This document shows positions 1-44,825 of a DNA stretch of 44,825 nucleotides, in pieces. The notes below the pieces were generated by a model that did no database searches, was not told the DNA's origin, and saw only the letters and a program-made list of their open reading frames with translations. Numbering within the stretch: the first letter of the stretch is position 1; the number at the start of each line of letters is the position of its first letter. Location of the stretch: positions 1 to 44,825 of the IMG/VR virus record IMGVR_UViG_3300045450_000021; one strand, written 5' to 3'. Made by a program: the position numbers and the translations under genes. The DNA comes from a virus.

Positions 1-127
1 ACATCACTCAAGTTCTGGAAGTGCTGGAGCGCGCTGGCGACGATGTTCGCGCAGCTGAGCGCCGCGCTACCGAAGCCGCCCAGGCCCGTGTTGCCGCCAT
101 CTCTCAGATGGGCGAGCAGTACAACTG
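1..127. repeat. Terminal duplication, copy 1 (identical to 44699-44825); marks a circularly closed contig
   Basis: The first 127 nt are repeated exactly at the window end. The capsid ORF reads in frame through the junction once the overlap is removed. Confidence 0.95.
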
Positions 128-1343
128 CCGCGAGCTGGCACAGCGCGCCATCGGTGATGCCGCCGTGACCGTTGACGCCTTCCGCGCCCAGGTCCTGGAC
201 CACATCAACACCCGTGGCCAGCAGCCCACTGGCGCCCAGGCTCGCAGCGGCAACCGTCCCATGGGCGAGAACACCGCCCCGAACGCCGCCATCGGCCTGA
301 CCGACCAGGAAGTTCGCCGCTACTCGATCTTCCGCGCCGTCCGCGCCCTGCAACCCAACGCCAGTGCCGCCGACCGCGAGGCCGCCGCATTCGAGCTGGA
401 GTGCAGTGAGACCGCACAGCGTCAGCTCGGCCGCACCGCCCAGGGCATCCTGATCCCCGAAGACGTGCTGCGCAGCCGCGCCTTCAACGCTGGTGGCGCT
501 CCTGACCAGCCTGTCGGCGCCCAGACCGGCCAGAACCTGGTGGACACCAATTACATGGCGTCCAGCTTCATCGAGATGCTGCGGAACCGCACCGTCGCCA
601 TGCGCCTGGCCACCACCATGGGCGGTCTGGTCGGCAACGTCGAGATTCCCAAGCAGACCGGTGGCGCAACCGCCTACTGGATCGGTGAGGGTCAGGACGC
701 CCCGGAAGGCACCCCGACCATCGGCCAGCTGGGTCTGACCCCGCACACCGTCGCCGCGTACACCGACATCACCCGGCGCCTGCTGATGCAGTCCACCCCG
801 GATGCTGAAGGCATCGTGCGTCGCGACCTGGTGGCCGCCATCGGCCAAGCCATCGACCTGGCTGCGTTCTACAGCGACGGCACTGGCGTGAAACCCAAGG
901 GCCTGAAGTACATGACCGGCATCAACGCCGTGGCCTTCGCCGGCACCCAGCCGACCTATGCCGAGCTGGTCGAGATGGAAACCCAGATCGCCGCCGACAA
1001 CGCCGACGTGAACTCCATGGCCTACGTCATGAACGCCGTTGGCCGTGGCGCCGCGAAAACCACTTCCAAGTTCCCGAACGGGACTGACCAGGGCACCGTC
1101 TGGGAAGCCGGCAACACCCTGAACGGCTACCGCACCGAAATCACCAACCAGCTGGTGACCGGTGACGTGTTCTTCGGCAACTGGGCTGACTTCATCATCG
1201 GCATGTGGGGCGGCCTGGACCTGACCGTTGACCCGTACAGCCTGAGCAAGTCCGGCGGTCTGCGGATCGTGGTCTTCCAGGATGTGGACTTCGCCATCCG
1301 CCGCGTCGAGTCCTTCAGCTACGGTCGCAAGCCGGCAGCCTGA
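3..1343 (+). CDS. Major capsid protein (HK97 fold). This is the C-terminal part of the protease-capsid ORF that starts near 43978/44089 and crosses the circular junction.
   Basis: Frame 3 is open from nt 3 and is the same frame as 43978-44825 after removing the overlap. The C-terminal half resembles HK97-family capsids (GNWADFIIGMWGGLDLTVDPYS). A strong terminator follows. Confidence 0.85.
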   Translation: MTQVLEVLERAGDDVRAAERRATEAAQARVAAISQMGEQYNCRELAQRAIGDAAVTVDAFRAQVLDHINTRGQQPTGAQARSGNRPMGENTAPNAAIGLTDQEVRRYSIFRAVRALQPNASAADREAAAFELECSETAQRQLGRTAQGILIPEDVLRSRAFNAGGAPDQPVGAQTGQNLVDTNYMASSFIEMLRNRTVAMRLATTMGGLVGNVEIPKQTGGATAYWIGEGQDAPEGTPTIGQLGLTPHTVAAYTDITRRLLMQSTPDAEGIVRRDLVAAIGQAIDLAAFYSDGTGVKPKGLKYMTGINAVAFAGTQPTYAELVEMETQIAADNADVNSMAYVMNAVGRGAAKTTSKFPNGTDQGTVWEAGNTLNGYRTEITNQLVTGDVFFGNWADFIIGMWGGLDLTVDPYSLSKSGGLRIVVFQDVDFAIRRVESFSYGRKPAA

Positions 1344-1358
1344 TAGACCCCTAGAACT

Positions 1359-1382
1359 GGCCGCTTCGGCGGCCTTTTCTTT
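1359..1382 (+). terminator. Rho-independent terminator/attenuator after the capsid gene
   Basis: GGCCGC-TTCG-GCGGCC hairpin followed by TTTTCTTT. Confidence 0.75.
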
Positions 1383-1393
1383 CACTCAAGAGG

Positions 1394-1816
1394 TTGAACC
1401 GAATGGAAGACCAAGCGAAAGACGACTTTTTCACCATCGAGCTGTCCGCTGCGACCGTCATTGACGGTGAAATCGCCGTGGCCGGTGAAGTGGTCGAGGT
1501 GTCCCGCAAAGAGGCGGAGAACATCATCGGTCGTGGCCGTGCCACCCTGGCAAGCCCGGAGAAGCTGGCCGAAATCGAGAAGCGCGCCCAGGAAGAGGCC
1601 AAGCAGATCAAGGACTACCAGGAAGCCCAGCTGGTCGCCCAGATCGCCGGTCAGAAGCAGGCCGCCGACAAACTGTCCGCTCGCAAGGAAGAGCTGGAGA
1701 AGCTGACCCTGGACGCCCTGAAGGCCCTGGCTGCCGACAAGGGCCACGTCCTGGGTGATGCGACCAAGAAGGCCGACATCATCGAAGCCATCCAGAAGGC
1801 CGAGCAGGGCGAGTAA
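1394..1816 (+). CDS. Head-associated protein (decoration/scaffold-like) with a C-terminal SAP/HeH-like motif
   Basis: 140-aa ORF with an AGAGG RBS. Central coiled-coil region. C-terminus LTLDALKALAADKGHVLGDATKKADIIEAIQKAE resembles Rho-N/SAP helix-extended-helix motifs. Confidence 0.6.
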   Translation: MNRMEDQAKDDFFTIELSAATVIDGEIAVAGEVVEVSRKEAENIIGRGRATLASPEKLAEIEKRAQEEAKQIKDYQEAQLVAQIAGQKQAADKLSARKEELEKLTLDALKALAADKGHVLGDATKKADIIEAIQKAEQGE

Positions 1817-2136
1817 TGCCATCGCCGGCCTGGGAAGACCTGGACGCCTTCCTACAGCTGGACGTGACCGGCGGGTTCGCTGTGCCCGCCGTGTTCACGC
1901 TGTCTGACGGAACCACCAGGGAAGTGGCCGTCATCTTCGATGACCCCGCCATGGATGCAGAGGTGGGCGAGTACATCAAGGAAGACCAATCACCCTACGT
2001 GACCGGCAAGGAAACCGAGCTGCGCGGCATCCTGCGCGCGGACAGCGTAGTCATCAGTGGGCGCACCTATGGCGTGCTGTCGTCTCCCCGTCCCGATGGC
2101 ACAGGCATGGCCATCGTCCGCCTGGCCACCGAATAA
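1816..2136 (+). CDS. Putative head-tail adaptor / head completion protein
   Basis: 106-aa ORF with an ATGA-type start/stop overlap to its neighbours. Lies between the capsid and tail-completion genes. Confidence 0.5.
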   Translation: MPSPAWEDLDAFLQLDVTGGFAVPAVFTLSDGTTREVAVIFDDPAMDAEVGEYIKEDQSPYVTGKETELRGILRADSVVISGRTYGVLSSPRPDGTGMAIVRLATE

Positions 2137-2696
2137 TGCTTCACTTCGACATCAACTGGTCCGACCTGGCGCGCGTAGCCGGTGAGCTGGAGGCCAGCGA
2201 AAAGCAGATTCAGCTTGCCCTGCACCGCGCCCTGCGGCGCACAGAGGCGAGCCTGCGGCGCCTGTCGTCCAAGGGTCTTGCCCAGGAGCTTCAGTTGCGC
2301 GCCGTGGTTGCCCTGCGCAACCGCTTGAAGTCCATCAAGGTGCGCAAGAATGCCTATGGCCGTGGAGGCGATGGCGCGGCGCTCTGGTACGGCCTGAATG
2401 ATCTGCCTGTATCCAGCTTCAAGGGCAGGCCGCGCAGCACGGCTGCTGGTGCCAGCTTCAAGGGCAAGGAATTTGATGGCGCCTTCGTCGGCCGCAGCAA
2501 GTTCAAGGGCAAGCAAACCATTTTCAAGCGCGCCAGCGCGGCCCGTCTGCACATCCGTGAACAGCTGCTGGAGATAGAAGACAAGGCTGTGGTCTTCATT
2601 GAAGATCAGGTATTTGATAAAGTAGAAGAAATCTTCTGGCAGCACTTCATGCGCGACATCAAGGCCAGAGTCAAATTCAGGCTGGGTGAATACTGA
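2136..2696 (+). CDS. Lambda gpZ-like tail completion protein
   Basis: 186 aa. The N-terminus MLHFDINWSDLARVAGELEASEKQIQLALHRALRRT resembles the minor-tail-Z family. Translationally coupled. Confidence 0.55.
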   Translation: MLHFDINWSDLARVAGELEASEKQIQLALHRALRRTEASLRRLSSKGLAQELQLRAVVALRNRLKSIKVRKNAYGRGGDGAALWYGLNDLPVSSFKGRPRSTAAGASFKGKEFDGAFVGRSKFKGKQTIFKRASAARLHIREQLLEIEDKAVVFIEDQVFDKVEEIFWQHFMRDIKARVKFRLGEY

Positions 2697-3325
2697 TGGC
2701 CTACGCCAAAACCGAAATTGATTTCTCCGAGCTGGAAGAGGCCATCGTTCGCGACATCAAGGCCGCCTTCCCTGACCTGGCCACGGTCGAGTTCTACCGC
2801 GAGGACCGCACAGAGCTGCCGCTGCCAGCGGTGCTGCTGGAGATGGTCGAGTGGGAGCGGGACGAAGACCGCGACCCAGGCACCGAGCAGCTGCCCATCA
2901 TCGCGAACTTCGAAGCTGAAATCATCGTCAGCTTCAGGCGGGTGGAGGGGCGCAAGGCCAAGGCCGAGGTGCGCCGCCTGGCAAACGCCCTGGCCGCCTG
3001 GATGCACAACCGCCGCTGGACCTACCCTGACGGCAGGCTGAACGACAGTGGCAAGCCCAAGACCATGCCCACCGGCCCGGTGATGGTTTCGGGTGCGTAC
3101 CCGGATGACTTCCAGGGCCTGGAGAATGGCCGCAAGGGCGAGAAGCTGGACAAGTACGAAGTCTGGCGCCTGCCGTGGCAGCAGAGTGTTCACCTGGGTA
3201 AGACCGTATGGACTGAAGGCGGCGTGACACCTGGCCAGCCTCTGTTCTCCATGGCGCCCGATATTGGTCCGCCGCATAAGGACGACTACCAGGAGGGCTT
3301 AGATGGCCTCATTCGAAATCTCTGA
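2696..3325 (+). CDS. Putative tail completion / neck protein
   Basis: 209-aa ORF, coupled to both neighbours, located at the head-tail junction. Confidence 0.45.
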   Translation: MAYAKTEIDFSELEEAIVRDIKAAFPDLATVEFYREDRTELPLPAVLLEMVEWERDEDRDPGTEQLPIIANFEAEIIVSFRRVEGRKAKAEVRRLANALAAWMHNRRWTYPDGRLNDSGKPKTMPTGPVMVSGAYPDDFQGLENGRKGEKLDKYEVWRLPWQQSVHLGKTVWTEGGVTPGQPLFSMAPDIGPPHKDDYQEGLDGLIRNL

Positions 3326-3884
3326 CATCCAGCGCATGCTGGCGAACATGATCCGCGTTGGCGTTATCGAAGAGCTAGACGCCGCGAATGCGCGCGTGAA
3401 GGTCAACGTCTCTGGCCAGGTTACTGACTGGGTTCCTTGGGGCACTGATTCAGCAGGGCGCGTGCGCAAGTGGTCACCCAAGCAAGTGGGTGAGGAGGTC
3501 GTGCTGTTCTCGCCCTATGGTGACATGTCCCAGGCAATCGTCGGCTTCTCGCTTTTCCAAGACCAGTTCCCCGCCAACGATAACAACATGGGCAAGGAGA
3601 CTGCCACCTTCGCTGATGGCACGAGCGTGTCCTATGACCAGAAGGCCGGCGCCCTGACCATCAACGTTTCTGGCGGCGGCCTGGTGAGCGTCCAGTGCAA
3701 GACGGCGACCGTCAAGGCATCGGAGCTGATCACGCTGGACACTCCCAACGTCCACTGCACCGGCAACATCAAGGCCGATGGCGAAGTCTCGGACAAGGTC
3801 CGCGCCATGTCGGCTGATCGCGCGATCTACAACGGCCACACCCACCCGAACAACGGCGGTAGCCCACCCACCCAGAAGCAGTAA
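3303..3884 (+). CDS. Baseplate assembly protein V (P2 gpV-like spike)
   Basis: N-terminal LANMIRVGVIEELD...VKVNVSGQVTDWVPW and C-terminal IYNGHTHP motifs are typical of gpV. Confidence 0.85.
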   Translation: MASFEISDIQRMLANMIRVGVIEELDAANARVKVNVSGQVTDWVPWGTDSAGRVRKWSPKQVGEEVVLFSPYGDMSQAIVGFSLFQDQFPANDNNMGKETATFADGTSVSYDQKAGALTINVSGGGLVSVQCKTATVKASELITLDTPNVHCTGNIKADGEVSDKVRAMSADRAIYNGHTHPNNGGSPPTQKQ

Positions 3885-3888
3885 CGGC

Positions 3889-3928
3889 AAAACCCCAAGT
3901 GGAAGGCCAGTGACATGGCGGGCATCCT
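3889..3928 (+). promoter_or_regulatory. Late box copy 1: AAAACCCCAAGTGG-N20-CATCCT, predicted late promoter for the W-J-I-fibre operon
   Basis: Exact 14-mer plus a fixed 20-nt spacer plus an NANNCT hexamer. 23-nt identity with copy 2 (GCAAAACCCCAAGTGGAAGGCCA). Confidence 0.6.
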
Positions 3929-3934
3929 CCCGCC

Positions 3935-4273
3935 ATGCAAGGTACTAACGCGCTTACGGGAAAGGCCCTGGATGGTATAGCCCACCTTCGCCAGTCCATC
4001 ACAGACATCCTGACGACGCCAATTGGTAGTCGGGTCATGCGCCGCGAGTACGGAAGCCGCCTTCCACGGCTGATCGACGCGCCGACCAATCGCGACACCT
4101 TGCTGGATATTTACGCAGCAACGGCCGAGGCTCTGGCCCGCTGGGAACCCCGCTTCACCCTGACCAGCGTCCAGGCCACCAGCGCCGCCCCTGGCAGGGT
4201 CCAGCTGGACCTGACCGGCGTCCACAAGCCTGACGGCCAGACGATAACGATTCAGGGGGTTGTCATCCAATAA
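3935..4273 (+). CDS. Baseplate wedge protein W (GPW/gp25 family)
   Basis: HLRQSITDILTTPIGSRVMRREYGSRLPRLID matches the P2 gpW signature. Confidence 0.85.
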   Translation: MQGTNALTGKALDGIAHLRQSITDILTTPIGSRVMRREYGSRLPRLIDAPTNRDTLLDIYAATAEALARWEPRFTLTSVQATSAAPGRVQLDLTGVHKPDGQTITIQGVVIQ

Positions 4274-5172
4274 TGGCCGGCGCATTCACTGCTGTTGACC
4301 TGTCACAGCTGCCGGTCCCGGACAGCGTAGACCGGCTAGACTTCGAAACCATCTTCGCTGACATGCTCGCGGACTTGATTGCCCGCGCGCCTGAGTTCAC
4401 CGCGCTGGTGGAGAGCGACACGGTCTACAAGGTTCTGGAGGTCTGCGCTTTCCGCGAGCTGCTGCTGCGGCAGAAGGCGAACGACGACATTCAGGCGGTC
4501 ATGCTGGCGACCGCCCTTGGCGACGACCTGGAGAACATCGCGGCGCGCTATGACGTGGAGCGCCTGCTTATCCAGGCTGGCGACCCGGACGCAGTTCCGC
4601 CAATCCCTGACCTCTACGAAGATGACGAGGCGCTGCGCCGCAGGACCCAGCTGGCGTTCGAAGGCTTCAGCACCGCAGGCCCAAAGGGCGCCTACATCTT
4701 CCACTCGCTGAGCGCTGATGCGCGCGTGCTGGACGCCAACGCCGAGAGCCTGGAGCCCGGCAAGGTGTCCGTGGCCGTGCTGGCAAGGGCTGGCACTGGC
4801 GAGGCGCCGCAGGACCTGCTGGACGTAGTGGATGCCGCCCTGTCCGACGAGGACGTTCGCCCACTGACGGACCAGGTGGAAGTGGTTTCAGCGGACATCC
4901 TGGAATTCCAGGTAGCGGCCACCCTGAAGTTCTATTCCGGCCCTGACTCGGCTGCTGTGATGGCGGCGGTTCGTGCCGCCCTGCAATCCTACCTGGACGA
5001 CAGCCAACGGCTTGGCCGGGACATTGCGGTTTCTGGTCTCTACCGGGCGCTGCATCAGCCAGGCGTGCAGTCTGCGTTCCTGACCCAGCCGGCTACCAAC
5101 ATCGTGGCAGCCTGGAACCAGGCGCCGCTATGCACACTGGTTACGCTGACGGACGGCGGCGTTGATGAGTAG
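4273..5172 (+). CDS. Baseplate protein J
   Basis: 299 aa, coupled to W. Looks like the baseplate-J family (FEGFSTAGPKGAYIFHSLSADARV). Confidence 0.85.
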   Translation: MAGAFTAVDLSQLPVPDSVDRLDFETIFADMLADLIARAPEFTALVESDTVYKVLEVCAFRELLLRQKANDDIQAVMLATALGDDLENIAARYDVERLLIQAGDPDAVPPIPDLYEDDEALRRRTQLAFEGFSTAGPKGAYIFHSLSADARVLDANAESLEPGKVSVAVLARAGTGEAPQDLLDVVDAALSDEDVRPLTDQVEVVSADILEFQVAATLKFYSGPDSAAVMAAVRAALQSYLDDSQRLGRDIAVSGLYRALHQPGVQSAFLTQPATNIVAAWNQAPLCTLVTLTDGGVDE

Positions 5173-5869
5173 CCATCTGCTGCCGCCCAGCGCCACTGAG
5201 CAGGAGCGCGCCATATCGCTGGCCACCGCCAGGCTGGGTGACGTTCCCACTGGTGCGCGCCAGGCGTGGAACCCTGACACCTGTCCGGTGGAGCTGCTGC
5301 CTTGGCTCGCCTGGGCATTCAGCGTCGATGAGTGGGACCCGAACTGGACCGAAGCCGAGAAGCGCGGCGTCATCAATAACAGCTTCTTTGTCCACCGGCA
5401 CAAGGGTACCATAGGCGCCATCCGCCGCGCCCTGGAGCCGCTGGGCTACCTGATTGACGTGGTGGAGTGGTGGGAGACGACGCCGAAGGGCGAGCCCTAC
5501 ACCTTCAGCATTGTGATGGGCACCGGCAGCAAGCCAGTGACGCCTGACCTTTACGACAAGGTAGAGCGCATAGTTCTGACCTACAAGAACCTGCGTTCTC
5601 ACCTGCGAAACCTGACAGTCAAGACAGAGATTCGCGGCAAGTCATTTGCCGGCGCGCTGCTTCAGGACGGCAATGAAACGACCGTCTACCCGTACAACAT
5701 TAGCGAGATTCAGAGCGTCGGACACGCCGTAACAGGCATCATTGTCCAGGACGCCACAACCGTCACGATTTACCCCGACTCATACGAACAGGACGCGGCC
5801 GGATACCTGGCATCATCGCAAGAACTCTGGAACGTCGCGAACATCACATTGCCCGGAATGCTGAACTGA
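5162..5869 (+). CDS. Tail protein I (P2 gpI-like)
   Basis: LLPPSATEQERAIS...CPVELLPWLAWAFSVDEWDPNW...HRHKGTIGA is the gpI signature. Confidence 0.85.
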   Translation: MMSSHLLPPSATEQERAISLATARLGDVPTGARQAWNPDTCPVELLPWLAWAFSVDEWDPNWTEAEKRGVINNSFFVHRHKGTIGAIRRALEPLGYLIDVVEWWETTPKGEPYTFSIVMGTGSKPVTPDLYDKVERIVLTYKNLRSHLRNLTVKTEIRGKSFAGALLQDGNETTVYPYNISEIQSVGHAVTGIIVQDATTVTIYPDSYEQDAAGYLASSQELWNVANITLPGMLN

Positions 5870-5870
5870 T

Positions 5871-7610
5871 ATGGCAACCTCCAAAGAATTACTAGACCAG
5901 GCGGCTGCGCTGGCCAGGCCGGCAGCGCAGATCATTCATGACATCGCAAATGGCGACGACCAAGCGGACATTCAGACCGCCAACGGCCCAGTCCCATCAA
6001 TGGCCAAGCAGTCTAGGACAAATCGTGAGCTGGTCATGGAAATTCTGTCCGGCGCTTTCACCAGCGCAGCTGAATTTGGCGTGAAGGGCGACGGATCATC
6101 CGACGACCTGGCAGCCATTGCGCTGGCAGTCGCTAGCGGAAAGCCAATCTGGTGGCCGAGCGGAACGTATGGGTTAACGAATACCCTTACAGTTTCTCAG
6201 GCTCAGACCTGGATAACTGCTGGCAAGGTCAAATTTGTTTCCATGATGCCTGCCGGAAGCCCTGTAAGACCGTTGTTCGACTTCATAGCAAAGATCACCA
6301 GCTATGGTGACTTTTCAGTGGACCATAGAGCGAACACGATTGGCTATGCCCCTCCTGACGTATACCAGGGAAACCCAATTGCAGGTAGCGCGATACTTGT
6401 CCAAGGTGATTGGTCATCTGTTGAAGATTGGCATATTTTCAACGCATGGGACAACGGAATATCAGCAGTAAGACTTAACCAAACGACTGGCAAAGAGGTC
6501 GCTGGCTCCCCTAAGTTCGGAAGCTTCAGAAATCTGAAGACAGTCCTTTGCGGGGTTGGCGAGCATATCAACCCTGAAACTCCAGGAAAGATCGGCGCTG
6601 GCGTTGATGTTGCCTCGGCATCGGCATGGACTGTTGATGACTGCATAGATTATATGAGCTATACAGGCTTCATTCTTGATATTGGAGCCGGAGCCCAGTG
6701 CCAGTTCAGCAACTGCGTGGCTTTCTTTACTAAGGTTGACTCTAATAATCCTCTGAACGGCTCTGGTCATGGATTCTACTCAGGGTCAAGCGAAAGCAGC
6801 TTTGTCAACTGCATATCTATCGAGTCCGAATATAGAGCCTGGAGAATCGATGAGGTTGGCACCGACTTTGTCAATTGCCATGCATACTATCCCAAGCAGG
6901 AAGGCGTCTTCATTAAGGCTGGTCAGTTCAGGGGCAGCTTCCGCATCAAGGGCGCCGGGGCTAAGCAAGCAAATACCTATGACGCAGTCCTTATAGATAG
7001 CTCTGCCCGTGCAATCACCGAGCTGGAGCTTGATCTTCACACGACTGGTAGCAACCACCGCTGGGGCGTCAATGCTGTAGGCAATAAAACAATCGATGCT
7101 CACGTTCACGGATCGGTTACCGGAACAACTGGACTTGTAAATCGGCAGAACTACAACATAGGAACATTCCTGCAAAACGCAGCAATCGGCGCAGGTAAAC
7201 GATTTGCAATAAATCGTGATGTGCCAGGCATGGAATGGGATGTTTACGGCAGAATGCGTGCATCTGCTGACAGGGCAAATAAAAACTATGCGCTGGAGAT
7301 ATTCGGAAACGACACGGACAACGGAACATTTTTTGTAGAAGACTATGCGACACCAGCAAAAAGGATGGCCATGGGTTATGATCCGGCCAATGATGCCTTT
7401 GTGGTGCAGGCAATCCATGCCGGGGTTGCGAAAAAGCCTCTACTGCTGAACCCGTCCGGTGGGTCGGTCATGATTGGGACTGGAACCTGGCAGGAGCCAG
7501 CAAGACTTGGGAACTACCGTATCTGGGTAGATGGAAGCGGAAGATTGAGGATCAAGAGTGGCGCCCCAACATCAGATGGCGACGGCTCAATAGTCGGAAC
7601 ACAAGCATAA
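5871..7610 (+). CDS. Tailspike/tail fibre with a pectate-lyase-like right-handed beta-helix domain (putative depolymerase)
   Basis: 579 aa. FGVKGDGSSDDLAAIALAVASGKPIWWPSGTYGL resembles the start of Pectate_lyase_3 / GH28-like beta-helices. Visibly lower GC than the flanks. Confidence 0.65.
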   Translation: MATSKELLDQAAALARPAAQIIHDIANGDDQADIQTANGPVPSMAKQSRTNRELVMEILSGAFTSAAEFGVKGDGSSDDLAAIALAVASGKPIWWPSGTYGLTNTLTVSQAQTWITAGKVKFVSMMPAGSPVRPLFDFIAKITSYGDFSVDHRANTIGYAPPDVYQGNPIAGSAILVQGDWSSVEDWHIFNAWDNGISAVRLNQTTGKEVAGSPKFGSFRNLKTVLCGVGEHINPETPGKIGAGVDVASASAWTVDDCIDYMSYTGFILDIGAGAQCQFSNCVAFFTKVDSNNPLNGSGHGFYSGSSESSFVNCISIESEYRAWRIDEVGTDFVNCHAYYPKQEGVFIKAGQFRGSFRIKGAGAKQANTYDAVLIDSSARAITELELDLHTTGSNHRWGVNAVGNKTIDAHVHGSVTGTTGLVNRQNYNIGTFLQNAAIGAGKRFAINRDVPGMEWDVYGRMRASADRANKNYALEIFGNDTDNGTFFVEDYATPAKRMAMGYDPANDAFVVQAIHAGVAKKPLLLNPSGGSVMIGTGTWQEPARLGNYRIWVDGSGRLRIKSGAPTSDGDGSIVGTQA

Positions 7611-7625
7611 TCAGAGACCATATAG

Positions 7626-8834
7626 ATGGCATACTTCACGCTACTTACAAACATCGGCCAGGCCAAGATTGCAAACGCCCTGGCCCTTGGCCAGAAAATC
7701 AGCATTTCCACCATGAAGCTGGGTGACGGCAACGGAGCCCCTACCACGCCAAGCCAAGGCCAGACCGCGCTGGTGCGCACGGTCTATACCGGCCAGCTCA
7801 ATCAGCTGGCAGTTGACCCGGAAAACCCGAACTATGTCGTGGCTGAGCTGGTGGTTCCCGCTGATCAGGGCGGGTGGACTGTCCGCGAAGTCGGTTTGTT
7901 CGATGACGCGGGCGACATGATCGCCGTGGGCAACTTCCCCGAGACGTACAAGCCTGTCCTGTCGGAAGGCGCTGCGCGTGACATGGTGGTGCGCATCATC
8001 ATTGAGGTGAGCAACGCATCCGCTATCACGCTGAAGATTGACCCAGCGGTGGTGCTGGCATCACGGTCCTGGGTGTCTGCCACCTTCGTCACCAAGGACA
8101 GCGTGAAGGGCGGAACCACCGGCCAGGCCCTGGTGAAGAAGTCGGCAACCGATCACGACTGGCAGTGGCAGGACATCGCCGCCGGCCTGAACTTCAGCGG
8201 CGTGAACCTGCTGACACAGAACACGACGCTGACGGCGTCCGCCGCTGGCGCGCTCCAGGTTATCCAAGGGCTGGGCGGCCTGACCATCACCCTTCCCGCA
8301 GCCAACGGCGTGAAGGCTGGTGCGGCGATTTCTTTCCGAAGCGCAACCCAGGTTGGCGCCACAAACATCATCCTGCGCGGGCGCACCCAGGACGCTATCC
8401 AGACCCCTGGCAGCTCCACTGCGTCGGTCACGGTCCGTGGTGGTGACACCCTGGTTTTCGTGTCTGATGGCCAAACGAACTGGCACCTGTCGGTTGATGC
8501 CACCGCAGACCTGATCGGGCGTCAGTTCTCCTACCAGCAGACGCTGGGTACTGCCGGCTTCCAGGCTATCCCTAATGGGCCGGTTATCGCCTGGGGCGAG
8601 GGGCAAACCAACTCCGCTGGCGTCACCACGATCACTTTCGCCGCTGCTTTTCCAAGGAACTGTCGCCAGCTGGTTGCTTCGCCCACGAACGCCTCCGGCT
8701 CTGCGCAGAGCTACATCATCACTACCGGACCACTAAGTCGGACTGGCTGCCAAGTATTTGCAACCGGCGCAACGCCTGGGAATGTCCCAGTAGCTGCCAG
8801 CGTCGGCTTCCGCTATGTCGCATTCGGGGATTGA
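7626..8834 (+). CDS. Tail fibre protein (P2 gpH-like N-terminal domain)
   Basis: N-terminus MAYFTLLTNIGQAKIANALALGQKISISTMKLGDGNG...REVGLFDDAGDMIAVGNFPETYKP is the conserved fibre N-terminal domain. The C-terminal half is divergent. Confidence 0.8.
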   Translation: MAYFTLLTNIGQAKIANALALGQKISISTMKLGDGNGAPTTPSQGQTALVRTVYTGQLNQLAVDPENPNYVVAELVVPADQGGWTVREVGLFDDAGDMIAVGNFPETYKPVLSEGAARDMVVRIIIEVSNASAITLKIDPAVVLASRSWVSATFVTKDSVKGGTTGQALVKKSATDHDWQWQDIAAGLNFSGVNLLTQNTTLTASAAGALQVIQGLGGLTITLPAANGVKAGAAISFRSATQVGATNIILRGRTQDAIQTPGSSTASVTVRGGDTLVFVSDGQTNWHLSVDATADLIGRQFSYQQTLGTAGFQAIPNGPVIAWGEGQTNSAGVTTITFAAAFPRNCRQLVASPTNASGSAQSYIITTGPLSRTGCQVFATGATPGNVPVAASVGFRYVAFGD

Positions 8835-8836
8835 CC

Positions 8837-9244
8837 ATGAACTACTTCAGCCCTTCTACCTTGGGTCTTTACGATGACCAATTGACTGGCGAAATCCCGG
8901 CCGACGCCGTGGAGATCACGCTGGAAAAGCTGCGCCAACTCATGGACGGCAAAGCTGCTGGCAAGGACATCGCCGCCGGCAAGAAAGGCGCGCCGGTATT
9001 GGTCGAGCCGCCTGCGCCTACCGCCGATCAGCTGGAGGCCATCGCCAAGGGCACCCGCGCCAACTTGCTGATGCAGGCCGCACTCCACATCGCTCCGCTC
9101 CAGGACGCTGTGGATCTGGGAGACTCCAGCGCGGCCGAGGCAGAGGCGCTACGCAAATGGAAGCAATACCGCGTAGCGCTGGGACGTATCGAGAGTCAGG
9201 AGGGCTACCCAGGCAACATTTCGTGGCCAGAAGTTCCGCAATAG
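8837..9244 (+). CDS. Tail fibre assembly chaperone (gpG-like)
   Basis: The N-terminus MNYFSPSTLGLYDD and the C-terminal WKQYRVALGRI...WPEVP pattern are typical. ATG at 8837 preferred over the TTG at 8831. Confidence 0.7.
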   Translation: MNYFSPSTLGLYDDQLTGEIPADAVEITLEKLRQLMDGKAAGKDIAAGKKGAPVLVEPPAPTADQLEAIAKGTRANLLMQAALHIAPLQDAVDLGDSSAAEAEALRKWKQYRVALGRIESQEGYPGNISWPEVPQ

Positions 9245-9316
9245 CTATGCGTCCTGATAAGCGGCGCTGTATACTGGCGCCGCTGCAATCCGCAGCACAC
9301 AAAGAGAAGAAAGGAA

Positions 9317-10033
9317 ATGGCTGAAGTCGGACCAGTGGAACGGATTTACTTCAACGGCAACTGCGAAATCACCACCCTGGCGGACGGCTCTGTTGTCGTT
9401 CAAACCGGGACCTCTGGCGCCCCAGCGTCGGAATTCGTTCTTGGCGCGGATGGCAGTATCCTGGTGAACGGCGCCCCGCTCGCAACCGGTGGCGGTTCTT
9501 CGCCCTCCATCCCTGCTGGCGCCCAGCGCGTCACCCTCGCCAGCAACGGCGACATCAACATCCTGACTGGCAGTGATGGCGATGGCGCGCTGTTCACCCT
9601 CACCAAGGCTGGCAAGCTGCTGATCAACGGTGCCGAGCTTTCCGCAGGTGGCAGCGCGGCCGAACCCGCCTGGGTTACCCCTGTCCTGCTGAACGGCTGG
9701 CGCCAGGGTCAGCCTGGCCAGGAATACCCGCGCGAACCAGTCCGTTACCGCCGTGTCGGTAACAAGATCGAGTTCACCGGCCAGCTGGACGGCGCCCTGG
9801 CCAACCAGGCTGCCGGCCCGAACAACCTGCTGTTCCGTCTTCCTGCCGCGCTGGCGCCCCTGGTCCAGTACCAGAAGCCCATTGCGGTGTGCGTAAACGG
9901 CACCGTTATGGGTCAGGTAAAGGTCTTCAGCAACGGCAGCACCATCGGTGTCTATTACACCAACGGCGTCGTTGCCCAGGGTCAGACCATCAACCTGCAC
10001 ATGAACGGCTGCTACTTCTACCTGGACGTTTAA
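9317..10033 (+). CDS. Fibre-like / receptor-binding-like protein in its own small transcription unit
   Basis: 238 aa with an AAAGGAA RBS. N-terminal Gly-rich repeats (DGSVVVQTG, DGSILVNGAPLATGG, NGDINILTGSDG, AGKLLINGAELSAGG) and a globular C-terminus. Hairpin upstream, strong terminator downstream. Confidence 0.6.
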   Translation: MAEVGPVERIYFNGNCEITTLADGSVVVQTGTSGAPASEFVLGADGSILVNGAPLATGGGSSPSIPAGAQRVTLASNGDINILTGSDGDGALFTLTKAGKLLINGAELSAGGSAAEPAWVTPVLLNGWRQGQPGQEYPREPVRYRRVGNKIEFTGQLDGALANQAAGPNNLLFRLPAALAPLVQYQKPIAVCVNGTVMGQVKVFSNGSTIGVYYTNGVVAQGQTINLHMNGCYFYLDV

Positions 10034-10056
10034 TCGTCCCCACAGGCACGCCTGTT

Positions 10057-10083
10057 GCCGTCCTTCGGGGCGGCTTTTTTATT
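10057..10083 (+). terminator. Rho-independent terminator
   Basis: GCCGTCC-TTCG-GGGCGGC hairpin followed by TTTTTTATT. Confidence 0.8.
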
Positions 10084-10088
10084 CCTGC

Positions 10089-10128
10089 AAAACCCCAAGT
10101 GGAAGGCCAAACACGCACCTGCAAGACT
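10089..10128 (+). promoter_or_regulatory. Late box copy 2: AAAACCCCAAGTGG-N20-AAGACT, predicted late promoter for the sheath-to-D operon
   Basis: Exact 14-mer immediately after a terminator and 65 nt upstream of the sheath ATG. Same spacing and hexamer class as the other copies. Confidence 0.65.
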
Positions 10129-10166
10129 TCGCGCACATTCAATAAATCTGCGCGGACTCAACCGAT

Positions 10167-11594
10167 ATGGCCGAAGCATTCTTGCACGGCGTCGAAGTTC
10201 TGGACATCGACACTGGCGCACGCACAATCTCCACCGTCAGCACCAGCGTGATTGGTGTCATCGGCACCGCGCCGAATGCTGACGCAACCGCCTTCCCGAT
10301 CAACACCCCCGTACTGATCACCGGCAGCCTCACTCAGGCCGCCAAGCTGGACATCCTGGGCACTGGCGAAGGCACCCTGCCTGGCGCCATTGACGCCATC
10401 CTGGATCAGACCGGCGCCGTCATCGTGGTGGTGCGCGTCGAGAAGGGCGCCACCGATCAGGTCACCCTGGCAAACATCCTCGGCGGCGCCGACGCTGCTA
10501 CCGGCAAGTACCTGGGTGTCCACGCCTTCCTGGGTGCCAAGTCCTTGCTGGCAGCCCAGCCCCGCCTGCTGATCGCCCCCGGCTTCACCCATACCCGCGT
10601 GGCGGATGGCGTCTCGGCCATCGACGTGACCGATGGTGGCAGCGGCTACGCAGTGGCCCCGACCGTGACCATCAGCGGTGGCGGCGGCACTGGCGCACAG
10701 GCGGTGGCAACCGTCGCTGGCGGCAAGGTCACCAAGATCACCGTGACCAAGGCCGGCAAGGGCTACACCAGCGCTCCGACCCTGGCCATCTCCGCGCCCA
10801 CCGTCGCTGGTGGTGCAAACGCTACTGCCACCGCATCGTTCGGCGTGGTCGGCAACGCAGTGGTGGCCGAGATGCTGGGCATCGCAACCCGCTTGCGCGC
10901 CCACGTCATCGCTGACGGCCCGAACACCAACGACGCCGACGCCATCGCCTACCGCAAAGACTGGGGCTCGCGACGCGTCTACGTGGTGGACCCGAAGGTC
11001 ATCGTCACCGACGAAAGCGGCGCCACCGTTACCGAGTGGTCCAGCCCGCGCATCTCCGGCCTGATTGCCCGCGTGGACAATGAGCTGGGTTACTGGCGCT
11101 CGCCGTCCAACCAGGAAATCTTCGGCATCCAGGGCACCAGCCGCCCCATTGACTTCACCCTGGGGGACACCAGCTCGCGCGCCAACCTGCTGAACGCCAG
11201 CGAGGTGGCCACGATCATCCGTGAAGACGGCTTCCGCCTCTGGGGCAACCGGACCTGTTCGTCCGACCCGCGCTACGCCTTCCTGTGCGTCAGCCGCGTG
11301 GCCGACATCCTGGCCGACAGCCTCCAGGCCGCCCACATGTGGGCAGTAGATCGCGGCATCACCAAGACTTACGTTGATGATGTCGTGGAAGGCGTGAACG
11401 CTTTCCTGCGCACACTGGCAGTCAAGGGCGCCATCCTGGATGGTAAGTGCTGGGCTGATCCCGACCTGAATACCCCTTCGGAAATCGCCGCAGGTCGGAT
11501 ATACTTCAACTTCGACTGGGGCCCTGTCTACCCGGCAGAGCGCATCACCTTCCGCATGTTCATGAACAACGATTATATCGAGGACATTTTCTGA
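10167..11594 (+). CDS. Contractile tail sheath protein (P2 FI-like) with an inserted Gly-rich repeat domain
   Basis: N-terminus FLHGVEVLDIDTGARTISTVSTSVIGVIGTAP and a C-terminal sheath-like region. The insertion lies at about 10620-10850. Confidence 0.9.
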   Translation: MAEAFLHGVEVLDIDTGARTISTVSTSVIGVIGTAPNADATAFPINTPVLITGSLTQAAKLDILGTGEGTLPGAIDAILDQTGAVIVVVRVEKGATDQVTLANILGGADAATGKYLGVHAFLGAKSLLAAQPRLLIAPGFTHTRVADGVSAIDVTDGGSGYAVAPTVTISGGGGTGAQAVATVAGGKVTKITVTKAGKGYTSAPTLAISAPTVAGGANATATASFGVVGNAVVAEMLGIATRLRAHVIADGPNTNDADAIAYRKDWGSRRVYVVDPKVIVTDESGATVTEWSSPRISGLIARVDNELGYWRSPSNQEIFGIQGTSRPIDFTLGDTSSRANLLNASEVATIIREDGFRLWGNRTCSSDPRYAFLCVSRVADILADSLQAAHMWAVDRGITKTYVDDVVEGVNAFLRTLAVKGAILDGKCWADPDLNTPSEIAAGRIYFNFDWGPVYPAERITFRMFMNNDYIEDIF

Positions 11595-11595
11595 T

Positions 11596-12102
11596 ATGGC
11601 CGCCGAAGACGTACTGAAGAACATTAACCTCTTCGTTGACGGTCGCGGCTATGCCGGAAAAGTCAGCGAGTTCACCGAACCGAAGCTGACCCTTCAGGAA
11701 GAGGACTACCGCGCCGGGGGCATGGACCTGCCTATCGGAATCACCATGGGCATGGAGAAGCTGACGGCCGACTTCACCCTGATGACCTATGACCGCGCGG
11801 TCATGGCTCTGTGGGGCGTGAAGCAGGGCAACGGCGTAGCCTTCACCTTGCTGAAGGCACTCGAAGACCTGGACGGCAACGTTACTCAGGTCAAGCACAA
11901 CATGCGCGGCAAGATCAGCGAGATTGACTCGGGCACTTCCAAGCCCGGTGAGCTGCCTTCTCTGAAGCTGACCCTGTCGCTGACCTATTACAAGATGACC
12001 CACGGCGGCCAGGTGGTCCACGAAATCGACGCCGAGCGGATGATTCGCGTGGTCAACGGCACCGACATGCTGGCAGCCATCCGCGCAGCACTTCAGATGT
12101 AA
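11596..12102 (+). CDS. Tail tube protein (P2 FII-like)
   Basis: NINLFVDGRGYAGKVSEFTEPKLTLQEEDYRAGGMDLPIGITMGMEKL is the FII signature. Confidence 0.9.
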   Translation: MAAEDVLKNINLFVDGRGYAGKVSEFTEPKLTLQEEDYRAGGMDLPIGITMGMEKLTADFTLMTYDRAVMALWGVKQGNGVAFTLLKALEDLDGNVTQVKHNMRGKISEIDSGTSKPGELPSLKLTLSLTYYKMTHGGQVVHEIDAERMIRVVNGTDMLAAIRAALQM

Positions 12103-12105
12103 TCC

Positions 12106-12135
12106 AGGGCGGCGCAGACCGCCCTTCCATTTCTA
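12106..12135 (+). terminator. Possible attenuator hairpin after the tube gene
   Basis: AGGGCGG-N6-CCGCCCT followed by a weak T-tract (TCCATTTCT). Confidence 0.3.
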
Positions 12136-12153
12136 CACAGGCGAAGAAAGATC

Positions 12154-12432
12154 ATGGCAAATCAGCCCGATTGGCTCAAGGAAGTTGCGGACGGTTACGA
12201 AGTCACCCTGGCTAAGCCCACCAAGATCATGGGCACCGAAGTCACGGTCATTAAGATGCGCGAACCTCTGGTAAAAGACCAGGAGGCGACCCAGTCCATG
12301 GATGGCAGCGACGCCAGCCGGGAAATCCATGAGTTCGCGAACCTCTGCGGCGTGGCCCCGGATGACATTCGCGGCATGACCCTGCGCAACTACCAGCGTT
12401 TGCGGGCGGCATACCTGTCTTTTCTCGCCTAG
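12154..12432 (+). CDS. Tail assembly chaperone E (P2 gpE-like)
   Basis: 92-aa ORF between the tube and tape-measure genes. Confidence 0.8.
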   Translation: MANQPDWLKEVADGYEVTLAKPTKIMGTEVTVIKMREPLVKDQEATQSMDGSDASREIHEFANLCGVAPDDIRGMTLRNYQRLRAAYLSFLA

Positions 12433-12560
12433 ATCGCCGCTACATCCGCGACGGCGTTCTGACGCTGGCCAGTTATACCGGCTGGTCACTAGCGGAAATC
12501 ACTTCAATGCGTGTGTCCAGGTTCCTCTGGTTCCTGGATGGTCTCCCCAAGGATAAATGA
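12154..12560 (+). CDS. E+E' frameshift product (predicted -1 programmed frameshift near 12418-12424)
   Basis: The -1 frame is open from the TCTTTTC run at 12418-12424 to the TGA at 12558-12560. It encodes ...YIRDGVLTLASYTGWSLAEITSMRVSRFLWFLDGLPKDK and ends in overlap with the tape-measure ATG, the canonical E/E' geometry. Confidence 0.65.
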
Positions 12561-14860
12561 TGGCGAACAAACGCCTCAATGCGGTAATCACAATCGGGGG
12601 CGCGCTAAGTGCGTCCCTCGGAAACGCATTCGACGGCGTCAAGAACAAGGTTGGCCAGGTCGGGTCTGCCTTGCGCCGCATGGAGACTGAGCAGCGCACC
12701 CTGACGAACGCCATCCGTGTGTTCGGCATGGAGGGCAAGAACGTCGATGGCCTGCGCGCCAGATACGCCACCCTAACCAGCCAGGTTGACCGCCTACGCG
12801 CAGCCCAGGAGCGACTGAACCGCGTCCAGGGCGCCAAGCAGGCCAACCAGGCGCGCCGGGGCGAGCTGCGCGGCCAGATGGCGGACACCGCCGCACTGGC
12901 AGTCACCGCCGCCGCACCCGTTACCGTCGCCATCGACCGCGAGACGCATGCCCTGGGCATCGCCAAGCAGCTGCAAGGCGCACGCGACGAAGCCGGGAAC
13001 CTGACCCAGAAGTTCTGGGACATGCGCAAGCAGATTGTTGGCCTGGGCAGTGAAATCCCGATGGCCACCAACGACCTACTGGACCTGGCCACTGCCGGCC
13101 TACGCATGGGCGTTGGCGGTGACGAAATTGCAGGCTTCACCACCAACGTAGCCAAACTGGCATCCGCCCTGGAGCTGCCAGCCGAAGAGGTGGGCGACCA
13201 GTTCGGCAAGATCAAGAACGTCTACAAGCTGTCCCTGGATGAGCTGAAGCGCCTGGGCGACGCGGTCAACTACCTGGACGACCAGAACACCGTCAAAGGT
13301 GGCGAGCTGATCGACTTCCTCCAGCGCGTCGGTGGCTCTGCCGGCATGGCGAAGGTCACCGCCCAGGAGATGGCCGGCATTGGTACGGCGCTGATCAGCA
13401 TGGGCGAGAGCGCCGACACGGCAGCCACGTCCACTCGCGCGCTGTTCACCAAGCTATCGGCCGGCGCCAGCGGCACGAAGAAAGCCAAGGAAGCTCTGGT
13501 TTCCATGGGGCTGAATCCTGCTGCCGTCGCCAAGGGCATGCAGAAGAGCGCCGTTGGCACCATCGCTGAGGTGATGAAGCGCATCAACAAGCTGGCGCCC
13601 GACAAGCGCACTGGCGTCATCACCGAGATTTTCGGCCTGGAGCACGTAGGCCAGATTTCCAAGCTGGTGACCGGCACCAAGGAAGTGGCAACCGCCATCG
13701 AGCAGGCCAACCAGGCATCGCGCGAAGGCACGTCCGTCGAGAAGGAATTCAACAACACCCGGAACAGCACCGCCTCTCGCCTGAAGATACTGCGCAACCA
13801 GGTTGGCGACGTGGCCGACAATATCGGCACCGTCCTGCTGCCGGCTGTCAACGACATCGCTGACGCCCTGGGGCGCGCCACCAAGCCGCTGGCGGCCTTC
13901 GCTGAGCAGCATCCGCTGGTCACCAAGGTGGTAGTGGGAACCGCCACTGCGCTGGTCGGCTTGCGCGTCGCCACGCTGGTGGGCGCCTACGCCTTCACGT
14001 TCATGCGCGGTGCTGCCCTCCAGGTTGTCGGCGCCCTGGCAACCGTCCGTGCGCAGATGGCACTGTCTGCCATCTCCAGTCGCGCCCTGGCCGCCTCCAA
14101 CGCCCTGGCAGGTAGCAGCCTGATGCGCGTCGCTACGGCGGCCCGCGTCGCCGGCCTGGCACTGGTGACCACTCCGATTGGCGCCGCTGTCGCAGCCATC
14201 GCCGCTGGCGGCCTGCTGGTCTACAGGTATTGGGACAGGGTCAAGGCATTCTTCTCCGGGTTCGGCGCCGGTCTGGTTGCCGGCCTCCAGCCTGCCGTGG
14301 AGGTGTTCCGCGCCTGGGTTGCCACCATGGCGCCAATCCAGCCGCTGATTGACGGCGTAGGCTCTGCCGTGAAGACGGCGTGGGAATGGTTCACCAAGCT
14401 TCTGGAGCCAGTCACCAGCAGCAAAGAGCAGCTGGCCGGCGCCACGACTGCCGGCGAGAAGTTTGGCCGGATCGTGGGTGGTGCCATCAACCTGGCCCTG
14501 GCCCCGCTACAGGCGCTCATCAAGGGCATGACCTGGGTCAGCAACAACGCTGGGTCGATCCTGAACGGTGTTGGCTCTGCCTTCTCCAAGGCTCGTAGCC
14601 TGCTGCCGGAATGGGCTGGCGGAACCCCTGCCGACCAGGGCTCGACCAGTGGCGCTTCGACGCCGACCCTGCCTGCCGTTCCGGCCATCGCCGCGAGCAA
14701 GGGCGGTGGCACGGTGAACGACAACAGCCAGACGAAAATTTACGTCACCCAGCAGCCTGGCCAGAGCGCAAGCAACCTGGCTGATGAGGTGATGCGCAAG
14801 ATGGAAGAGAAGAAGGCGACGCGCAATCGTGGCGCCATGCATGACGGGGCGACACAGTAA
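12557..14860 (+). CDS. Tail tape measure protein
   Basis: 767 aa, Ala/Gly-rich, with hydrophobic segments. Located after E/E'. Confidence 0.9.
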   Translation: MMANKRLNAVITIGGALSASLGNAFDGVKNKVGQVGSALRRMETEQRTLTNAIRVFGMEGKNVDGLRARYATLTSQVDRLRAAQERLNRVQGAKQANQARRGELRGQMADTAALAVTAAAPVTVAIDRETHALGIAKQLQGARDEAGNLTQKFWDMRKQIVGLGSEIPMATNDLLDLATAGLRMGVGGDEIAGFTTNVAKLASALELPAEEVGDQFGKIKNVYKLSLDELKRLGDAVNYLDDQNTVKGGELIDFLQRVGGSAGMAKVTAQEMAGIGTALISMGESADTAATSTRALFTKLSAGASGTKKAKEALVSMGLNPAAVAKGMQKSAVGTIAEVMKRINKLAPDKRTGVITEIFGLEHVGQISKLVTGTKEVATAIEQANQASREGTSVEKEFNNTRNSTASRLKILRNQVGDVADNIGTVLLPAVNDIADALGRATKPLAAFAEQHPLVTKVVVGTATALVGLRVATLVGAYAFTFMRGAALQVVGALATVRAQMALSAISSRALAASNALAGSSLMRVATAARVAGLALVTTPIGAAVAAIAAGGLLVYRYWDRVKAFFSGFGAGLVAGLQPAVEVFRAWVATMAPIQPLIDGVGSAVKTAWEWFTKLLEPVTSSKEQLAGATTAGEKFGRIVGGAINLALAPLQALIKGMTWVSNNAGSILNGVGSAFSKARSLLPEWAGGTPADQGSTSGASTPTLPAVPAIAASKGGGTVNDNSQTKIYVTQQPGQSASNLADEVMRKMEEKKATRNRGAMHDGATQ

Positions 14861-15855
14861 TGGGCGCAGCACTGGGGCAGTCCGTTGCCCAATCCATCAT
14901 GATGCAGCTGGGTAGCTTCCAGTTCGGCATCGCCACTGCGGCCTACCAGGAGCTGCGGCGGCGAACTGAATACCGCTGGCCATCCCAGGACCTCTACGAC
15001 AAACTGCCGGCGCTCCAGTACACCGGGCCTGGCCAGGACACCATCACGCTGACTGGCGTCATCTACACCGAGTATGTGGGCACGCCCTACATGCTGGCGA
15101 AGATGCGCGCCCTGGCGAGCCGTGGCCTGCCTCTGCCGCTTACCAGTGGCGCAGGCTCTCCCATGGGGCGCTGGGTCATCGAGAGCGTGGATGAAGGCCA
15201 GTCCGTCTTCATGGGTGCTGGCGTCCCGCGCAAGCAGGAATTCACCCTCCAGCTTAAGCTGTTCGACCGCGAACAGGCCGAGCAGACGGACATCCTCAAA
15301 GCCGTGGTTGCCGCTGCCAGCGGGGTTCCCAGCACGGCAACGCCCAGCGCGACGGCGCCGACCACCGTCCTGGGCAAGGTGCAGGCATCAGTGGGCGGCT
15401 TCCTGTCCAACGCGGCCAAGACTGCCAGCGACATGGTGCGCTCCACGACATCGGCGCTCCAGGCAGTCCAGGAGAAGGCAGGCGAGATTGGCGCCGTGGT
15501 TGGTCCGGTGGTTTCAGGCGTGCAGACCGCCGTCAGCACCGCAAGGAATTTGCAGAGCACCGTCAACACACTGAAGCTCACCGCAGGGAACATCAGCTCG
15601 CTGAGCGATGTCACCAGCGTGATTGACAGCGTGTCGTCAGTGGCCGGCGCAGCATCCAACGCCGGCTCTCTGGCGTCTGCCGCAGCGAAAACTGTTGGCG
15701 TGGACCTATCGGCCAGCGGCGCTTCAGCTGATACAATATCGGCAGTCAAAGAGTGCCAGGCCGCCTGCGGGCGTGCTGCGGTGGAGGCTTCCGGCATCTA
15801 CTCGCAAGGCAATTCAATCCTGAAGGACGCACGAAGCCTGTTCGCCCATGATTAA
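14860..15855 (+). CDS. Tail protein U (P2 gpU-like) with a roughly 170-aa Ala/Ser/Val-rich C-terminal extension
   Basis: N-terminal MMQLGSFQFGIATAAYQELRRRTEYRWPSQD...TLTGVIYTEY is gpU-like. The rest is low complexity. Confidence 0.8.
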   Translation: MGAALGQSVAQSIMMQLGSFQFGIATAAYQELRRRTEYRWPSQDLYDKLPALQYTGPGQDTITLTGVIYTEYVGTPYMLAKMRALASRGLPLPLTSGAGSPMGRWVIESVDEGQSVFMGAGVPRKQEFTLQLKLFDREQAEQTDILKAVVAAASGVPSTATPSATAPTTVLGKVQASVGGFLSNAAKTASDMVRSTTSALQAVQEKAGEIGAVVGPVVSGVQTAVSTARNLQSTVNTLKLTAGNISSLSDVTSVIDSVSSVAGAASNAGSLASAAAKTVGVDLSASGASADTISAVKECQAACGRAAVEASGIYSQGNSILKDARSLFAHD

Positions 15856-16057
15856 GTACGTGACGGCAGACGGTGACACCGTCGATTACATCTGCTGGAA
15901 GCAGTACGGCACCCACGAAAACCGAGTGGCCGAACAGCTGCTGGAAGCGAACCCTGGCCTGGCCGCTCGCGGGCCTGTCCTGCCGGCTGGCGTCATCATC
16001 TACCTGCCTGAAGTCGTGAAGGCAGAGGCCACCGAAGGTGTGCGGCTGTGGAGCTGA
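15848..16057 (+). CDS. Tail protein X (LysM-like)
   Basis: MIKYVTADGDTVDYICWKQYG...ANPGLA...LPAGVIIYLPEV matches the gpX pattern. Confidence 0.85.
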   Translation: MIKYVTADGDTVDYICWKQYGTHENRVAEQLLEANPGLAARGPVLPAGVIIYLPEVVKAEATEGVRLWS

Positions 16058-17142
16058 CCGAAGGCATCCATCCTGACTGGCGCCTGGTGGCGAACAGCCA
16101 GGACATCACCGACACCATCAAGGCCCGCCTGATCAGCCTATCTCTGACGGACGAATCTGGCATGGACAGCGACGTGCTGGAAATCGTGCTGTCCGACAAC
16201 GACCCGGAAAACCCCATCAGGAAGCCGCCGAAGGGCGCCGAGCTGCGTTTCTCGCTGGGCTACGATGGCAACCTGAAGGACATGGGGCTGTTCGTCGCGG
16301 ATGAATTCGAGATTGCCGGCTGGCCTGGTGAGCTGACCATCCGCGCGCGGGCCGCCATCTTCGGCGCCAGCAAGGGTGGCAAAACCAACCTACAATCCCA
16401 GAAGAACCGGGATTGGCCGAAGGGCACGAAGCTGGGCGCCATGGTGGCGAAGATCGCCAAGGACCACGGCATGGAGTCGGCCGTGGCCGCCGACCTGAAG
16501 GGCATCACCCTGCCACACATCGACCAGGCCGACGAATCGGACATCAACCTGCTGATCCGGGTGGCCAAGAAGTACGATGCCATTGTGAAGCCGGCGGACG
16601 GCAAAATCATCCTGGCCAAGCGCGGGTCCACCAAGTCGGTAGGCGGCAAGCAGATGCCCACCATCGAGCTGGAGCCCTACCAGTGCAGCCGGTTCCGCCT
16701 GGTCGATTCCTCGCGCGAAACAGCCGGCACGGTGGTGGCCTACTGGCATGCCGTGAAGCAGGCCAAGCGCAATGAGGTGAAGGTGGGCGACGGCGAGCCG
16801 GTGACCCGCCTCAAGACGTACTACCCCACCCAGGACATGGCCCTGGCCGCCGCCCGCGCCGACCTGTCCCGCCGCTCGCGCAACGCCGTGACCCTATCCA
16901 TCGAGACGGTTGGGGCGCCCGAATACGCGGCAGAGTGCCCCTTGAAGCTGCCTCTGACCTGGCACCCGGATGTTGCCGGGGACTGGGTGGTCAAGCGGGT
17001 CGTCCACAACCTTGGGTCGGACGGCTACCGCTGCCAGCTGGAGGGCGAGAAGCCGGACACCAGCGACGGCGCGAAAGTGGCCGTTGTGCAACACGGCACC
17101 AAGGCGCCTGTGCTGGATGACAGCTGGTTGGATAAGCTGTGA
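16048..17142 (+). CDS. Late control / tail protein D (P2 gpD-like)
   Basis: 364 aa with a GTG start. DITDTIKARLISLSLTDESGMDSDVLEIVLSD is the gpD signature. Confidence 0.85.
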   Translation: MELTEGIHPDWRLVANSQDITDTIKARLISLSLTDESGMDSDVLEIVLSDNDPENPIRKPPKGAELRFSLGYDGNLKDMGLFVADEFEIAGWPGELTIRARAAIFGASKGGKTNLQSQKNRDWPKGTKLGAMVAKIAKDHGMESAVAADLKGITLPHIDQADESDINLLIRVAKKYDAIVKPADGKIILAKRGSTKSVGGKQMPTIELEPYQCSRFRLVDSSRETAGTVVAYWHAVKQAKRNEVKVGDGEPVTRLKTYYPTQDMALAAARADLSRRSRNAVTLSIETVGAPEYAAECPLKLPLTWHPDVAGDWVVKRVVHNLGSDGYRCQLEGEKPDTSDGAKVAVVQHGTKAPVLDDSWLDKL

Positions 17143-17146
17143 CCGC

Positions 17147-17223
17147 TGGCGACCCCGGCAGGAATCGAACCTGCGACATCCGACTTAGAAGGTCGGCGCT
17201 CTATCCGGCTGAGCTACGGGGCC
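17147..17223 (-). tRNA. tRNA-Arg (anticodon TCT), full length with encoded CCA
   Basis: The reverse complement folds as a cloverleaf: 7-bp acceptor stem (one G-T pair), GCTC/GAGC D stem, CCGAC/GTCGG anticodon stem with loop CTTCTAA, GCAGG/CCTGC T stem with loop TTCGATT. Confidence 0.9.
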
Positions 17224-17257
17224 AGTGATTCGCGGTTATGAACGGTGAAGCTTTTCC

Positions 17258-17281
17258 ACAAGTACACCCACAAGTACACCC
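17258..17281 (+). repeat. Tandem ACAAGTACACCC x2, candidate integrase arm-type sites
   Basis: Exact 12-bp tandem duplication between the tRNA and int. Confidence 0.6.
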
Positions 17282-17482
17282 TTTTGTAACCCGACCAGTC
17301 CTAAGCCATTGTAATCATTACGCTTTTTGCCTGAGCGGAACTGCTTAGAAGGCGGTTTCAGTGCCATATTCGGGAATCACGCTGGGTCACCCTGACTGCC
17401 GCTAATCCATTGCAGTTGTTGGGCTTTTGGAGGACGATAGGGCTAAGCCACTGGGGCTGAAGCGGCTTTTGACTTTCCGCTT

Positions 17483-17524
17483 AGGACACCCAAAGGTACA
17501 CCCTAGAACACCCCAGGAGACACC
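17483..17524 (+). repeat. Four phased (A/G)GnACACC(C) repeats abutting the int start, candidate arm-type sites
   Basis: AGGACACCC, AAGGTACACCC, AGAACACCCC and AGGAGACACC at 10-11 bp spacing. They share the ACACCC core with the 17258 repeats. Confidence 0.55.
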
Positions 17525-17526
17525 GC

Positions 17527-18768
17527 GTGCTCACCGATAAGCGCATCCAGGCCACCATCCGCACGGCCACGGCAGAGGTCACATTGAAGGACAGCGACGG
17601 CACCCGTGGCGCGGGCATGCTGGCGCTCAGGGTTCGCCCCGGAACCGGCGGCACCCGAGCCACCTGGATGGCCACCTGGAAACGGGACGGAAAGCGAGGC
17701 AGCAAGGCGCTGGGCAACTACCCTGAGTTGTCCCTTGCCGAGGCGCGCGAGAAGTTCGCGGATGAGGTCCGACCGCTAATCCAGGCGGGCAAGGCCCCCA
17801 GCGAGGTGGCGTCGGGCGAGAAGGGCGCGACGGTCGAAGCCCTGGCCCTGGCTTACATCGAGAGCCTGCGGACGAATGGTAAGACCAAGGCCGATGAGTA
17901 CCAGCGCACCCTGCTGACGGGTAAGTACCCTGTCTGTGGTCTCCTGGGGCTGAACCGGCTGGCGAAGGACATCGAGCCCGACGACGTGGCGCGGGCGCTC
18001 AAGATGACCGACCTACGGGGAGCCAGGCGCCAGGCCGACGTGGAGCGCACCATCTTGGTTGCCATGTTCAACTATGGAATCCGGTCCACGCACGACTACC
18101 GAGCCAAGTCCCGCCGTGATTGGGGCATCAAGGTGAACCCCGCCGCTGTCATTCCGCGCGATACCGGTGCCGTGGTGGCCAGAGAGCGCAACCTGTCAGC
18201 CGAAGAGCTGAAGGCGGTCTGGGACAACGCGCCCGACCAGACTGGCGACGTGCTGCGCCTGATCATCGCCTGTGGCCAGCGGGTGTTCGAAACCATCCAG
18301 GCGGATGGCAAGGACGTGGACCTGGAGTCAGCGCTGTGGACCATGCCGGCAGCCAAAACGAAGATGAAGGCGCGCCCCCATTACGTGCCGCTGCCGCCAC
18401 AGGCTGTGGAGATTTTCCGGCGCCTGAAGGAACTGCACGGGGATGGACCTCTGTTCCCGGCGCGAGCTGGCGCCAAGGGTGTGCGCATAGGCATCCCCAG
18501 TGTCAGCCGTGGCGCCTCGCGCATGTCGTGCTGCGATCCCTTCCAGCCTCGCGACCTGCGCCGCAGCTGGAAGTCCAGGGCTGGTGACGCTGGCGTGGAC
18601 CGGTTCACGCGCGATCTGATCCAGCAGCACGCGCGGAACGACACCGGATCGAAGTTTTACGATCACGCCGACTATCTTCCGCAGATGCGCGAGGCCATGC
18701 AGAAGTGGAGCGAGTGGCTTGCGAAAGCCCTGGCCGGAAAGCAGTTGCAGGAGTTGGAGGCGGCTTGA
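17527..18768 (+). CDS. int: Tyrosine integrase, P4-type (DUF4102-like N-terminus)
   Basis: GTG start with an AGGAGA RBS. N-terminal LKDSDGTRGAGMLALRVRPGTGG...W.ATWKRDGKR. C-terminal DLRRSWKSRA...QQHARND...YDH catalytic-region pattern. Confidence 0.85.
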   Translation: MLTDKRIQATIRTATAEVTLKDSDGTRGAGMLALRVRPGTGGTRATWMATWKRDGKRGSKALGNYPELSLAEAREKFADEVRPLIQAGKAPSEVASGEKGATVEALALAYIESLRTNGKTKADEYQRTLLTGKYPVCGLLGLNRLAKDIEPDDVARALKMTDLRGARRQADVERTILVAMFNYGIRSTHDYRAKSRRDWGIKVNPAAVIPRDTGAVVARERNLSAEELKAVWDNAPDQTGDVLRLIIACGQRVFETIQADGKDVDLESALWTMPAAKTKMKARPHYVPLPPQAVEIFRRLKELHGDGPLFPARAGAKGVRIGIPSVSRGASRMSCCDPFQPRDLRRSWKSRAGDAGVDRFTRDLIQQHARNDTGSKFYDHADYLPQMREAMQKWSEWLAKALAGKQLQELEAA

Positions 18769-18802
18769 TATAGTTAACCCGCAGAGATGCTGGAGGCGGG
18801 CC

Positions 18803-18949
18803 ATGCTGATATTCGTGCTTGCCCTCTACTTCGTGAGGGATTTGCCAGAGTCCTTCAGGTTGAAAGCTGATTTGGCTGAGATGCCAAAACCATCTTCAGC
18901 GCCGTTTGGCGCAGAGGTAGACCCAGGGAAATGGACCCTGCAAGTCTAA
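18803..18949 (+). CDS. Small hydrophobic-N-terminus protein (48 aa), possible moron
   Basis: GGAGG RBS 6 nt upstream of the ATG. Lower GC than the flanks. Followed by a terminator. Confidence 0.4.
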   Translation: MLIFVLALYFVRDLPESFRLKADLAEMPKPSSAPFGAEVDPGKWTLQV

Positions 18950-18971
18950 TGATCTGGCACAATTCTGATCA

Positions 18972-18996
18972 AACCCGCTTCGGCGGGTTTTCTTTT
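18972..18996 (+). terminator. Rho-independent terminator (int-side transcripts)
   Basis: AACCCGC-TTCG-GCGGGTT followed by TTCTTTT. Confidence 0.75.
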
Positions 18997-19000
18997 GCCC

Positions 19001-19027
19001 ATAAGAAAGCCCGCCGAGTGGCGGGCT
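19001..19027 (-). terminator. Rho-independent terminator of the leftward operon
   Basis: On the minus strand: AGCCCGCC-ACTC-GGCGGGCT followed by TTCTTAT. Confidence 0.7.
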
Positions 19028-19034
19028 GTTCTAG

Positions 19035-19220
19035 TTAGTGGTGGTAGTCGAGCATTTCTTTCTTGGCTTGATTATAAGCCTCCCTGGCATCTCGCGTTTT
19101 GTCCATCGCATCGATAAGTGCCTGATTGGCTTCCTGTTCGATCTTGTGAGCCTCTTGCAGGCGTTCATGCGCAACCCGAAGGCTGGAACTCAGGGATTGT
19201 AGCTTTTGGGAATGGTTCAT
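19035..19220 (-). CDS. Small coiled-coil protein (61 aa), unknown function
   Basis: ORF at the distal end of the leftward operon. Heptad-like sequence. Confidence 0.5.
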   Translation of the reverse strand: MNHSQKLQSLSSSLRVAHERLQEAHKIEQEANQALIDAMDKTRDAREAYNQAKKEMLDYHH

Positions 19221-19228
19221 GGCGCCTC

Positions 19229-19702
19229 CTAGAAAGGTATGTCGTCTGAGTAATCGTCAGCCTGTTGCTGCGGCTTCGGCTGGTGGGTGTTCGGCGCCGC
19301 CGACCCGCTGGAGCGGTAGCCCTCGCGCTGGTTGGACTGCTGGCGCGGGGCCTGCTGCTGGCGCTGGCTGTTGTCGTTGGAGCCCTCCGGGCGACCGCCC
19401 ACCAGCTCAATGTCGCTGACGGTGCCGCAAAGGCTGGTCACCTTGCCGTTGTTGCCGTCGAATTCTTCCAGGTGAACGTCACGCAGCACCACGGTGACCT
19501 GCTGCCCCTTCAGCAGGTACGGCTGGAGCGCTTCAGCCTGCTTGCCCCAGAGCGTGCAGCGGACCCACTGTGTCGGCCGATTGCCGGCCTGGTCCTTGCG
19601 CCCGTAGTTGAACGCCACGTTGAAGTTGGAGACGGCGTCGCCGCCCTGAGTGTTGCGAAGCTCTGCATCTCTGCCCAGGCGGGCGGTTCCGGTAAGGATC
19701 AT
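19229..19702 (-). CDS. ssb: Single-stranded DNA-binding protein
   Basis: OB-fold N-terminus (RLGRDAELRNTQGG...WVRCTLWGKQAE), Gln/Pro-rich linker, acidic tip DDIPF. Confidence 0.9.
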   Translation of the reverse strand: MILTGTARLGRDAELRNTQGGDAVSNFNVAFNYGRKDQAGNRPTQWVRCTLWGKQAEALQPYLLKGQQVTVVLRDVHLEEFDGNNGKVTSLCGTVSDIELVGGRPEGSNDNSQRQQQAPRQQSNQREGYRSSGSAAPNTHQPKPQQQADDYSDDIPF

Positions 19703-19714
19703 GGTCTGGTTCTC

Positions 19715-19918
19715 TTAGTGGCGCTGCATGCGCAGCCGGTGTTCATGGTCGGCACTGCAATCGGCGTTGCAGAACATCTTGCCGGTTTCGATGGTGTCCA
19801 GGCAGTTGTGGCAGCGGCCTACGGGCTTCAGCTCGCGGGACTTCAGCAGGGCTGCCTGGATGGACTGCTGGCGGTGAAGCTCTTCCAGCTCGCTGGCGCG
19901 GTCGAATTGGTCAGCCAT
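19715..19918 (-). CDS. TraR/DksA-family C4 zinc-finger protein
   Basis: MADQFDRASELEELHRQQSIQAAL...CHNCLDTIETGKMFCNADCSADHEHR. The internal ATG at 19918 is preferred. Confidence 0.65.
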   Translation of the reverse strand: MADQFDRASELEELHRQQSIQAALLKSRELKPVGRCHNCLDTIETGKMFCNADCSADHEHRLRMQRH

Positions 19919-20564
19919 GGGTTTGATTCCTGTAGGCGACGACATCAATCGGAGAGATGCCGCGATGCAGCCACTTGGCGCCACCGGCACGCCAGCCAGT
20001 CAGAATATCACCATCCCGCGTCATGACCTGAAGCAGCGGCCCTGGAACGAACGGGCATTGGTCATGGCCATCCCATTCAGTCCATGCCGACTGATGCGAT
20101 TTGCCTGGGTGCTCCTGGCAGGCCAGGGGCTGCCCATCCACCGTGCTGCCGCAGGTGCAGATTCGAACGCCAAAAACTTCACCGTTCGCTCCAATCCCTT
20201 GCTGAGACGGGCATCCTGGCTGGTGATTGTTTGGAGAAGAACCACAAGCCAGGCATGAGATAACCATTTCAGGAAGGGCCTCGCCGCTGCCATCGCCGGT
20301 AATTTCCTGCACAGGCAGCCGCTCTTCCACCAGGCGCGCATAACCCTGGATGTCGTGCCAGTTGTCGGCATAGTCCGGGTCGCCGGACAGGATGCGCGCG
20401 ATCTTGTCGGCGATGACCGTAAGCGCCTGGCGCTGGGAGTCGTTCAGCCGCTCCCAGCCTTCGGTGCAGCGCATGTCGTCTTGCAGCGCCTGGGCGATCC
20501 GGGCATGTACTGAGAAGTCGCCGTAGCGGCTTCCCCTTTCGTTCAGCGTATCTTGGATGTTCAT
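19911..20564 (-). CDS. Hypothetical protein with a DUF6378-like N-terminus and a Cys-rich C-terminus
   Basis: Start MNIQDTLNERGSRYGDF, in an ATGA overlap with the upstream gene. Function unknown. Confidence 0.6.
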   Translation of the reverse strand: MNIQDTLNERGSRYGDFSVHARIAQALQDDMRCTEGWERLNDSQRQALTVIADKIARILSGDPDYADNWHDIQGYARLVEERLPVQEITGDGSGEALPEMVISCLACGSSPNNHQPGCPSQQGIGANGEVFGVRICTCGSTVDGQPLACQEHPGKSHQSAWTEWDGHDQCPFVPGPLLQVMTRDGDILTGWRAGGAKWLHRGISPIDVVAYRNQTHG

Positions 20565-20782
20565 TCGGTCTTGGTCTCTGGTTCGTTGTCGTTGTCGCCC
20601 TTCAGGTTGCGCGCTTCCCACGCTTCCACCTTGCTGAGCGGATACCGCACGCTGCTGCCGAACTTGGCGTAGCCGGGGCCTTTGCCCTTGCTGCGCCAGT
20701 TCGCCAGGGTGCCCACCGTTACGGCGCCATCCCAGCGCTTCGCGAGTTCGGCGGGCGTGAGGTACTTGGCAGGCTGTCCCAT
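20561..20782 (-). CDS. Helix-turn-helix protein (AlpA/excisionase-like)
   Basis: YLTPAELAKRWDGAVTVGTLANWRSKGKGPGYAKFGSSVRYPLSKVEAW resembles a MerR-superfamily Xis/AlpA fold. Confidence 0.65.
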   Translation of the reverse strand: MGQPAKYLTPAELAKRWDGAVTVGTLANWRSKGKGPGYAKFGSSVRYPLSKVEAWEARNLKGDNDNEPETKTE

Positions 20783-20793
20783 GGTCAGGGTCC

Positions 20794-21768
20794 TTATGCG
20801 TTGGTGCCGAGAACTTCGGCGTTCAGGTCTTCCAGGTCGCCCGCGTCATCGCTGGTGCGCGACTGGTCGAAGGCTTCGGCCGACCGCTTCAGGTCATCGG
20901 GACAGGTTCCGTTGGGGCTGATGGCCTTGCGCATCTTGGCAGGCAGACCCTTCCAGGCAGCCACCAGCGCATCCATGCCGGCTTCACAGGCCATCTGGAG
21001 CGTGTCGCGGGCGCGCTGCACTTCGGCATCCAGCTGCCGGCCGCCGTCCACCCAGTCGCGCAGCTGCTTGCCGTGCTGGTGGGCCAGGTGGCCTTCCGCC
21101 CACTCGCCAGTGGCGCCGAAGATCGGTTCCAGCTCGCTGGGGCACTTCTGGACTTCGCGCTGCTTGCCGCCGTTCCACATCATCAGGCTGGCGGTCAGTT
21201 CGAAGGTGAAGTTCTTTTCCTGGATCGGCAGGATGCCCTGGGGGACATACTGGGTCTTGCCGTCCACCTTCTCCAGCTTCACCTTCTCGCGGGCACGCAT
21301 GCAGGCGATGATGTGAACCGGAGACTGGAGCATGGCGTTCATGAACGACTTGTGTTCACGCTTCGCCTTGTTCCATTCCGGGTTCCGGCTGTTTCCAGCA
21401 TGGGCGATGTCTTCGCAGCCGCCCTGGCCTTCCCATTCGTGGGACACGCTGTCGATGACCAGCACTTCCACTCCGGCCTGGACGAACGCCTGGATGGCTT
21501 CGATGTAGCGTGCCGGGGAGAACGGCGGGGTCAGGTCGCCAACCTTGAACTTGTGGACCTGGCCATTCGCGTCCACCAAGATGTTGGCATACAGTCGGCC
21601 ACGGCGGTTTTCGGTGCAGAGCAGGCCGACCTTGCTGCTGTCATAGTTGGCCAGGCCCCAGGCAACCTGGAGGGCGGTGTAGGTCTTGCCGCTACCCGAT
21701 ACGCCGCCAATGCCCAGAACCAGCCGTGCGCCTTCCCGTTCTGCGTCTTCGATCTTGAAAATAGCCAT
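20794..21768 (-). CDS. AAA_24/Sak4-like RecA-family ATPase
   Basis: Walker A GVSGSGKT near the N-terminus. Sits in a recombination-module context. Confidence 0.6.
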   Translation of the reverse strand: MAIFKIEDAEREGARLVLGIGGVSGSGKTYTALQVAWGLANYDSSKVGLLCTENRRGRLYANILVDANGQVHKFKVGDLTPPFSPARYIEAIQAFVQAGVEVLVIDSVSHEWEGQGGCEDIAHAGNSRNPEWNKAKREHKSFMNAMLQSPVHIIACMRAREKVKLEKVDGKTQYVPQGILPIQEKNFTFELTASLMMWNGGKQREVQKCPSELEPIFGATGEWAEGHLAHQHGKQLRDWVDGGRQLDAEVQRARDTLQMACEAGMDALVAAWKGLPAKMRKAISPNGTCPDDLKRSAEAFDQSRTSDDAGDLEDLNAEVLGTNA

Positions 21769-21798
21769 ATTCTATTGGTCTCTGTGGTGTAATAGGTT

Positions 21799-22926
21799 TC
21801 AGTTATTGTCCAGCAGGTGCTGGTTCTTGTTGGCGTGCCATCCCGGCATGCTGATCTTCTGGATTTTGTCGCCGTAACCAGGCCAGTTGTCGTTGGCGAC
21901 GCACTCGGCATAGGTGCGCAGATCGGCCTGGTATTGAGCGCGACCCAGCATCAGGGTTTCAGCGTCCAGGGTGTAGACACCCACGGCATACGGCGGCTTT
22001 TTCTCCACCGCGATGAAGACGAACTGGCGCGGCTTGCGGCCGGTGGCCTGGTTGACGCCATCCAGGTAGTAGGCGGCCTGCACGTCATAGCGGTAGTTCG
22101 CAATCGACTTGCTGAAGCCTTCGGGGCTGGCGTCTTCGGTGGTCTTCAGGTCCACCAGCAGGTCATCTTCCCGCCAGTAGTCAGGGCGGCAGCGGCACAG
22201 GGAGCCGGTTACCGCATCGCTCCAGTAGACGGACAGCTCTGCCTTGCCTGGCAGCTTGGACAGCAGCGCGCTGGCAGCCGGATGGGCCATGACCGCTTCA
22301 CGCATGCCGTGGAGCATGTCCCACTGTTCCTGGGTCAGCACAGAGCGGGTGCCGTTGTTGGCCAGCCACTCTGCCTGGACATCGGACCACAGCGTCACCT
22401 CCACGCCATTGGCGCGCAGGATGGCTGCCAGATCGTGGCGGCTGCCGCTGGTGGGGAGTAGGCCGTGGCGGGCCTGGTTCAGACCGTCCAGGATGGCCTT
22501 CAGGTCTGCACCCTTCATGGCGTCGAGCTGCGTAACGTCCAGCTCTTGATGTTCTGGCTTCGCTTCGCGGATGCGTTCCACCAGCTCCGCCTTGCTGCCA
22601 CTGGTGCTGAGCTTCGGCAGGCGGCCTTCGTTCAGCTTGGCGACCATGGCCACCAGCTCTTCGCGGTCATCGATAGCGGCCGGAACATCCTGCCGGCGAA
22701 GACCCAGGCAGTATTGCTTGGTAAACTCGGCCGGTTCCAGGATCAGCGCATGGGCAGCGGTGCCGATGGCCTGGGCGGGTGTCGGCTGGCGATTGTCGTT
22801 CGCGGCAGTCACTACCGCATGGTAGTGCATCGGGCTGCGGTGGATCAGGTCAAGACCTGACTTCGAAATACCCGGACCACCGTGGTATTCGTCGTTGGGG
22901 ATGTTGTCGTAAACGCCTGGTTTCAT
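21799..22926 (-). CDS. PD-(D/E)XK (Cas4/RecE-like) exonuclease with two SAP-like inserts
   Basis: N-terminus GVYDNIPNDEYHGGPGISKSGLDLIHRSPMHYH, and ...DLKTTEDASPEGFSKSI. Inserts KAELVERIREA and RHDLAAILRANG. Confidence 0.65.
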   Translation of the reverse strand: MKPGVYDNIPNDEYHGGPGISKSGLDLIHRSPMHYHAVVTAANDNRQPTPAQAIGTAAHALILEPAEFTKQYCLGLRRQDVPAAIDDREELVAMVAKLNEGRLPKLSTSGSKAELVERIREAKPEHQELDVTQLDAMKGADLKAILDGLNQARHGLLPTSGSRHDLAAILRANGVEVTLWSDVQAEWLANNGTRSVLTQEQWDMLHGMREAVMAHPAASALLSKLPGKAELSVYWSDAVTGSLCRCRPDYWREDDLLVDLKTTEDASPEGFSKSIANYRYDVQAAYYLDGVNQATGRKPRQFVFIAVEKKPPYAVGVYTLDAETLMLGRAQYQADLRTYAECVANDNWPGYGDKIQKISMPGWHANKNQHLLDNN

Positions 22927-22987
22927 GATGGGTAGCCCATTCTTGATTGGTCAGTGAGCCACGGTGATTGGCCGTGAACTGTGGCTA

Positions 22988-23017
22988 ATCTTAGTGAATG
23001 TATTCCTATCCTGTCAA
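22988..23017 (-). promoter_or_regulatory. Predicted leftward early promoter (TTGACA-18-TAAGAT) with a GAATGTATTC dyad in the spacer
   Basis: The minus strand reads TTGACAggataggaatacattcacTAAGAT. The dyad lies at 22996-23005. An AGCCAC...GTGGCT hairpin (22957-22986) lies in the leader. Confidence 0.45.
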
Positions 23018-23228
23018 CAATGTTTCGCGACACCCGTGATGGGCGGATTTCACTTATGTTGGAGTCCACGGCTTGGCGCTTGAGGTGTGCCGCTCACGCT
23101 GCCGTGATCAAGGGGTAACGCTTGTCAGGATTCGGAGTCAAGCGTAAGCAACTCTGATCCACTGGACTGGATCGCGTGAAGCAAATACAATCCAATACAT
23201 CGACAGTGACGCAGCGTGAAGCGCCGTT

Positions 23229-24641
23229 ATGCCAGTGATACTACGCGACTACCAATCAGATCAGATGCAGCGGGTTCGACGCGCCGCAGTGACACACCGC
23301 CGGGTCCTTATCCAGGCGCCCACCGGGGCAGGCAAAACAGCCCTGGCAACCTTCATCGCTGGGGAGACATCGGCCAGGGGGTCTGGCGTGTGGTTCATTT
23401 GCCACCGTGCCGAGCTGGTGGATGGCACCAGCAAGACATTTTCGAAGTTCGGGATTCCTCACGGCTTCATCGCCGCCGGCATGCCCATGAACCTGCGCGC
23501 ACTGGTCCAGGTGTGCAGCATCGACACCCTCAAGAACCGCCTGCAAACCCTTGTACCACCGAAGGTTGCAATCGTTGATGAGTGCCATCACGCGAGCGCC
23601 GCAGGGTGGGCTCTGGTCATCCAATGGCTGGTGTCCAATGGCGCCTGGGTTTTCGGTCTTTCCGCAACCCCGCAACGGTTGGATGGGCAACCACTAAGCG
23701 ACCACTTCGACACCATCGTTCTGGGTCCGACAGTGTCCTGGCTGATGGAGAATGGGCACTTATCCACATACCGGCTTTTCGCTCCGCACATACCCGACAT
23801 GAAGGGAGTGCGCAGGGCCATGGGTGACTTCGCGAAGGGCGAGGCCGCCGAGAAGATGGATAAGCCCAAGCTTACGGGAGACATCGTATCCCACTGGAAG
23901 CAGCGCGCTTCTGGCCTCAGGACCATCGGGTTTGGCGTCAACGTCGCCCACAGCCAGCACCTGGCTGATGCGTTCTGTTCCTCGGGGGTACAGGCTGCCC
24001 ATTTGGACGGCAGCACAGAAAAAGGGCTCCGGCGCCGGATCATTGCGGACTTCGCCACCGGACGCATTCAGGTCCTGTTCAACACGGCGCTTTTTGACGA
24101 GGGCTTCGACCTGTCGGCGGTGGCCGGCACCGATGTCACCATTGATGCGCTGATCGATGCCGGGCCGACCCAGTCGCTGACCAAGGCCATGCAGCGCTGG
24201 GGGCGCACCCTGCGGCCGGCGCCTGGGAAAACCTCCATGATCCTGGACCATGCGGGGAACTGCATGCGCCACGGATTCCCAGACGATGAGCGGGAATGGA
24301 GCCTGGACGGCAAAGAGAAGGGTAAGGCCGCCAACGACAACGCCCCGCCACCGCCGATCATCTGCGAAGGCTGCTTCAACGCCATCAAGCGGCCGGCACC
24401 AGCGGACTGCCCGCACTGCGGCAAGCACCTGCGCAAGGAAGCCAAGCCCATTGAGGTGGCGGCTGGCGACCTGAAGGAAATGGGCGACGACGACAAGGCC
24501 CGCATCCGTCGAGACCGAGCCAAGGAACAGGCAGAGGCTAAGACCCTGGAACAGCTGGTGGCCCTGGGTCAGCGCCGTGGCTATTCGTCCCCGATGGGCT
24601 GGGCGAAAAAGGTTTTTGCAGGCAGAGGCGGCAGGCGATAG
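23229..24641 (+). CDS. Superfamily-2 DEAD/DEAH-box helicase with a C-terminal zinc ribbon
   Basis: LRDYQ, APTGAGKT (Walker A) and DECHH motifs, a helicase-C region, and CEGCFN...CPHCGK. Confidence 0.85.
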   Translation: MPVILRDYQSDQMQRVRRAAVTHRRVLIQAPTGAGKTALATFIAGETSARGSGVWFICHRAELVDGTSKTFSKFGIPHGFIAAGMPMNLRALVQVCSIDTLKNRLQTLVPPKVAIVDECHHASAAGWALVIQWLVSNGAWVFGLSATPQRLDGQPLSDHFDTIVLGPTVSWLMENGHLSTYRLFAPHIPDMKGVRRAMGDFAKGEAAEKMDKPKLTGDIVSHWKQRASGLRTIGFGVNVAHSQHLADAFCSSGVQAAHLDGSTEKGLRRRIIADFATGRIQVLFNTALFDEGFDLSAVAGTDVTIDALIDAGPTQSLTKAMQRWGRTLRPAPGKTSMILDHAGNCMRHGFPDDEREWSLDGKEKGKAANDNAPPPPIICEGCFNAIKRPAPADCPHCGKHLRKEAKPIEVAAGDLKEMGDDDKARIRRDRAKEQAEAKTLEQLVALGQRRGYSSPMGWAKKVFAGRGGRR

Positions 24642-24681
24642 AAATATTCAATTGGTTTTACATTTGTGAAGACGTGAGAAT
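24641..24681 (+). promoter_or_regulatory. Early/middle promoter P-a (GAAATATTCAATTGG...TTGGTT-18-GAGAAT)
   Basis: Directly after the helicase stop. Related to the promoters at 28286 and 32876. Confidence 0.45.
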
Positions 24682-24720
24682 GACTTCACCAACCAATCAC
24701 CAAAAGAGGCAAGGCCCAAA

Positions 24721-25317
24721 ATGACCAGACTCACAAAGGAAATGCGTAGCCAGATCATCGCCAATGCAGTAGAGAAGGCGGGTCTGAACGCCAGGATTGA
24801 AAGGAACACCAGCGAACGCAAGCAGTGGGCAGAAGATGTCCGGCTTGACAGCGTCGGCGGACCAGAGGAAGACAGTCGCCTGCTTGAGCTTCAGAATCAG
24901 ATGGAATCCCTTATCGAATCTGTTCCTAAGGGAATTCGAGGTGGCGTCACGCATTACAAAATTTTCGACACGAACTCGAATATCAACCTGAACCTGGCGG
25001 GGGCAAACCTTCGAATTCGCGTCGATAGTCAAAAGCCTTCCCGGCTGTCTCACGTTATCGCAGCAGACAATCCTCTGGTTCAGCGTTTCTATGACCTTGA
25101 GGATGATACCAGGCTTACCGAGTCCGAGAGAGAACGCATCACCGTCAACGTCCGCGCCGTCATCGAGCAGGCCAACACCATCAAGCAGCTGCTGGAGATG
25201 TGGCCCGAGTGCGTCGAGCTGATGCCAGCAGTGGAAGAACGCAAGGCGACCCTGCCAACCGTGAAGGTGGCCGACCTGAACGCACTGGTGGGGCTGCCCA
25301 CCGACGCGATGAAATGA
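24721..25317 (+). CDS. Hypothetical protein (198 aa)
   Basis: AAGAGG RBS. Lower-GC 5' half. No motif I can name with confidence. Confidence 0.6.
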   Translation: MTRLTKEMRSQIIANAVEKAGLNARIERNTSERKQWAEDVRLDSVGGPEEDSRLLELQNQMESLIESVPKGIRGGVTHYKIFDTNSNINLNLAGANLRIRVDSQKPSRLSHVIAADNPLVQRFYDLEDDTRLTESERERITVNVRAVIEQANTIKQLLEMWPECVELMPAVEERKATLPTVKVADLNALVGLPTDAMK

Positions 25318-25544
25318 AAACCCACTGCCGCTGCCGCAGCTGCCAGGCTCGCAAGGTGCTCAAGCAGCACCCTGACGAGTACCTGAGACAGCCGAAATGC
25401 TGGGGTTGCGGCGCCAGAGACTGGAGGCAGGACAGGTGGATGCAGAACCGCAAGCAGACCACCTGCCACGCCGATTGCTACCACTTCCCGCACCGGATGG
25501 GTTCCGCCGAGTGCAAATTCACCAAGACAGGCGAGTACAAATGA
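25314..25544 (+). CDS. Cys/His-rich zinc-binding protein (76 aa)
   Basis: MKTHCRCRSCQ...CWGCGA...CHADCYHFPH...C. ATGA-type coupling on both sides. Confidence 0.55.
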   Translation: MKTHCRCRSCQARKVLKQHPDEYLRQPKCWGCGARDWRQDRWMQNRKQTTCHADCYHFPHRMGSAECKFTKTGEYK

Positions 25545-26473
25545 AGAGCTTCAAGGCGATGATCAAGGATGGTGAAATCAAGCGCGCCGACGCGATGAAG
25601 GCGCGCCTGGAAGACCTGCACGAAGAACCCGGCTTCAACCTGCGGGCCGAGGGCGAGGACCTGGAGCAGTCCATCAGCGACTTGGCCGAGTTCATCGCGG
25701 CCGGTGGCCAGATCCCAGCGCTGGAAGTGCGCCCGCGTGCTGAGGGTGGCCTGTGGCTGGTGGACGGCCATCGCAGGTCCCGCGCCCTGCGCAGGCTGGA
25801 TGCTGAAGGCCGCCTGCCTCGCGTCGATGGTGAAGCCTGGGTGGCCATCGTGGCCTTCACCGGGAACGATGCCGACCGCGTCGCCCGCGTCATCACCAGC
25901 CAGGAAGGTCGCAAGCTGTCGCCCCTGGAGCTGGCCGAGGGCTACAAGCGCCTGGCCGCGTTCGGCTGGACCACCGAGCAAATCGGTAAGGCGGTGGGCA
26001 AGACCCGACAGCACGTTGACCAGATGATGGTCCTGGCTGGCGCCAACACCGACGTGCAGCAGATGGTTAAGGCCGGCACCGTGTCGGCCGCTACCGCCGT
26101 CGAGCTGGTCCGCGAGCATGGCGAGGATGCCGGCAAGGTGCTGGCCACCGAGCTGGAGAAGGCCAAGGCGCAGGGAAAGGCGAAGGTAACCGGTGGGACA
26201 ATGAAAGGCCCCAGCGTTCCGCGCAGCCTGCTGGATGACCTGCACGCCGAGTCCACCAAGCTGCACCAGGCGCTGAGCAGCGACGATCACGCCATGCTGG
26301 AAGCCTTCCACCGTGGCAGCATAGACGGCGGCACCATCGCCGTGCCGGTGGAGCGCCTGCTGCACCTCCACCTGGTCCTGGAGGAAGCCCAGCGCGTACT
26401 GGATGAGAAGAACCAGCGAGCCCAGGAGAAGGCGAACAAGGCCAAGCAGCAGGAACTGGAGGTGCAGGCATGA
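25541..26473 (+). CDS. ParB/Srx-like N-terminal-domain protein
   Basis: IPALEVRPRAEGGLWLVDGHRRSRALRRL is a ParB-box-like motif. HTH-like region ELAEGYKRLAAFGWTTEQIGKAVGKTRQHV. Confidence 0.75.
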   Translation: MKSFKAMIKDGEIKRADAMKARLEDLHEEPGFNLRAEGEDLEQSISDLAEFIAAGGQIPALEVRPRAEGGLWLVDGHRRSRALRRLDAEGRLPRVDGEAWVAIVAFTGNDADRVARVITSQEGRKLSPLELAEGYKRLAAFGWTTEQIGKAVGKTRQHVDQMMVLAGANTDVQQMVKAGTVSAATAVELVREHGEDAGKVLATELEKAKAQGKAKVTGGTMKGPSVPRSLLDDLHAESTKLHQALSSDDHAMLEAFHRGSIDGGTIAVPVERLLHLHLVLEEAQRVLDEKNQRAQEKANKAKQQELEVQA

Positions 26474-27591
26474 TCCGCCTCCAGCTTCATCTGGGCAACT
26501 GCCTGGACATCCTAAGGACCATGCCCGAATGCTCGGTCGATTCCATCGTAACAGACCCGCCCTACGGCCTTGCTTTCATGGGCAAGCGCTGGGACTACGA
26601 CGTGCCGAGCACCGAGATCTGGGCTGAGTGCCTGCGCGTGCTCAAGCCTGGCGGCCACCTGCTGGCGTTCGCCGGCACTCGCAGCCAGCACCGCATGGCC
26701 GTCCGCATCGAGGATGCCGGGTTCGAAATCCGCGACATGATCGCCTGGGTCTACGGGTCGGGATTCCCGAAGTCGCTGGACGTGAGCAAGGCGATCGACA
26801 AGGCGGCGGGAAACCAGCGCGGCACAACGCCAGATATTCGTAATGGCCCTAACACTAAACCGACGAAGGGGGACAAATACAGCGGCGGTTATGAAGGCCA
26901 ATCGAACACTGACGCAGGTCCAGTTTCCGAAGATGCGGCCCGATGGCAAGGGTGGGGCACCGCCCTCAAGCCCGCCCTGGAGCCAATCACCGTAGCCCGC
27001 AAGCCGCTAGCCGGCACTGTCGCGGCAAACGTGCTGGCACATGGGGCTGGGGCGCTGAACATCGACGGATGCCGGGTGCCTGGCGAGAGCACAATGCGGA
27101 CCACTGGCAAGGTGCTTTCTTCAAAAGGCGCGGCAGGAGGCGCGTGGAGCGCTCAATCTCATGAGCTGAGCGCCCGTGATGAGGTCATGGCCACTGGTAG
27201 CGAACTGGGCCGCTGGCCCGCCAACCTGATCCACGATGGCAGCGACGAGGTTGTGGCGCTGTTCCCGACAGAGAAGAGGCAGAGCGCCGCCCGGTTTTTC
27301 TACGCCCCCAAGGCAAGTAAGCGCGACCGTGGTGAGGGCAACACGCACCCTACCGTCAAGCCTACCGATCTGATGGCCTACCTGTGCCGCCTGGTGACCC
27401 CACCCGGCGGGATCGTGCTGGACCCGTTCATGGGCTCCGGCTCTACTGGCAAAGCGGCCATGCGCGAAGGCTTCCGCTTTATTGGCTGCGAGCTGGATGC
27501 TGGTTATTTCGAGATTGCAAAGGCTCGCATCAAGGCCGCACAACCCGCCGCAGACAACGACAACGGCGAACCATTGGAGCAAACAGCATGA
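26470..27591 (+). CDS. DNA methyltransferase (N6_N4 family, beta class; probably m6A)
   Basis: DPPY motif (SIVTDPPYG) near the N-terminus. AdoMet motif LDPFMGSGSTGKAA near the C-terminus. Confidence 0.85.
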   Translation: MIRLQLHLGNCLDILRTMPECSVDSIVTDPPYGLAFMGKRWDYDVPSTEIWAECLRVLKPGGHLLAFAGTRSQHRMAVRIEDAGFEIRDMIAWVYGSGFPKSLDVSKAIDKAAGNQRGTTPDIRNGPNTKPTKGDKYSGGYEGQSNTDAGPVSEDAARWQGWGTALKPALEPITVARKPLAGTVAANVLAHGAGALNIDGCRVPGESTMRTTGKVLSSKGAAGGAWSAQSHELSARDEVMATGSELGRWPANLIHDGSDEVVALFPTEKRQSAARFFYAPKASKRDRGEGNTHPTVKPTDLMAYLCRLVTPPGGIVLDPFMGSGSTGKAAMREGFRFIGCELDAGYFEIAKARIKAAQPAADNDNGEPLEQTA

Positions 27592-27872
27592 AGCATGCAC
27601 TGATCGCCCTGGCACTCGCACTGAGCGCCACCCAAGCCCACGCCAACAGCGCCAAGTTCTGCGTGTCCTGGGCTGACACCAGCGCCGAGATGTTCAACCT
27701 CCGCAAGCGCGGGCTGAACAAGGAAGACGTGAAAGAGCTGTCCACCGACGTGGCGCCATGGACAGTCGCCCATGAATACGCGCTGAAGCACGCCTTCGAA
27801 GCGAACACCAAGACCGACGTGGAAGCGTTCCGAATGACCAAGTTCCGGCAGTGCCGGGAGGATGATGTATGA
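27588..27872 (+). CDS. Small secreted protein (94 aa)
   Basis: Signal-peptide-like MKHALIALALALSATQAHA followed by NS. Two Cys residues. Coupled to the MTase and VRR-NUC genes. Confidence 0.6.
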   Translation: MKHALIALALALSATQAHANSAKFCVSWADTSAEMFNLRKRGLNKEDVKELSTDVAPWTVAHEYALKHAFEANTKTDVEAFRMTKFRQCREDDV

Positions 27873-28252
27873 ACGAACACGCCATCCAGAACACCATACG
27901 AAACGCGCTGGCGGGCAAGGGGCTGATCTTCAGGGCGAACGTTGGCCAGGCGTGGGTGGGTGAGGCTGCCAGGCTGCCTGGTGGGTCGGTGCTGCTGAAG
28001 AACGCCAGACCCTTCAGCACCGGGCTTCCAGCAGGGTTCAGCGACCTGTTCGGACTGGTGCCGGTTGTCATCACGCCTGACATGGTCGGCAAGACGGTTG
28101 CGGTCTTCACGGCGTTGGAGGTCAAGACCGCCAAAGGCCGCCCCAGTGACCAGCAAATGGCTTTCATCAAGGCCGTGAACGACAACGGCGGGCGGGCTGG
28201 GGTGGTGCGGTCGGCAGAGGATGCGCTGAACATCATCGCTGGCGTAGTCTGA
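27869..28252 (+). CDS. VRR-NUC domain nuclease
   Basis: FSDLFGLVP...VFTALEVKTAKGRPSDQQMAFIKAVNDNGGRAGVV is the VRR-NUC core pattern. Confidence 0.75.
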   Translation: MNEHAIQNTIRNALAGKGLIFRANVGQAWVGEAARLPGGSVLLKNARPFSTGLPAGFSDLFGLVPVVITPDMVGKTVAVFTALEVKTAKGRPSDQQMAFIKAVNDNGGRAGVVRSAEDALNIIAGVV

Positions 28253-28276
28253 TCAAGTAAATCTATTGAAGTGCAG

Positions 28277-28309
28277 AGGCCCATTGAAGCAATTCATTGG
28301 GCCTTTTTC
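28277..28309 (+). terminator. Rho-independent terminator
   Basis: 12-bp stem with one mismatch (AGGCCCATTGAA / TTCATTGGGCCT), a 4-nt loop (GCAA), then TTTTT. Confidence 0.7.
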
Positions 28310-28326
28310 ACGTATGTAAAGATAAT
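28286..28326 (+). promoter_or_regulatory. Early/middle promoter P-b (GAAGCAATTCATTGG; TTGGGC-18-GATAAT)
   Basis: 31/40 identity with P-c, including TTCACnnATGTAAAGATAATGG. Overlaps the 3' arm of the terminator. Confidence 0.55.
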
Positions 28327-28358
28327 GGGCCATCGAAACGCAAAAAGGAGCAACGAAA

Positions 28359-28517
28359 ATGAGCAATGAACAAGCATGGTTTATCGAGCAGCCTTATTCG
28401 TTCCGCATGGGATTTCAAGACTATCGCGGCGGCGAGAATTTCGATTCGCGTCGCAACGCTGAATGGCAACGCGGCTGGAAATGGGCAAACGCTAAAGGCG
28501 TATCGCGTAGCCGTTAA
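28359..28517 (+). CDS. Small protein (52 aa), weakly RMF-like
   Basis: AAAAGGAG RBS. MSNEQAWFIEQPYSFRMGFQDYRGGENFDSRRNAEWQRGWKWANAKG. Too short for the ORF track. Confidence 0.5.
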   Translation: MSNEQAWFIEQPYSFRMGFQDYRGGENFDSRRNAEWQRGWKWANAKGVSRSR

Positions 28518-28561
28518 TAAACACCCCCGGTTCGCCGGGCATCACTACTCACGGAGGTGCC

Positions 28562-28723
28562 GTGATCATCCAAGACGACCAGAGCTGCAAGCTATCGCGG
28601 CAGTTCTCCAGCAAGTGGGCGGCAGAGTTCGCCAGGCAGCGCATCTACAGCAAGACCGGCAAGCTGCGGCCGGTGGTGAAATGCAAATACTGCAAGGAAT
28701 GGCATCTAGGAGATGTGAAATGA
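28562..28723 (+). CDS. Small protein (53 aa), GTG start
   Basis: GGAGGTG RBS. Contains CKYCKEW. Its stop overlaps the next ATG. Confidence 0.4.
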   Translation: MIIQDDQSCKLSRQFSSKWAAEFARQRIYSKTGKLRPVVKCKYCKEWHLGDVK

Positions 28724-28899
28724 GACAGTTTATCTGCTTGCTGGCGGGCCTGGTGATCATCATGGCCCTGTTGCCTGGGAAGGACCCGCTGACCATGCAG
28801 CGCGCGATGTATTGCGAGATGGTACAGACCTGGAAAGACACCAATGGCCGCCACGGCTGGCCGGATTACAAGGGCACTGCGGTGCGGGAGTGTAAGTGA
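28720..28899 (+). CDS. Small membrane-anchored protein (59 aa)
   Basis: MRQFICLLAGLVIIMALLPGK hydrophobic N-terminus. C-terminal part of track ORF 28366-28899. Confidence 0.5.
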   Translation: MRQFICLLAGLVIIMALLPGKDPLTMQRAMYCEMVQTWKDTNGRHGWPDYKGTAVRECK

Positions 28900-29243
28900 T
28901 GGACAAGGCAAGAGAGGAGTTCGAAGCTTACGTAATCAAACATAAGGGCCCATTCTTCATATCAAAAACCGACAGTCCAGCTTGCTGGAAGGGTACTGAT
29001 GAAGAAATCAAGGGCTGGGAATCTGATCCATACGATAACCCATGGACCAGCGGAGCCTGGTGGTCCTGGCAAGCAGCCTACGAAGCGGGCCGCAACGCAT
29101 CTCGCCGTCCGGTGGCGATAGTGAAGACCTTCGGCAAGCGTCAGGCAGTCTATTCCGAAGGCGACCTTGTGCGCGGCGGTTTCGACAGCGTTCCAGAGGC
29201 CAGGGAGTGGGCGCAGTCCAACGGGTTTGAGGTATACCCATGA
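28896..29243 (+). CDS. Hypothetical protein (115 aa)
   Basis: Coupled ORF with plausible composition. Confidence 0.6.
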   Translation: MMDKAREEFEAYVIKHKGPFFISKTDSPACWKGTDEEIKGWESDPYDNPWTSGAWWSWQAAYEAGRNASRRPVAIVKTFGKRQAVYSEGDLVRGGFDSVPEAREWAQSNGFEVYP

Positions 29244-29431
29244 ACGACATCATGCGCAAATGCTACCTGGACCTGGCAGACAACTGTGTTCAGTTCGCTT
29301 CGGATGTTCGCCAGCAGTTTCTGAACAGCGAGTTCCCATCGCTCAGGCGCAAGGCGCTGAAGGTGTTCTGCCAGGAAATGGTCAGGCATGATCGGCACCT
29401 GGCCAAAGCCGCCATGGAGGATCGCCCATGA
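29240..29431 (+). CDS. Hypothetical protein (63 aa)
   Basis: ATGA coupling on both sides. Confidence 0.5.
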   Translation: MNDIMRKCYLDLADNCVQFASDVRQQFLNSEFPSLRRKALKVFCQEMVRHDRHLAKAAMEDRP

Positions 29432-29526
29432 CCGCCCTCTGGTGGCTCCTGTTCATCCTGACCGCGCCCACGCCAGTGATGGGTGATTGGCTGGGTGATG
29501 GGGCTGGCAGGGAGGATGAGAAGTGA
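29428..29526 (+). CDS. Very small hydrophobic protein (32 aa)
   Basis: MTALWWLLFILTAPTPVMG. Overlapping start and stop with its neighbours. Confidence 0.35.
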   Translation: MTALWWLLFILTAPTPVMGDWLGDGAGREDEK

Positions 29527-29717
29527 AAGTCAGGCGCATACCCCCAAGGGATCGTAGCAAGCCGGTCCTGGCCCGCCCCGATCACGGTTGCAGCCTTGAA
29601 GAGGCAATGGCGCTCACCATGGATCGATATGGGCAGCCGGGAGGCGCCCTGGAACAGCTGGCAGAGATTGAGCGTGAAGAACGGTCAACTCTGCCGGCCA
29701 GCGATGAACCACAGTGA
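29523..29717 (+). CDS. Hypothetical protein (64 aa), GTG start
   Basis: Coupled ORF. Confidence 0.4.
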   Translation: MKVRRIPPRDRSKPVLARPDHGCSLEEAMALTMDRYGQPGGALEQLAEIEREERSTLPASDEPQ

Positions 29718-29720
29718 ATA

Positions 29721-29750
29721 TTTACATATTCAAAGACGCCCCTGTATTAT
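29721..29750 (+). promoter_or_regulatory. Predicted sigma70-type promoter (TTTACA-18-TATTAT)
   Basis: AT-rich island upstream of the HTH gene at 29782. Confidence 0.4.
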
Positions 29751-29781
29751 GGGGCACCATCAGCCGACCAGTTCACAGATC

Positions 29782-29961
29782 ATGACCAACAAAACCCAGC
29801 AGCTGTGCCAGCTGATGACGGATCGAAACCTGTCGGCAGACGACGTGGCCAGGCTCCTGAATCGATCCGTACAGACCGTATACATGTGGCGCTGCGAGTC
29901 CAGCGGCCGGGACATCCCGGAACATACGCTGGAGCTACTGCGCGCCAAGGCGGGCCAGTGA
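29782..29961 (+). CDS. Small HTH protein (Cro/CII-like, 59 aa)
   Basis: LSADDVARLLNRSVQTVYMWR is HTH-like. The internal ATG of track ORF 29596-29961 lies downstream of the predicted promoter. Confidence 0.55.
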   Translation: MTNKTQQLCQLMTDRNLSADDVARLLNRSVQTVYMWRCESSGRDIPEHTLELLRAKAGQ

Positions 29962-30224
29962 ACGCCTGCAACTGGAAGCCATCCCTGGTGATCCTGCACG
30001 ATGGGCGCCAGGTGATGAGTGATAGTGAGGAATGGCGACTGGAGTGCGAGGCAGTCACCATTCTGTCCATGCCTCTGGCCTCCAGGCGCACGTTCCTGCG
30101 TGGAAAGCTCGATGACAAGGGCGCCCTGCGAGACGGGGTTTTCCAGCGCCGGGGCGAGGCCGCATGCCTGAAGCTGGAAGATGCTATCAAGAAAATCTGG
30201 TACTCACGTCGCAGTTCCGATTAG
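29958..30224 (+). CDS. Hypothetical protein (88 aa), GTG start
   Basis: Coupled to the HTH gene. Confidence 0.45.
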   Translation: MNACNWKPSLVILHDGRQVMSDSEEWRLECEAVTILSMPLASRRTFLRGKLDDKGALRDGVFQRRGEAACLKLEDAIKKIWYSRRSSD

Positions 30225-30289
30225 ACTAACTGAACTGCCTTCATGGTGCGGGGCAGTACATCACCGAAGCGCCATAGAGATAACCGAAA

Positions 30290-30571
30290 ATGACCAAGCT
30301 ATTCGCCACAGGCGATGCGCGCTATCGCATCGAACGCCTGATCAAGACCCTCCGCATTGCCCGCGAAATCCTGGCCCTGTCTGAGAGCCAGACCAACCTT
30401 CTAATCCGTGACCTTACCGACTCCAGGGGTGAGCTGACCATCAACTGGTCTGCCGAGCCTACTTCACGCCAGTGCGATGCGTTCGCAGCTGCGTGGGAGC
30501 TGGTGGGCGAGGACGGCAAATCCGTGAAGAACATCTGCGCCGAAGTCGGACGGCTGGAGTGGGAAGTATGA
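30290..30571 (+). CDS. Hypothetical protein (93 aa)
   Basis: Its stop overlaps the primase ATG. Confidence 0.6.
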   Translation: MTKLFATGDARYRIERLIKTLRIAREILALSESQTNLLIRDLTDSRGELTINWSAEPTSRQCDAFAAAWELVGEDGKSVKNICAEVGRLEWEV

Positions 30572-32826
30572 GCGCCCTCCAGAGCTACCGCGACCTGACC
30601 GAAACCGAGATTGAACAGGCCCTTACCTACATCGACGCCGATTGCACCCGCGAAGAGTGGGTGAAGATCGGCATGGCCATCAAGTCCGAGCTTGGCAACG
30701 GCGGTTTCGACATATGGGACGCCTGGTCCAAGTCCGCAGCCGGCCGCTACAGCGCCAAGGCATCGCGCGACACCTGGAAGTCCATCAAGCCCACTGGCGG
30801 TGTCAACATCGCCACTCTGATCTATGAGGCCAAGCAGTTTGGCTTCAGCCTGGATGAATCCCGCCGCGAGCCCATCGACCAGGCGCAAATTGAAGCGCGC
30901 CGCGCCAAGCGCCGGCAGGAAGAGGAATCCGCCCAGGCCGAAATCAACCGTAAGCGAGCCGATGCCGCCGAGCAGGCCAACATCCTGTGGCTGGCAGCTC
31001 AGCCGGTGGAGGGTGAAGGTCACCCGTACCTCCAGCGCAAGGGTGTGCAGTCGTTCGGCCTGAAGGTCGGCAAGTGGACCAAGGGCCAGGAAGCCCTGCT
31101 GATCCCCATGCTGAACGTGGATGGCCACCTGGTCAGCCTCCAAGCCATTTTCACCAACGTGAACCCTGAGCTGGGGCGCGACAAGGACTACCTGTATGGC
31201 GGCCAGCGCCGTGGCAGCTTCCACCTGATCGGCGGCAAGCCGGCCGGCAGCCAGCCCACCGTGGTCGTATGCGAAGGCTATGCGACAGGTGCCACCATCC
31301 ACCAGGCCACAGGACACTGCGTCGCCGTGGCGTTCGATGCCGGCAACCTGGTTTCGGTTGCCAAGGCCATGCGCGAGCTGTTCGGCAATGCCACCATCCT
31401 GATTGCCGCCGACAACGACAACTGGACGGACGGCAACCCCGGTATCCACCACGCGCGCCAGGCCGCAACTGTGGCAGGCGCCATCGTCGCCGTGCCGACA
31501 TTCGAAAGCCTTGACGGAAAGCCAACCGACTTCAACGACCTGCATGCGCGCCAGGGTGTCGAGGCGGTTCGCGAGCAGCTGAACGCCGTACTGCCCAAGG
31601 CGGACAATGACAACCATCTGCCGCTGGACAGCAACGTCAACCCGTTCATGTTCCCGCACCTGTCCGAGCGCCAACAGCCGCTGAACACCTGGGAGAACCT
31701 GGAGTGGCTGCTTGATCAGTACGGCATCACTGCGCGTTACAACGTCACCAGCAAGGATGTGATTGTCAAAGTGCCTGGGCGAGACTGGGGCCAGGACGCC
31801 GCTGCCAACTGCGCGCTGGCAGAGGTCAACAGCCTGTGCGCCCGCAATCGCATGCCGAAGGGCGATACGGACAGCTACCTGAAGCTGATCGGAATGAACA
31901 ACCGCTTCAACCCAGTTTATGACTTCATCACTTCCAAGCCCTGGGATGGTGTCAGCCGCTTGAAAGCCATTTGCGACACCCTTGGCACCGAAGACGGTTA
32001 TGATCGCGACATGCTGGAGCGCCTGGTGCGTCGCTGGCTAGTTTCCTGCGTTGCTGCCGCTCTGCTGCCAACTGGTTTCTGGTCCAAGGGCGTGCTGGTG
32101 CTCCAGGGTCCGCAGTCGCTGGGCAAGACGGCCTGGATCAAGTCCCTGCTGCCCGCATCACAGCGCGAGCTGGTGAAGATCGGGGCCAACATCGACCCCA
32201 CCAACAAGGACACCATCAGCAGCGCCATCGGCCACTGGATCGTGGAGCTGGGTGAGCTGGATGGTACTTTTCGCAAGGCCGACATAGCCAAGCTGAAGGC
32301 ATTCATCAGCAGCGACGTGGACATGCTGCGCCGGCCGTATGATCGGCTGGAGTCGAAGTATCAGCGGCGCACCGTGTTTTTTGCGAGCGTGAACCCGAAG
32401 CACTTCCTGGCCGACGACACCGGCAACGTGCGCTGGTGGACTATCCCGGTCACTTCCGTGAACTACGCCCACGACATCGACACCCAGCAGCTTTGGGCGG
32501 AGATGGCCGTCCTGTTCCGTGATGGCGAGCGCTGGTGGCTGGAGCGCGAAGAGGAAGCAGCCCTGGAGCTGGTCAACAATGAGCACGAGGCCATAGACCC
32601 GCTGGAAGAAATCTTGCAACAGCGCTTCAACTGGGTGCAACGCGGCCATGGCAGCGAGATGACCGCTACCGACGTTCTTTTGGCTGTTGGCTTCGACCGC
32701 CCAACCAAGACCCAGGCCACCGATTGCAGCAAGCTGCTTCAGAAGATGACCGGAGACAAGCCAAGGAAGTCAGGTAGTCGGCGCCTGTTCAGGATGCCGC
32801 CCATAGTCGAGACGCGACCGCTCTGA
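30568..32826 (+). CDS. Primase / replicative protein (PriCT-2-like N-terminus, Toprim, VirE-like P-loop domain)
   Basis: EEWVKIGMAIKSELGNGGFDIWDAWS. Toprim VVVCEGYATGATI...IAADNDNW. P-loop LQGPQSLGKT. ATG at 30568 preferred. Confidence 0.8.
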   Translation: MSALQSYRDLTETEIEQALTYIDADCTREEWVKIGMAIKSELGNGGFDIWDAWSKSAAGRYSAKASRDTWKSIKPTGGVNIATLIYEAKQFGFSLDESRREPIDQAQIEARRAKRRQEEESAQAEINRKRADAAEQANILWLAAQPVEGEGHPYLQRKGVQSFGLKVGKWTKGQEALLIPMLNVDGHLVSLQAIFTNVNPELGRDKDYLYGGQRRGSFHLIGGKPAGSQPTVVVCEGYATGATIHQATGHCVAVAFDAGNLVSVAKAMRELFGNATILIAADNDNWTDGNPGIHHARQAATVAGAIVAVPTFESLDGKPTDFNDLHARQGVEAVREQLNAVLPKADNDNHLPLDSNVNPFMFPHLSERQQPLNTWENLEWLLDQYGITARYNVTSKDVIVKVPGRDWGQDAAANCALAEVNSLCARNRMPKGDTDSYLKLIGMNNRFNPVYDFITSKPWDGVSRLKAICDTLGTEDGYDRDMLERLVRRWLVSCVAAALLPTGFWSKGVLVLQGPQSLGKTAWIKSLLPASQRELVKIGANIDPTNKDTISSAIGHWIVELGELDGTFRKADIAKLKAFISSDVDMLRRPYDRLESKYQRRTVFFASVNPKHFLADDTGNVRWWTIPVTSVNYAHDIDTQQLWAEMAVLFRDGERWWLEREEEAALELVNNEHEAIDPLEEILQQRFNWVQRGHGSEMTATDVLLAVGFDRPTKTQATDCSKLLQKMTGDKPRKSGSRRLFRMPPIVETRPL

Positions 32827-32830
32827 CAAC

Positions 32831-32855
32831 AACCCCGCTTCGGCGGGGTTTTTTA
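32831..32855 (+). terminator. Rho-independent terminator
   Basis: AACCCCGC-TTCG-GCGGGGTT followed by TTTTATT. Confidence 0.85.
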
Positions 32856-32875
32856 TTGCCTGCGTTCTGGTGATA

Positions 32876-32916
32876 GAAAACATTCATTGGTGAGTCTTCA
32901 CAGATGTAAAGATAAT
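32876..32916 (+). promoter_or_regulatory. Early/middle promoter P-c (GAAAACATTCATTGG; TTGGTG-18-GATAAT)
   Basis: Paralogue of P-b. Lies between a terminator and the next operon. Confidence 0.55.
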
Positions 32917-32947
32917 GGTCCCACACCAACCAGCAAGGACTGCCGAA

Positions 32948-33187
32948 ATGTGCCAGAGCTATGCCGCATGGCTTCGCGGGGAAATCGACAAGTGCGCAAG
33001 CCCATGGGTGATGAACGCCGTCATCATCCCGCACGCCGAGGACGTGGCTGCGATCTACCGGCGAGAGCTGGGCACCATCAGGAACAACGTTGTCCGCGTC
33101 CACCTGATGAACAGCCTGGCCGAATTCGAACAGATGATTGAATCAGCAAGAAACCACTTCAACAAACCCAGAGGTGCCAATGTATGA
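32948..33187 (+). CDS. Hypothetical protein (79 aa)
   Basis: AAGGA RBS. This is the first ATG downstream of the predicted -10. Confidence 0.55.
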   Translation: MCQSYAAWLRGEIDKCASPWVMNAVIIPHAEDVAAIYRRELGTIRNNVVRVHLMNSLAEFEQMIESARNHFNKPRGANV

Positions 33188-34047
33188 ACACAGAAAAACA
33201 GATTGACGATTTGCACGAAGCGCTGGCGAGCACCGAAAGTGAGTTGCGGGATGAACGCGAAGCCCTGACGCGGGTGGAGGCGGAGCGTGACTCGGCGAGG
33301 CTATCCGTGGACCTCTGGAAGGAGCAGTACCAATCAGTTGTAGACTGCGGCAATGAGATCATGGCCGAACGCGACGCCGCCCAGGCGCATCTGGCGGAGG
33401 CTGTGGGGCTTCTGCGCAGCGCCGAACACCAGCTGGTCAGCTTCCACCGAGAACACGAGTCGCAGTGGTGTGGCTATCTGGATGATGCGCTAGGAGTCAT
33501 CAAGCACATCATCGGCAGCCACGCCCAGACCGAGCAGCAGGAAGCCCATGGGGCGCAGGCCGAGCCTACGAACTTCGGCCAGGAACTGGAAGCTTTCGAG
33601 AAGTGGCGGCACACGCAAGCAGACTCCCTGCGCCGCTGCGGGTATCCAGACGCGGCTGACAAGTTCATCCAGCTGGGTTCTGTCCAGTGGGCTGGGTGGC
33701 AAGCCCGCGCCGCCCTCGCCACCCAGCCCGCCGCTTGTGAGCCGGTTGCACCGAAAGAAGTCGCCGAAGTGACCGTCACCCTTCGAGATGGCATGAAGTC
33801 GTTCGCATTCAATGAGTACAGCGAAGCCTACAATCTGCCGGAAGGCTTGCACCACCTCTACACCTCCGCCCCGCCTGCCGCCGCGCATGGGGATGACCGA
33901 GTATCGGGACTACGGTGGGTTATCGCCCGGTGCGCCGTGATGCAGAAACAGGGTTTCGAGCGAGTGCTGCTGAAAGCGTTCAAGCGCGACCTTGAGGTGG
34001 CCCTAGATGCCATGCGCGCCCAGGCCGGCGAAGGGGGTGAGGTGTGA
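33184..34047 (+). CDS. Hypothetical protein with an N-terminal coiled coil (287 aa)
   Basis: Coupled ORF. No recognisable catalytic motif. Confidence 0.65.
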   Translation: MNTEKQIDDLHEALASTESELRDEREALTRVEAERDSARLSVDLWKEQYQSVVDCGNEIMAERDAAQAHLAEAVGLLRSAEHQLVSFHREHESQWCGYLDDALGVIKHIIGSHAQTEQQEAHGAQAEPTNFGQELEAFEKWRHTQADSLRRCGYPDAADKFIQLGSVQWAGWQARAALATQPAACEPVAPKEVAEVTVTLRDGMKSFAFNEYSEAYNLPEGLHHLYTSAPPAAAHGDDRVSGLRWVIARCAVMQKQGFERVLLKAFKRDLEVALDAMRAQAGEGGEV

Positions 34048-34175
34048 GTAAGCGCGTCTGCTACAGGTGCTTGCACGTTAGCGAGCCTGCCCGTCACTTC
34101 TCCAGCAGTGCCAAGATTTGGTATCTCGGCTGCATCAACTGCAAGTGCGGCGTCTTTTTTGGGGGTGACGCATGA
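34044..34175 (+). CDS. Possible small zinc-ribbon protein (43 aa), GTG start
   Basis: CYRC...CINCKC. Its stop overlaps the next ATG. Confidence 0.35.
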   Translation: MSKRVCYRCLHVSEPARHFSSSAKIWYLGCINCKCGVFFGGDA

Positions 34176-34582
34176 TCCTGCTGACCTGCCCCCGCTGCCA
34201 CAAGGCTGACGAAGAATGCCAGTGCTGGCCGCTGGTGAGCATCGCCCAGATCGAAGCCCGCTGGGGCATGCCTTTCTCCCAGCTACTGGAGGACCTGGCC
34301 GAACAGGACTTCTCCATGCGCCAGGCGGCCATAGCGCTGGGCTGCAACAGGGAGGCGCTGCGGGTCTACGTTGCCAGCATGGAACGCAGCCCATGGGCGC
34401 CCAGGGAGGTGGCAGCGGTGTGGTTACGCCAGACCGGCGAGACGATAACCGCAGCAGCCCGCCGGCTGGCCGAGACGCACACCATTAGCCAGGCTGCCAG
34501 GGTGCTGGGGTATTACAACTGCATGGGGCTGCGCAAAGCCCTGAAGGTGCGCGGGGTCACGGTCCAGTTCCAGCGCGCATGA
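34172..34582 (+). CDS. Putative DNA-binding protein (zinc ribbon plus two HTH-like segments)
   Basis: CPRCHKADEECQC, FSMRQAAIALGCNREALRVYV and HTISQAARVLGYYNCMGLRKAL. Confidence 0.55.
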   Translation: MILLTCPRCHKADEECQCWPLVSIAQIEARWGMPFSQLLEDLAEQDFSMRQAAIALGCNREALRVYVASMERSPWAPREVAAVWLRQTGETITAAARRLAETHTISQAARVLGYYNCMGLRKALKVRGVTVQFQRA

Positions 34583-34608
34583 CCGCCAACCGCTGATGAT
34601 CCACACTA

Positions 34609-34636
34609 ACGGCTCCCATTCAGGAGCCGTTTTCTT
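34609..34636 (+). terminator. Rho-independent terminator
   Basis: ACGGCTCC-N6-GGAGCCGT followed by TTTCTT. Confidence 0.65.
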
Positions 34637-34861
34637 ATGTCCAGTCCAGACTACCCACCAAAGCCTACAGAATTCGCCAGGATCAACGATCAGTGCAAGG
34701 CCGTGGGGCAGCACTACCAGCAGGGAGAAATGGCAGCAGGCGAAGCCCTGGCCACGCTGGAGCTATTGCGCGCTGACGCCGTGAGACTTCCAGCAGAGGA
34801 TGACCGCTCGCTGCTGCTTGGTCGCATCTACGCCACCAGCCTGACGATACGCAGGGGATGA
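34637..34861 (+). CDS. Hypothetical protein (74 aa)
   Basis: The ORF starts directly after the terminator. Its only SD-like sequence (AGGAG) lies inside the hairpin. Confidence 0.4.
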   Translation: MSSPDYPPKPTEFARINDQCKAVGQHYQQGEMAAGEALATLELLRADAVRLPAEDDRSLLLGRIYATSLTIRRG

Positions 34862-34877
34862 CCCCTTGGGACCACCG

Positions 34878-34903
34878 AACCCGGCCATCGAGCCGGGTTT
34901 TTC
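34878..34903 (+). terminator. Rho-independent terminator
   Basis: AACCCGGC-N6-GCCGGGTT followed by TTTC. Confidence 0.75.
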
Positions 34904-34953
34904 ATGCCGGCAGATTGCCACCAGCGGCTAGCGGCGATGCGAAGCCCCTGCGA

Positions 34954-35183
34954 CTTGTCCCACTTGGCCCCAATTTGGGACAAGGAAATTGACCCCTGGT
35001 CCCACACTAAACCATTGATCTAGATAGCCTTTTTACCCTTTGGGACTACTAGGGACAACGTATTAAAAGAAATAGGGGGGCGTAGTAGCAATACGCCATA
35101 ACGCCTATAGGCTTTATAGAAACAGTGGTCCCTCTTGTCCCTTGGTCCCAAATCTGGTCCCAAGTGCTGGCCCCTTGTCCCTA
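34954..35183. repeat. Iteron/operator-like array: about 12 copies here, plus one at 34866, of T(G/T)GnCCC(A/T) or its complement GGGACnA, flanking an AT-rich core
   Basis: + orientation at 34955, 34964, 34997, 35126, 35135, 35143, 35155, 35168 and 35175. Inverted at 34866, 34975, 35040 and 35051. AT-rich segment 35059-35124 with hairpin 35079-35097. Confidence 0.8.
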
Positions 35184-35237
35184 GCGCATATACACTATCC
35201 CCCAAGTTGACGAATACATCCGATTACCGGGGATGAC

Positions 35238-35693
35238 ATGAAATTACCGCGAAGCGTGCAGGAGATAGCCGACGTGATCGGGACTGACCAGGCGTTATAC
35301 CTGGTGGGGCAGATGCCAAGGTTCAAGAACACCACCAAGGGCGGCTATCAGTGCGTGATGTACGTGCCCACCAAGTCCAGGCTGACCCAGCGGCATGAGC
35401 TGGTGCGCATCCTTGGCCTGATCGACGCTGGAAGGCTGTGCGAAGCATTCGGCGGGGAAATCATCCAGCCGGCCAACTGCGCCGAGATATGCCGGGCTCA
35501 CCGGGACCGCAGCATCATCCTGCTGGCAGATGAGGGCATGCCACCGGCACAGCTCGCAGAGCTTACCTGCGTGTCCGAGCGGCACGTTCGCAAGCTGTTA
35601 CGGGAAAAACCCCAAGTGGTTCACATCCACGCGAATGACAACACTCCCGCGCGTGAGCAGCGCCAACCACTACCTGACGCCATTGCGGTCTAA
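35238..35693 (+). CDS. Mor/C-family late transcription activator
   Basis: ...CEAFGGEIIQPANC...HRDRSIILLADEGMPPAQLAELTCVSERHVRKLLRE matches the Mu Mor/C pattern (FGG..h.hP, R..I, C-terminal HTH). Confidence 0.65.
   Translation: MKLPRSVQEIADVIGTDQALYLVGQMPRFKNTTKGGYQCVMYVPTKSRLTQRHELVRILGLIDAGRLCEAFGGEIIQPANCAEICRAHRDRSIILLADEGMPPAQLAELTCVSERHVRKLLREKPQVVHIHANDNTPAREQRQPLPDAIAV
35606..35645 (+). promoter_or_regulatory. Late box copy 3: AAAACCCCAAGTGG-N20-AACACT, predicted late promoter for the lysis/packaging operon, embedded in the 3' end of the activator gene
   Basis: Exact 14-mer with the fixed spacer and hexamer class. The next gene starts at 35701. Confidence 0.6.
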
Positions 35694-35700
35694 ACTACTT

Positions 35701-36090
35701 ATGGACTTACCAGAGCCAACCAACATCGCCGGGGCCATCGGCATCATCGGCGGTGCAATCGCGTCGGGGTGGGCCTTCTATCAGACTCGCCGTGAGAACC
35801 GGCGCGAAGAGAACATCATCATCACCAGCCAGCAGAAGCGCATTGATGAGCTGGTGGCAGAACTGCGCGAAGAAACGACCAGGGCAGATGCTTTCGCCAA
35901 AGAGCGAAACGATTTGGTTCGTGAATTCTCTGATGTGAAGTCCGAGCTTGCTGGACTGAAGGTCGAGATGCAGCACATGGCCAATAACCTGCGCTTCGTC
36001 ACCGAACAGAGTGCCAAGCAAGCCCAGGAGAACAGTGACCTAAGAGCACAGATTTCCGCATATCTAGCCAAAGAGAAAACCCAACCATGA
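35701..36090 (+). CDS. Lysis-cassette membrane protein (N-terminal TMD plus coiled coil), holin-like candidate
   Basis: MDLPEPTNIAGAIGIIGGAIASGWAFY followed by a long coiled coil. The internal ATG of track ORF 35530-36090 lies after the activator stop. Confidence 0.55.
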   Translation: MDLPEPTNIAGAIGIIGGAIASGWAFYQTRRENRREENIIITSQQKRIDELVAELREETTRADAFAKERNDLVREFSDVKSELAGLKVEMQHMANNLRFVTEQSAKQAQENSDLRAQISAYLAKEKTQP

Positions 36091-36497
36091 CCATTCGCGG
36101 TTCAAACCACAGCGATGTGCTTGCGCGCATCAAATGGGCCTTTCGGAATAACGGTGAGTGGGTCTTGCTCGGCCTGTTCTGCTTCCTGTGTGCCAGCGGC
36201 GGCTACTCCATGGCTGCCTGGCAGTTCAAGGACGCCGTGCAGGAGAACCAGCGCCACGCCGATGAGCGGCTGACCAGGAAGGAAGACGAGTGGGCTGATG
36301 AGCGCAAGTATTTTCGCGCCACACTCGATTCCCGCAACCGTCAGCTGGTGGCCAAGAACATCGCCTATGAGCAGTTGACCAAAATCCTTGCTGATCAGGG
36401 CGTGCTGAACGGTCAAGCGGCCAAGAGCAGTGCGAGTGCTGCCGAGACCGCTACCAAGACCCTGCAAACCATTTCAGCTGAGAAGGACGCCAAGTAA
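36087..36497 (+). CDS. Lysis-cassette membrane protein (single TMD), holin/antiholin candidate
   Basis: WVLLGLFCFLCASGGYSMAAW TMD. Coupled to its neighbours, immediately upstream of the endolysin. Confidence 0.5.
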   Translation: MTIRGSNHSDVLARIKWAFRNNGEWVLLGLFCFLCASGGYSMAAWQFKDAVQENQRHADERLTRKEDEWADERKYFRATLDSRNRQLVAKNIAYEQLTKILADQGVLNGQAAKSSASAAETATKTLQTISAEKDAK

Positions 36498-37001
36498 ATG
36501 AGAATTTCTGATCATGGAATTGCGGTTGGCCACTATTTCGAATCTTGCCGTCTGGTCGCATATCCAGACCCTGGCAGTCGTGACGGCACACCTTGGACCA
36601 TTGGCTGGGGCCATACTGGCCCTGACGTACATCGCGGGCTGGTGTGGACGCAGGATCAGGCAGATGCTGCCTTCCGCGCTGACCTGAAGCGGTTTGAGAG
36701 CGGCGTGGGCAGCCTGGTGAAGGTCCAGCTGACCCAGGGGCAGTTCGATGCCCTGGTTGACTTCGCCTATAACGTTGGCTTTGGCGACGTTAAGCGCAAC
36801 ATCCCCGGCCTGGCGACATCCACCCTGCTGCGCCTGCTGAACGCTGGCGACTATGCAGGCGCCCAAGCACAGTTCGCCCGCTGGAACAAGAACGATGGCC
36901 AGGTGATGCGCGGCCTGATCCGTCGCCGTGCGGCTGAAGCCTGCCTGTGGATCGGCCTGCCTGGGGCAGAGGCCATCAGCCGTGGAGTGAAGGCGGCATG
37001 A
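36498..37001 (+). CDS. Endolysin (GH24 lysozyme family)
   Basis: FESCRLVAYPDPGSRDGTPWTIGWGHTG...QGQFDALVDFAYNVG is the lysozyme signature. Confidence 0.85.
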   Translation: MRISDHGIAVGHYFESCRLVAYPDPGSRDGTPWTIGWGHTGPDVHRGLVWTQDQADAAFRADLKRFESGVGSLVKVQLTQGQFDALVDFAYNVGFGDVKRNIPGLATSTLLRLLNAGDYAGAQAQFARWNKNDGQVMRGLIRRRAAEACLWIGLPGAEAISRGVKAA

Positions 37002-37534
37002 CCTGGCAGCTCGCCAAGCGCATCGCAGAGCCAGCAGCCCTTGTGCTGCTGGCCTTCCTTGTCGTGTTCGCCATAGCGGGCACCGGCTATCGGTTTGGCG
37101 AAGACCGGACCACCGCCAAATGGCAGGCCAAGTGGGATGCGCGAGACATCCAGGACGCCACCTCCAAAGCTGATGCAGAGGCCAAAGCCCGCACAGAAGA
37201 ACAGCGCCGGCAGGCTGCCATCAACCAGGTACAGGAGAATGCCCAGAATGAAATCGACAAGGCCAATGATGCTGCTGCTGATGCTGAGTCCGCTTCTCAC
37301 GAGCTGCGCAGCACCATCGACAAGCTCACCAGTGGTCTCAGCACCAGCAATTCCTGCACTGCCACCGCAAGCAAGACAGCTGAGCGCACCGCCCGAGTGC
37401 TTGCCGACGTGCTCAAGCGGGCTGACCAGAGAGCGGGCAAGCTGGCAGGAACAGCTGACCAAGCAAGAGCCCGAGGAATAGCGTGCGAGGCTGCGTATGA
37501 TGCCGTTCGTCAGACGAGTGAGATAAAGCAATGA
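36998..37534 (+). CDS. i-spanin (Rz-like)
   Basis: N-terminal TMD ALVLLAFLVVFAIAG, then coiled coil. ATGA overlap with the endolysin stop. Confidence 0.75.
   Translation: MTWQLAKRIAEPAALVLLAFLVVFAIAGTGYRFGEDRTTAKWQAKWDARDIQDATSKADAEAKARTEEQRRQAAINQVQENAQNEIDKANDAAADAESASHELRSTIDKLTSGLSTSNSCTATASKTAERTARVLADVLKRADQRAGKLAGTADQARARGIACEAAYDAVRQTSEIKQ
37248..37481 (+). CDS. o-spanin (Rz1-like lipoprotein), fully embedded in the +1 frame of Rz
   Basis: MKSTRPMMLLLMLSPLLTSC with lipobox LLTSC, a Pro-rich mature part, and an AGGAGA RBS. Confidence 0.7.
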   Translation: MKSTRPMMLLLMLSPLLTSCAAPSTSSPVVSAPAIPALPPQARQLSAPPECLPTCSSGLTRERASWQEQLTKQEPEE

Positions 37535-37579
37535 ATATCGACGTCAGGCTATTGACATCGACCGAACCATGCAGTGCGC

Positions 37580-37627
37580 ACGGGTCCTTCCTGACGGGGT
37601 AAGGCATGCGGGGACATTGCCCCCGCC
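37580..37627 (+). other. Candidate cos site (cosQ-like ACGGGTCCTT plus a cosN-like dyad GCGGGG-N7-CCCCGC)
   Basis: 10-nt identity with the lambda right-end segment ACGGGTCCTT. The dyad centre is at about 37617. About 90 nt upstream of the Nu1-like TerS gene, with CGACATC repeats and an A5/T5 tract in between. Confidence 0.45.
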
Positions 37628-37702
37628 GTTCTCGACATCTGGGAGAATGTAAAAATCGTTTTTGTTGATGATGTTGGCCGGATCGATCTAGAGAATCTAT
37701 AA

Positions 37703-38230
37703 GTGGCAAGACCTACAGGCGGCGCGGTTTCCAAGGGAAAATCCGTAAATAAGACAGAGCTTTGCGACATGTTCGGCGTTACGCCGCCGACTATTGATGG
37801 GTGGGTGCGCTCTGGCTGTCCAATCGTAAGTCGTGGCGCTCGCGGGGTGTCCGCCTCATTCAATACCGCCGAGGTAGCGAAGTGGCTTCAGACCCGAGCC
37901 CGTGACGAAGGCGCCGGCACCAGCCAGGCCGACGAAGCCGAGCTGAAGCGCCGCAAGCTGGCGGCCGAGACGGCCAAGGCAGAGCTGGAGCTAGCCAAGG
38001 CCATGGGCCTGGTGGCGCCCATCCGCGAGTTTGAGCGCTCGCAAGCCGCAGTAATGGCAGCAATTCGTGCAAATATGCGTAACGTTCCGGGCCGCGCTGT
38101 TCTACAATTGCTCGGCTGTACCGATGAAATGGTTTTCAAAAGCAAGCTGATGGCCGAAATTGACCTGGCCCTGGTCACTGCATCCGAGACAGAGCCGGAT
38201 ATTGACGAAGACGAACCCGAGGACGAATGA
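37703..38230 (+). CDS. Terminase small subunit (lambda Nu1-like)
   Basis: VNKTELCDMFGVTPPTIDGWVRSGCPIV...FNTAEVAKWL parallels the lambda Nu1 N-terminal winged HTH. GTG start. Confidence 0.8.
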   Translation: MARPTGGAVSKGKSVNKTELCDMFGVTPPTIDGWVRSGCPIVSRGARGVSASFNTAEVAKWLQTRARDEGAGTSQADEAELKRRKLAAETAKAELELAKAMGLVAPIREFERSQAAVMAAIRANMRNVPGRAVLQLLGCTDEMVFKSKLMAEIDLALVTASETEPDIDEDEPEDE

Positions 38231-38538
38231 CGTATATGGACCAGGTATCAGTTCCATTCTCCAGCCTGATTGACCGCAGCGGCACCATCGCCACCGCTGG
38301 AACCGCCCAGAAAGTGCTTCAGCAGAATTCCAGCCGTCGCGGCTGGCGCCTCCAGAACAACAGCGATGCCGACCTGTACTTCAACGACACTGGCGGCACC
38401 GCTGGAATCAAGGCTGCCGGCAGCTACCGCCTGCGCGCTGGCGACTACTACGAATCGCCCCAGGCTAGCCGCCCAGGCTATGCGGTCAGCGTCATCGGTT
38501 CCAAAGCTGGTCAAGCCTTCAGCGCCGGGGAGTGGTGA
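38227..38538 (+). CDS. Small beta-rich protein of unknown function (103 aa)
   Basis: ATGA overlap with TerS. No recognisable motif. Confidence 0.6.
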   Translation: MTYMDQVSVPFSSLIDRSGTIATAGTAQKVLQQNSSRRGWRLQNNSDADLYFNDTGGTAGIKAAGSYRLRAGDYYESPQASRPGYAVSVIGSKAGQAFSAGEW

Positions 38539-38540
38539 TC

Positions 38541-39824
38541 ATGCCCATGACCACATCCGTAAGCAGCGCATCTGCCGCGCCGAGCCTGAGAAACTGGCTT
38601 GTGAAGGGCCTTTTCGGCAAGATGAAGACGTTCACCGGCAACCCGAATGCAACCCCGGTGGTGACCAATAGCCCAATGACCTTCATGTGTGTGATGGAGG
38701 TGGAGACTTCGGCTTTCATCGGCGTGCGTATCCGCGTCCCAAACCTGCACACCGCACCGATTTCCGGGGTCAAGGTGGCCGTCCAGGTGGGCTCCAACTT
38801 CCCTGGCAACACCGACGCGCACTACTACCTGACGCCTGACCTGCCGGATAACACCGGCTGGGTGCCATGCACATTCAATGGCGCCGCATCTGGCACCCTG
38901 GACGCGCAGCTGTCGTCCGAAGCGCACTCGCTGACTGCCTTCGACTTCACGCCGCTGAAGTCAGTTGCGCGGATCGGTGGGCGCGAGGGCACCACCCGTG
39001 CTGTGCTGGCGGTCAAGATCGAATTTCCGGCAGGCGCCGTGCTGTCTGGCCCCGTCAACGATGTCTGGAGCTGGCGCGTCGATGTCGCCGGCCAGAAACA
39101 CCGCCCCCTGCGCTGCGGCAAGATGGCCGTGGCGGGAATCACCACGCCCGCCAGCTTCACCATTGGCGGTGTCGCTGATGAAAACGTGGTCGTTCCGGTG
39201 GTCGAGTACCTTTCGGTCAATGCCGGATACCAGGAAATGCATGTGGGGGACTCCACAACGGAGGGCACCAATGGAGAAGTTCGGGGCTTCGGGGCCTGTG
39301 CGATTGCCACGCTGGCGGCATCTACACCGGAAAGGCCGTTCGAATACTTCAACTGTGGCATGCACGGCATGGCGCCACCGATTTATGGGCCGGCAGCCAT
39401 GGCACACCTGGACTTCGTCAGGCCGCACGTCCTGTTCTATCAGCCCTATTCCATCAACAACACCCCGGTTGGTGGCATGTCCGTTGCTGTCGAGGCTGAC
39501 GACTGGAACTGGACGATGCAGGTAGTCCGTGCCGCCCAGCGTGCTGGTGTCGGCCGAGTTCACCTGCTGGAGGGCCTGCCGGTTGACCCTGGCTTCCGTA
39601 ACACCGGGGCGGGCGACCAGAAGCGCCGCGACTTGAACGCCCTGCTGGCGAAGTTCTCCGGTGGCGCCACCGTGGTGCAGGGCTATTCCCTGCCCATGAC
39701 AGGCGCCGTCAACGCCAGCGGCCAGACCACCTTGCCGGCCGGCGCATCTGCCGATTCTGCCCACCCGAACGCTGGGAAATACATCGAGATGGCGGACAAG
39801 GTCGCGCCCTACGTGGTGCTGTAG
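38541..39824 (+). CDS. Two-domain protein with a C-terminal SGNH/GDSL-type hydrolase domain
   Basis: Block I HVGDSTTEG, block II-like FNCGMHG, block III-like YSINN, block V DSAHPN. GGGGAG RBS before the ATG at 38541. Confidence 0.65.
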   Translation: MPMTTSVSSASAAPSLRNWLVKGLFGKMKTFTGNPNATPVVTNSPMTFMCVMEVETSAFIGVRIRVPNLHTAPISGVKVAVQVGSNFPGNTDAHYYLTPDLPDNTGWVPCTFNGAASGTLDAQLSSEAHSLTAFDFTPLKSVARIGGREGTTRAVLAVKIEFPAGAVLSGPVNDVWSWRVDVAGQKHRPLRCGKMAVAGITTPASFTIGGVADENVVVPVVEYLSVNAGYQEMHVGDSTTEGTNGEVRGFGACAIATLAASTPERPFEYFNCGMHGMAPPIYGPAAMAHLDFVRPHVLFYQPYSINNTPVGGMSVAVEADDWNWTMQVVRAAQRAGVGRVHLLEGLPVDPGFRNTGAGDQKRRDLNALLAKFSGGATVVQGYSLPMTGAVNASGQTTLPAGASADSAHPNAGKYIEMADKVAPYVVL

Positions 39825-39825
39825 C

Positions 39826-41883
39826 GTGAAGCCGACCGTCGAGCAGTTCAGCAACCTGCGGGGCGTGGTGTCCGCCCTGCATCGCGCCATGCAGAACCTG
39901 GTTCCACCGCCGCCGCTGATGCCTTCCGAGTGGGCAGAGGCGAACGTTCTCATCCCGGTTGGCAACGCCAAGCCTGGCCCGATCCGCTTCGACAACGCCC
40001 CGTACCAGCGGGGCATGATCGACGCGATTGCAGAGCCTGGCGTGCGCCGCGTCTCGATGATGACTGGCGCCCAGCTGGGCAAGACCACCGTTCAGCAGTG
40101 CTGGACGGGGTACTTCATCGCCCATGAACCGCGCTCGCAAATCATGGTTCAGCCCACCCAGGGTGACGTGCAGACGTACCTGGAGACGAAGCTGCGGCCG
40201 ATGCTGGACGCAAACCCCTCCATCAGCAGCAAGATGGCCAAGCAGCGCGGTCGGGAGGGCGTGAATAACAGCCGGATCATCTCCTACATCGGGGGCTGGC
40301 TGATGTTCAGCTGGGCGGGCTCGCCCAAGACCCTGCGCGGCCGTTCTGCGCCGGTCACCCATGCCGACGAAATAGACGGTTACGAAGCCTCGCCCGAAGG
40401 CGACCCTGGCGAGCTGCTTGCCCAGCGCTCGGCATCCTTCGGGGACGATGCGCTGCGCACCGAGTCCAGCACACCCACCATCAAGGGTGAAAGCCGGATC
40501 GAAACGGCCTTCCAGCTGGGCGACCAGCGCCGCTACATGGTCCCTTGCCCCGACTGCGGACACCACCAGCACATGCGCTGGGAGCAGGTCACCTGGAGCG
40601 GGCGGCAGTCCACCAGCGTGGATGACTTCGAAAAGGATTTGCCCGGCATCGAGGCAGAAACCCACGAACCGGACACCGCGCTTTACGCCTGCGAGGAATG
40701 CGGCAGCCTGTGGGATGACGGCCAGCGGGTGGCTGCGATCCGCGAGGCCGAGCAGAACGGCGGCGGCTGGAAGGCAACCAGGGCGTTCCGAGGGCACGCC
40801 AGTTTCCACGCCCCGGAGATGCTGAGCACATTCCGGCGCCTGCGCGACATCGTGAAGTCCTACCTGGGCAAGATCGCCCTGGAGGACATGCAGTCGTTTG
40901 TGAACGTCAGCCTGGCGCTGACCTATGACCAGAAGGGCGAACAGGCCGACCCTACCGGTTTGATGAAGACGGCCATCGACTACCCTGCCGAGGTTCCGGC
41001 CGGCGGCCTCTACATCACCGCCGGGGTGGACATGCAGATGGACCGCCTGGAATGCGAAGTGGTGGCTTGGGGCGACGGTGAGCGCAGCTGGTCGCTGGGC
41101 TATCACGTCCTATGGGGTGACCCTGAGCATCCAGACGTGTGGGCGGACCTGGAAGACCTGCTGGCGTCCACCTACCAGCACGAAAGCGGCGCCGTTCTGC
41201 CGATCATGGCTGCCTGCCTGGATACCGGTGGCACCAACGGCATGACCCAGGCCGCCTATGAGTTCGCTAAGGGTAGGACTGGCCGCCGGCTGTTCGCCAT
41301 CAAGGGCATCTCCGGCTGGGACCGCCCTATCGTGGAGAAGCCGGAGCGCAAGCAGAGCGGCAAGGACGCGCGTAAGGTGGACCTGTTCAAGGTCGGCGTT
41401 GACCAGGCCAAGCTGACGGTGATGCGGCGCCTGTCGCGAACCATCGACCATGACCCGGAGCAGCCCGACCAGGGCGGCCATTGCTACTTCCCCAAGGACA
41501 GGGATGGCGAGTGGTATAAGCAGCTCACGGCAGAGAAGCTGGTGACCCGCTACATCAAGGGCCAGCCTGTGCGCGAGTGGCACAAGCCCGACCGCGCCCG
41601 AAACGAAGCCCTTGACTGCCGGGTGTACGCCCTGGCGGCGCTGAAGATCATGGCGCCATCCTTCAAGCGCCTGGCCGAACGCCTTGGCCTGGTCCAGCAG
41701 CGAGGGTTCAAGCCGCGCAAGGTGGAAGAGCAGCCTGTAAACGACAACGTTCCGGCGCCGCAAAGGGTTCAGGAAAAACCCCAAGTGGAAGAAAAGCCAC
41801 CCATTCCAGAGACTAAGCCCAAAATCAAGCGCTCAAAAGCTGCCGCAGCAGGTCGCGGCGGGGGTTGGGCGTCCAGATGGTGA
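39826..41883 (+). CDS. Terminase large subunit (lambda GpA-like)
   Basis: PYQRGMIDAI...SMMTGAQLGKTT plus the Zn-ribbon-like CPDCGHHQHM...CEECGS, as in GpA. GTG start 1 nt after the previous stop. Confidence 0.9.
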   Translation: MKPTVEQFSNLRGVVSALHRAMQNLVPPPPLMPSEWAEANVLIPVGNAKPGPIRFDNAPYQRGMIDAIAEPGVRRVSMMTGAQLGKTTVQQCWTGYFIAHEPRSQIMVQPTQGDVQTYLETKLRPMLDANPSISSKMAKQRGREGVNNSRIISYIGGWLMFSWAGSPKTLRGRSAPVTHADEIDGYEASPEGDPGELLAQRSASFGDDALRTESSTPTIKGESRIETAFQLGDQRRYMVPCPDCGHHQHMRWEQVTWSGRQSTSVDDFEKDLPGIEAETHEPDTALYACEECGSLWDDGQRVAAIREAEQNGGGWKATRAFRGHASFHAPEMLSTFRRLRDIVKSYLGKIALEDMQSFVNVSLALTYDQKGEQADPTGLMKTAIDYPAEVPAGGLYITAGVDMQMDRLECEVVAWGDGERSWSLGYHVLWGDPEHPDVWADLEDLLASTYQHESGAVLPIMAACLDTGGTNGMTQAAYEFAKGRTGRRLFAIKGISGWDRPIVEKPERKQSGKDARKVDLFKVGVDQAKLTVMRRLSRTIDHDPEQPDQGGHCYFPKDRDGEWYKQLTAEKLVTRYIKGQPVREWHKPDRARNEALDCRVYALAALKIMAPSFKRLAERLGLVQQRGFKPRKVEEQPVNDNVPAPQRVQEKPQVEEKPPIPETKPKIKRSKAAAAGRGGGWASRW
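41775..41814 (+). promoter_or_regulatory. Late box copy 4: AAAACCCCAAGTGG-N20-GAGACT, predicted late promoter for the head operon, embedded in the TerL C-terminal tail
   Basis: Exact 14-mer with the fixed spacer and hexamer class. The next gene starts at 41890. Confidence 0.55.
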
Positions 41884-41889
41884 CGCTTA

Positions 41890-42426
41890 GTGAACTGCAA
41901 AATTCCCGCGAAAATCAGCGCGGGGCTGACGTTTGACACAGCCCTGCGCTTCGACAACTACCCGGCGCCTGATTGGGCGCTGTCTTTACTGCTGCGCGGG
42001 CCTTCCACCATCGACCTGGTTTCCTCGCAAGAGGGCAACCTGCATCGCCTGCATGTGACCGCTGGAGCCACTTCGACCTGGAAGCCCGGCCAGTACATCT
42101 ACAGCCTTCGTGCCAAGCGCGGCGAAGAGGTTGTTGAGCTGTCCGCAGGCTCGCTGGAAGTGCTGCCTGACCTCTACAGCCTGCCGGTAGGCGCCGACGT
42201 GCGCACGCCCGCCCAGATCGCCCTGGAGGCCATCGAAGCGGTCATCTCCAAGCGCGCCACCATCGACCAGGAACGCTATCGCATCGGCAATCGCGAGCTG
42301 TACCGGACCCCCATCGCGGAGCTGATCAAGCTGCGCGACATGTACCGGTCTGAAGTGCAGCGCGAGAAGCAGGCGGCGTGCGGTGCGAACCCTTGGGGTC
42401 GTCGCATCCTGACGAGCTTCCGCTGA
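41890..42426 (+). CDS. Head-tail joining protein (lambda gpW-like C-terminal half) with an extra N-terminal domain
   Basis: The C-terminal PAQIALEAIEAVISKRATIDQERYRIGNRELYRTPIAELIKLRDMY is gpW-like. GTG start. Confidence 0.55.
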   Translation: MNCKIPAKISAGLTFDTALRFDNYPAPDWALSLLLRGPSTIDLVSSQEGNLHRLHVTAGATSTWKPGQYIYSLRAKRGEEVVELSAGSLEVLPDLYSLPVGADVRTPAQIALEAIEAVISKRATIDQERYRIGNRELYRTPIAELIKLRDMYRSEVQREKQAACGANPWGRRILTSFR

Positions 42427-43991
42427 TGAACTCATACAAGCTGGCCCTCGCAGCCCAGGGGAATGCACGGCAAGGCGTAGACGGCACTCCCAGCGGCGGG
42501 CCGAAGCCATTCCGCAATCGTACCGGCGCCCGCATGTTCGCTGCCGCCCAGTCCGACCGCTTCGGCAAGGAATGGGGCACCGATCCTCTGGCCGCTGATG
42601 ACGTGATCGAGCGCAACCAGCGCGTTCTGGTGGCCCGTTCGCGCGAGCAGGCCGCAAACAACGACTATGGCAAGTCATTTCTTCGCATGGCGCGCCAGAA
42701 CATCGTGGGTCCGAAGGGCATCACGCTGCGTGCCGAGTCCACCGATGATCGCGGCAAGCTGGACACCCTGGCGAATGAGGCCATCGAATGGGCCTGGTTC
42801 AACTGGGGCCATCGCAACAGCTGCGATGTAACCGGCAAGCGTTCCTGGCGTGAAATCCAGAAATCATGCGTGAACAGCGCCGTCAAGGACGGTGAATTCA
42901 TGCTGCGTATGATCTACGGCACTGACGCCGGGGAATGGGGCTTCGCCATCCAGGTTCTGGACCCGCAGCGCTGCCCAATTCTGCTGAAGGAAGACCGCCT
43001 GCCAAGTGGTGGCTTCATTCGCCAAGGCATCGAGTTCAACCGCTACGGTCGCCCGCTGGCGTACTACTTCAGCACCATTGACGAAACCGAAGCGAACTAC
43101 CGCTATGCCGGACAGAGTTACATCCGGGTTCCGGCGGATGAGATTGTCCATGGCTTCCTGGAGGACATGGTAGGCCAGAAACGCGGCCTGCCTTGGATGG
43201 CCACCGCCCTGTTCCGCATGCGCCAGCTGGCCGCCATGGAGGAAGCCAGCATCATCAACGCCCGCACCAGCGCCAACAAGCGCGGGTTCATCACCTGGGC
43301 AGAGGGCAAGGGCCCCGAATTCGACGCCGACGCCGACGACCTAGAAATCCAGAGCGATCCAGGCGAGTGGCAAGTGCTGCCTGACGGCGCGCAGGTCGAA
43401 GAGACCAGCCCGCAATACCCTTCCGGCGAGTTCTCGCAGTTCATGAAGCAGTGCCTGCGCGGCATGTCGGCGGGTTTCGGCGTGCTCTACAACAACCTGG
43501 CCAGCGACCTGGAAGGTGTCAACTTCTCCAGCATCCGCCAGGGCACCCTGGATGAGCGCGAGTATTGGAAGGACTTGCAAGAGTGGCTGATTGAGAGCCT
43601 GCACCAGCCGGTCTTCGAAAAATGGCTTCCGCGCGCCCTGCTTGGCCAGAAAATCATGGTCCGTGGCCGCCCGCTGAAGCCTGAGCGCCTGAGTCGCTAC
43701 AGCGTGGTTTCGTGGCAGGGTCGTCGCTGGGAGTGGATCGACCCGCGCGCTGACGTTGACGCCGCTGTCGAGGCTAAAAACAACATGCTGAAGTCTCCGG
43801 GTGCTATCATCCGCGAGCAAGGCCAGGACCCGCTGGAGGTCTGGAAGCAGTCGGCGCGGGACATCCGCACGATGATTGACCAGCTGGTCGCTGAAGGCGT
43901 TTCGCCGAAGACCGCTGAAGAGCTTGTACTGCTGTCCATGGGGCGGCAGCCACCTAAACCCGCAACCGGACAGCAAAATGCACAAGCATAG
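42426..43991 (+). CDS. Portal protein (lambda B family)
   Basis: The ATG at 42426 overlaps the upstream stop (TGATG). NDYGKSFLRMARQNIVGPKGITL... resembles portal family 2. Confidence 0.85.
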   Translation: MNSYKLALAAQGNARQGVDGTPSGGPKPFRNRTGARMFAAAQSDRFGKEWGTDPLAADDVIERNQRVLVARSREQAANNDYGKSFLRMARQNIVGPKGITLRAESTDDRGKLDTLANEAIEWAWFNWGHRNSCDVTGKRSWREIQKSCVNSAVKDGEFMLRMIYGTDAGEWGFAIQVLDPQRCPILLKEDRLPSGGFIRQGIEFNRYGRPLAYYFSTIDETEANYRYAGQSYIRVPADEIVHGFLEDMVGQKRGLPWMATALFRMRQLAAMEEASIINARTSANKRGFITWAEGKGPEFDADADDLEIQSDPGEWQVLPDGAQVEETSPQYPSGEFSQFMKQCLRGMSAGFGVLYNNLASDLEGVNFSSIRQGTLDEREYWKDLQEWLIESLHQPVFEKWLPRALLGQKIMVRGRPLKPERLSRYSVVSWQGRRWEWIDPRADVDAAVEAKNNMLKSPGAIIREQGQDPLEVWKQSARDIRTMIDQLVAEGVSPKTAEELVLLSMGRQPPKPATGQQNAQA

Positions 43992-44825
43992 CCTGCTGGC
44001 GCTGATCATCGGCGCCACACTTCTGCGCGACGCCAGCGGCACTGCCGCTCTGCCTGACTTCAACGCGAAGGGTGACCTTCAGCGCAAGATGGAAGTCAGC
44101 AACGTCGATGCGGAAAAACGCACTGTCGAGCTGGCGTTTTCCTCGGAAATCGAGGTTCAGCGCTGGTTCGGTATGGAAATCCTGGACCACGATACCGGCA
44201 GCGTTCGGCTGGATCGACTTCGCGACGGCGGCGCCCTGCTGGTCGATCACGACTGGTCGGACCAAGTCGGTATCGTGGAATCCGTGACCATTGGCGCTGA
44301 TCGGCGGGGCCGAGCAGTGGTGCGCTTCGGAAAAGGCGCGCGGGCCAGTGAGATTTTCCAGGATGTGGTGGACGGTATTCGCCGGCATGTTTCGGTTGGC
44401 TATCGAGTCCTGAACGCGAAGCTCCAGGAAACGCGCGATGACGGGGACGTTTTCCGCATCACCGACTGGGAGCCTTTCGAAATCTCATTTGTGAGTGTTC
44501 CAGCTGACCATTCGGTCGGAGTTGGGCGCAGTGCGGAAAAACCCCAAGTGGATAACACCATGGGACGGCCCGACACTGTTCGCACCGTGGGCACTCCCCC
44601 CGCAAATCAAAATACGACTGAGGTCAAGAAGAGTATGGAAAAAATCCTGCGGGATGCTTCCGGTAACCTGGTCCGCGCTCTGGTGGACGATTCCGGCAAC
44701 ATCACTCAAGTTCTGGAAGTGCTGGAGCGCGCTGGCGACGATGTTCGCGCAGCTGAGCGCCGCGCTACCGAAGCCGCCCAGGCCCGTGTTGCCGCCATCT
44801 CTCAGATGGGCGAGCAGTACAACTG
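43978..44825 (+). CDS. Prohead protease (HK97/S78 family) fused in frame to the capsid protein. The ORF runs off the window end and continues at nt 3.
   Basis: No stop codon from 43978 to the window end. LLVDHDWSDQVGIVESV and EISFVSVPADHSVG resemble the S78 catalytic His/Ser regions. Start is either 43978 or the ATG at 44089. Confidence 0.8.
   Translation, partial: MHKHSLLALIIGATLLRDASGTAALPDFNAKGDLQRKMEVSNVDAEKRTVELAFSSEIEVQRWFGMEILDHDTGSVRLDRLRDGGALLVDHDWSDQVGIVESVTIGADRRGRAVVRFGKGARASEIFQDVVDGIRRHVSVGYRVLNAKLQETRDDGDVFRITDWEPFEISFVSVPADHSVGVGRSAEKPQVDNTMGRPDTVRTVGTPPANQNTTEVKKSMEKILRDASGNLVRALVDDSGNITQVLEVLERAGDDVRAAERRATEAAQARVAAISQMGEQYN
44538..44577 (+). promoter_or_regulatory. Late box copy 5: AAAACCCCAAGTGG-N20-GACACT, predicted internal promoter in the protease-capsid linker
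   Basis: Exact 14-mer with the fixed spacer and hexamer class. An in-frame ATG at 44636 with GAGG/AAGAAGAG upstream follows. Confidence 0.5.
44699..44825. repeat. Terminal duplication, copy 2 (identical to 1-127)
   Basis: Exact match to the window start. Confidence 0.95.

Follow-up and report, generated by a model that had tools for sequence, protein, structure and literature searches.

The late-gene repeat and its genomic setting

The window, meaning the whole 44,825-nt stretch of IMG/VR record IMGVR_UViG_3300045450_000021, begins and ends with the same 127 nt, which marks it as a complete, circularly assembled genome of 44,698 bp. Megablast, together with scans of PHROG, Pfam, and NCBIfam, places it as a temperate myovirus related to the Pseudomonas phages Persinger and PPpW-3. 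The phage is P2-tailed and also related to the Iiscvirinae, and its tail genes follow the P2-type order (V W J I H G; FI FII E T U D). A PADLOC scan of the unannotated open reading frames (ORFs) returned no match. The 14-mer AAAACCCCAAGTGG is present in five exact copies, at 3889, 10089, 35606, 41775, and 44538, all on the + strand, as are the features described below; the next-best match in the window has 3 mismatches. When the genome was simulated 200 times with a second-order Markov model, the maximum 14-mer multiplicity was 2 in 199 runs and 3 in one run, compared with 5 observed. The copies at 3889 and 10089 have 23 nt in common (GCAAAACCCCAAGTGGAAGGCCA). Scanning viral contigs for the 14-mer was uninformative, as the >100 single matches in unrelated contigs are at chance level for a database of that size.

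A hexamer of the form nAnnnT lies exactly 20 nt 3' of every copy: CATCCT (3923-3928), AAGACT (10123-10128), AACACT (35640-35645), GAGACT (41809-41814), and GACACT (44572-44577). This pattern fits 3.7% of window positions, so its occurrence in five of five cases at one fixed offset has a probability of ~7e-8, before correction for the choice of offset. A 20-nt box captures the repeat better: GG(A/C)AAAACCCCAAGTGG(A/T)(A/T)n, with GGAAAAACCCCAAGTGGAAG as the form in the window. The conserved unit consists of this box, a free spacer of 17 nt, and the hexamer. Scanning the window with the 20-nt box gave five sites with at most 3 mismatches; everything else had at least 5 and was not accompanied by a suitable hexamer. 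The hexamers are weak -10 elements (2-3 of 6 matches to TATAAT), and the -35 position reads (A/T)GGAA(C/G), which matches TTGACA at 2 of 6 positions and leaves no usable -35. The box covers roughly -49 to -30 relative to the predicted start. The repeat, the hexamer offset, and the shared 23 nt had all been called in the original prediction, and each was recovered at the same coordinates.

Two of the five sites are intergenic; the other three fall within coding regions, namely those of the activator, the large terminase (TerL), and a protease-capsid fusion. Predicted late promoter 1 (35603-35645; box 35603-35622, GGAAAAACCCCAAGTGGTTC; 17-nt spacer; hexamer AACACT) is situated in the 3' end of the putative activator gene (35238-35693), with a predicted start at ~35652. 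Its first gene is probably the holin-like ORF with an ATG at 35701, after which come endolysin, spanin, the small terminase (TerS), a 430-aa ORF without known function, and TerL. Predicted late promoter 2 (41772-41814; box 41772-41791; hexamer GAGACT) lies within the 3' end of the TerL gene (39826-41883) and precedes the head-tail joining, portal, and protease-capsid genes; its predicted start is at ~41821 and the next gene opens with a GTG at 41890.

Predicted late promoter 3 (44535-44577; box 44535-44554; hexamer GACACT; predicted start ~44584) occupies the linker of the protease (S78)-capsid fusion ORF, between the protease and capsid parts. Homologues of this gene in the relatives match Pfam Peptidase_S78 and Phage_capsid. 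Given the circular genome, the 14-mer at 44538 stands upstream of the capsid gene, which continues at position 1. An in-frame ATG (44635-44637), preceded by TGAGG, follows the predicted start by 51 nt and opens the conserved peptide MEKILRDASGN (M-x-EKILRDA-GN across phages). All nine phages compared retain an in-frame Shine-Dalgarno sequence and ATG 39-51 nt past the predicted internal start in the capsid gene. This conservation predicts a nested scaffold-capsid product that lacks the protease domain.

Predicted late promoter 4 (3886-3928; box 3886-3905; hexamer CATCCT) lies in the 50 nt that separate the baseplate genes V and W and precedes W, J, I, and the tail fibre genes. Its predicted start, 3935, coincides with the A of the W start codon, which places the hexamer at -12 to -7. 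The W ATG is likewise 6-7 nt past the hexamer in all 8 complete relatives inspected, and the coincidence of start codon and predicted start predicts a leaderless W mRNA. The same stretch holds a perfect 9-bp inverted repeat (3914-3937), with arms CATGGCGGG (3914-3922) and CCCGCCATG (3929-3937) and a 6-nt loop. The loop is the -10 hexamer itself, and the 3' arm contains the W start codon. The RNA fold has an energy of -20.8 kcal/mol (z = -3.4). The arms vary between phages and are complementary in most, with pair counts that understate the conservation because Persinger was misplaced in the alignment. On read-through RNA, this hairpin would mask the W start, and a leaderless transcript would not carry the 5' arm.

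Predicted late promoter 5 (10086-10128; box 10086-10105, TGCAAAACCCCAAGTGGAAG; hexamer AAGACT) has a predicted start at ~10135, followed by the sheath ATG at 10167 and the genes for sheath, tube, tape measure, U, X, and D. An intrinsic terminator of the fibre block (10057-10084; GCCGTCCTTCGGGGCGGC plus TTTTTTATT) is found directly upstream, and a hairpin with a T-run directly before the sheath box recurs in 7 inspected relatives and is absent in phiRSP and FoX1. Transcription would be expected to stop at this terminator and would have to restart for the sheath block. A further intrinsic terminator follows the capsid gene (1359-1384), at the same place as one annotated in Mica and Mano; no box comes after it, and genes 1394-3884 would be transcribed by read-through. 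Matches to canonical sigma-70 promoters show no excess over shuffled sequence in the late region (2 against 3.3 expected; 1 against 2.6 expected). The gene blocks originally assigned to the five sites (lysis/packaging, head, capsid, baseplate/fibre, and sheath-to-D) proved correct.

Conservation of the sites in related phages

We compared the window with 12 relatives, giving 13 genomes, and sought repeated k-mers without a preset motif. The relatives comprise nine complete phages (Persinger, PPpW-3, Mica, Mano, phiRSP, ep3, FoX1, Alexa, and HeidiAbel) and three metagenomic contigs, with activators that share 90%, 69%, and 59% identity with that of the window. Hosts in the set include Pseudomonas, E. 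coli, Burkholderia, Ralstonia, Achromobacter, Xanthomonas, and Acinetobacter. Eight of the complete relatives (all except Alexa) carry exactly five copies each of a box of their own, at the same five homologous positions as in the window: the 3' ends of the activator and TerL genes, the interior of the protease-capsid fusion, the V/W gap, and the region before the sheath gene. The Acinetobacter phage Alexa has three exact copies of its box, and the three metagenomic contigs have a box at every homologous position within the fetched DNA. At the promoter 1 position, the homologous site is kept in 12 of the 13 genomes, the exception being Alexa, where no box is recognizable.

Within one genome, the boxes are identical or nearly so (0-3 differences over 20 nt). 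Between genomes they vary, even for phages of the same host genus, as seen for Persinger (GGAAATCCCACAAGAGGAAC) and PPpW-3 (GGCAAACCCACAAGAGGAAC). The boxes of the other complete relatives are TGACAAACCCCAAGAAGAAG (ep3 and HeidiAbel), GGAAAAnCCGCAAGAGGAAC (Mano), GGAAATCCCACGGGAGGAAC (Mica), GGAAATCCCACCAAtGGAAC (phiRSP), GGAAATTCCGGACATGGAAC (FoX1), and GGAAAAAGCGCAGGATGAAA (Alexa). All relatives have the flanks GGAAA and GGAA[C] in common, and the centre is phage-specific. A box that changes between phages of one host genus implies a reader that is phage-encoded and co-evolves with it.

Alignment of 47 sites localized the information to box positions 1-19 and to hexamer positions 2, 4, 5, and 6 (A2 in 46/47, A4 in 40/47, A or C at position 5, and T6 in 46/47). 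In this alignment, neither the 17-nt spacer nor the sequence upstream of the box (beyond -49) has any information content. The capsid site of the 90%-identity relative illustrates the pattern, with the same box, a different spacer, and the hexamer GAAACT in place of GACACT. In Alexa, which is AT-richer (49% GC), the hexamers at the same spacing are CATAAT, TATAAT, and TAAAAT. Conservation of a hexamer at fixed spacing is the signature of a -10 element set at a defined distance from an activator site. The original prediction had named loss of the 20-nt spacing and the hexamer in relatives as an outcome that would count against it; both are kept in the relatives. An imperfect dyad in the box core (CCAAGTGG) had also been proposed, and this feature did not hold up. 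The dyads CCA-AG-TGG in the window and GGAAATTCC in FoX1 have different centres, neither is conserved among the 13 genomes, and the box is asymmetric and used in a single orientation.

In every phage, the three intragenic boxes share one reading frame, giving E-[K/I/N]-P-[Q/R/P]-[E/V]-[E/D], and encode E-K-P-Q-V in the window. Owing to this single frame, the activator, TerL, and the protease linker share a short peptide dictated by promoter DNA. The activator tail also keeps A-A-N-D-N (120 homologues), and a shorter (A-)N-D-N is found in the TerL tail of 6 of the 9 genomes translated. The N-D-N peptide is only partly explained by the -10 element, since its position with respect to the box moves by one codon from clade to clade. 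Across the 120 homologues, we detected no covariation between the box-encoding tail residues and the residues of the helix-turn-helix (HTH). The strongest coupling of the tail is to loop residues 31-37 (normalized mutual information ~0.6; 95th percentile 0.40), which may reflect clade structure only, the two being inseparable here.

The anatomy of the sites and their conservation are direct observations. Several of these, namely the homologous positions, the fixed spacing, the TATAAT hexamer in a lower-GC relative, the terminator upstream of the sheath site, and the lack of canonical promoters, lend strong support to the reading of the five sites as a late-promoter regulon. The comparison with 12 relatives thus provides computational backing for the regulon as originally proposed.

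The candidate activator and competing explanations

The gene at 35238-35693 (+ strand) encodes a protein of 151 aa that matches PHROG 836, "late transcriptional activator" (E=2.8e-25). Its N-terminal domain is alpha/beta and is followed by the linker FGGEIIQP and then by an HTH at residues 93-122; residues 123-151 form a disordered tail, and promoter 1 lies in the DNA that encodes this tail. An AlphaFold2 model of the protein (pLDDT 82.6) is confident for residues 1-122 and disordered in the tail. We found 330 homologues. Every relative has a PHROG 836 gene, and its place just upstream of the first late promoter and the lysis block does not vary.

The original prediction described this protein as Mor/C-like. 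Mu Mor and Mu C, which belong to PHROG 532, also match phrog_836 (1.2e-10 and 2.1e-11), over residues 55-121 and 59-134, respectively, which cover the linker and HTH; the best PHROG of the activator itself is 836, not 532. An hhalign comparison aligned activator residues 64-122 with Mor 57-114 (E=0.003, with a probability of only 11%), pairing FGGEIIQP and the HTH with LGGGQVYIP and the HTH of Mor at a weak score. The corresponding comparison with Mu C gave no alignment. Pfam reports only HTH_23 for the activator (residues 93-122), with Mor (PF08765) at E=0.19 and 12.2 bits, below the cut-off of 24.9; among the homologues, 15/38 match PF08765 (best 9.8e-7). Sequence searches of the PDB returned only chance-level matches to CatM. 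Foldseek against the PDB retrieved generic HTH proteins only, with the Mor structure 1RR7 outside the top 50, although the intertwined dimer of Mor may defeat a monomer comparison. Against BFVD, the only significant match was the Mano orthologue, labeled "Mor-like" by its depositors. The family assignment stands in part: the PHROG 836 match and the remote homology of linker and HTH agree with it, whereas the protein falls below the Pfam Mor threshold. In our reading of the sequences, the protein appears to belong to a sister family of Mor/C that shares the DNA-binding half and has an N-terminal domain without detectable similarity.

We propose that the five sites are late promoters, each composed of a box for a Mor-like activator and a -10 element, and that they are read by the 35238-35693 protein, a reading to which we assign a probability of about 0.72. 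Host RNA polymerase (RNAP) holoenzyme alone would be unable to use these promoters. We infer that the protein, which is the probable activator of all five sites, would bind the box and recruit or activate RNAP, as Mor and C do in Mu, and that transcription would depend on it and begin at or near the predicted starts. The activator would be made from its own upstream promoter and would then fire promoter 1, in the 3' end of its own gene, along with the other four. The resulting units would carry the lysis genes, TerS, and TerL (unit 1); the head-tail joining, portal, and protease-capsid genes (unit 2); an internal, nested scaffold-capsid product from the ATG at 44635 (unit 3); W, J, I, and the tail fibres, on a leaderless mRNA from the W start codon (unit 4); and the genes from sheath through D (unit 5).

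A rather unlikely alternative keeps the late promoters and assigns the box to another phage protein, or to a co-factor beyond the PHROG 836 protein, such as an early protein that lacks annotation or the HTH protein encoded at 34172-34582. The product of 34172-34582, encoded just upstream of the activator gene, has weak HTH_23 and HTH_28 matches, yet it matches no PHROG or NCBIfam family. The absence of covariation between the box-encoding residues and the activator HTH, and the sub-threshold Pfam Mor score, are likewise compatible with a different reader. Against this stands the PHROG 836 gene itself, with its invariant place in every relative.

The similarity of the box end to a -35 element raises a second alternative, in which an alternative sigma factor, either of the host ECF type or phage-encoded and sigma-like, would recognize GGAAC at -34 to -30. 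ECF promoters have the -35 consensus GGAAC and the arrangement GGAAC-N16/17 followed by a short -10. The sites resemble them in that the box terminates in GGAA(C), with exactly 17 nt between it and the hexamer, and the activator HTH matches Sigma70_r4_2 weakly (E=0.0026), as do 16/38 homologues. The hexamer, however, keeps the positions of the housekeeping -10 and becomes TATAAT or TAAAAT in Alexa, unlike the -10 of ECF promoters, and conservation extends over the 14 nt upstream of GGAAC, which are phage-specific. A host sigma factor could not follow a box centre that differs between phages of the same genus. The protein is moreover too short for sigma regions 2 and 4, its N-terminal domain is alpha/beta, and neither the activator family nor 24 other window proteins matched Sigma70_r2 in Pfam or NCBIfam scans. 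We regard an ECF-type sigma factor as clearly unlikely.

Least probable of all is an RNA-level element (processing, antitermination, or translational), a DNA signal with no part in transcription, or a selfish in-frame cassette: three copies lie in ORFs in the one E-K-P-Q-V frame, and are thus transcribed from upstream promoters, and a conserved hairpin overlaps the V/W site, but the combination of box, free 17-nt spacer, and A2/T6 hexamer is a promoter pattern with no conserved pairing at 4/5 sites, two copies are intergenic (one directly after a terminator), all copies precede functional gene blocks, and an Rfam scan, in which a tRNA was the only match, found no family at any of the five sites.

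The five sites, taken as activator-dependent late promoters, offer a complete and testable map of late transcription for a widespread group of phages, which spans the Iiscvirinae, Harrisonburgvirus, Hiroshimavirus, Micavirus, Manovirus, and Foxunavirus, as well as many prophages and metagenomic contigs. Several members of this group are candidates for biocontrol or therapy, and Jilinvirus isolates have been called "not well characterized" (PMC11990801). Full-text literature searches by phage, taxon, and motif yielded no published description of these promoters, although an earlier mention in the PPpW-3 genome paper is possible; the regulon is apparently unpublished, while its principle is unsurprising. 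Because each phage has its own box, the group would constitute a natural set of orthogonal activator/promoter pairs, useful for studies of Mor/C-type specificity or for synthetic biology. The sites would also present gene-expression solutions of interest, including promoters inside ORFs, a nested capsid gene, and a leaderless baseplate gene. An accessible experimental system is offered by HeidiAbel (Bas97), a phage of E. coli K-12 in which all five sites recur.

Comparison with known late-promoter systems

With P2, 186, and phiCTX, whose late promoters (PP, PO, PV, and PF) are served by the zinc-finger activators Ogr, B, and Delta, the window shares the P2-type tail gene order, a promoter directly before the sheath gene, and another in the V/W region. 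P2-type late promoters are activator-dependent and lack a -35; their element is a dyad, TGT-N12-ACA, centred near -55 and bound by a zinc-finger protein of the Ogr/Delta type. No Ogr-type activator is implicated in the window, and we rejected Ogr-type promoters as an identity for the sites, in view of the alignment of 47 sites, in which nothing upstream of -49 is conserved, and of a candidate activator that is an HTH protein. The parallel originally drawn with P2 promoter positions is sound for the PF-like site before the sheath gene; the site likened to PV lies after V, directly before W, and not before V as in P2. The late promoters of P1, which depend on Lpa (gp10), combine a good -10 with a conserved, phage-specific element that replaces the -35, a layout that the window sites resemble. 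In P1, the element consists of a 9-bp inverted repeat around -22, and Lpa is not known to be related to Mor/C.

The closest resemblance is to phage Mu. Its late promoters combine a -10 with a required region of 19 bp (-52 to -34) that includes an imperfect 16-bp dyad centred at -43.5, and they lack a -35; protection by C extends over approximately -30 to -55, and the beta-strand linker of Mor has been implicated in DNA binding (PMC2582627). The Mor site consists of two 5-bp inverted repeats, also centred at -43.5 (PMC4390567), and recent cryo-EM work has led to the proposal that a tetramer makes contact with alphaCTD, sigma region 4, and the beta flap (bioRxiv 10.1101/2025.05.02.651988). Like Mu Pm, Plys, PI, PP, and Pmom, the window sites have a recognizable sigma-70 -10 and no usable -35, with an element of ~19 bp over the -35 region (-52 to -34 in Mu; about -49 to -31 in the window). 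In both systems, a small activator of 129-151 aa combines a GG-x-h-x-h-P linker with a C-terminal HTH, there are several dispersed late promoters, and the first of these directly follows the activator gene and drives the lysis genes. They differ in that the Mu dyad is centred at -43.5, whereas the window box is asymmetric, strictly oriented, and centred near -40. Furthermore, the N-terminal half of the window activator has no detectable similarity to Mor/C, there is, as far as seen, one activator and no Mor-to-C cascade, and three of the window promoters are embedded in coding sequence.

The Mor/C-type geometry put forward in the original prediction is thus borne out for the -10, the missing -35, and the size and place of the conserved block, but not for the dyad. 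Since the dyad was looked for and is not a feature of these boxes, we do not file the sites as plain Mor/C promoters, although, judged from their sequences, they most likely work like them. We consider it possible, at somewhat less than even odds, that the system forms a distinct, undescribed branch of the Mor/C-like type, with four unusual features held together in that reading. The first is a box of ~19 bp that is asymmetric and oriented in place of a dyad, and the second is a portable cassette of ~60 bp coded in one frame (E-[KIN]-P-Q-E-E ... N-D-N) in three genes. The third would be the copy inside the protease-capsid gene, giving a nested product and setting the protease:capsid ratio. The fourth would be a leaderless W mRNA whose -10 element doubles as the loop of a hairpin that hides the W start on read-through RNA.

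Genome ends and the protease-capsid reading frame

The window begins and ends with the same sequence, as positions 1-127 are duplicated exactly at 44699-44825. This 127-bp terminal duplication is an assembly overlap, so that the true genome length is 44,698 bp, and the genome is circular or terminally permuted. A single ORF of ~690 aa (~44078-44825 joined to 1-1343) encodes the prohead protease (Peptidase_S78) together with the major capsid protein. Within it lie a predicted internal promoter and a conserved internal Shine-Dalgarno sequence plus ATG (44635), features which together suggest a nested scaffold-capsid product.

Genes and repeats outside the late promoters

Between TerS and TerL, a 430-aa ORF (38532-39824) had no match in PHROGs, Pfam, NCBIfam or PADLOC. 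The closest metagenomic relative, L128, has the ORF too, at 5349-6632; Persinger, PPpW-3 and Mica lack it, and TerS adjoins TerL there. Two genes of the early region, at 24721-25317 and 26470-27591, code for an Nmad5 'nucleotide modification associated' protein and an N6/N4 DNA methylase, respectively, and a ParB-HTH protein (25397-26473) is encoded next to them; this neighborhood may constitute a DNA-modification module. A tRNA gene on the minus strand (17150-17223; Rfam, 69 bits), matching a stretch annotated as tRNA-Arg in Serratia phage MQ-4, is flanked by the last tail gene and a tyrosine integrase (17527-18768), and the region between them is probably the attP region.

Within the ~380 nt that precede the gene for the predicted late activator, at least 12 copies of TKGTCCCA/TGGGACMA occur in both orientations at 34860-35190, on either side of an AT-rich stretch (35060-35122) and downstream of a hairpin with a T-run (34880-34905). 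Relatives carry their own 7-mer arrays at the equivalent place, including GGTGACA in Mica (seven copies) and GTGACCA in Persinger (five copies), and Alexa has six copies of AGTGCAA/GTGCAAC there. The array resembles an origin of the iteron type or else a set of operators for control of the late activator.

The V|W hairpin and the HeidiAbel boxes

The −10 hexamer of the predicted V|W promoter forms the loop of a perfect 9-bp inverted repeat (3914-3937), whose 3′ arm contains the W start codon. As RNA, the repeat folds at −20.8 kcal/mol (z = −3.4). The arm sequences differ among phages, with complementarity kept in most.

Escherichia phage HeidiAbel_Bas97 (L132) has the five homologous boxes, GACAAACCCCAAGAAGA, at 39193, 2426, 5165, 9467 and 13923, one copy having two mismatches. 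HeidiAbel_Bas97 belongs to the BASEL collection, with E. coli K-12 as its host. It offers a handy experimental system.

A conserved peptide in the activator

Residues 131-136 of the activator (35628-35645) contain A-A-N-D-N, which is nearly invariant among 120 homologues (N133 in 117, D134 in 113 and N135 in 111). A shorter form, (A-)N-D-N, is found again in several relatives 5′ of the TerL box, in the tail of TerL (41740-41760 in the window). The ssrA tag reads AANDENYALAA, and the activator peptide is similar to its start.

Follow-up and report, generated by a model that had tools for sequence, protein, structure and literature searches.

The question raised by this locus is what function is served by a non-coding gap of 376 bp (34862-35237) that precedes the gene for a Mor-like late activator in the virus record IMGVR_UViG_3300045450_000021 (the window, that is the whole stretch of 44,825 nucleotides analyzed) and carries a dense array of short repeats. 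An earlier note on this DNA had offered a replication origin, an operator of the late activator and a centromere-like loading site as possible roles. We put forward, with a probability of roughly three in four, that the gap is the phage's replication origin, containing iterons of the SaPI/PICI/P4 type that would be bound by the phage's own primase-helicase. The kind of origin is a known one, previously undescribed for this poorly studied phage group, and the literature searched contained no description of a replication origin for the group. Among the roles initially considered, that of an origin has gained support from the conserved layout of the array, from the covariation of the repeats with a protein wing, from the homology of the helicase with SaPI Rep proteins and from the layout shared with SaPIs and PICIs.

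The motif searched, T(G/T)GnCCC(A/T) (TKGNCCCW), has 31 matches in the whole window, where 32.1 are expected by chance. Twelve of these lie inside 34867-35182, a region that would hold 0.26 if the matches were spread uniformly (binomial P 1.5e-17). The highest count per 376-bp stretch in 200 Markov simulations was 6, and simulations with the gap's own composition yielded 0.48 matches on average and never more than 5. The clustering of repeats in the gap is far beyond chance, and it is the single cluster in the window, since the whole-window count revealed no second one. If the singly mismatched TAGTCCCA at 35040-35047 on the minus strand is added, the array reaches the about 13 copies originally counted, i.e. 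12 exact and one imperfect, and the six same-orientation copies between 35126 and 35175 with a spacing of 7-13 bp were found exactly as described. The elements of the gap are compiled in the following table together with the two genes that are central to their interpretation.

Table. Elements of the repeat-bearing gap and associated genes (positions refer to the window)
Feature	Position	Strand	Description
Fused primase-helicase, PriRep type	30568-32826	+	Pfam and PHROG matches
Isolated repeat TGGTCCCA	34867-34874	-	between stop codon of ORF 34637-34861 and terminator
Intrinsic-terminator-like hairpin	34878-34902	+	AACCCGGC/GCCGGGTT (hairpin 34878-34899), then T run
Outer-left iteron cluster	34955-35004	mixed	34955(+) TTGTCCCA, 34965(+) TGGCCCCA, 34976(-) TTGTCCCA, 34997(+) TGGTCCCA
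Weak IHF-consensus-like site GATCAATGGTTTA	35008-35020	-	first W of WATCARNNNNTTR mismatched
Inner-left iteron pair, towards core	35040-35058	-	TAGTCCCA, TTGTCCCT on minus strand
Relatively AT-rich core, proposed melting region	35059-35125	.	58% A+T; shared blocks; marginal hairpin
Right-hand array, six same-orientation iterons	35126-35182	+	starts 35126, 35135, 35143, 35155, 35168, 35175
Putative promoter/leader element of Mor gene	35191-35211	+	-10-like TACACT, then conserved CCCCCAAGTTGAC; not an iteron
Mor-like late transcriptional activator	35238-35693	+	phrog_836, E 2.8e-25

[quoted passage not shown] The isolated repeat in front of it may be part of the origin. Copies in mixed orientation follow at 34955(+), 34965(+), 34976(-), 34997(+), 35040(-) and 35051(-); the first four include a head-to-head pair, GGCCCCAATTTGGGAC, in a sub-layout that recurs in the related contig L019 and several other relatives, and the last two are opposed in orientation to the right-hand array. 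The AT-rich segment between them, pointed out in the earlier note, does exceed the A+T content of the window (58% vs 38.5%), but the richest 40-bp stretch is 35002-35041 (62%). The small hairpin reported for the same segment is present as well (GGCGTA/TACGCC plus the palindrome GCCTATAGGC); it is, however, marginal (z = -2.4, with 7 of 200 shuffles folding equally well) and the alignment shows that it is not kept in phage Persinger, and it is therefore not treated as a functional element. Blocks common to the cores of close relatives are TTAAAAGAAATA, GGGGCGTAGTAGCA, CATAACG and TTTATAG-AAC. The IHF-like site may be taken as a hint only; strict matches to the IHF consensus occur in the array-bearing gap of six out of 19 relatives, as compared to 0.6 expected in total.

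Two further stretches had originally been connected with the repeats. The sequence at 35199-35209 (CCCCCAAGTTG) is not a repeat unit and belongs to the promoter/leader element, which is kept in relatives of every repeat class and in which the relatives read TACAAT or TAGAAT in place of TACACT. No canonical site was detected in a sigma-70 promoter scan, so that the presence of a promoter at this position is something we infer. The late box, AAAACCCCAAGTGG, is present in five copies, all on the plus strand, and its proposed sharing with the unit 35155-35166 comes down to 8 nt in common with CCCAAGTG at 35159, which makes a link between late box and array a probable coincidence. An Rfam scan of the gap returned no RNA family, a tRNA scan found no tRNA in it and DnaA boxes were detected in none of the gaps scanned, be it in the window or in the relatives. 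The cumulative GC skew has its minimum at about 15-16 kb; it follows gene orientation and is therefore uninformative with regard to the origin.

The array is found before the late-activator gene in 20 of 21 related elements, the exception being a satellite-like island. Reading the gaps of 20 related phage elements showed the array in front of the Mor gene every time. The elements stem from phages of Pseudomonas, Burkholderia, Ralstonia, Achromobacter, Acinetobacter and enterobacteria, from metagenomic contigs and from one Cupriavidus genome contig. In L021, a short gene on the opposite strand intervenes between array and Mor gene. Where the layout is best resolved, for example in the window, L019, ECO1230-10, Persinger, L020, Arya, KA2-1 and L022, a terminator is followed by mixed repeats, two inward-pointing repeats, the AT-rich core and oppositely pointing repeats. 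The repeat word itself differs between phages (GTCCC, GTCAC(C), TGGTCA(C/T), GTGCAC-like and ATAACCCC). When six close relatives are aligned, a joint switch from GTCCC to GTCA(T/C) is seen at no fewer than five homologous repeat positions; Persinger reads GTGACTAC GTGACTAC at the inner-left positions and TGGTCAT TGGTCAT TGGTCAC at those of the right-hand array. The PICI-like island L025, with a primase 63% identical to that of the window, carries convergent repeats of its own on either side of a central region.

Among the DNA-binding proteins compared, the repeat word tracks only the predicted beta-hairpin wing near the C-terminus of the primase-helicase, which in the window reads RKSGSRRLF (including S735 and G736) and is encoded at about 32764-32793. 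All eight elements with the wing [RK]KSGSxR[LY]F carry GTCC(C) repeats (4-11 GTCCC and 0-1 GTCAC per gap), while the other 14 elements have only 0-1 GTCCC per gap (8/8 vs 0/14; Fisher P 3e-6, a value uncorrected for phylogeny). The correspondence cuts across the phylogeny of the primase-helicases: the ECO1230-10 protein shares 83% identity with its counterparts in ep3/PT1/HeidiAbel, the repeats of which read GTCACC, yet it has a GTCCC-type wing and GTCCC repeats (of the two E. coli phages, ECO1230-10 has the wing RKSGSNRLF and HeidiAbel/Bas97 the wing RKTKNGRFF), and the SGS wing is found in proteins with bodies only 52% identical whereas their nearest neighbours with other wings are 79-85% identical. 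Repeat words could also be called from the wing. From the wing alone, and before the DNA was read, GTCC(C) was called for L019, L021, L028 and L029 and the Persinger-type TGGTCA for L020, and all five calls on these new contigs proved right. New wings were paired with new words, as exemplified by RKSNGSMVF, which occurs with ATAACCCC (12 AACCCC cores). Taken together, KSGS goes with GTCCC, K(T/S)KNG with GTCACC, RTA with TGGTCA and KSNGS with ATAACCCC. This covariation suggests that the C-terminal domain sets which iteron is recognized. It points to the protein that would read the repeats and does not in itself establish a replication start at this site.

No such covariation with the repeat word is seen in the DNA-binding helices of the other candidates, namely the Mor-like and ParB-like proteins, the small terminase and the small repressor. 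The idea that Mor, the HTH protein encoded at 34172-34582 or the small early repressor gates or autoregulates the late activator via a multi-site operator draws on the fact that the array immediately precedes the Mor gene in every relative and on the two repeats at 35168 and 35175, which cover the would-be -35 box. However, the Mor HTH (LDVSERTVKRHCTDKP) as well as the recognition helix of the small repressor are identical in ECO1230-10 and in ep3/PT1/HeidiAbel despite repeats of GTCCC in the former and GTCACC in the latter, and none of the 21 array-keeping relatives has a homologue of the 34172-34582 protein. All of them possess a Mor homologue in their stretches except for FoX1, whose stretch stops short of the late region. 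In Persinger-type phages, moreover, the last repeat ends some 40-60 bp short of the -10 box, so that an overlap of repeats and promoter is not a conserved feature. A main role as operator, as first proposed, thus finds no support and is considered very unlikely; a side effect of the array on the Mor promoter may nevertheless occur. A centromere-like site of the parS/sopC type for the ParB-like protein appears more improbable still. The gene at 25541-26473 is confirmed as ParB-like, and the half-site TGGTCCCA/TGGGACC presumably resembles an arm of sopC, as pointed out in the earlier note. What fails is the remainder of the comparison with SopB/sopC: the sopC-type inverted repeat TGGGACCnnGGTCCCA has only two matches within 3 mismatches, both at 3 and both pairs of direct repeats (3.2 expected by chance), ParB is absent from the stretches of Arya, ECO1230-10, L022 and L024, all of them array-bearing, and the ParB HTH hardly differs between phages with GTCCC repeats and those with TGGTCA repeats. 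Furthermore, no ParA was encountered among the approximately 25 window proteins scanned, the ParB-like gene is flanked by an Nmad5 nucleotide-modification gene and a DNA methyltransferase gene, and the phage encodes a tyrosine integrase, which does not speak for a plasmid lifestyle. Least probable of all is a packaging site resembling cosB or pac. Lambda-type cosB consists of several short repeats and an IHF site, and the Nu1-type small terminase of the phage indeed has an N-terminal HTH, but this HTH (PPT[IV]DxWV[RK]) is nearly invariant over five repeat classes including ATAACCCC, and the array precedes the small-terminase gene by 2.5 kb, an interval that contains the Mor and lysis genes.

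The proposed origin-binding initiator, the primase-helicase encoded at 30568-32826, combines PriCT_2, Toprim_3/4 and a VapE-like SF3 helicase (Pfam VapE-like_dom, E 2e-50) in one ORF. Its helicase region (residues 435-668) matches the structure of the SaPI1 Rep1-DNA complex, PDB 7PDS (E 5.4e-23, phmmer vs PDB), and its Toprim region (residues 142-413) is 29% identical to residues 120-378 of the P4 alpha protein (BLASTP, E 3e-19), without any significant BLASTP alignment to P4 alpha in the helicase and C-terminal domains. The C-terminal domain is predicted to be a winged helix. An AlphaFold2 model of the last 115 residues has a mean pLDDT of 79, with values of about 88-91 over residues 41-110, and consists of helices and a beta hairpin. 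In a Foldseek comparison of this model with the PDB the best E value was 0.2; the top matches were weak and mostly small winged-helix proteins, and neither 1KA8 (the origin-binding domain of P4 alpha) nor 7PDS/7OLA (SaPI Rep) was among the best 50. On the sequence level, the C-terminal 112 residues matched nothing in the PDB, 1KA8 included, and a PDB profile search with the domain returned only noise (ankyrin-repeat proteins) and no 1KA8. A comparison of the same residues with a set of 5.8 billion proteins, limited by the word index, gave one match only. The array begins about 2.0-2.1 kb past the stop codon of the primase-helicase gene, separated from it by three accessory ORFs (33184-34047, 34172-34582 and 34637-34861), and is likewise not directly 3' of this gene in all relatives examined.

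SaPI Reps are self-loading helicases with a C-terminal winged helix that binds penta- or hexanucleotide iterons, and SaPI origins comprise 6-12 iterons, of which two or more lie on each side of an AT-rich centre and face opposite directions (PMC9371898). Gram-negative PICIs exhibit the same origin layout, and in them a pri-rep-ori segment drives the replication of a plasmid (PMC6092414). The system described here shares with these elements (SaPI1 Rep1, SaPI5 PriRep5, EcCICFT073) the homologous helicase, fused to a primase as in PriRep5, a short iteron core of 5-6 nt (here G(T/C)CCC in 13 copies), two repeat sets around an AT-rich centre (here 35040 and 35051 on the minus strand vs six on the plus strand) and a C-terminal domain that, judging from the covariation, sets repeat specificity. 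It differs in that the element is a complete 45-kb myophage and not a satellite, in the additional outer cluster of mixed orientation and in the location of the putative origin, which follows the initiator gene at a distance of about 2 kb and abuts the late-activator promoter, while SaPI and PICI origins come immediately after rep (PMC9371898). P4 alpha unites primase, SF3-type helicase and a C-terminal origin-binding winged helix in one polypeptide (PMC2777425), an architecture that is also predicted for the protein of the window, although helicase and C-terminal domains of the two are devoid of detectable sequence similarity and 1KA8 was not among the structural matches. The GenBank record of P4 lists 16 TGTTCACC-like octamer type 1 repeats in both orientations, and these resemble the T(G/T)GTCACC of the Arya/Mica class; a literature search for TGTTCACC returned primer sequences only. 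P4 requires two clusters, ori and crr, which are 4.5 kb apart, whereas the window has one.

Initiator-binding repeats beside an AT-rich region, with a possible IHF site in some relatives, are also reminiscent of lambda O/ori-lambda and of plasmids of the RepA/TrfA type. Initiators of the lambda and iteron-plasmid type are separate from the helicase and recruit host DnaB; here, in contrast, the proposed initiator is helicase and primase itself, and DnaA boxes are lacking. SV40 large T antigen and papillomavirus E1 are SF3 helicases that also bind the origin, with short pentanucleotide sites of opposite orientation flanking the melting region and two rings being loaded, but their DNA-binding domain is of other fold and position and the sequence relation is confined to the SF3 ATPase class.

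The match of the helicase to SaPI1 Rep and the shared SaPI/PICI layout lead us to propose that a complete myophage possesses an iteron origin of the SaPI/PICI/P4-alpha type. The primase-helicase would recognize repeats of 7-8 bp with the core GTCCC via its C-terminal winged-helix domain, the beta-hairpin wing setting specificity. The two repeat groups with opposite directions flank the core at 35059-35125; initiators bound on both sides would melt it and load themselves as two SF3 helicase rings moving apart, and DNA synthesis would be started by the primase domain of the same protein. Physical binding, melting of the core, loading of two rings and the start of replication within the gap are all deduced from sequence comparison. 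The following counts against an origin: the A+T content of the core is only 58%, a DnaA box is absent, the array is not directly 3' of the initiator gene and there is no significant structural match for the C-terminal domain.

It is also conceivable, though unlikely, that the array binds the primase-helicase while replication starts elsewhere, in which case it could be an auxiliary crr-like site, a site for copy control by handcuffing or one for transcriptional control by the initiator. The need of P4 for both ori and crr, the distance of 2 kb from the initiator gene, unlike SaPIs and PICIs, and the fact that the covariation names only the binder are in keeping with such a role. The lack of a second motif cluster in the window argues against an auxiliary site, and oppositely oriented repeats on the two sides of an AT-rich core are just what characterizes SaPI and PICI origins.

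The Mor-like gene is the first of the late block, in which lysis is followed by packaging, and the last two repeats (35168 and 35175) sit at the position expected for a -35 box relative to TACACT. Since the array is found ahead of the Mor gene in each of the 20 gaps read, binding of the initiator or firing of the origin could switch on or release Mor transcription. We tentatively suggest, while regarding it as rather doubtful, that origin and late-activator promoter are kept adjacent through functional coupling, with the start of replication licensing late expression. A dependence on replication is known for middle transcription of Mu and late transcription of T4, and the coupling, if true, would be a hard-wired version thereof.

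The proposed assignment would provide an origin and an initiator for a group of poorly characterized small myophages, namely the Iiscvirinae and relatives (Persinger, PPpW-3, Mica and the BASEL phage HeidiAbel), the biology of which has been called 'enigmatic' (PMC11990801). An origin layout regarded as 'PICI-specific' would then occur in complete phages as well, which bears on the source of satellite replicons. The correspondence between wing and repeat amounts to a natural specificity table that could serve to predict origin compatibility between phages and satellites.

The stretch ahead of the Mor-like late-activator gene is densely packed with copies of T(G/T)GnCCC(A/T). Over the whole window this motif occurs at chance level (31 copies versus 32 expected), and 12 of these copies fall inside the gap, where an even distribution would give 0.26 (binomial P = 1.5e-17); an additional copy carries a single mismatch. 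The maximum for any 376-bp stretch in 200 simulated sequences was six copies, and simulation of the gap's own composition gave a mean of 0.48. The dense array described in the earlier note is thereby confirmed. The AT-rich core is indeed richer in A+T than the window but only moderately so, and the small hairpin reported in it is marginal and not kept in relatives. Positions 35199-35209 are not a repeat unit but belong to a conserved promoter/leader element, and the occurrence of CCCAAGTG in both an array unit and the late box is probably coincidence.

Coordinates of features in the window and of IHF-consensus matches in related loci
Feature	Position	Strand	Remark
Primase-helicase	30568-32826		upstream of gap, in early/replication block
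Three small ORFs	33184-34047, 34172-34582 (HTH), 34637-34861		between primase-helicase and putative origin
Gap	34862-35237		376 bp, between early/replication and late blocks
Isolated repeat copy			before terminator, leftmost in gap
Terminator	34878-34902		hairpin and T run, end of early/replication block
Outer-left cluster	34955-35004	+, +, -, +	
Two repeat copies	35040-35058	-	
First of these two copies	35040-35047		single mismatch
Core			67 bp between minus-strand pair and plus-strand run; 58% A+T (window 38.5%)
Six repeat copies	35126-35182	+	
Mor-like late activator	35238-35693		downstream of gap, followed by lysis genes and small terminase
Late box copies	3889-3902, 10089-10102, 35606-35619, 41775-41788, 44538-44551	+	
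tRNA-Arg(TCT) gene	17147-17223	-	adjoins tyrosine integrase
Tyrosine integrase	17527-18768	+	
IHF-consensus matches	L009 10006, L008 10056, L015 5080, L014 5208, L017 6352, L011 6240		loci of relatives

Relatives of this phage genome are Pseudomonas phages Persinger and PPpW-3 and, at a greater distance, Burkholderia phage Mica, Achromobacter phage Mano, Ralstonia phage phiRSP, Acinetobacter phage Alexa and the enterobacterial Jilinvirus phages ECO1230-10, ep3, Arya, PT1, KA2-1 and HeidiAbel. Each relative carries a gap of 190-760 bp with a short-repeat array ahead of its Mor gene, and in the best-resolved examples (window, L019, ECO1230-10, Persinger, L020, Arya, KA2-1 and L022) the order is common to all: a terminator and mixed repeats come first, then an inward-pointing pair on one side of an AT-rich core and a run in opposite orientation on the other. 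When six close relatives are aligned, the repeats fall at homologous positions and have changed in concert, window TGGTCCCTCTTGTCCCTTGGTCCC standing opposite Persinger TGGTCATGTTGGTCATGGTGGTCAC, for example, as expected of sites whose reader protein evolves alongside. A strict match to the IHF consensus (WATCARNNNNTTR) is present in the array-bearing gap of six of 19 relatives (0.6 expected over all of them). ECO1230-10 and Arya have theirs between outer-left and inner-left repeats, and the window has an imperfect copy only (35008-35020).

The conserved DNA-binding proteins were aligned one by one and searched for residues separating the repeat classes. The repeat word covaries with a short segment near the C-terminus of the primase-helicase, which in an AlphaFold2 model covering the final 115 residues (mean pLDDT 79, about 88-91 over residues 41-110) is placed on a beta hairpin following a helix-helix unit, the wing of a domain of predicted winged-helix shape. 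This signal does not follow phylogeny: overall identity between the ECO1230-10 protein and those of ep3, PT1 and HeidiAbel is 83%, yet the former has a GTCCC-type wing, and SGS wings sit on protein bodies just 52% identical, whereas nearest neighbours that differ in wing share 79-85% identity. Proteins were also picked from 120 homologues by the wing alone, after which their contigs were fetched and the gap before the Mor gene was read. Five loci matched the prediction. Altogether, GTCCC occurs 4-11 times per gap in eight of eight elements with SGS wings and 0-1 times in 14 of 14 others (Fisher P = 3e-6, uncorrected for relatedness).

Repeat words, primase-helicase wings and the elements in which they occur
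Word	Wing	Phages	Loci picked by wing
GTCCC	RKSGS(R/K/N)R-LF	window, PPpW-3, phiRSP, ECO1230-10	as predicted: L019 (RKSGSKRLF), L021 from Cupriavidus (RKSGSRRLF); GTCC(C), as predicted: L028, 52% identical (KKSGSHRYF), L029 (KKSGSSRYF)
GTCACC	(R/K)(K/R)(T/S)K(N/A)GR-FF	Arya, KA2-1, ep3, HeidiAbel, PT1, Mica	
TGGTCA(C/T)	RRTA(S/T)(K/S)R-LF	Persinger	as predicted (Persinger-type TGGTCA): L020 (RRTATSRLF)
GTGCAC-like	KRSNG(R/K)(S/T)-LL	Mano, Alexa	
GTCAC variants	new wings		L022, L023, L024
ATAACCCC	RKSNGSMVF		L026, another word; 12 AACCCC cores

The helix-turn-helix motifs of the other candidate readers do not covary with the repeats. Those of Mor and of the small early repressor are each identical in ECO1230-10 (GTCCC) and ep3, PT1 and HeidiAbel (GTCACC), that of the small terminase is nearly invariant over five repeat classes, and that of the ParB-like protein is conserved between classes. 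The three ORFs following the primase-helicase are without homologue in 21 of 21 relatives and therefore mark a region of variable accessory genes; in relatives the place is taken by unrelated genes, for example those for pyrophosphatase, HicAB, TerB or methyltransferases. The proposal that the array is an operator of the late activator is thus left with no candidate binder, as Mor, the small repressor and the 34172-34582 protein all fail. Initiator binding might nevertheless influence the Mor promoter secondarily, since the repeats at 35168 and 35175 fall at the place expected for a -35 box relative to a -10-like TACACT (35191-35196), an overlap not conserved in Persinger-type phages. As to a centromere for the ParB-like protein, the resemblance to the sopC half-site is real, but the window contains no sopC-type inverted repeat and the ParB-like gene is dispensable for the array, being missing from the array-bearing stretches of Arya, ECO1230-10, L022 and L024. 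The presence of a tyrosine integrase also counts against this role. The ParB-like gene is flanked by genes for an Nmad5 (nucleotide modification associated domain 5) protein and a DNA methyltransferase (24721-27591), a setting suggestive of a function in DNA modification, not in partition.

The best reading of the gap is a SaPI/PICI-type iteron origin with the phage's own fused primase-helicase as putative initiator. The replication origin suggested in the earlier note gains support from the conserved layout, from the covariation of wing and word, and from the match of the helicase part to PDB 7PDS (E = 5.4e-23), which is DNA-bound SaPI1 Rep1 (PMC9371898). SaPI Reps are self-loading SF3 helicases that recognise penta- or hexanucleotide iterons through a C-terminal winged helix, and SaPI origins comprise 6-12 iterons around an AT-rich centre, with at least two per side in opposite directions (PMC9371898). 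Gram-negative PICIs share this layout, and a pri-rep-ori segment drives plasmid replication (PMC6092414). The primase-helicase would bind the repeats, the core would be melted, a double ring would be loaded and DNA synthesis would start at the gap. One defining SaPI/PICI feature, an origin directly after the initiator gene, is not found in the window, where the putative origin lies 2 kb downstream. P4 alpha, the other classic example, has a three-part design like that of the primase-helicase (PMC2777425) and its Toprim region is 29% identical, but its helicase and origin-binding domains have no detectable similarity to the window protein; the ori and crr of P4 together contain 16 repeats of the TGTTCACC type.

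The window contains five copies of the late box AAAACCCCAAGTGG, whose 8-nt core CCCAAGTG is found there six times versus two expected. At least three of the five copies directly precede late-gene starts, and one, located before the holin gene, falls within the Mor gene at its 3' end. The copy at 3889 lies about 33 bp before an ATG, a distance too short for an upstream site of the classic Mu Mor/C type. The promoter/leader element (35191-35211 and homologous positions in L001-L023) is conserved across all repeat classes and consists of TACAAT (TACACT in the window, TAGAAT in L019) followed by CCC-N-CA(A/C)(G/T)T(T/A)GAC. In its CCCCAAGTTG part, 9 of 11 positions agree with the late box, so the Mor gene itself might be under late-box control. 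The integrase catalytic domain scores just below the Pfam cut-off (26.5 versus 27.1), and no cI-like repressor ORF fits into the 300-bp divergent gap (22926-23229) of the window; Arya and L019 have one. The phage may descend from temperate ancestors and have become virulent.

A PICI/P4-like island (L025) on the Pseudomonas fluorescens chromosome OZ346953.1 (8044-16865) encodes a primase-helicase 63% identical to that of the window, adjoined by integrase and AlpA genes. Downstream of the primase-helicase, convergent AACC(T/A)CTGA repeats flank a central region (12846-13114), and the island also encodes a homologue of Mor with 45% identity (16491-16865). The island could be a satellite exploiting the late-gene switch of this phage family.

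We found no description of an origin for these phages in the searchable literature, and the BASEL paper regards the group as poorly characterised (PMC11990801). The kind of origin as such is well known. Its layout, earlier called exclusive to PICIs, is here found in complete phages, where the putative origin always adjoins the late-activator gene and where wing and repeat correspond cleanly, a match that could be tested directly in two E. coli phages.
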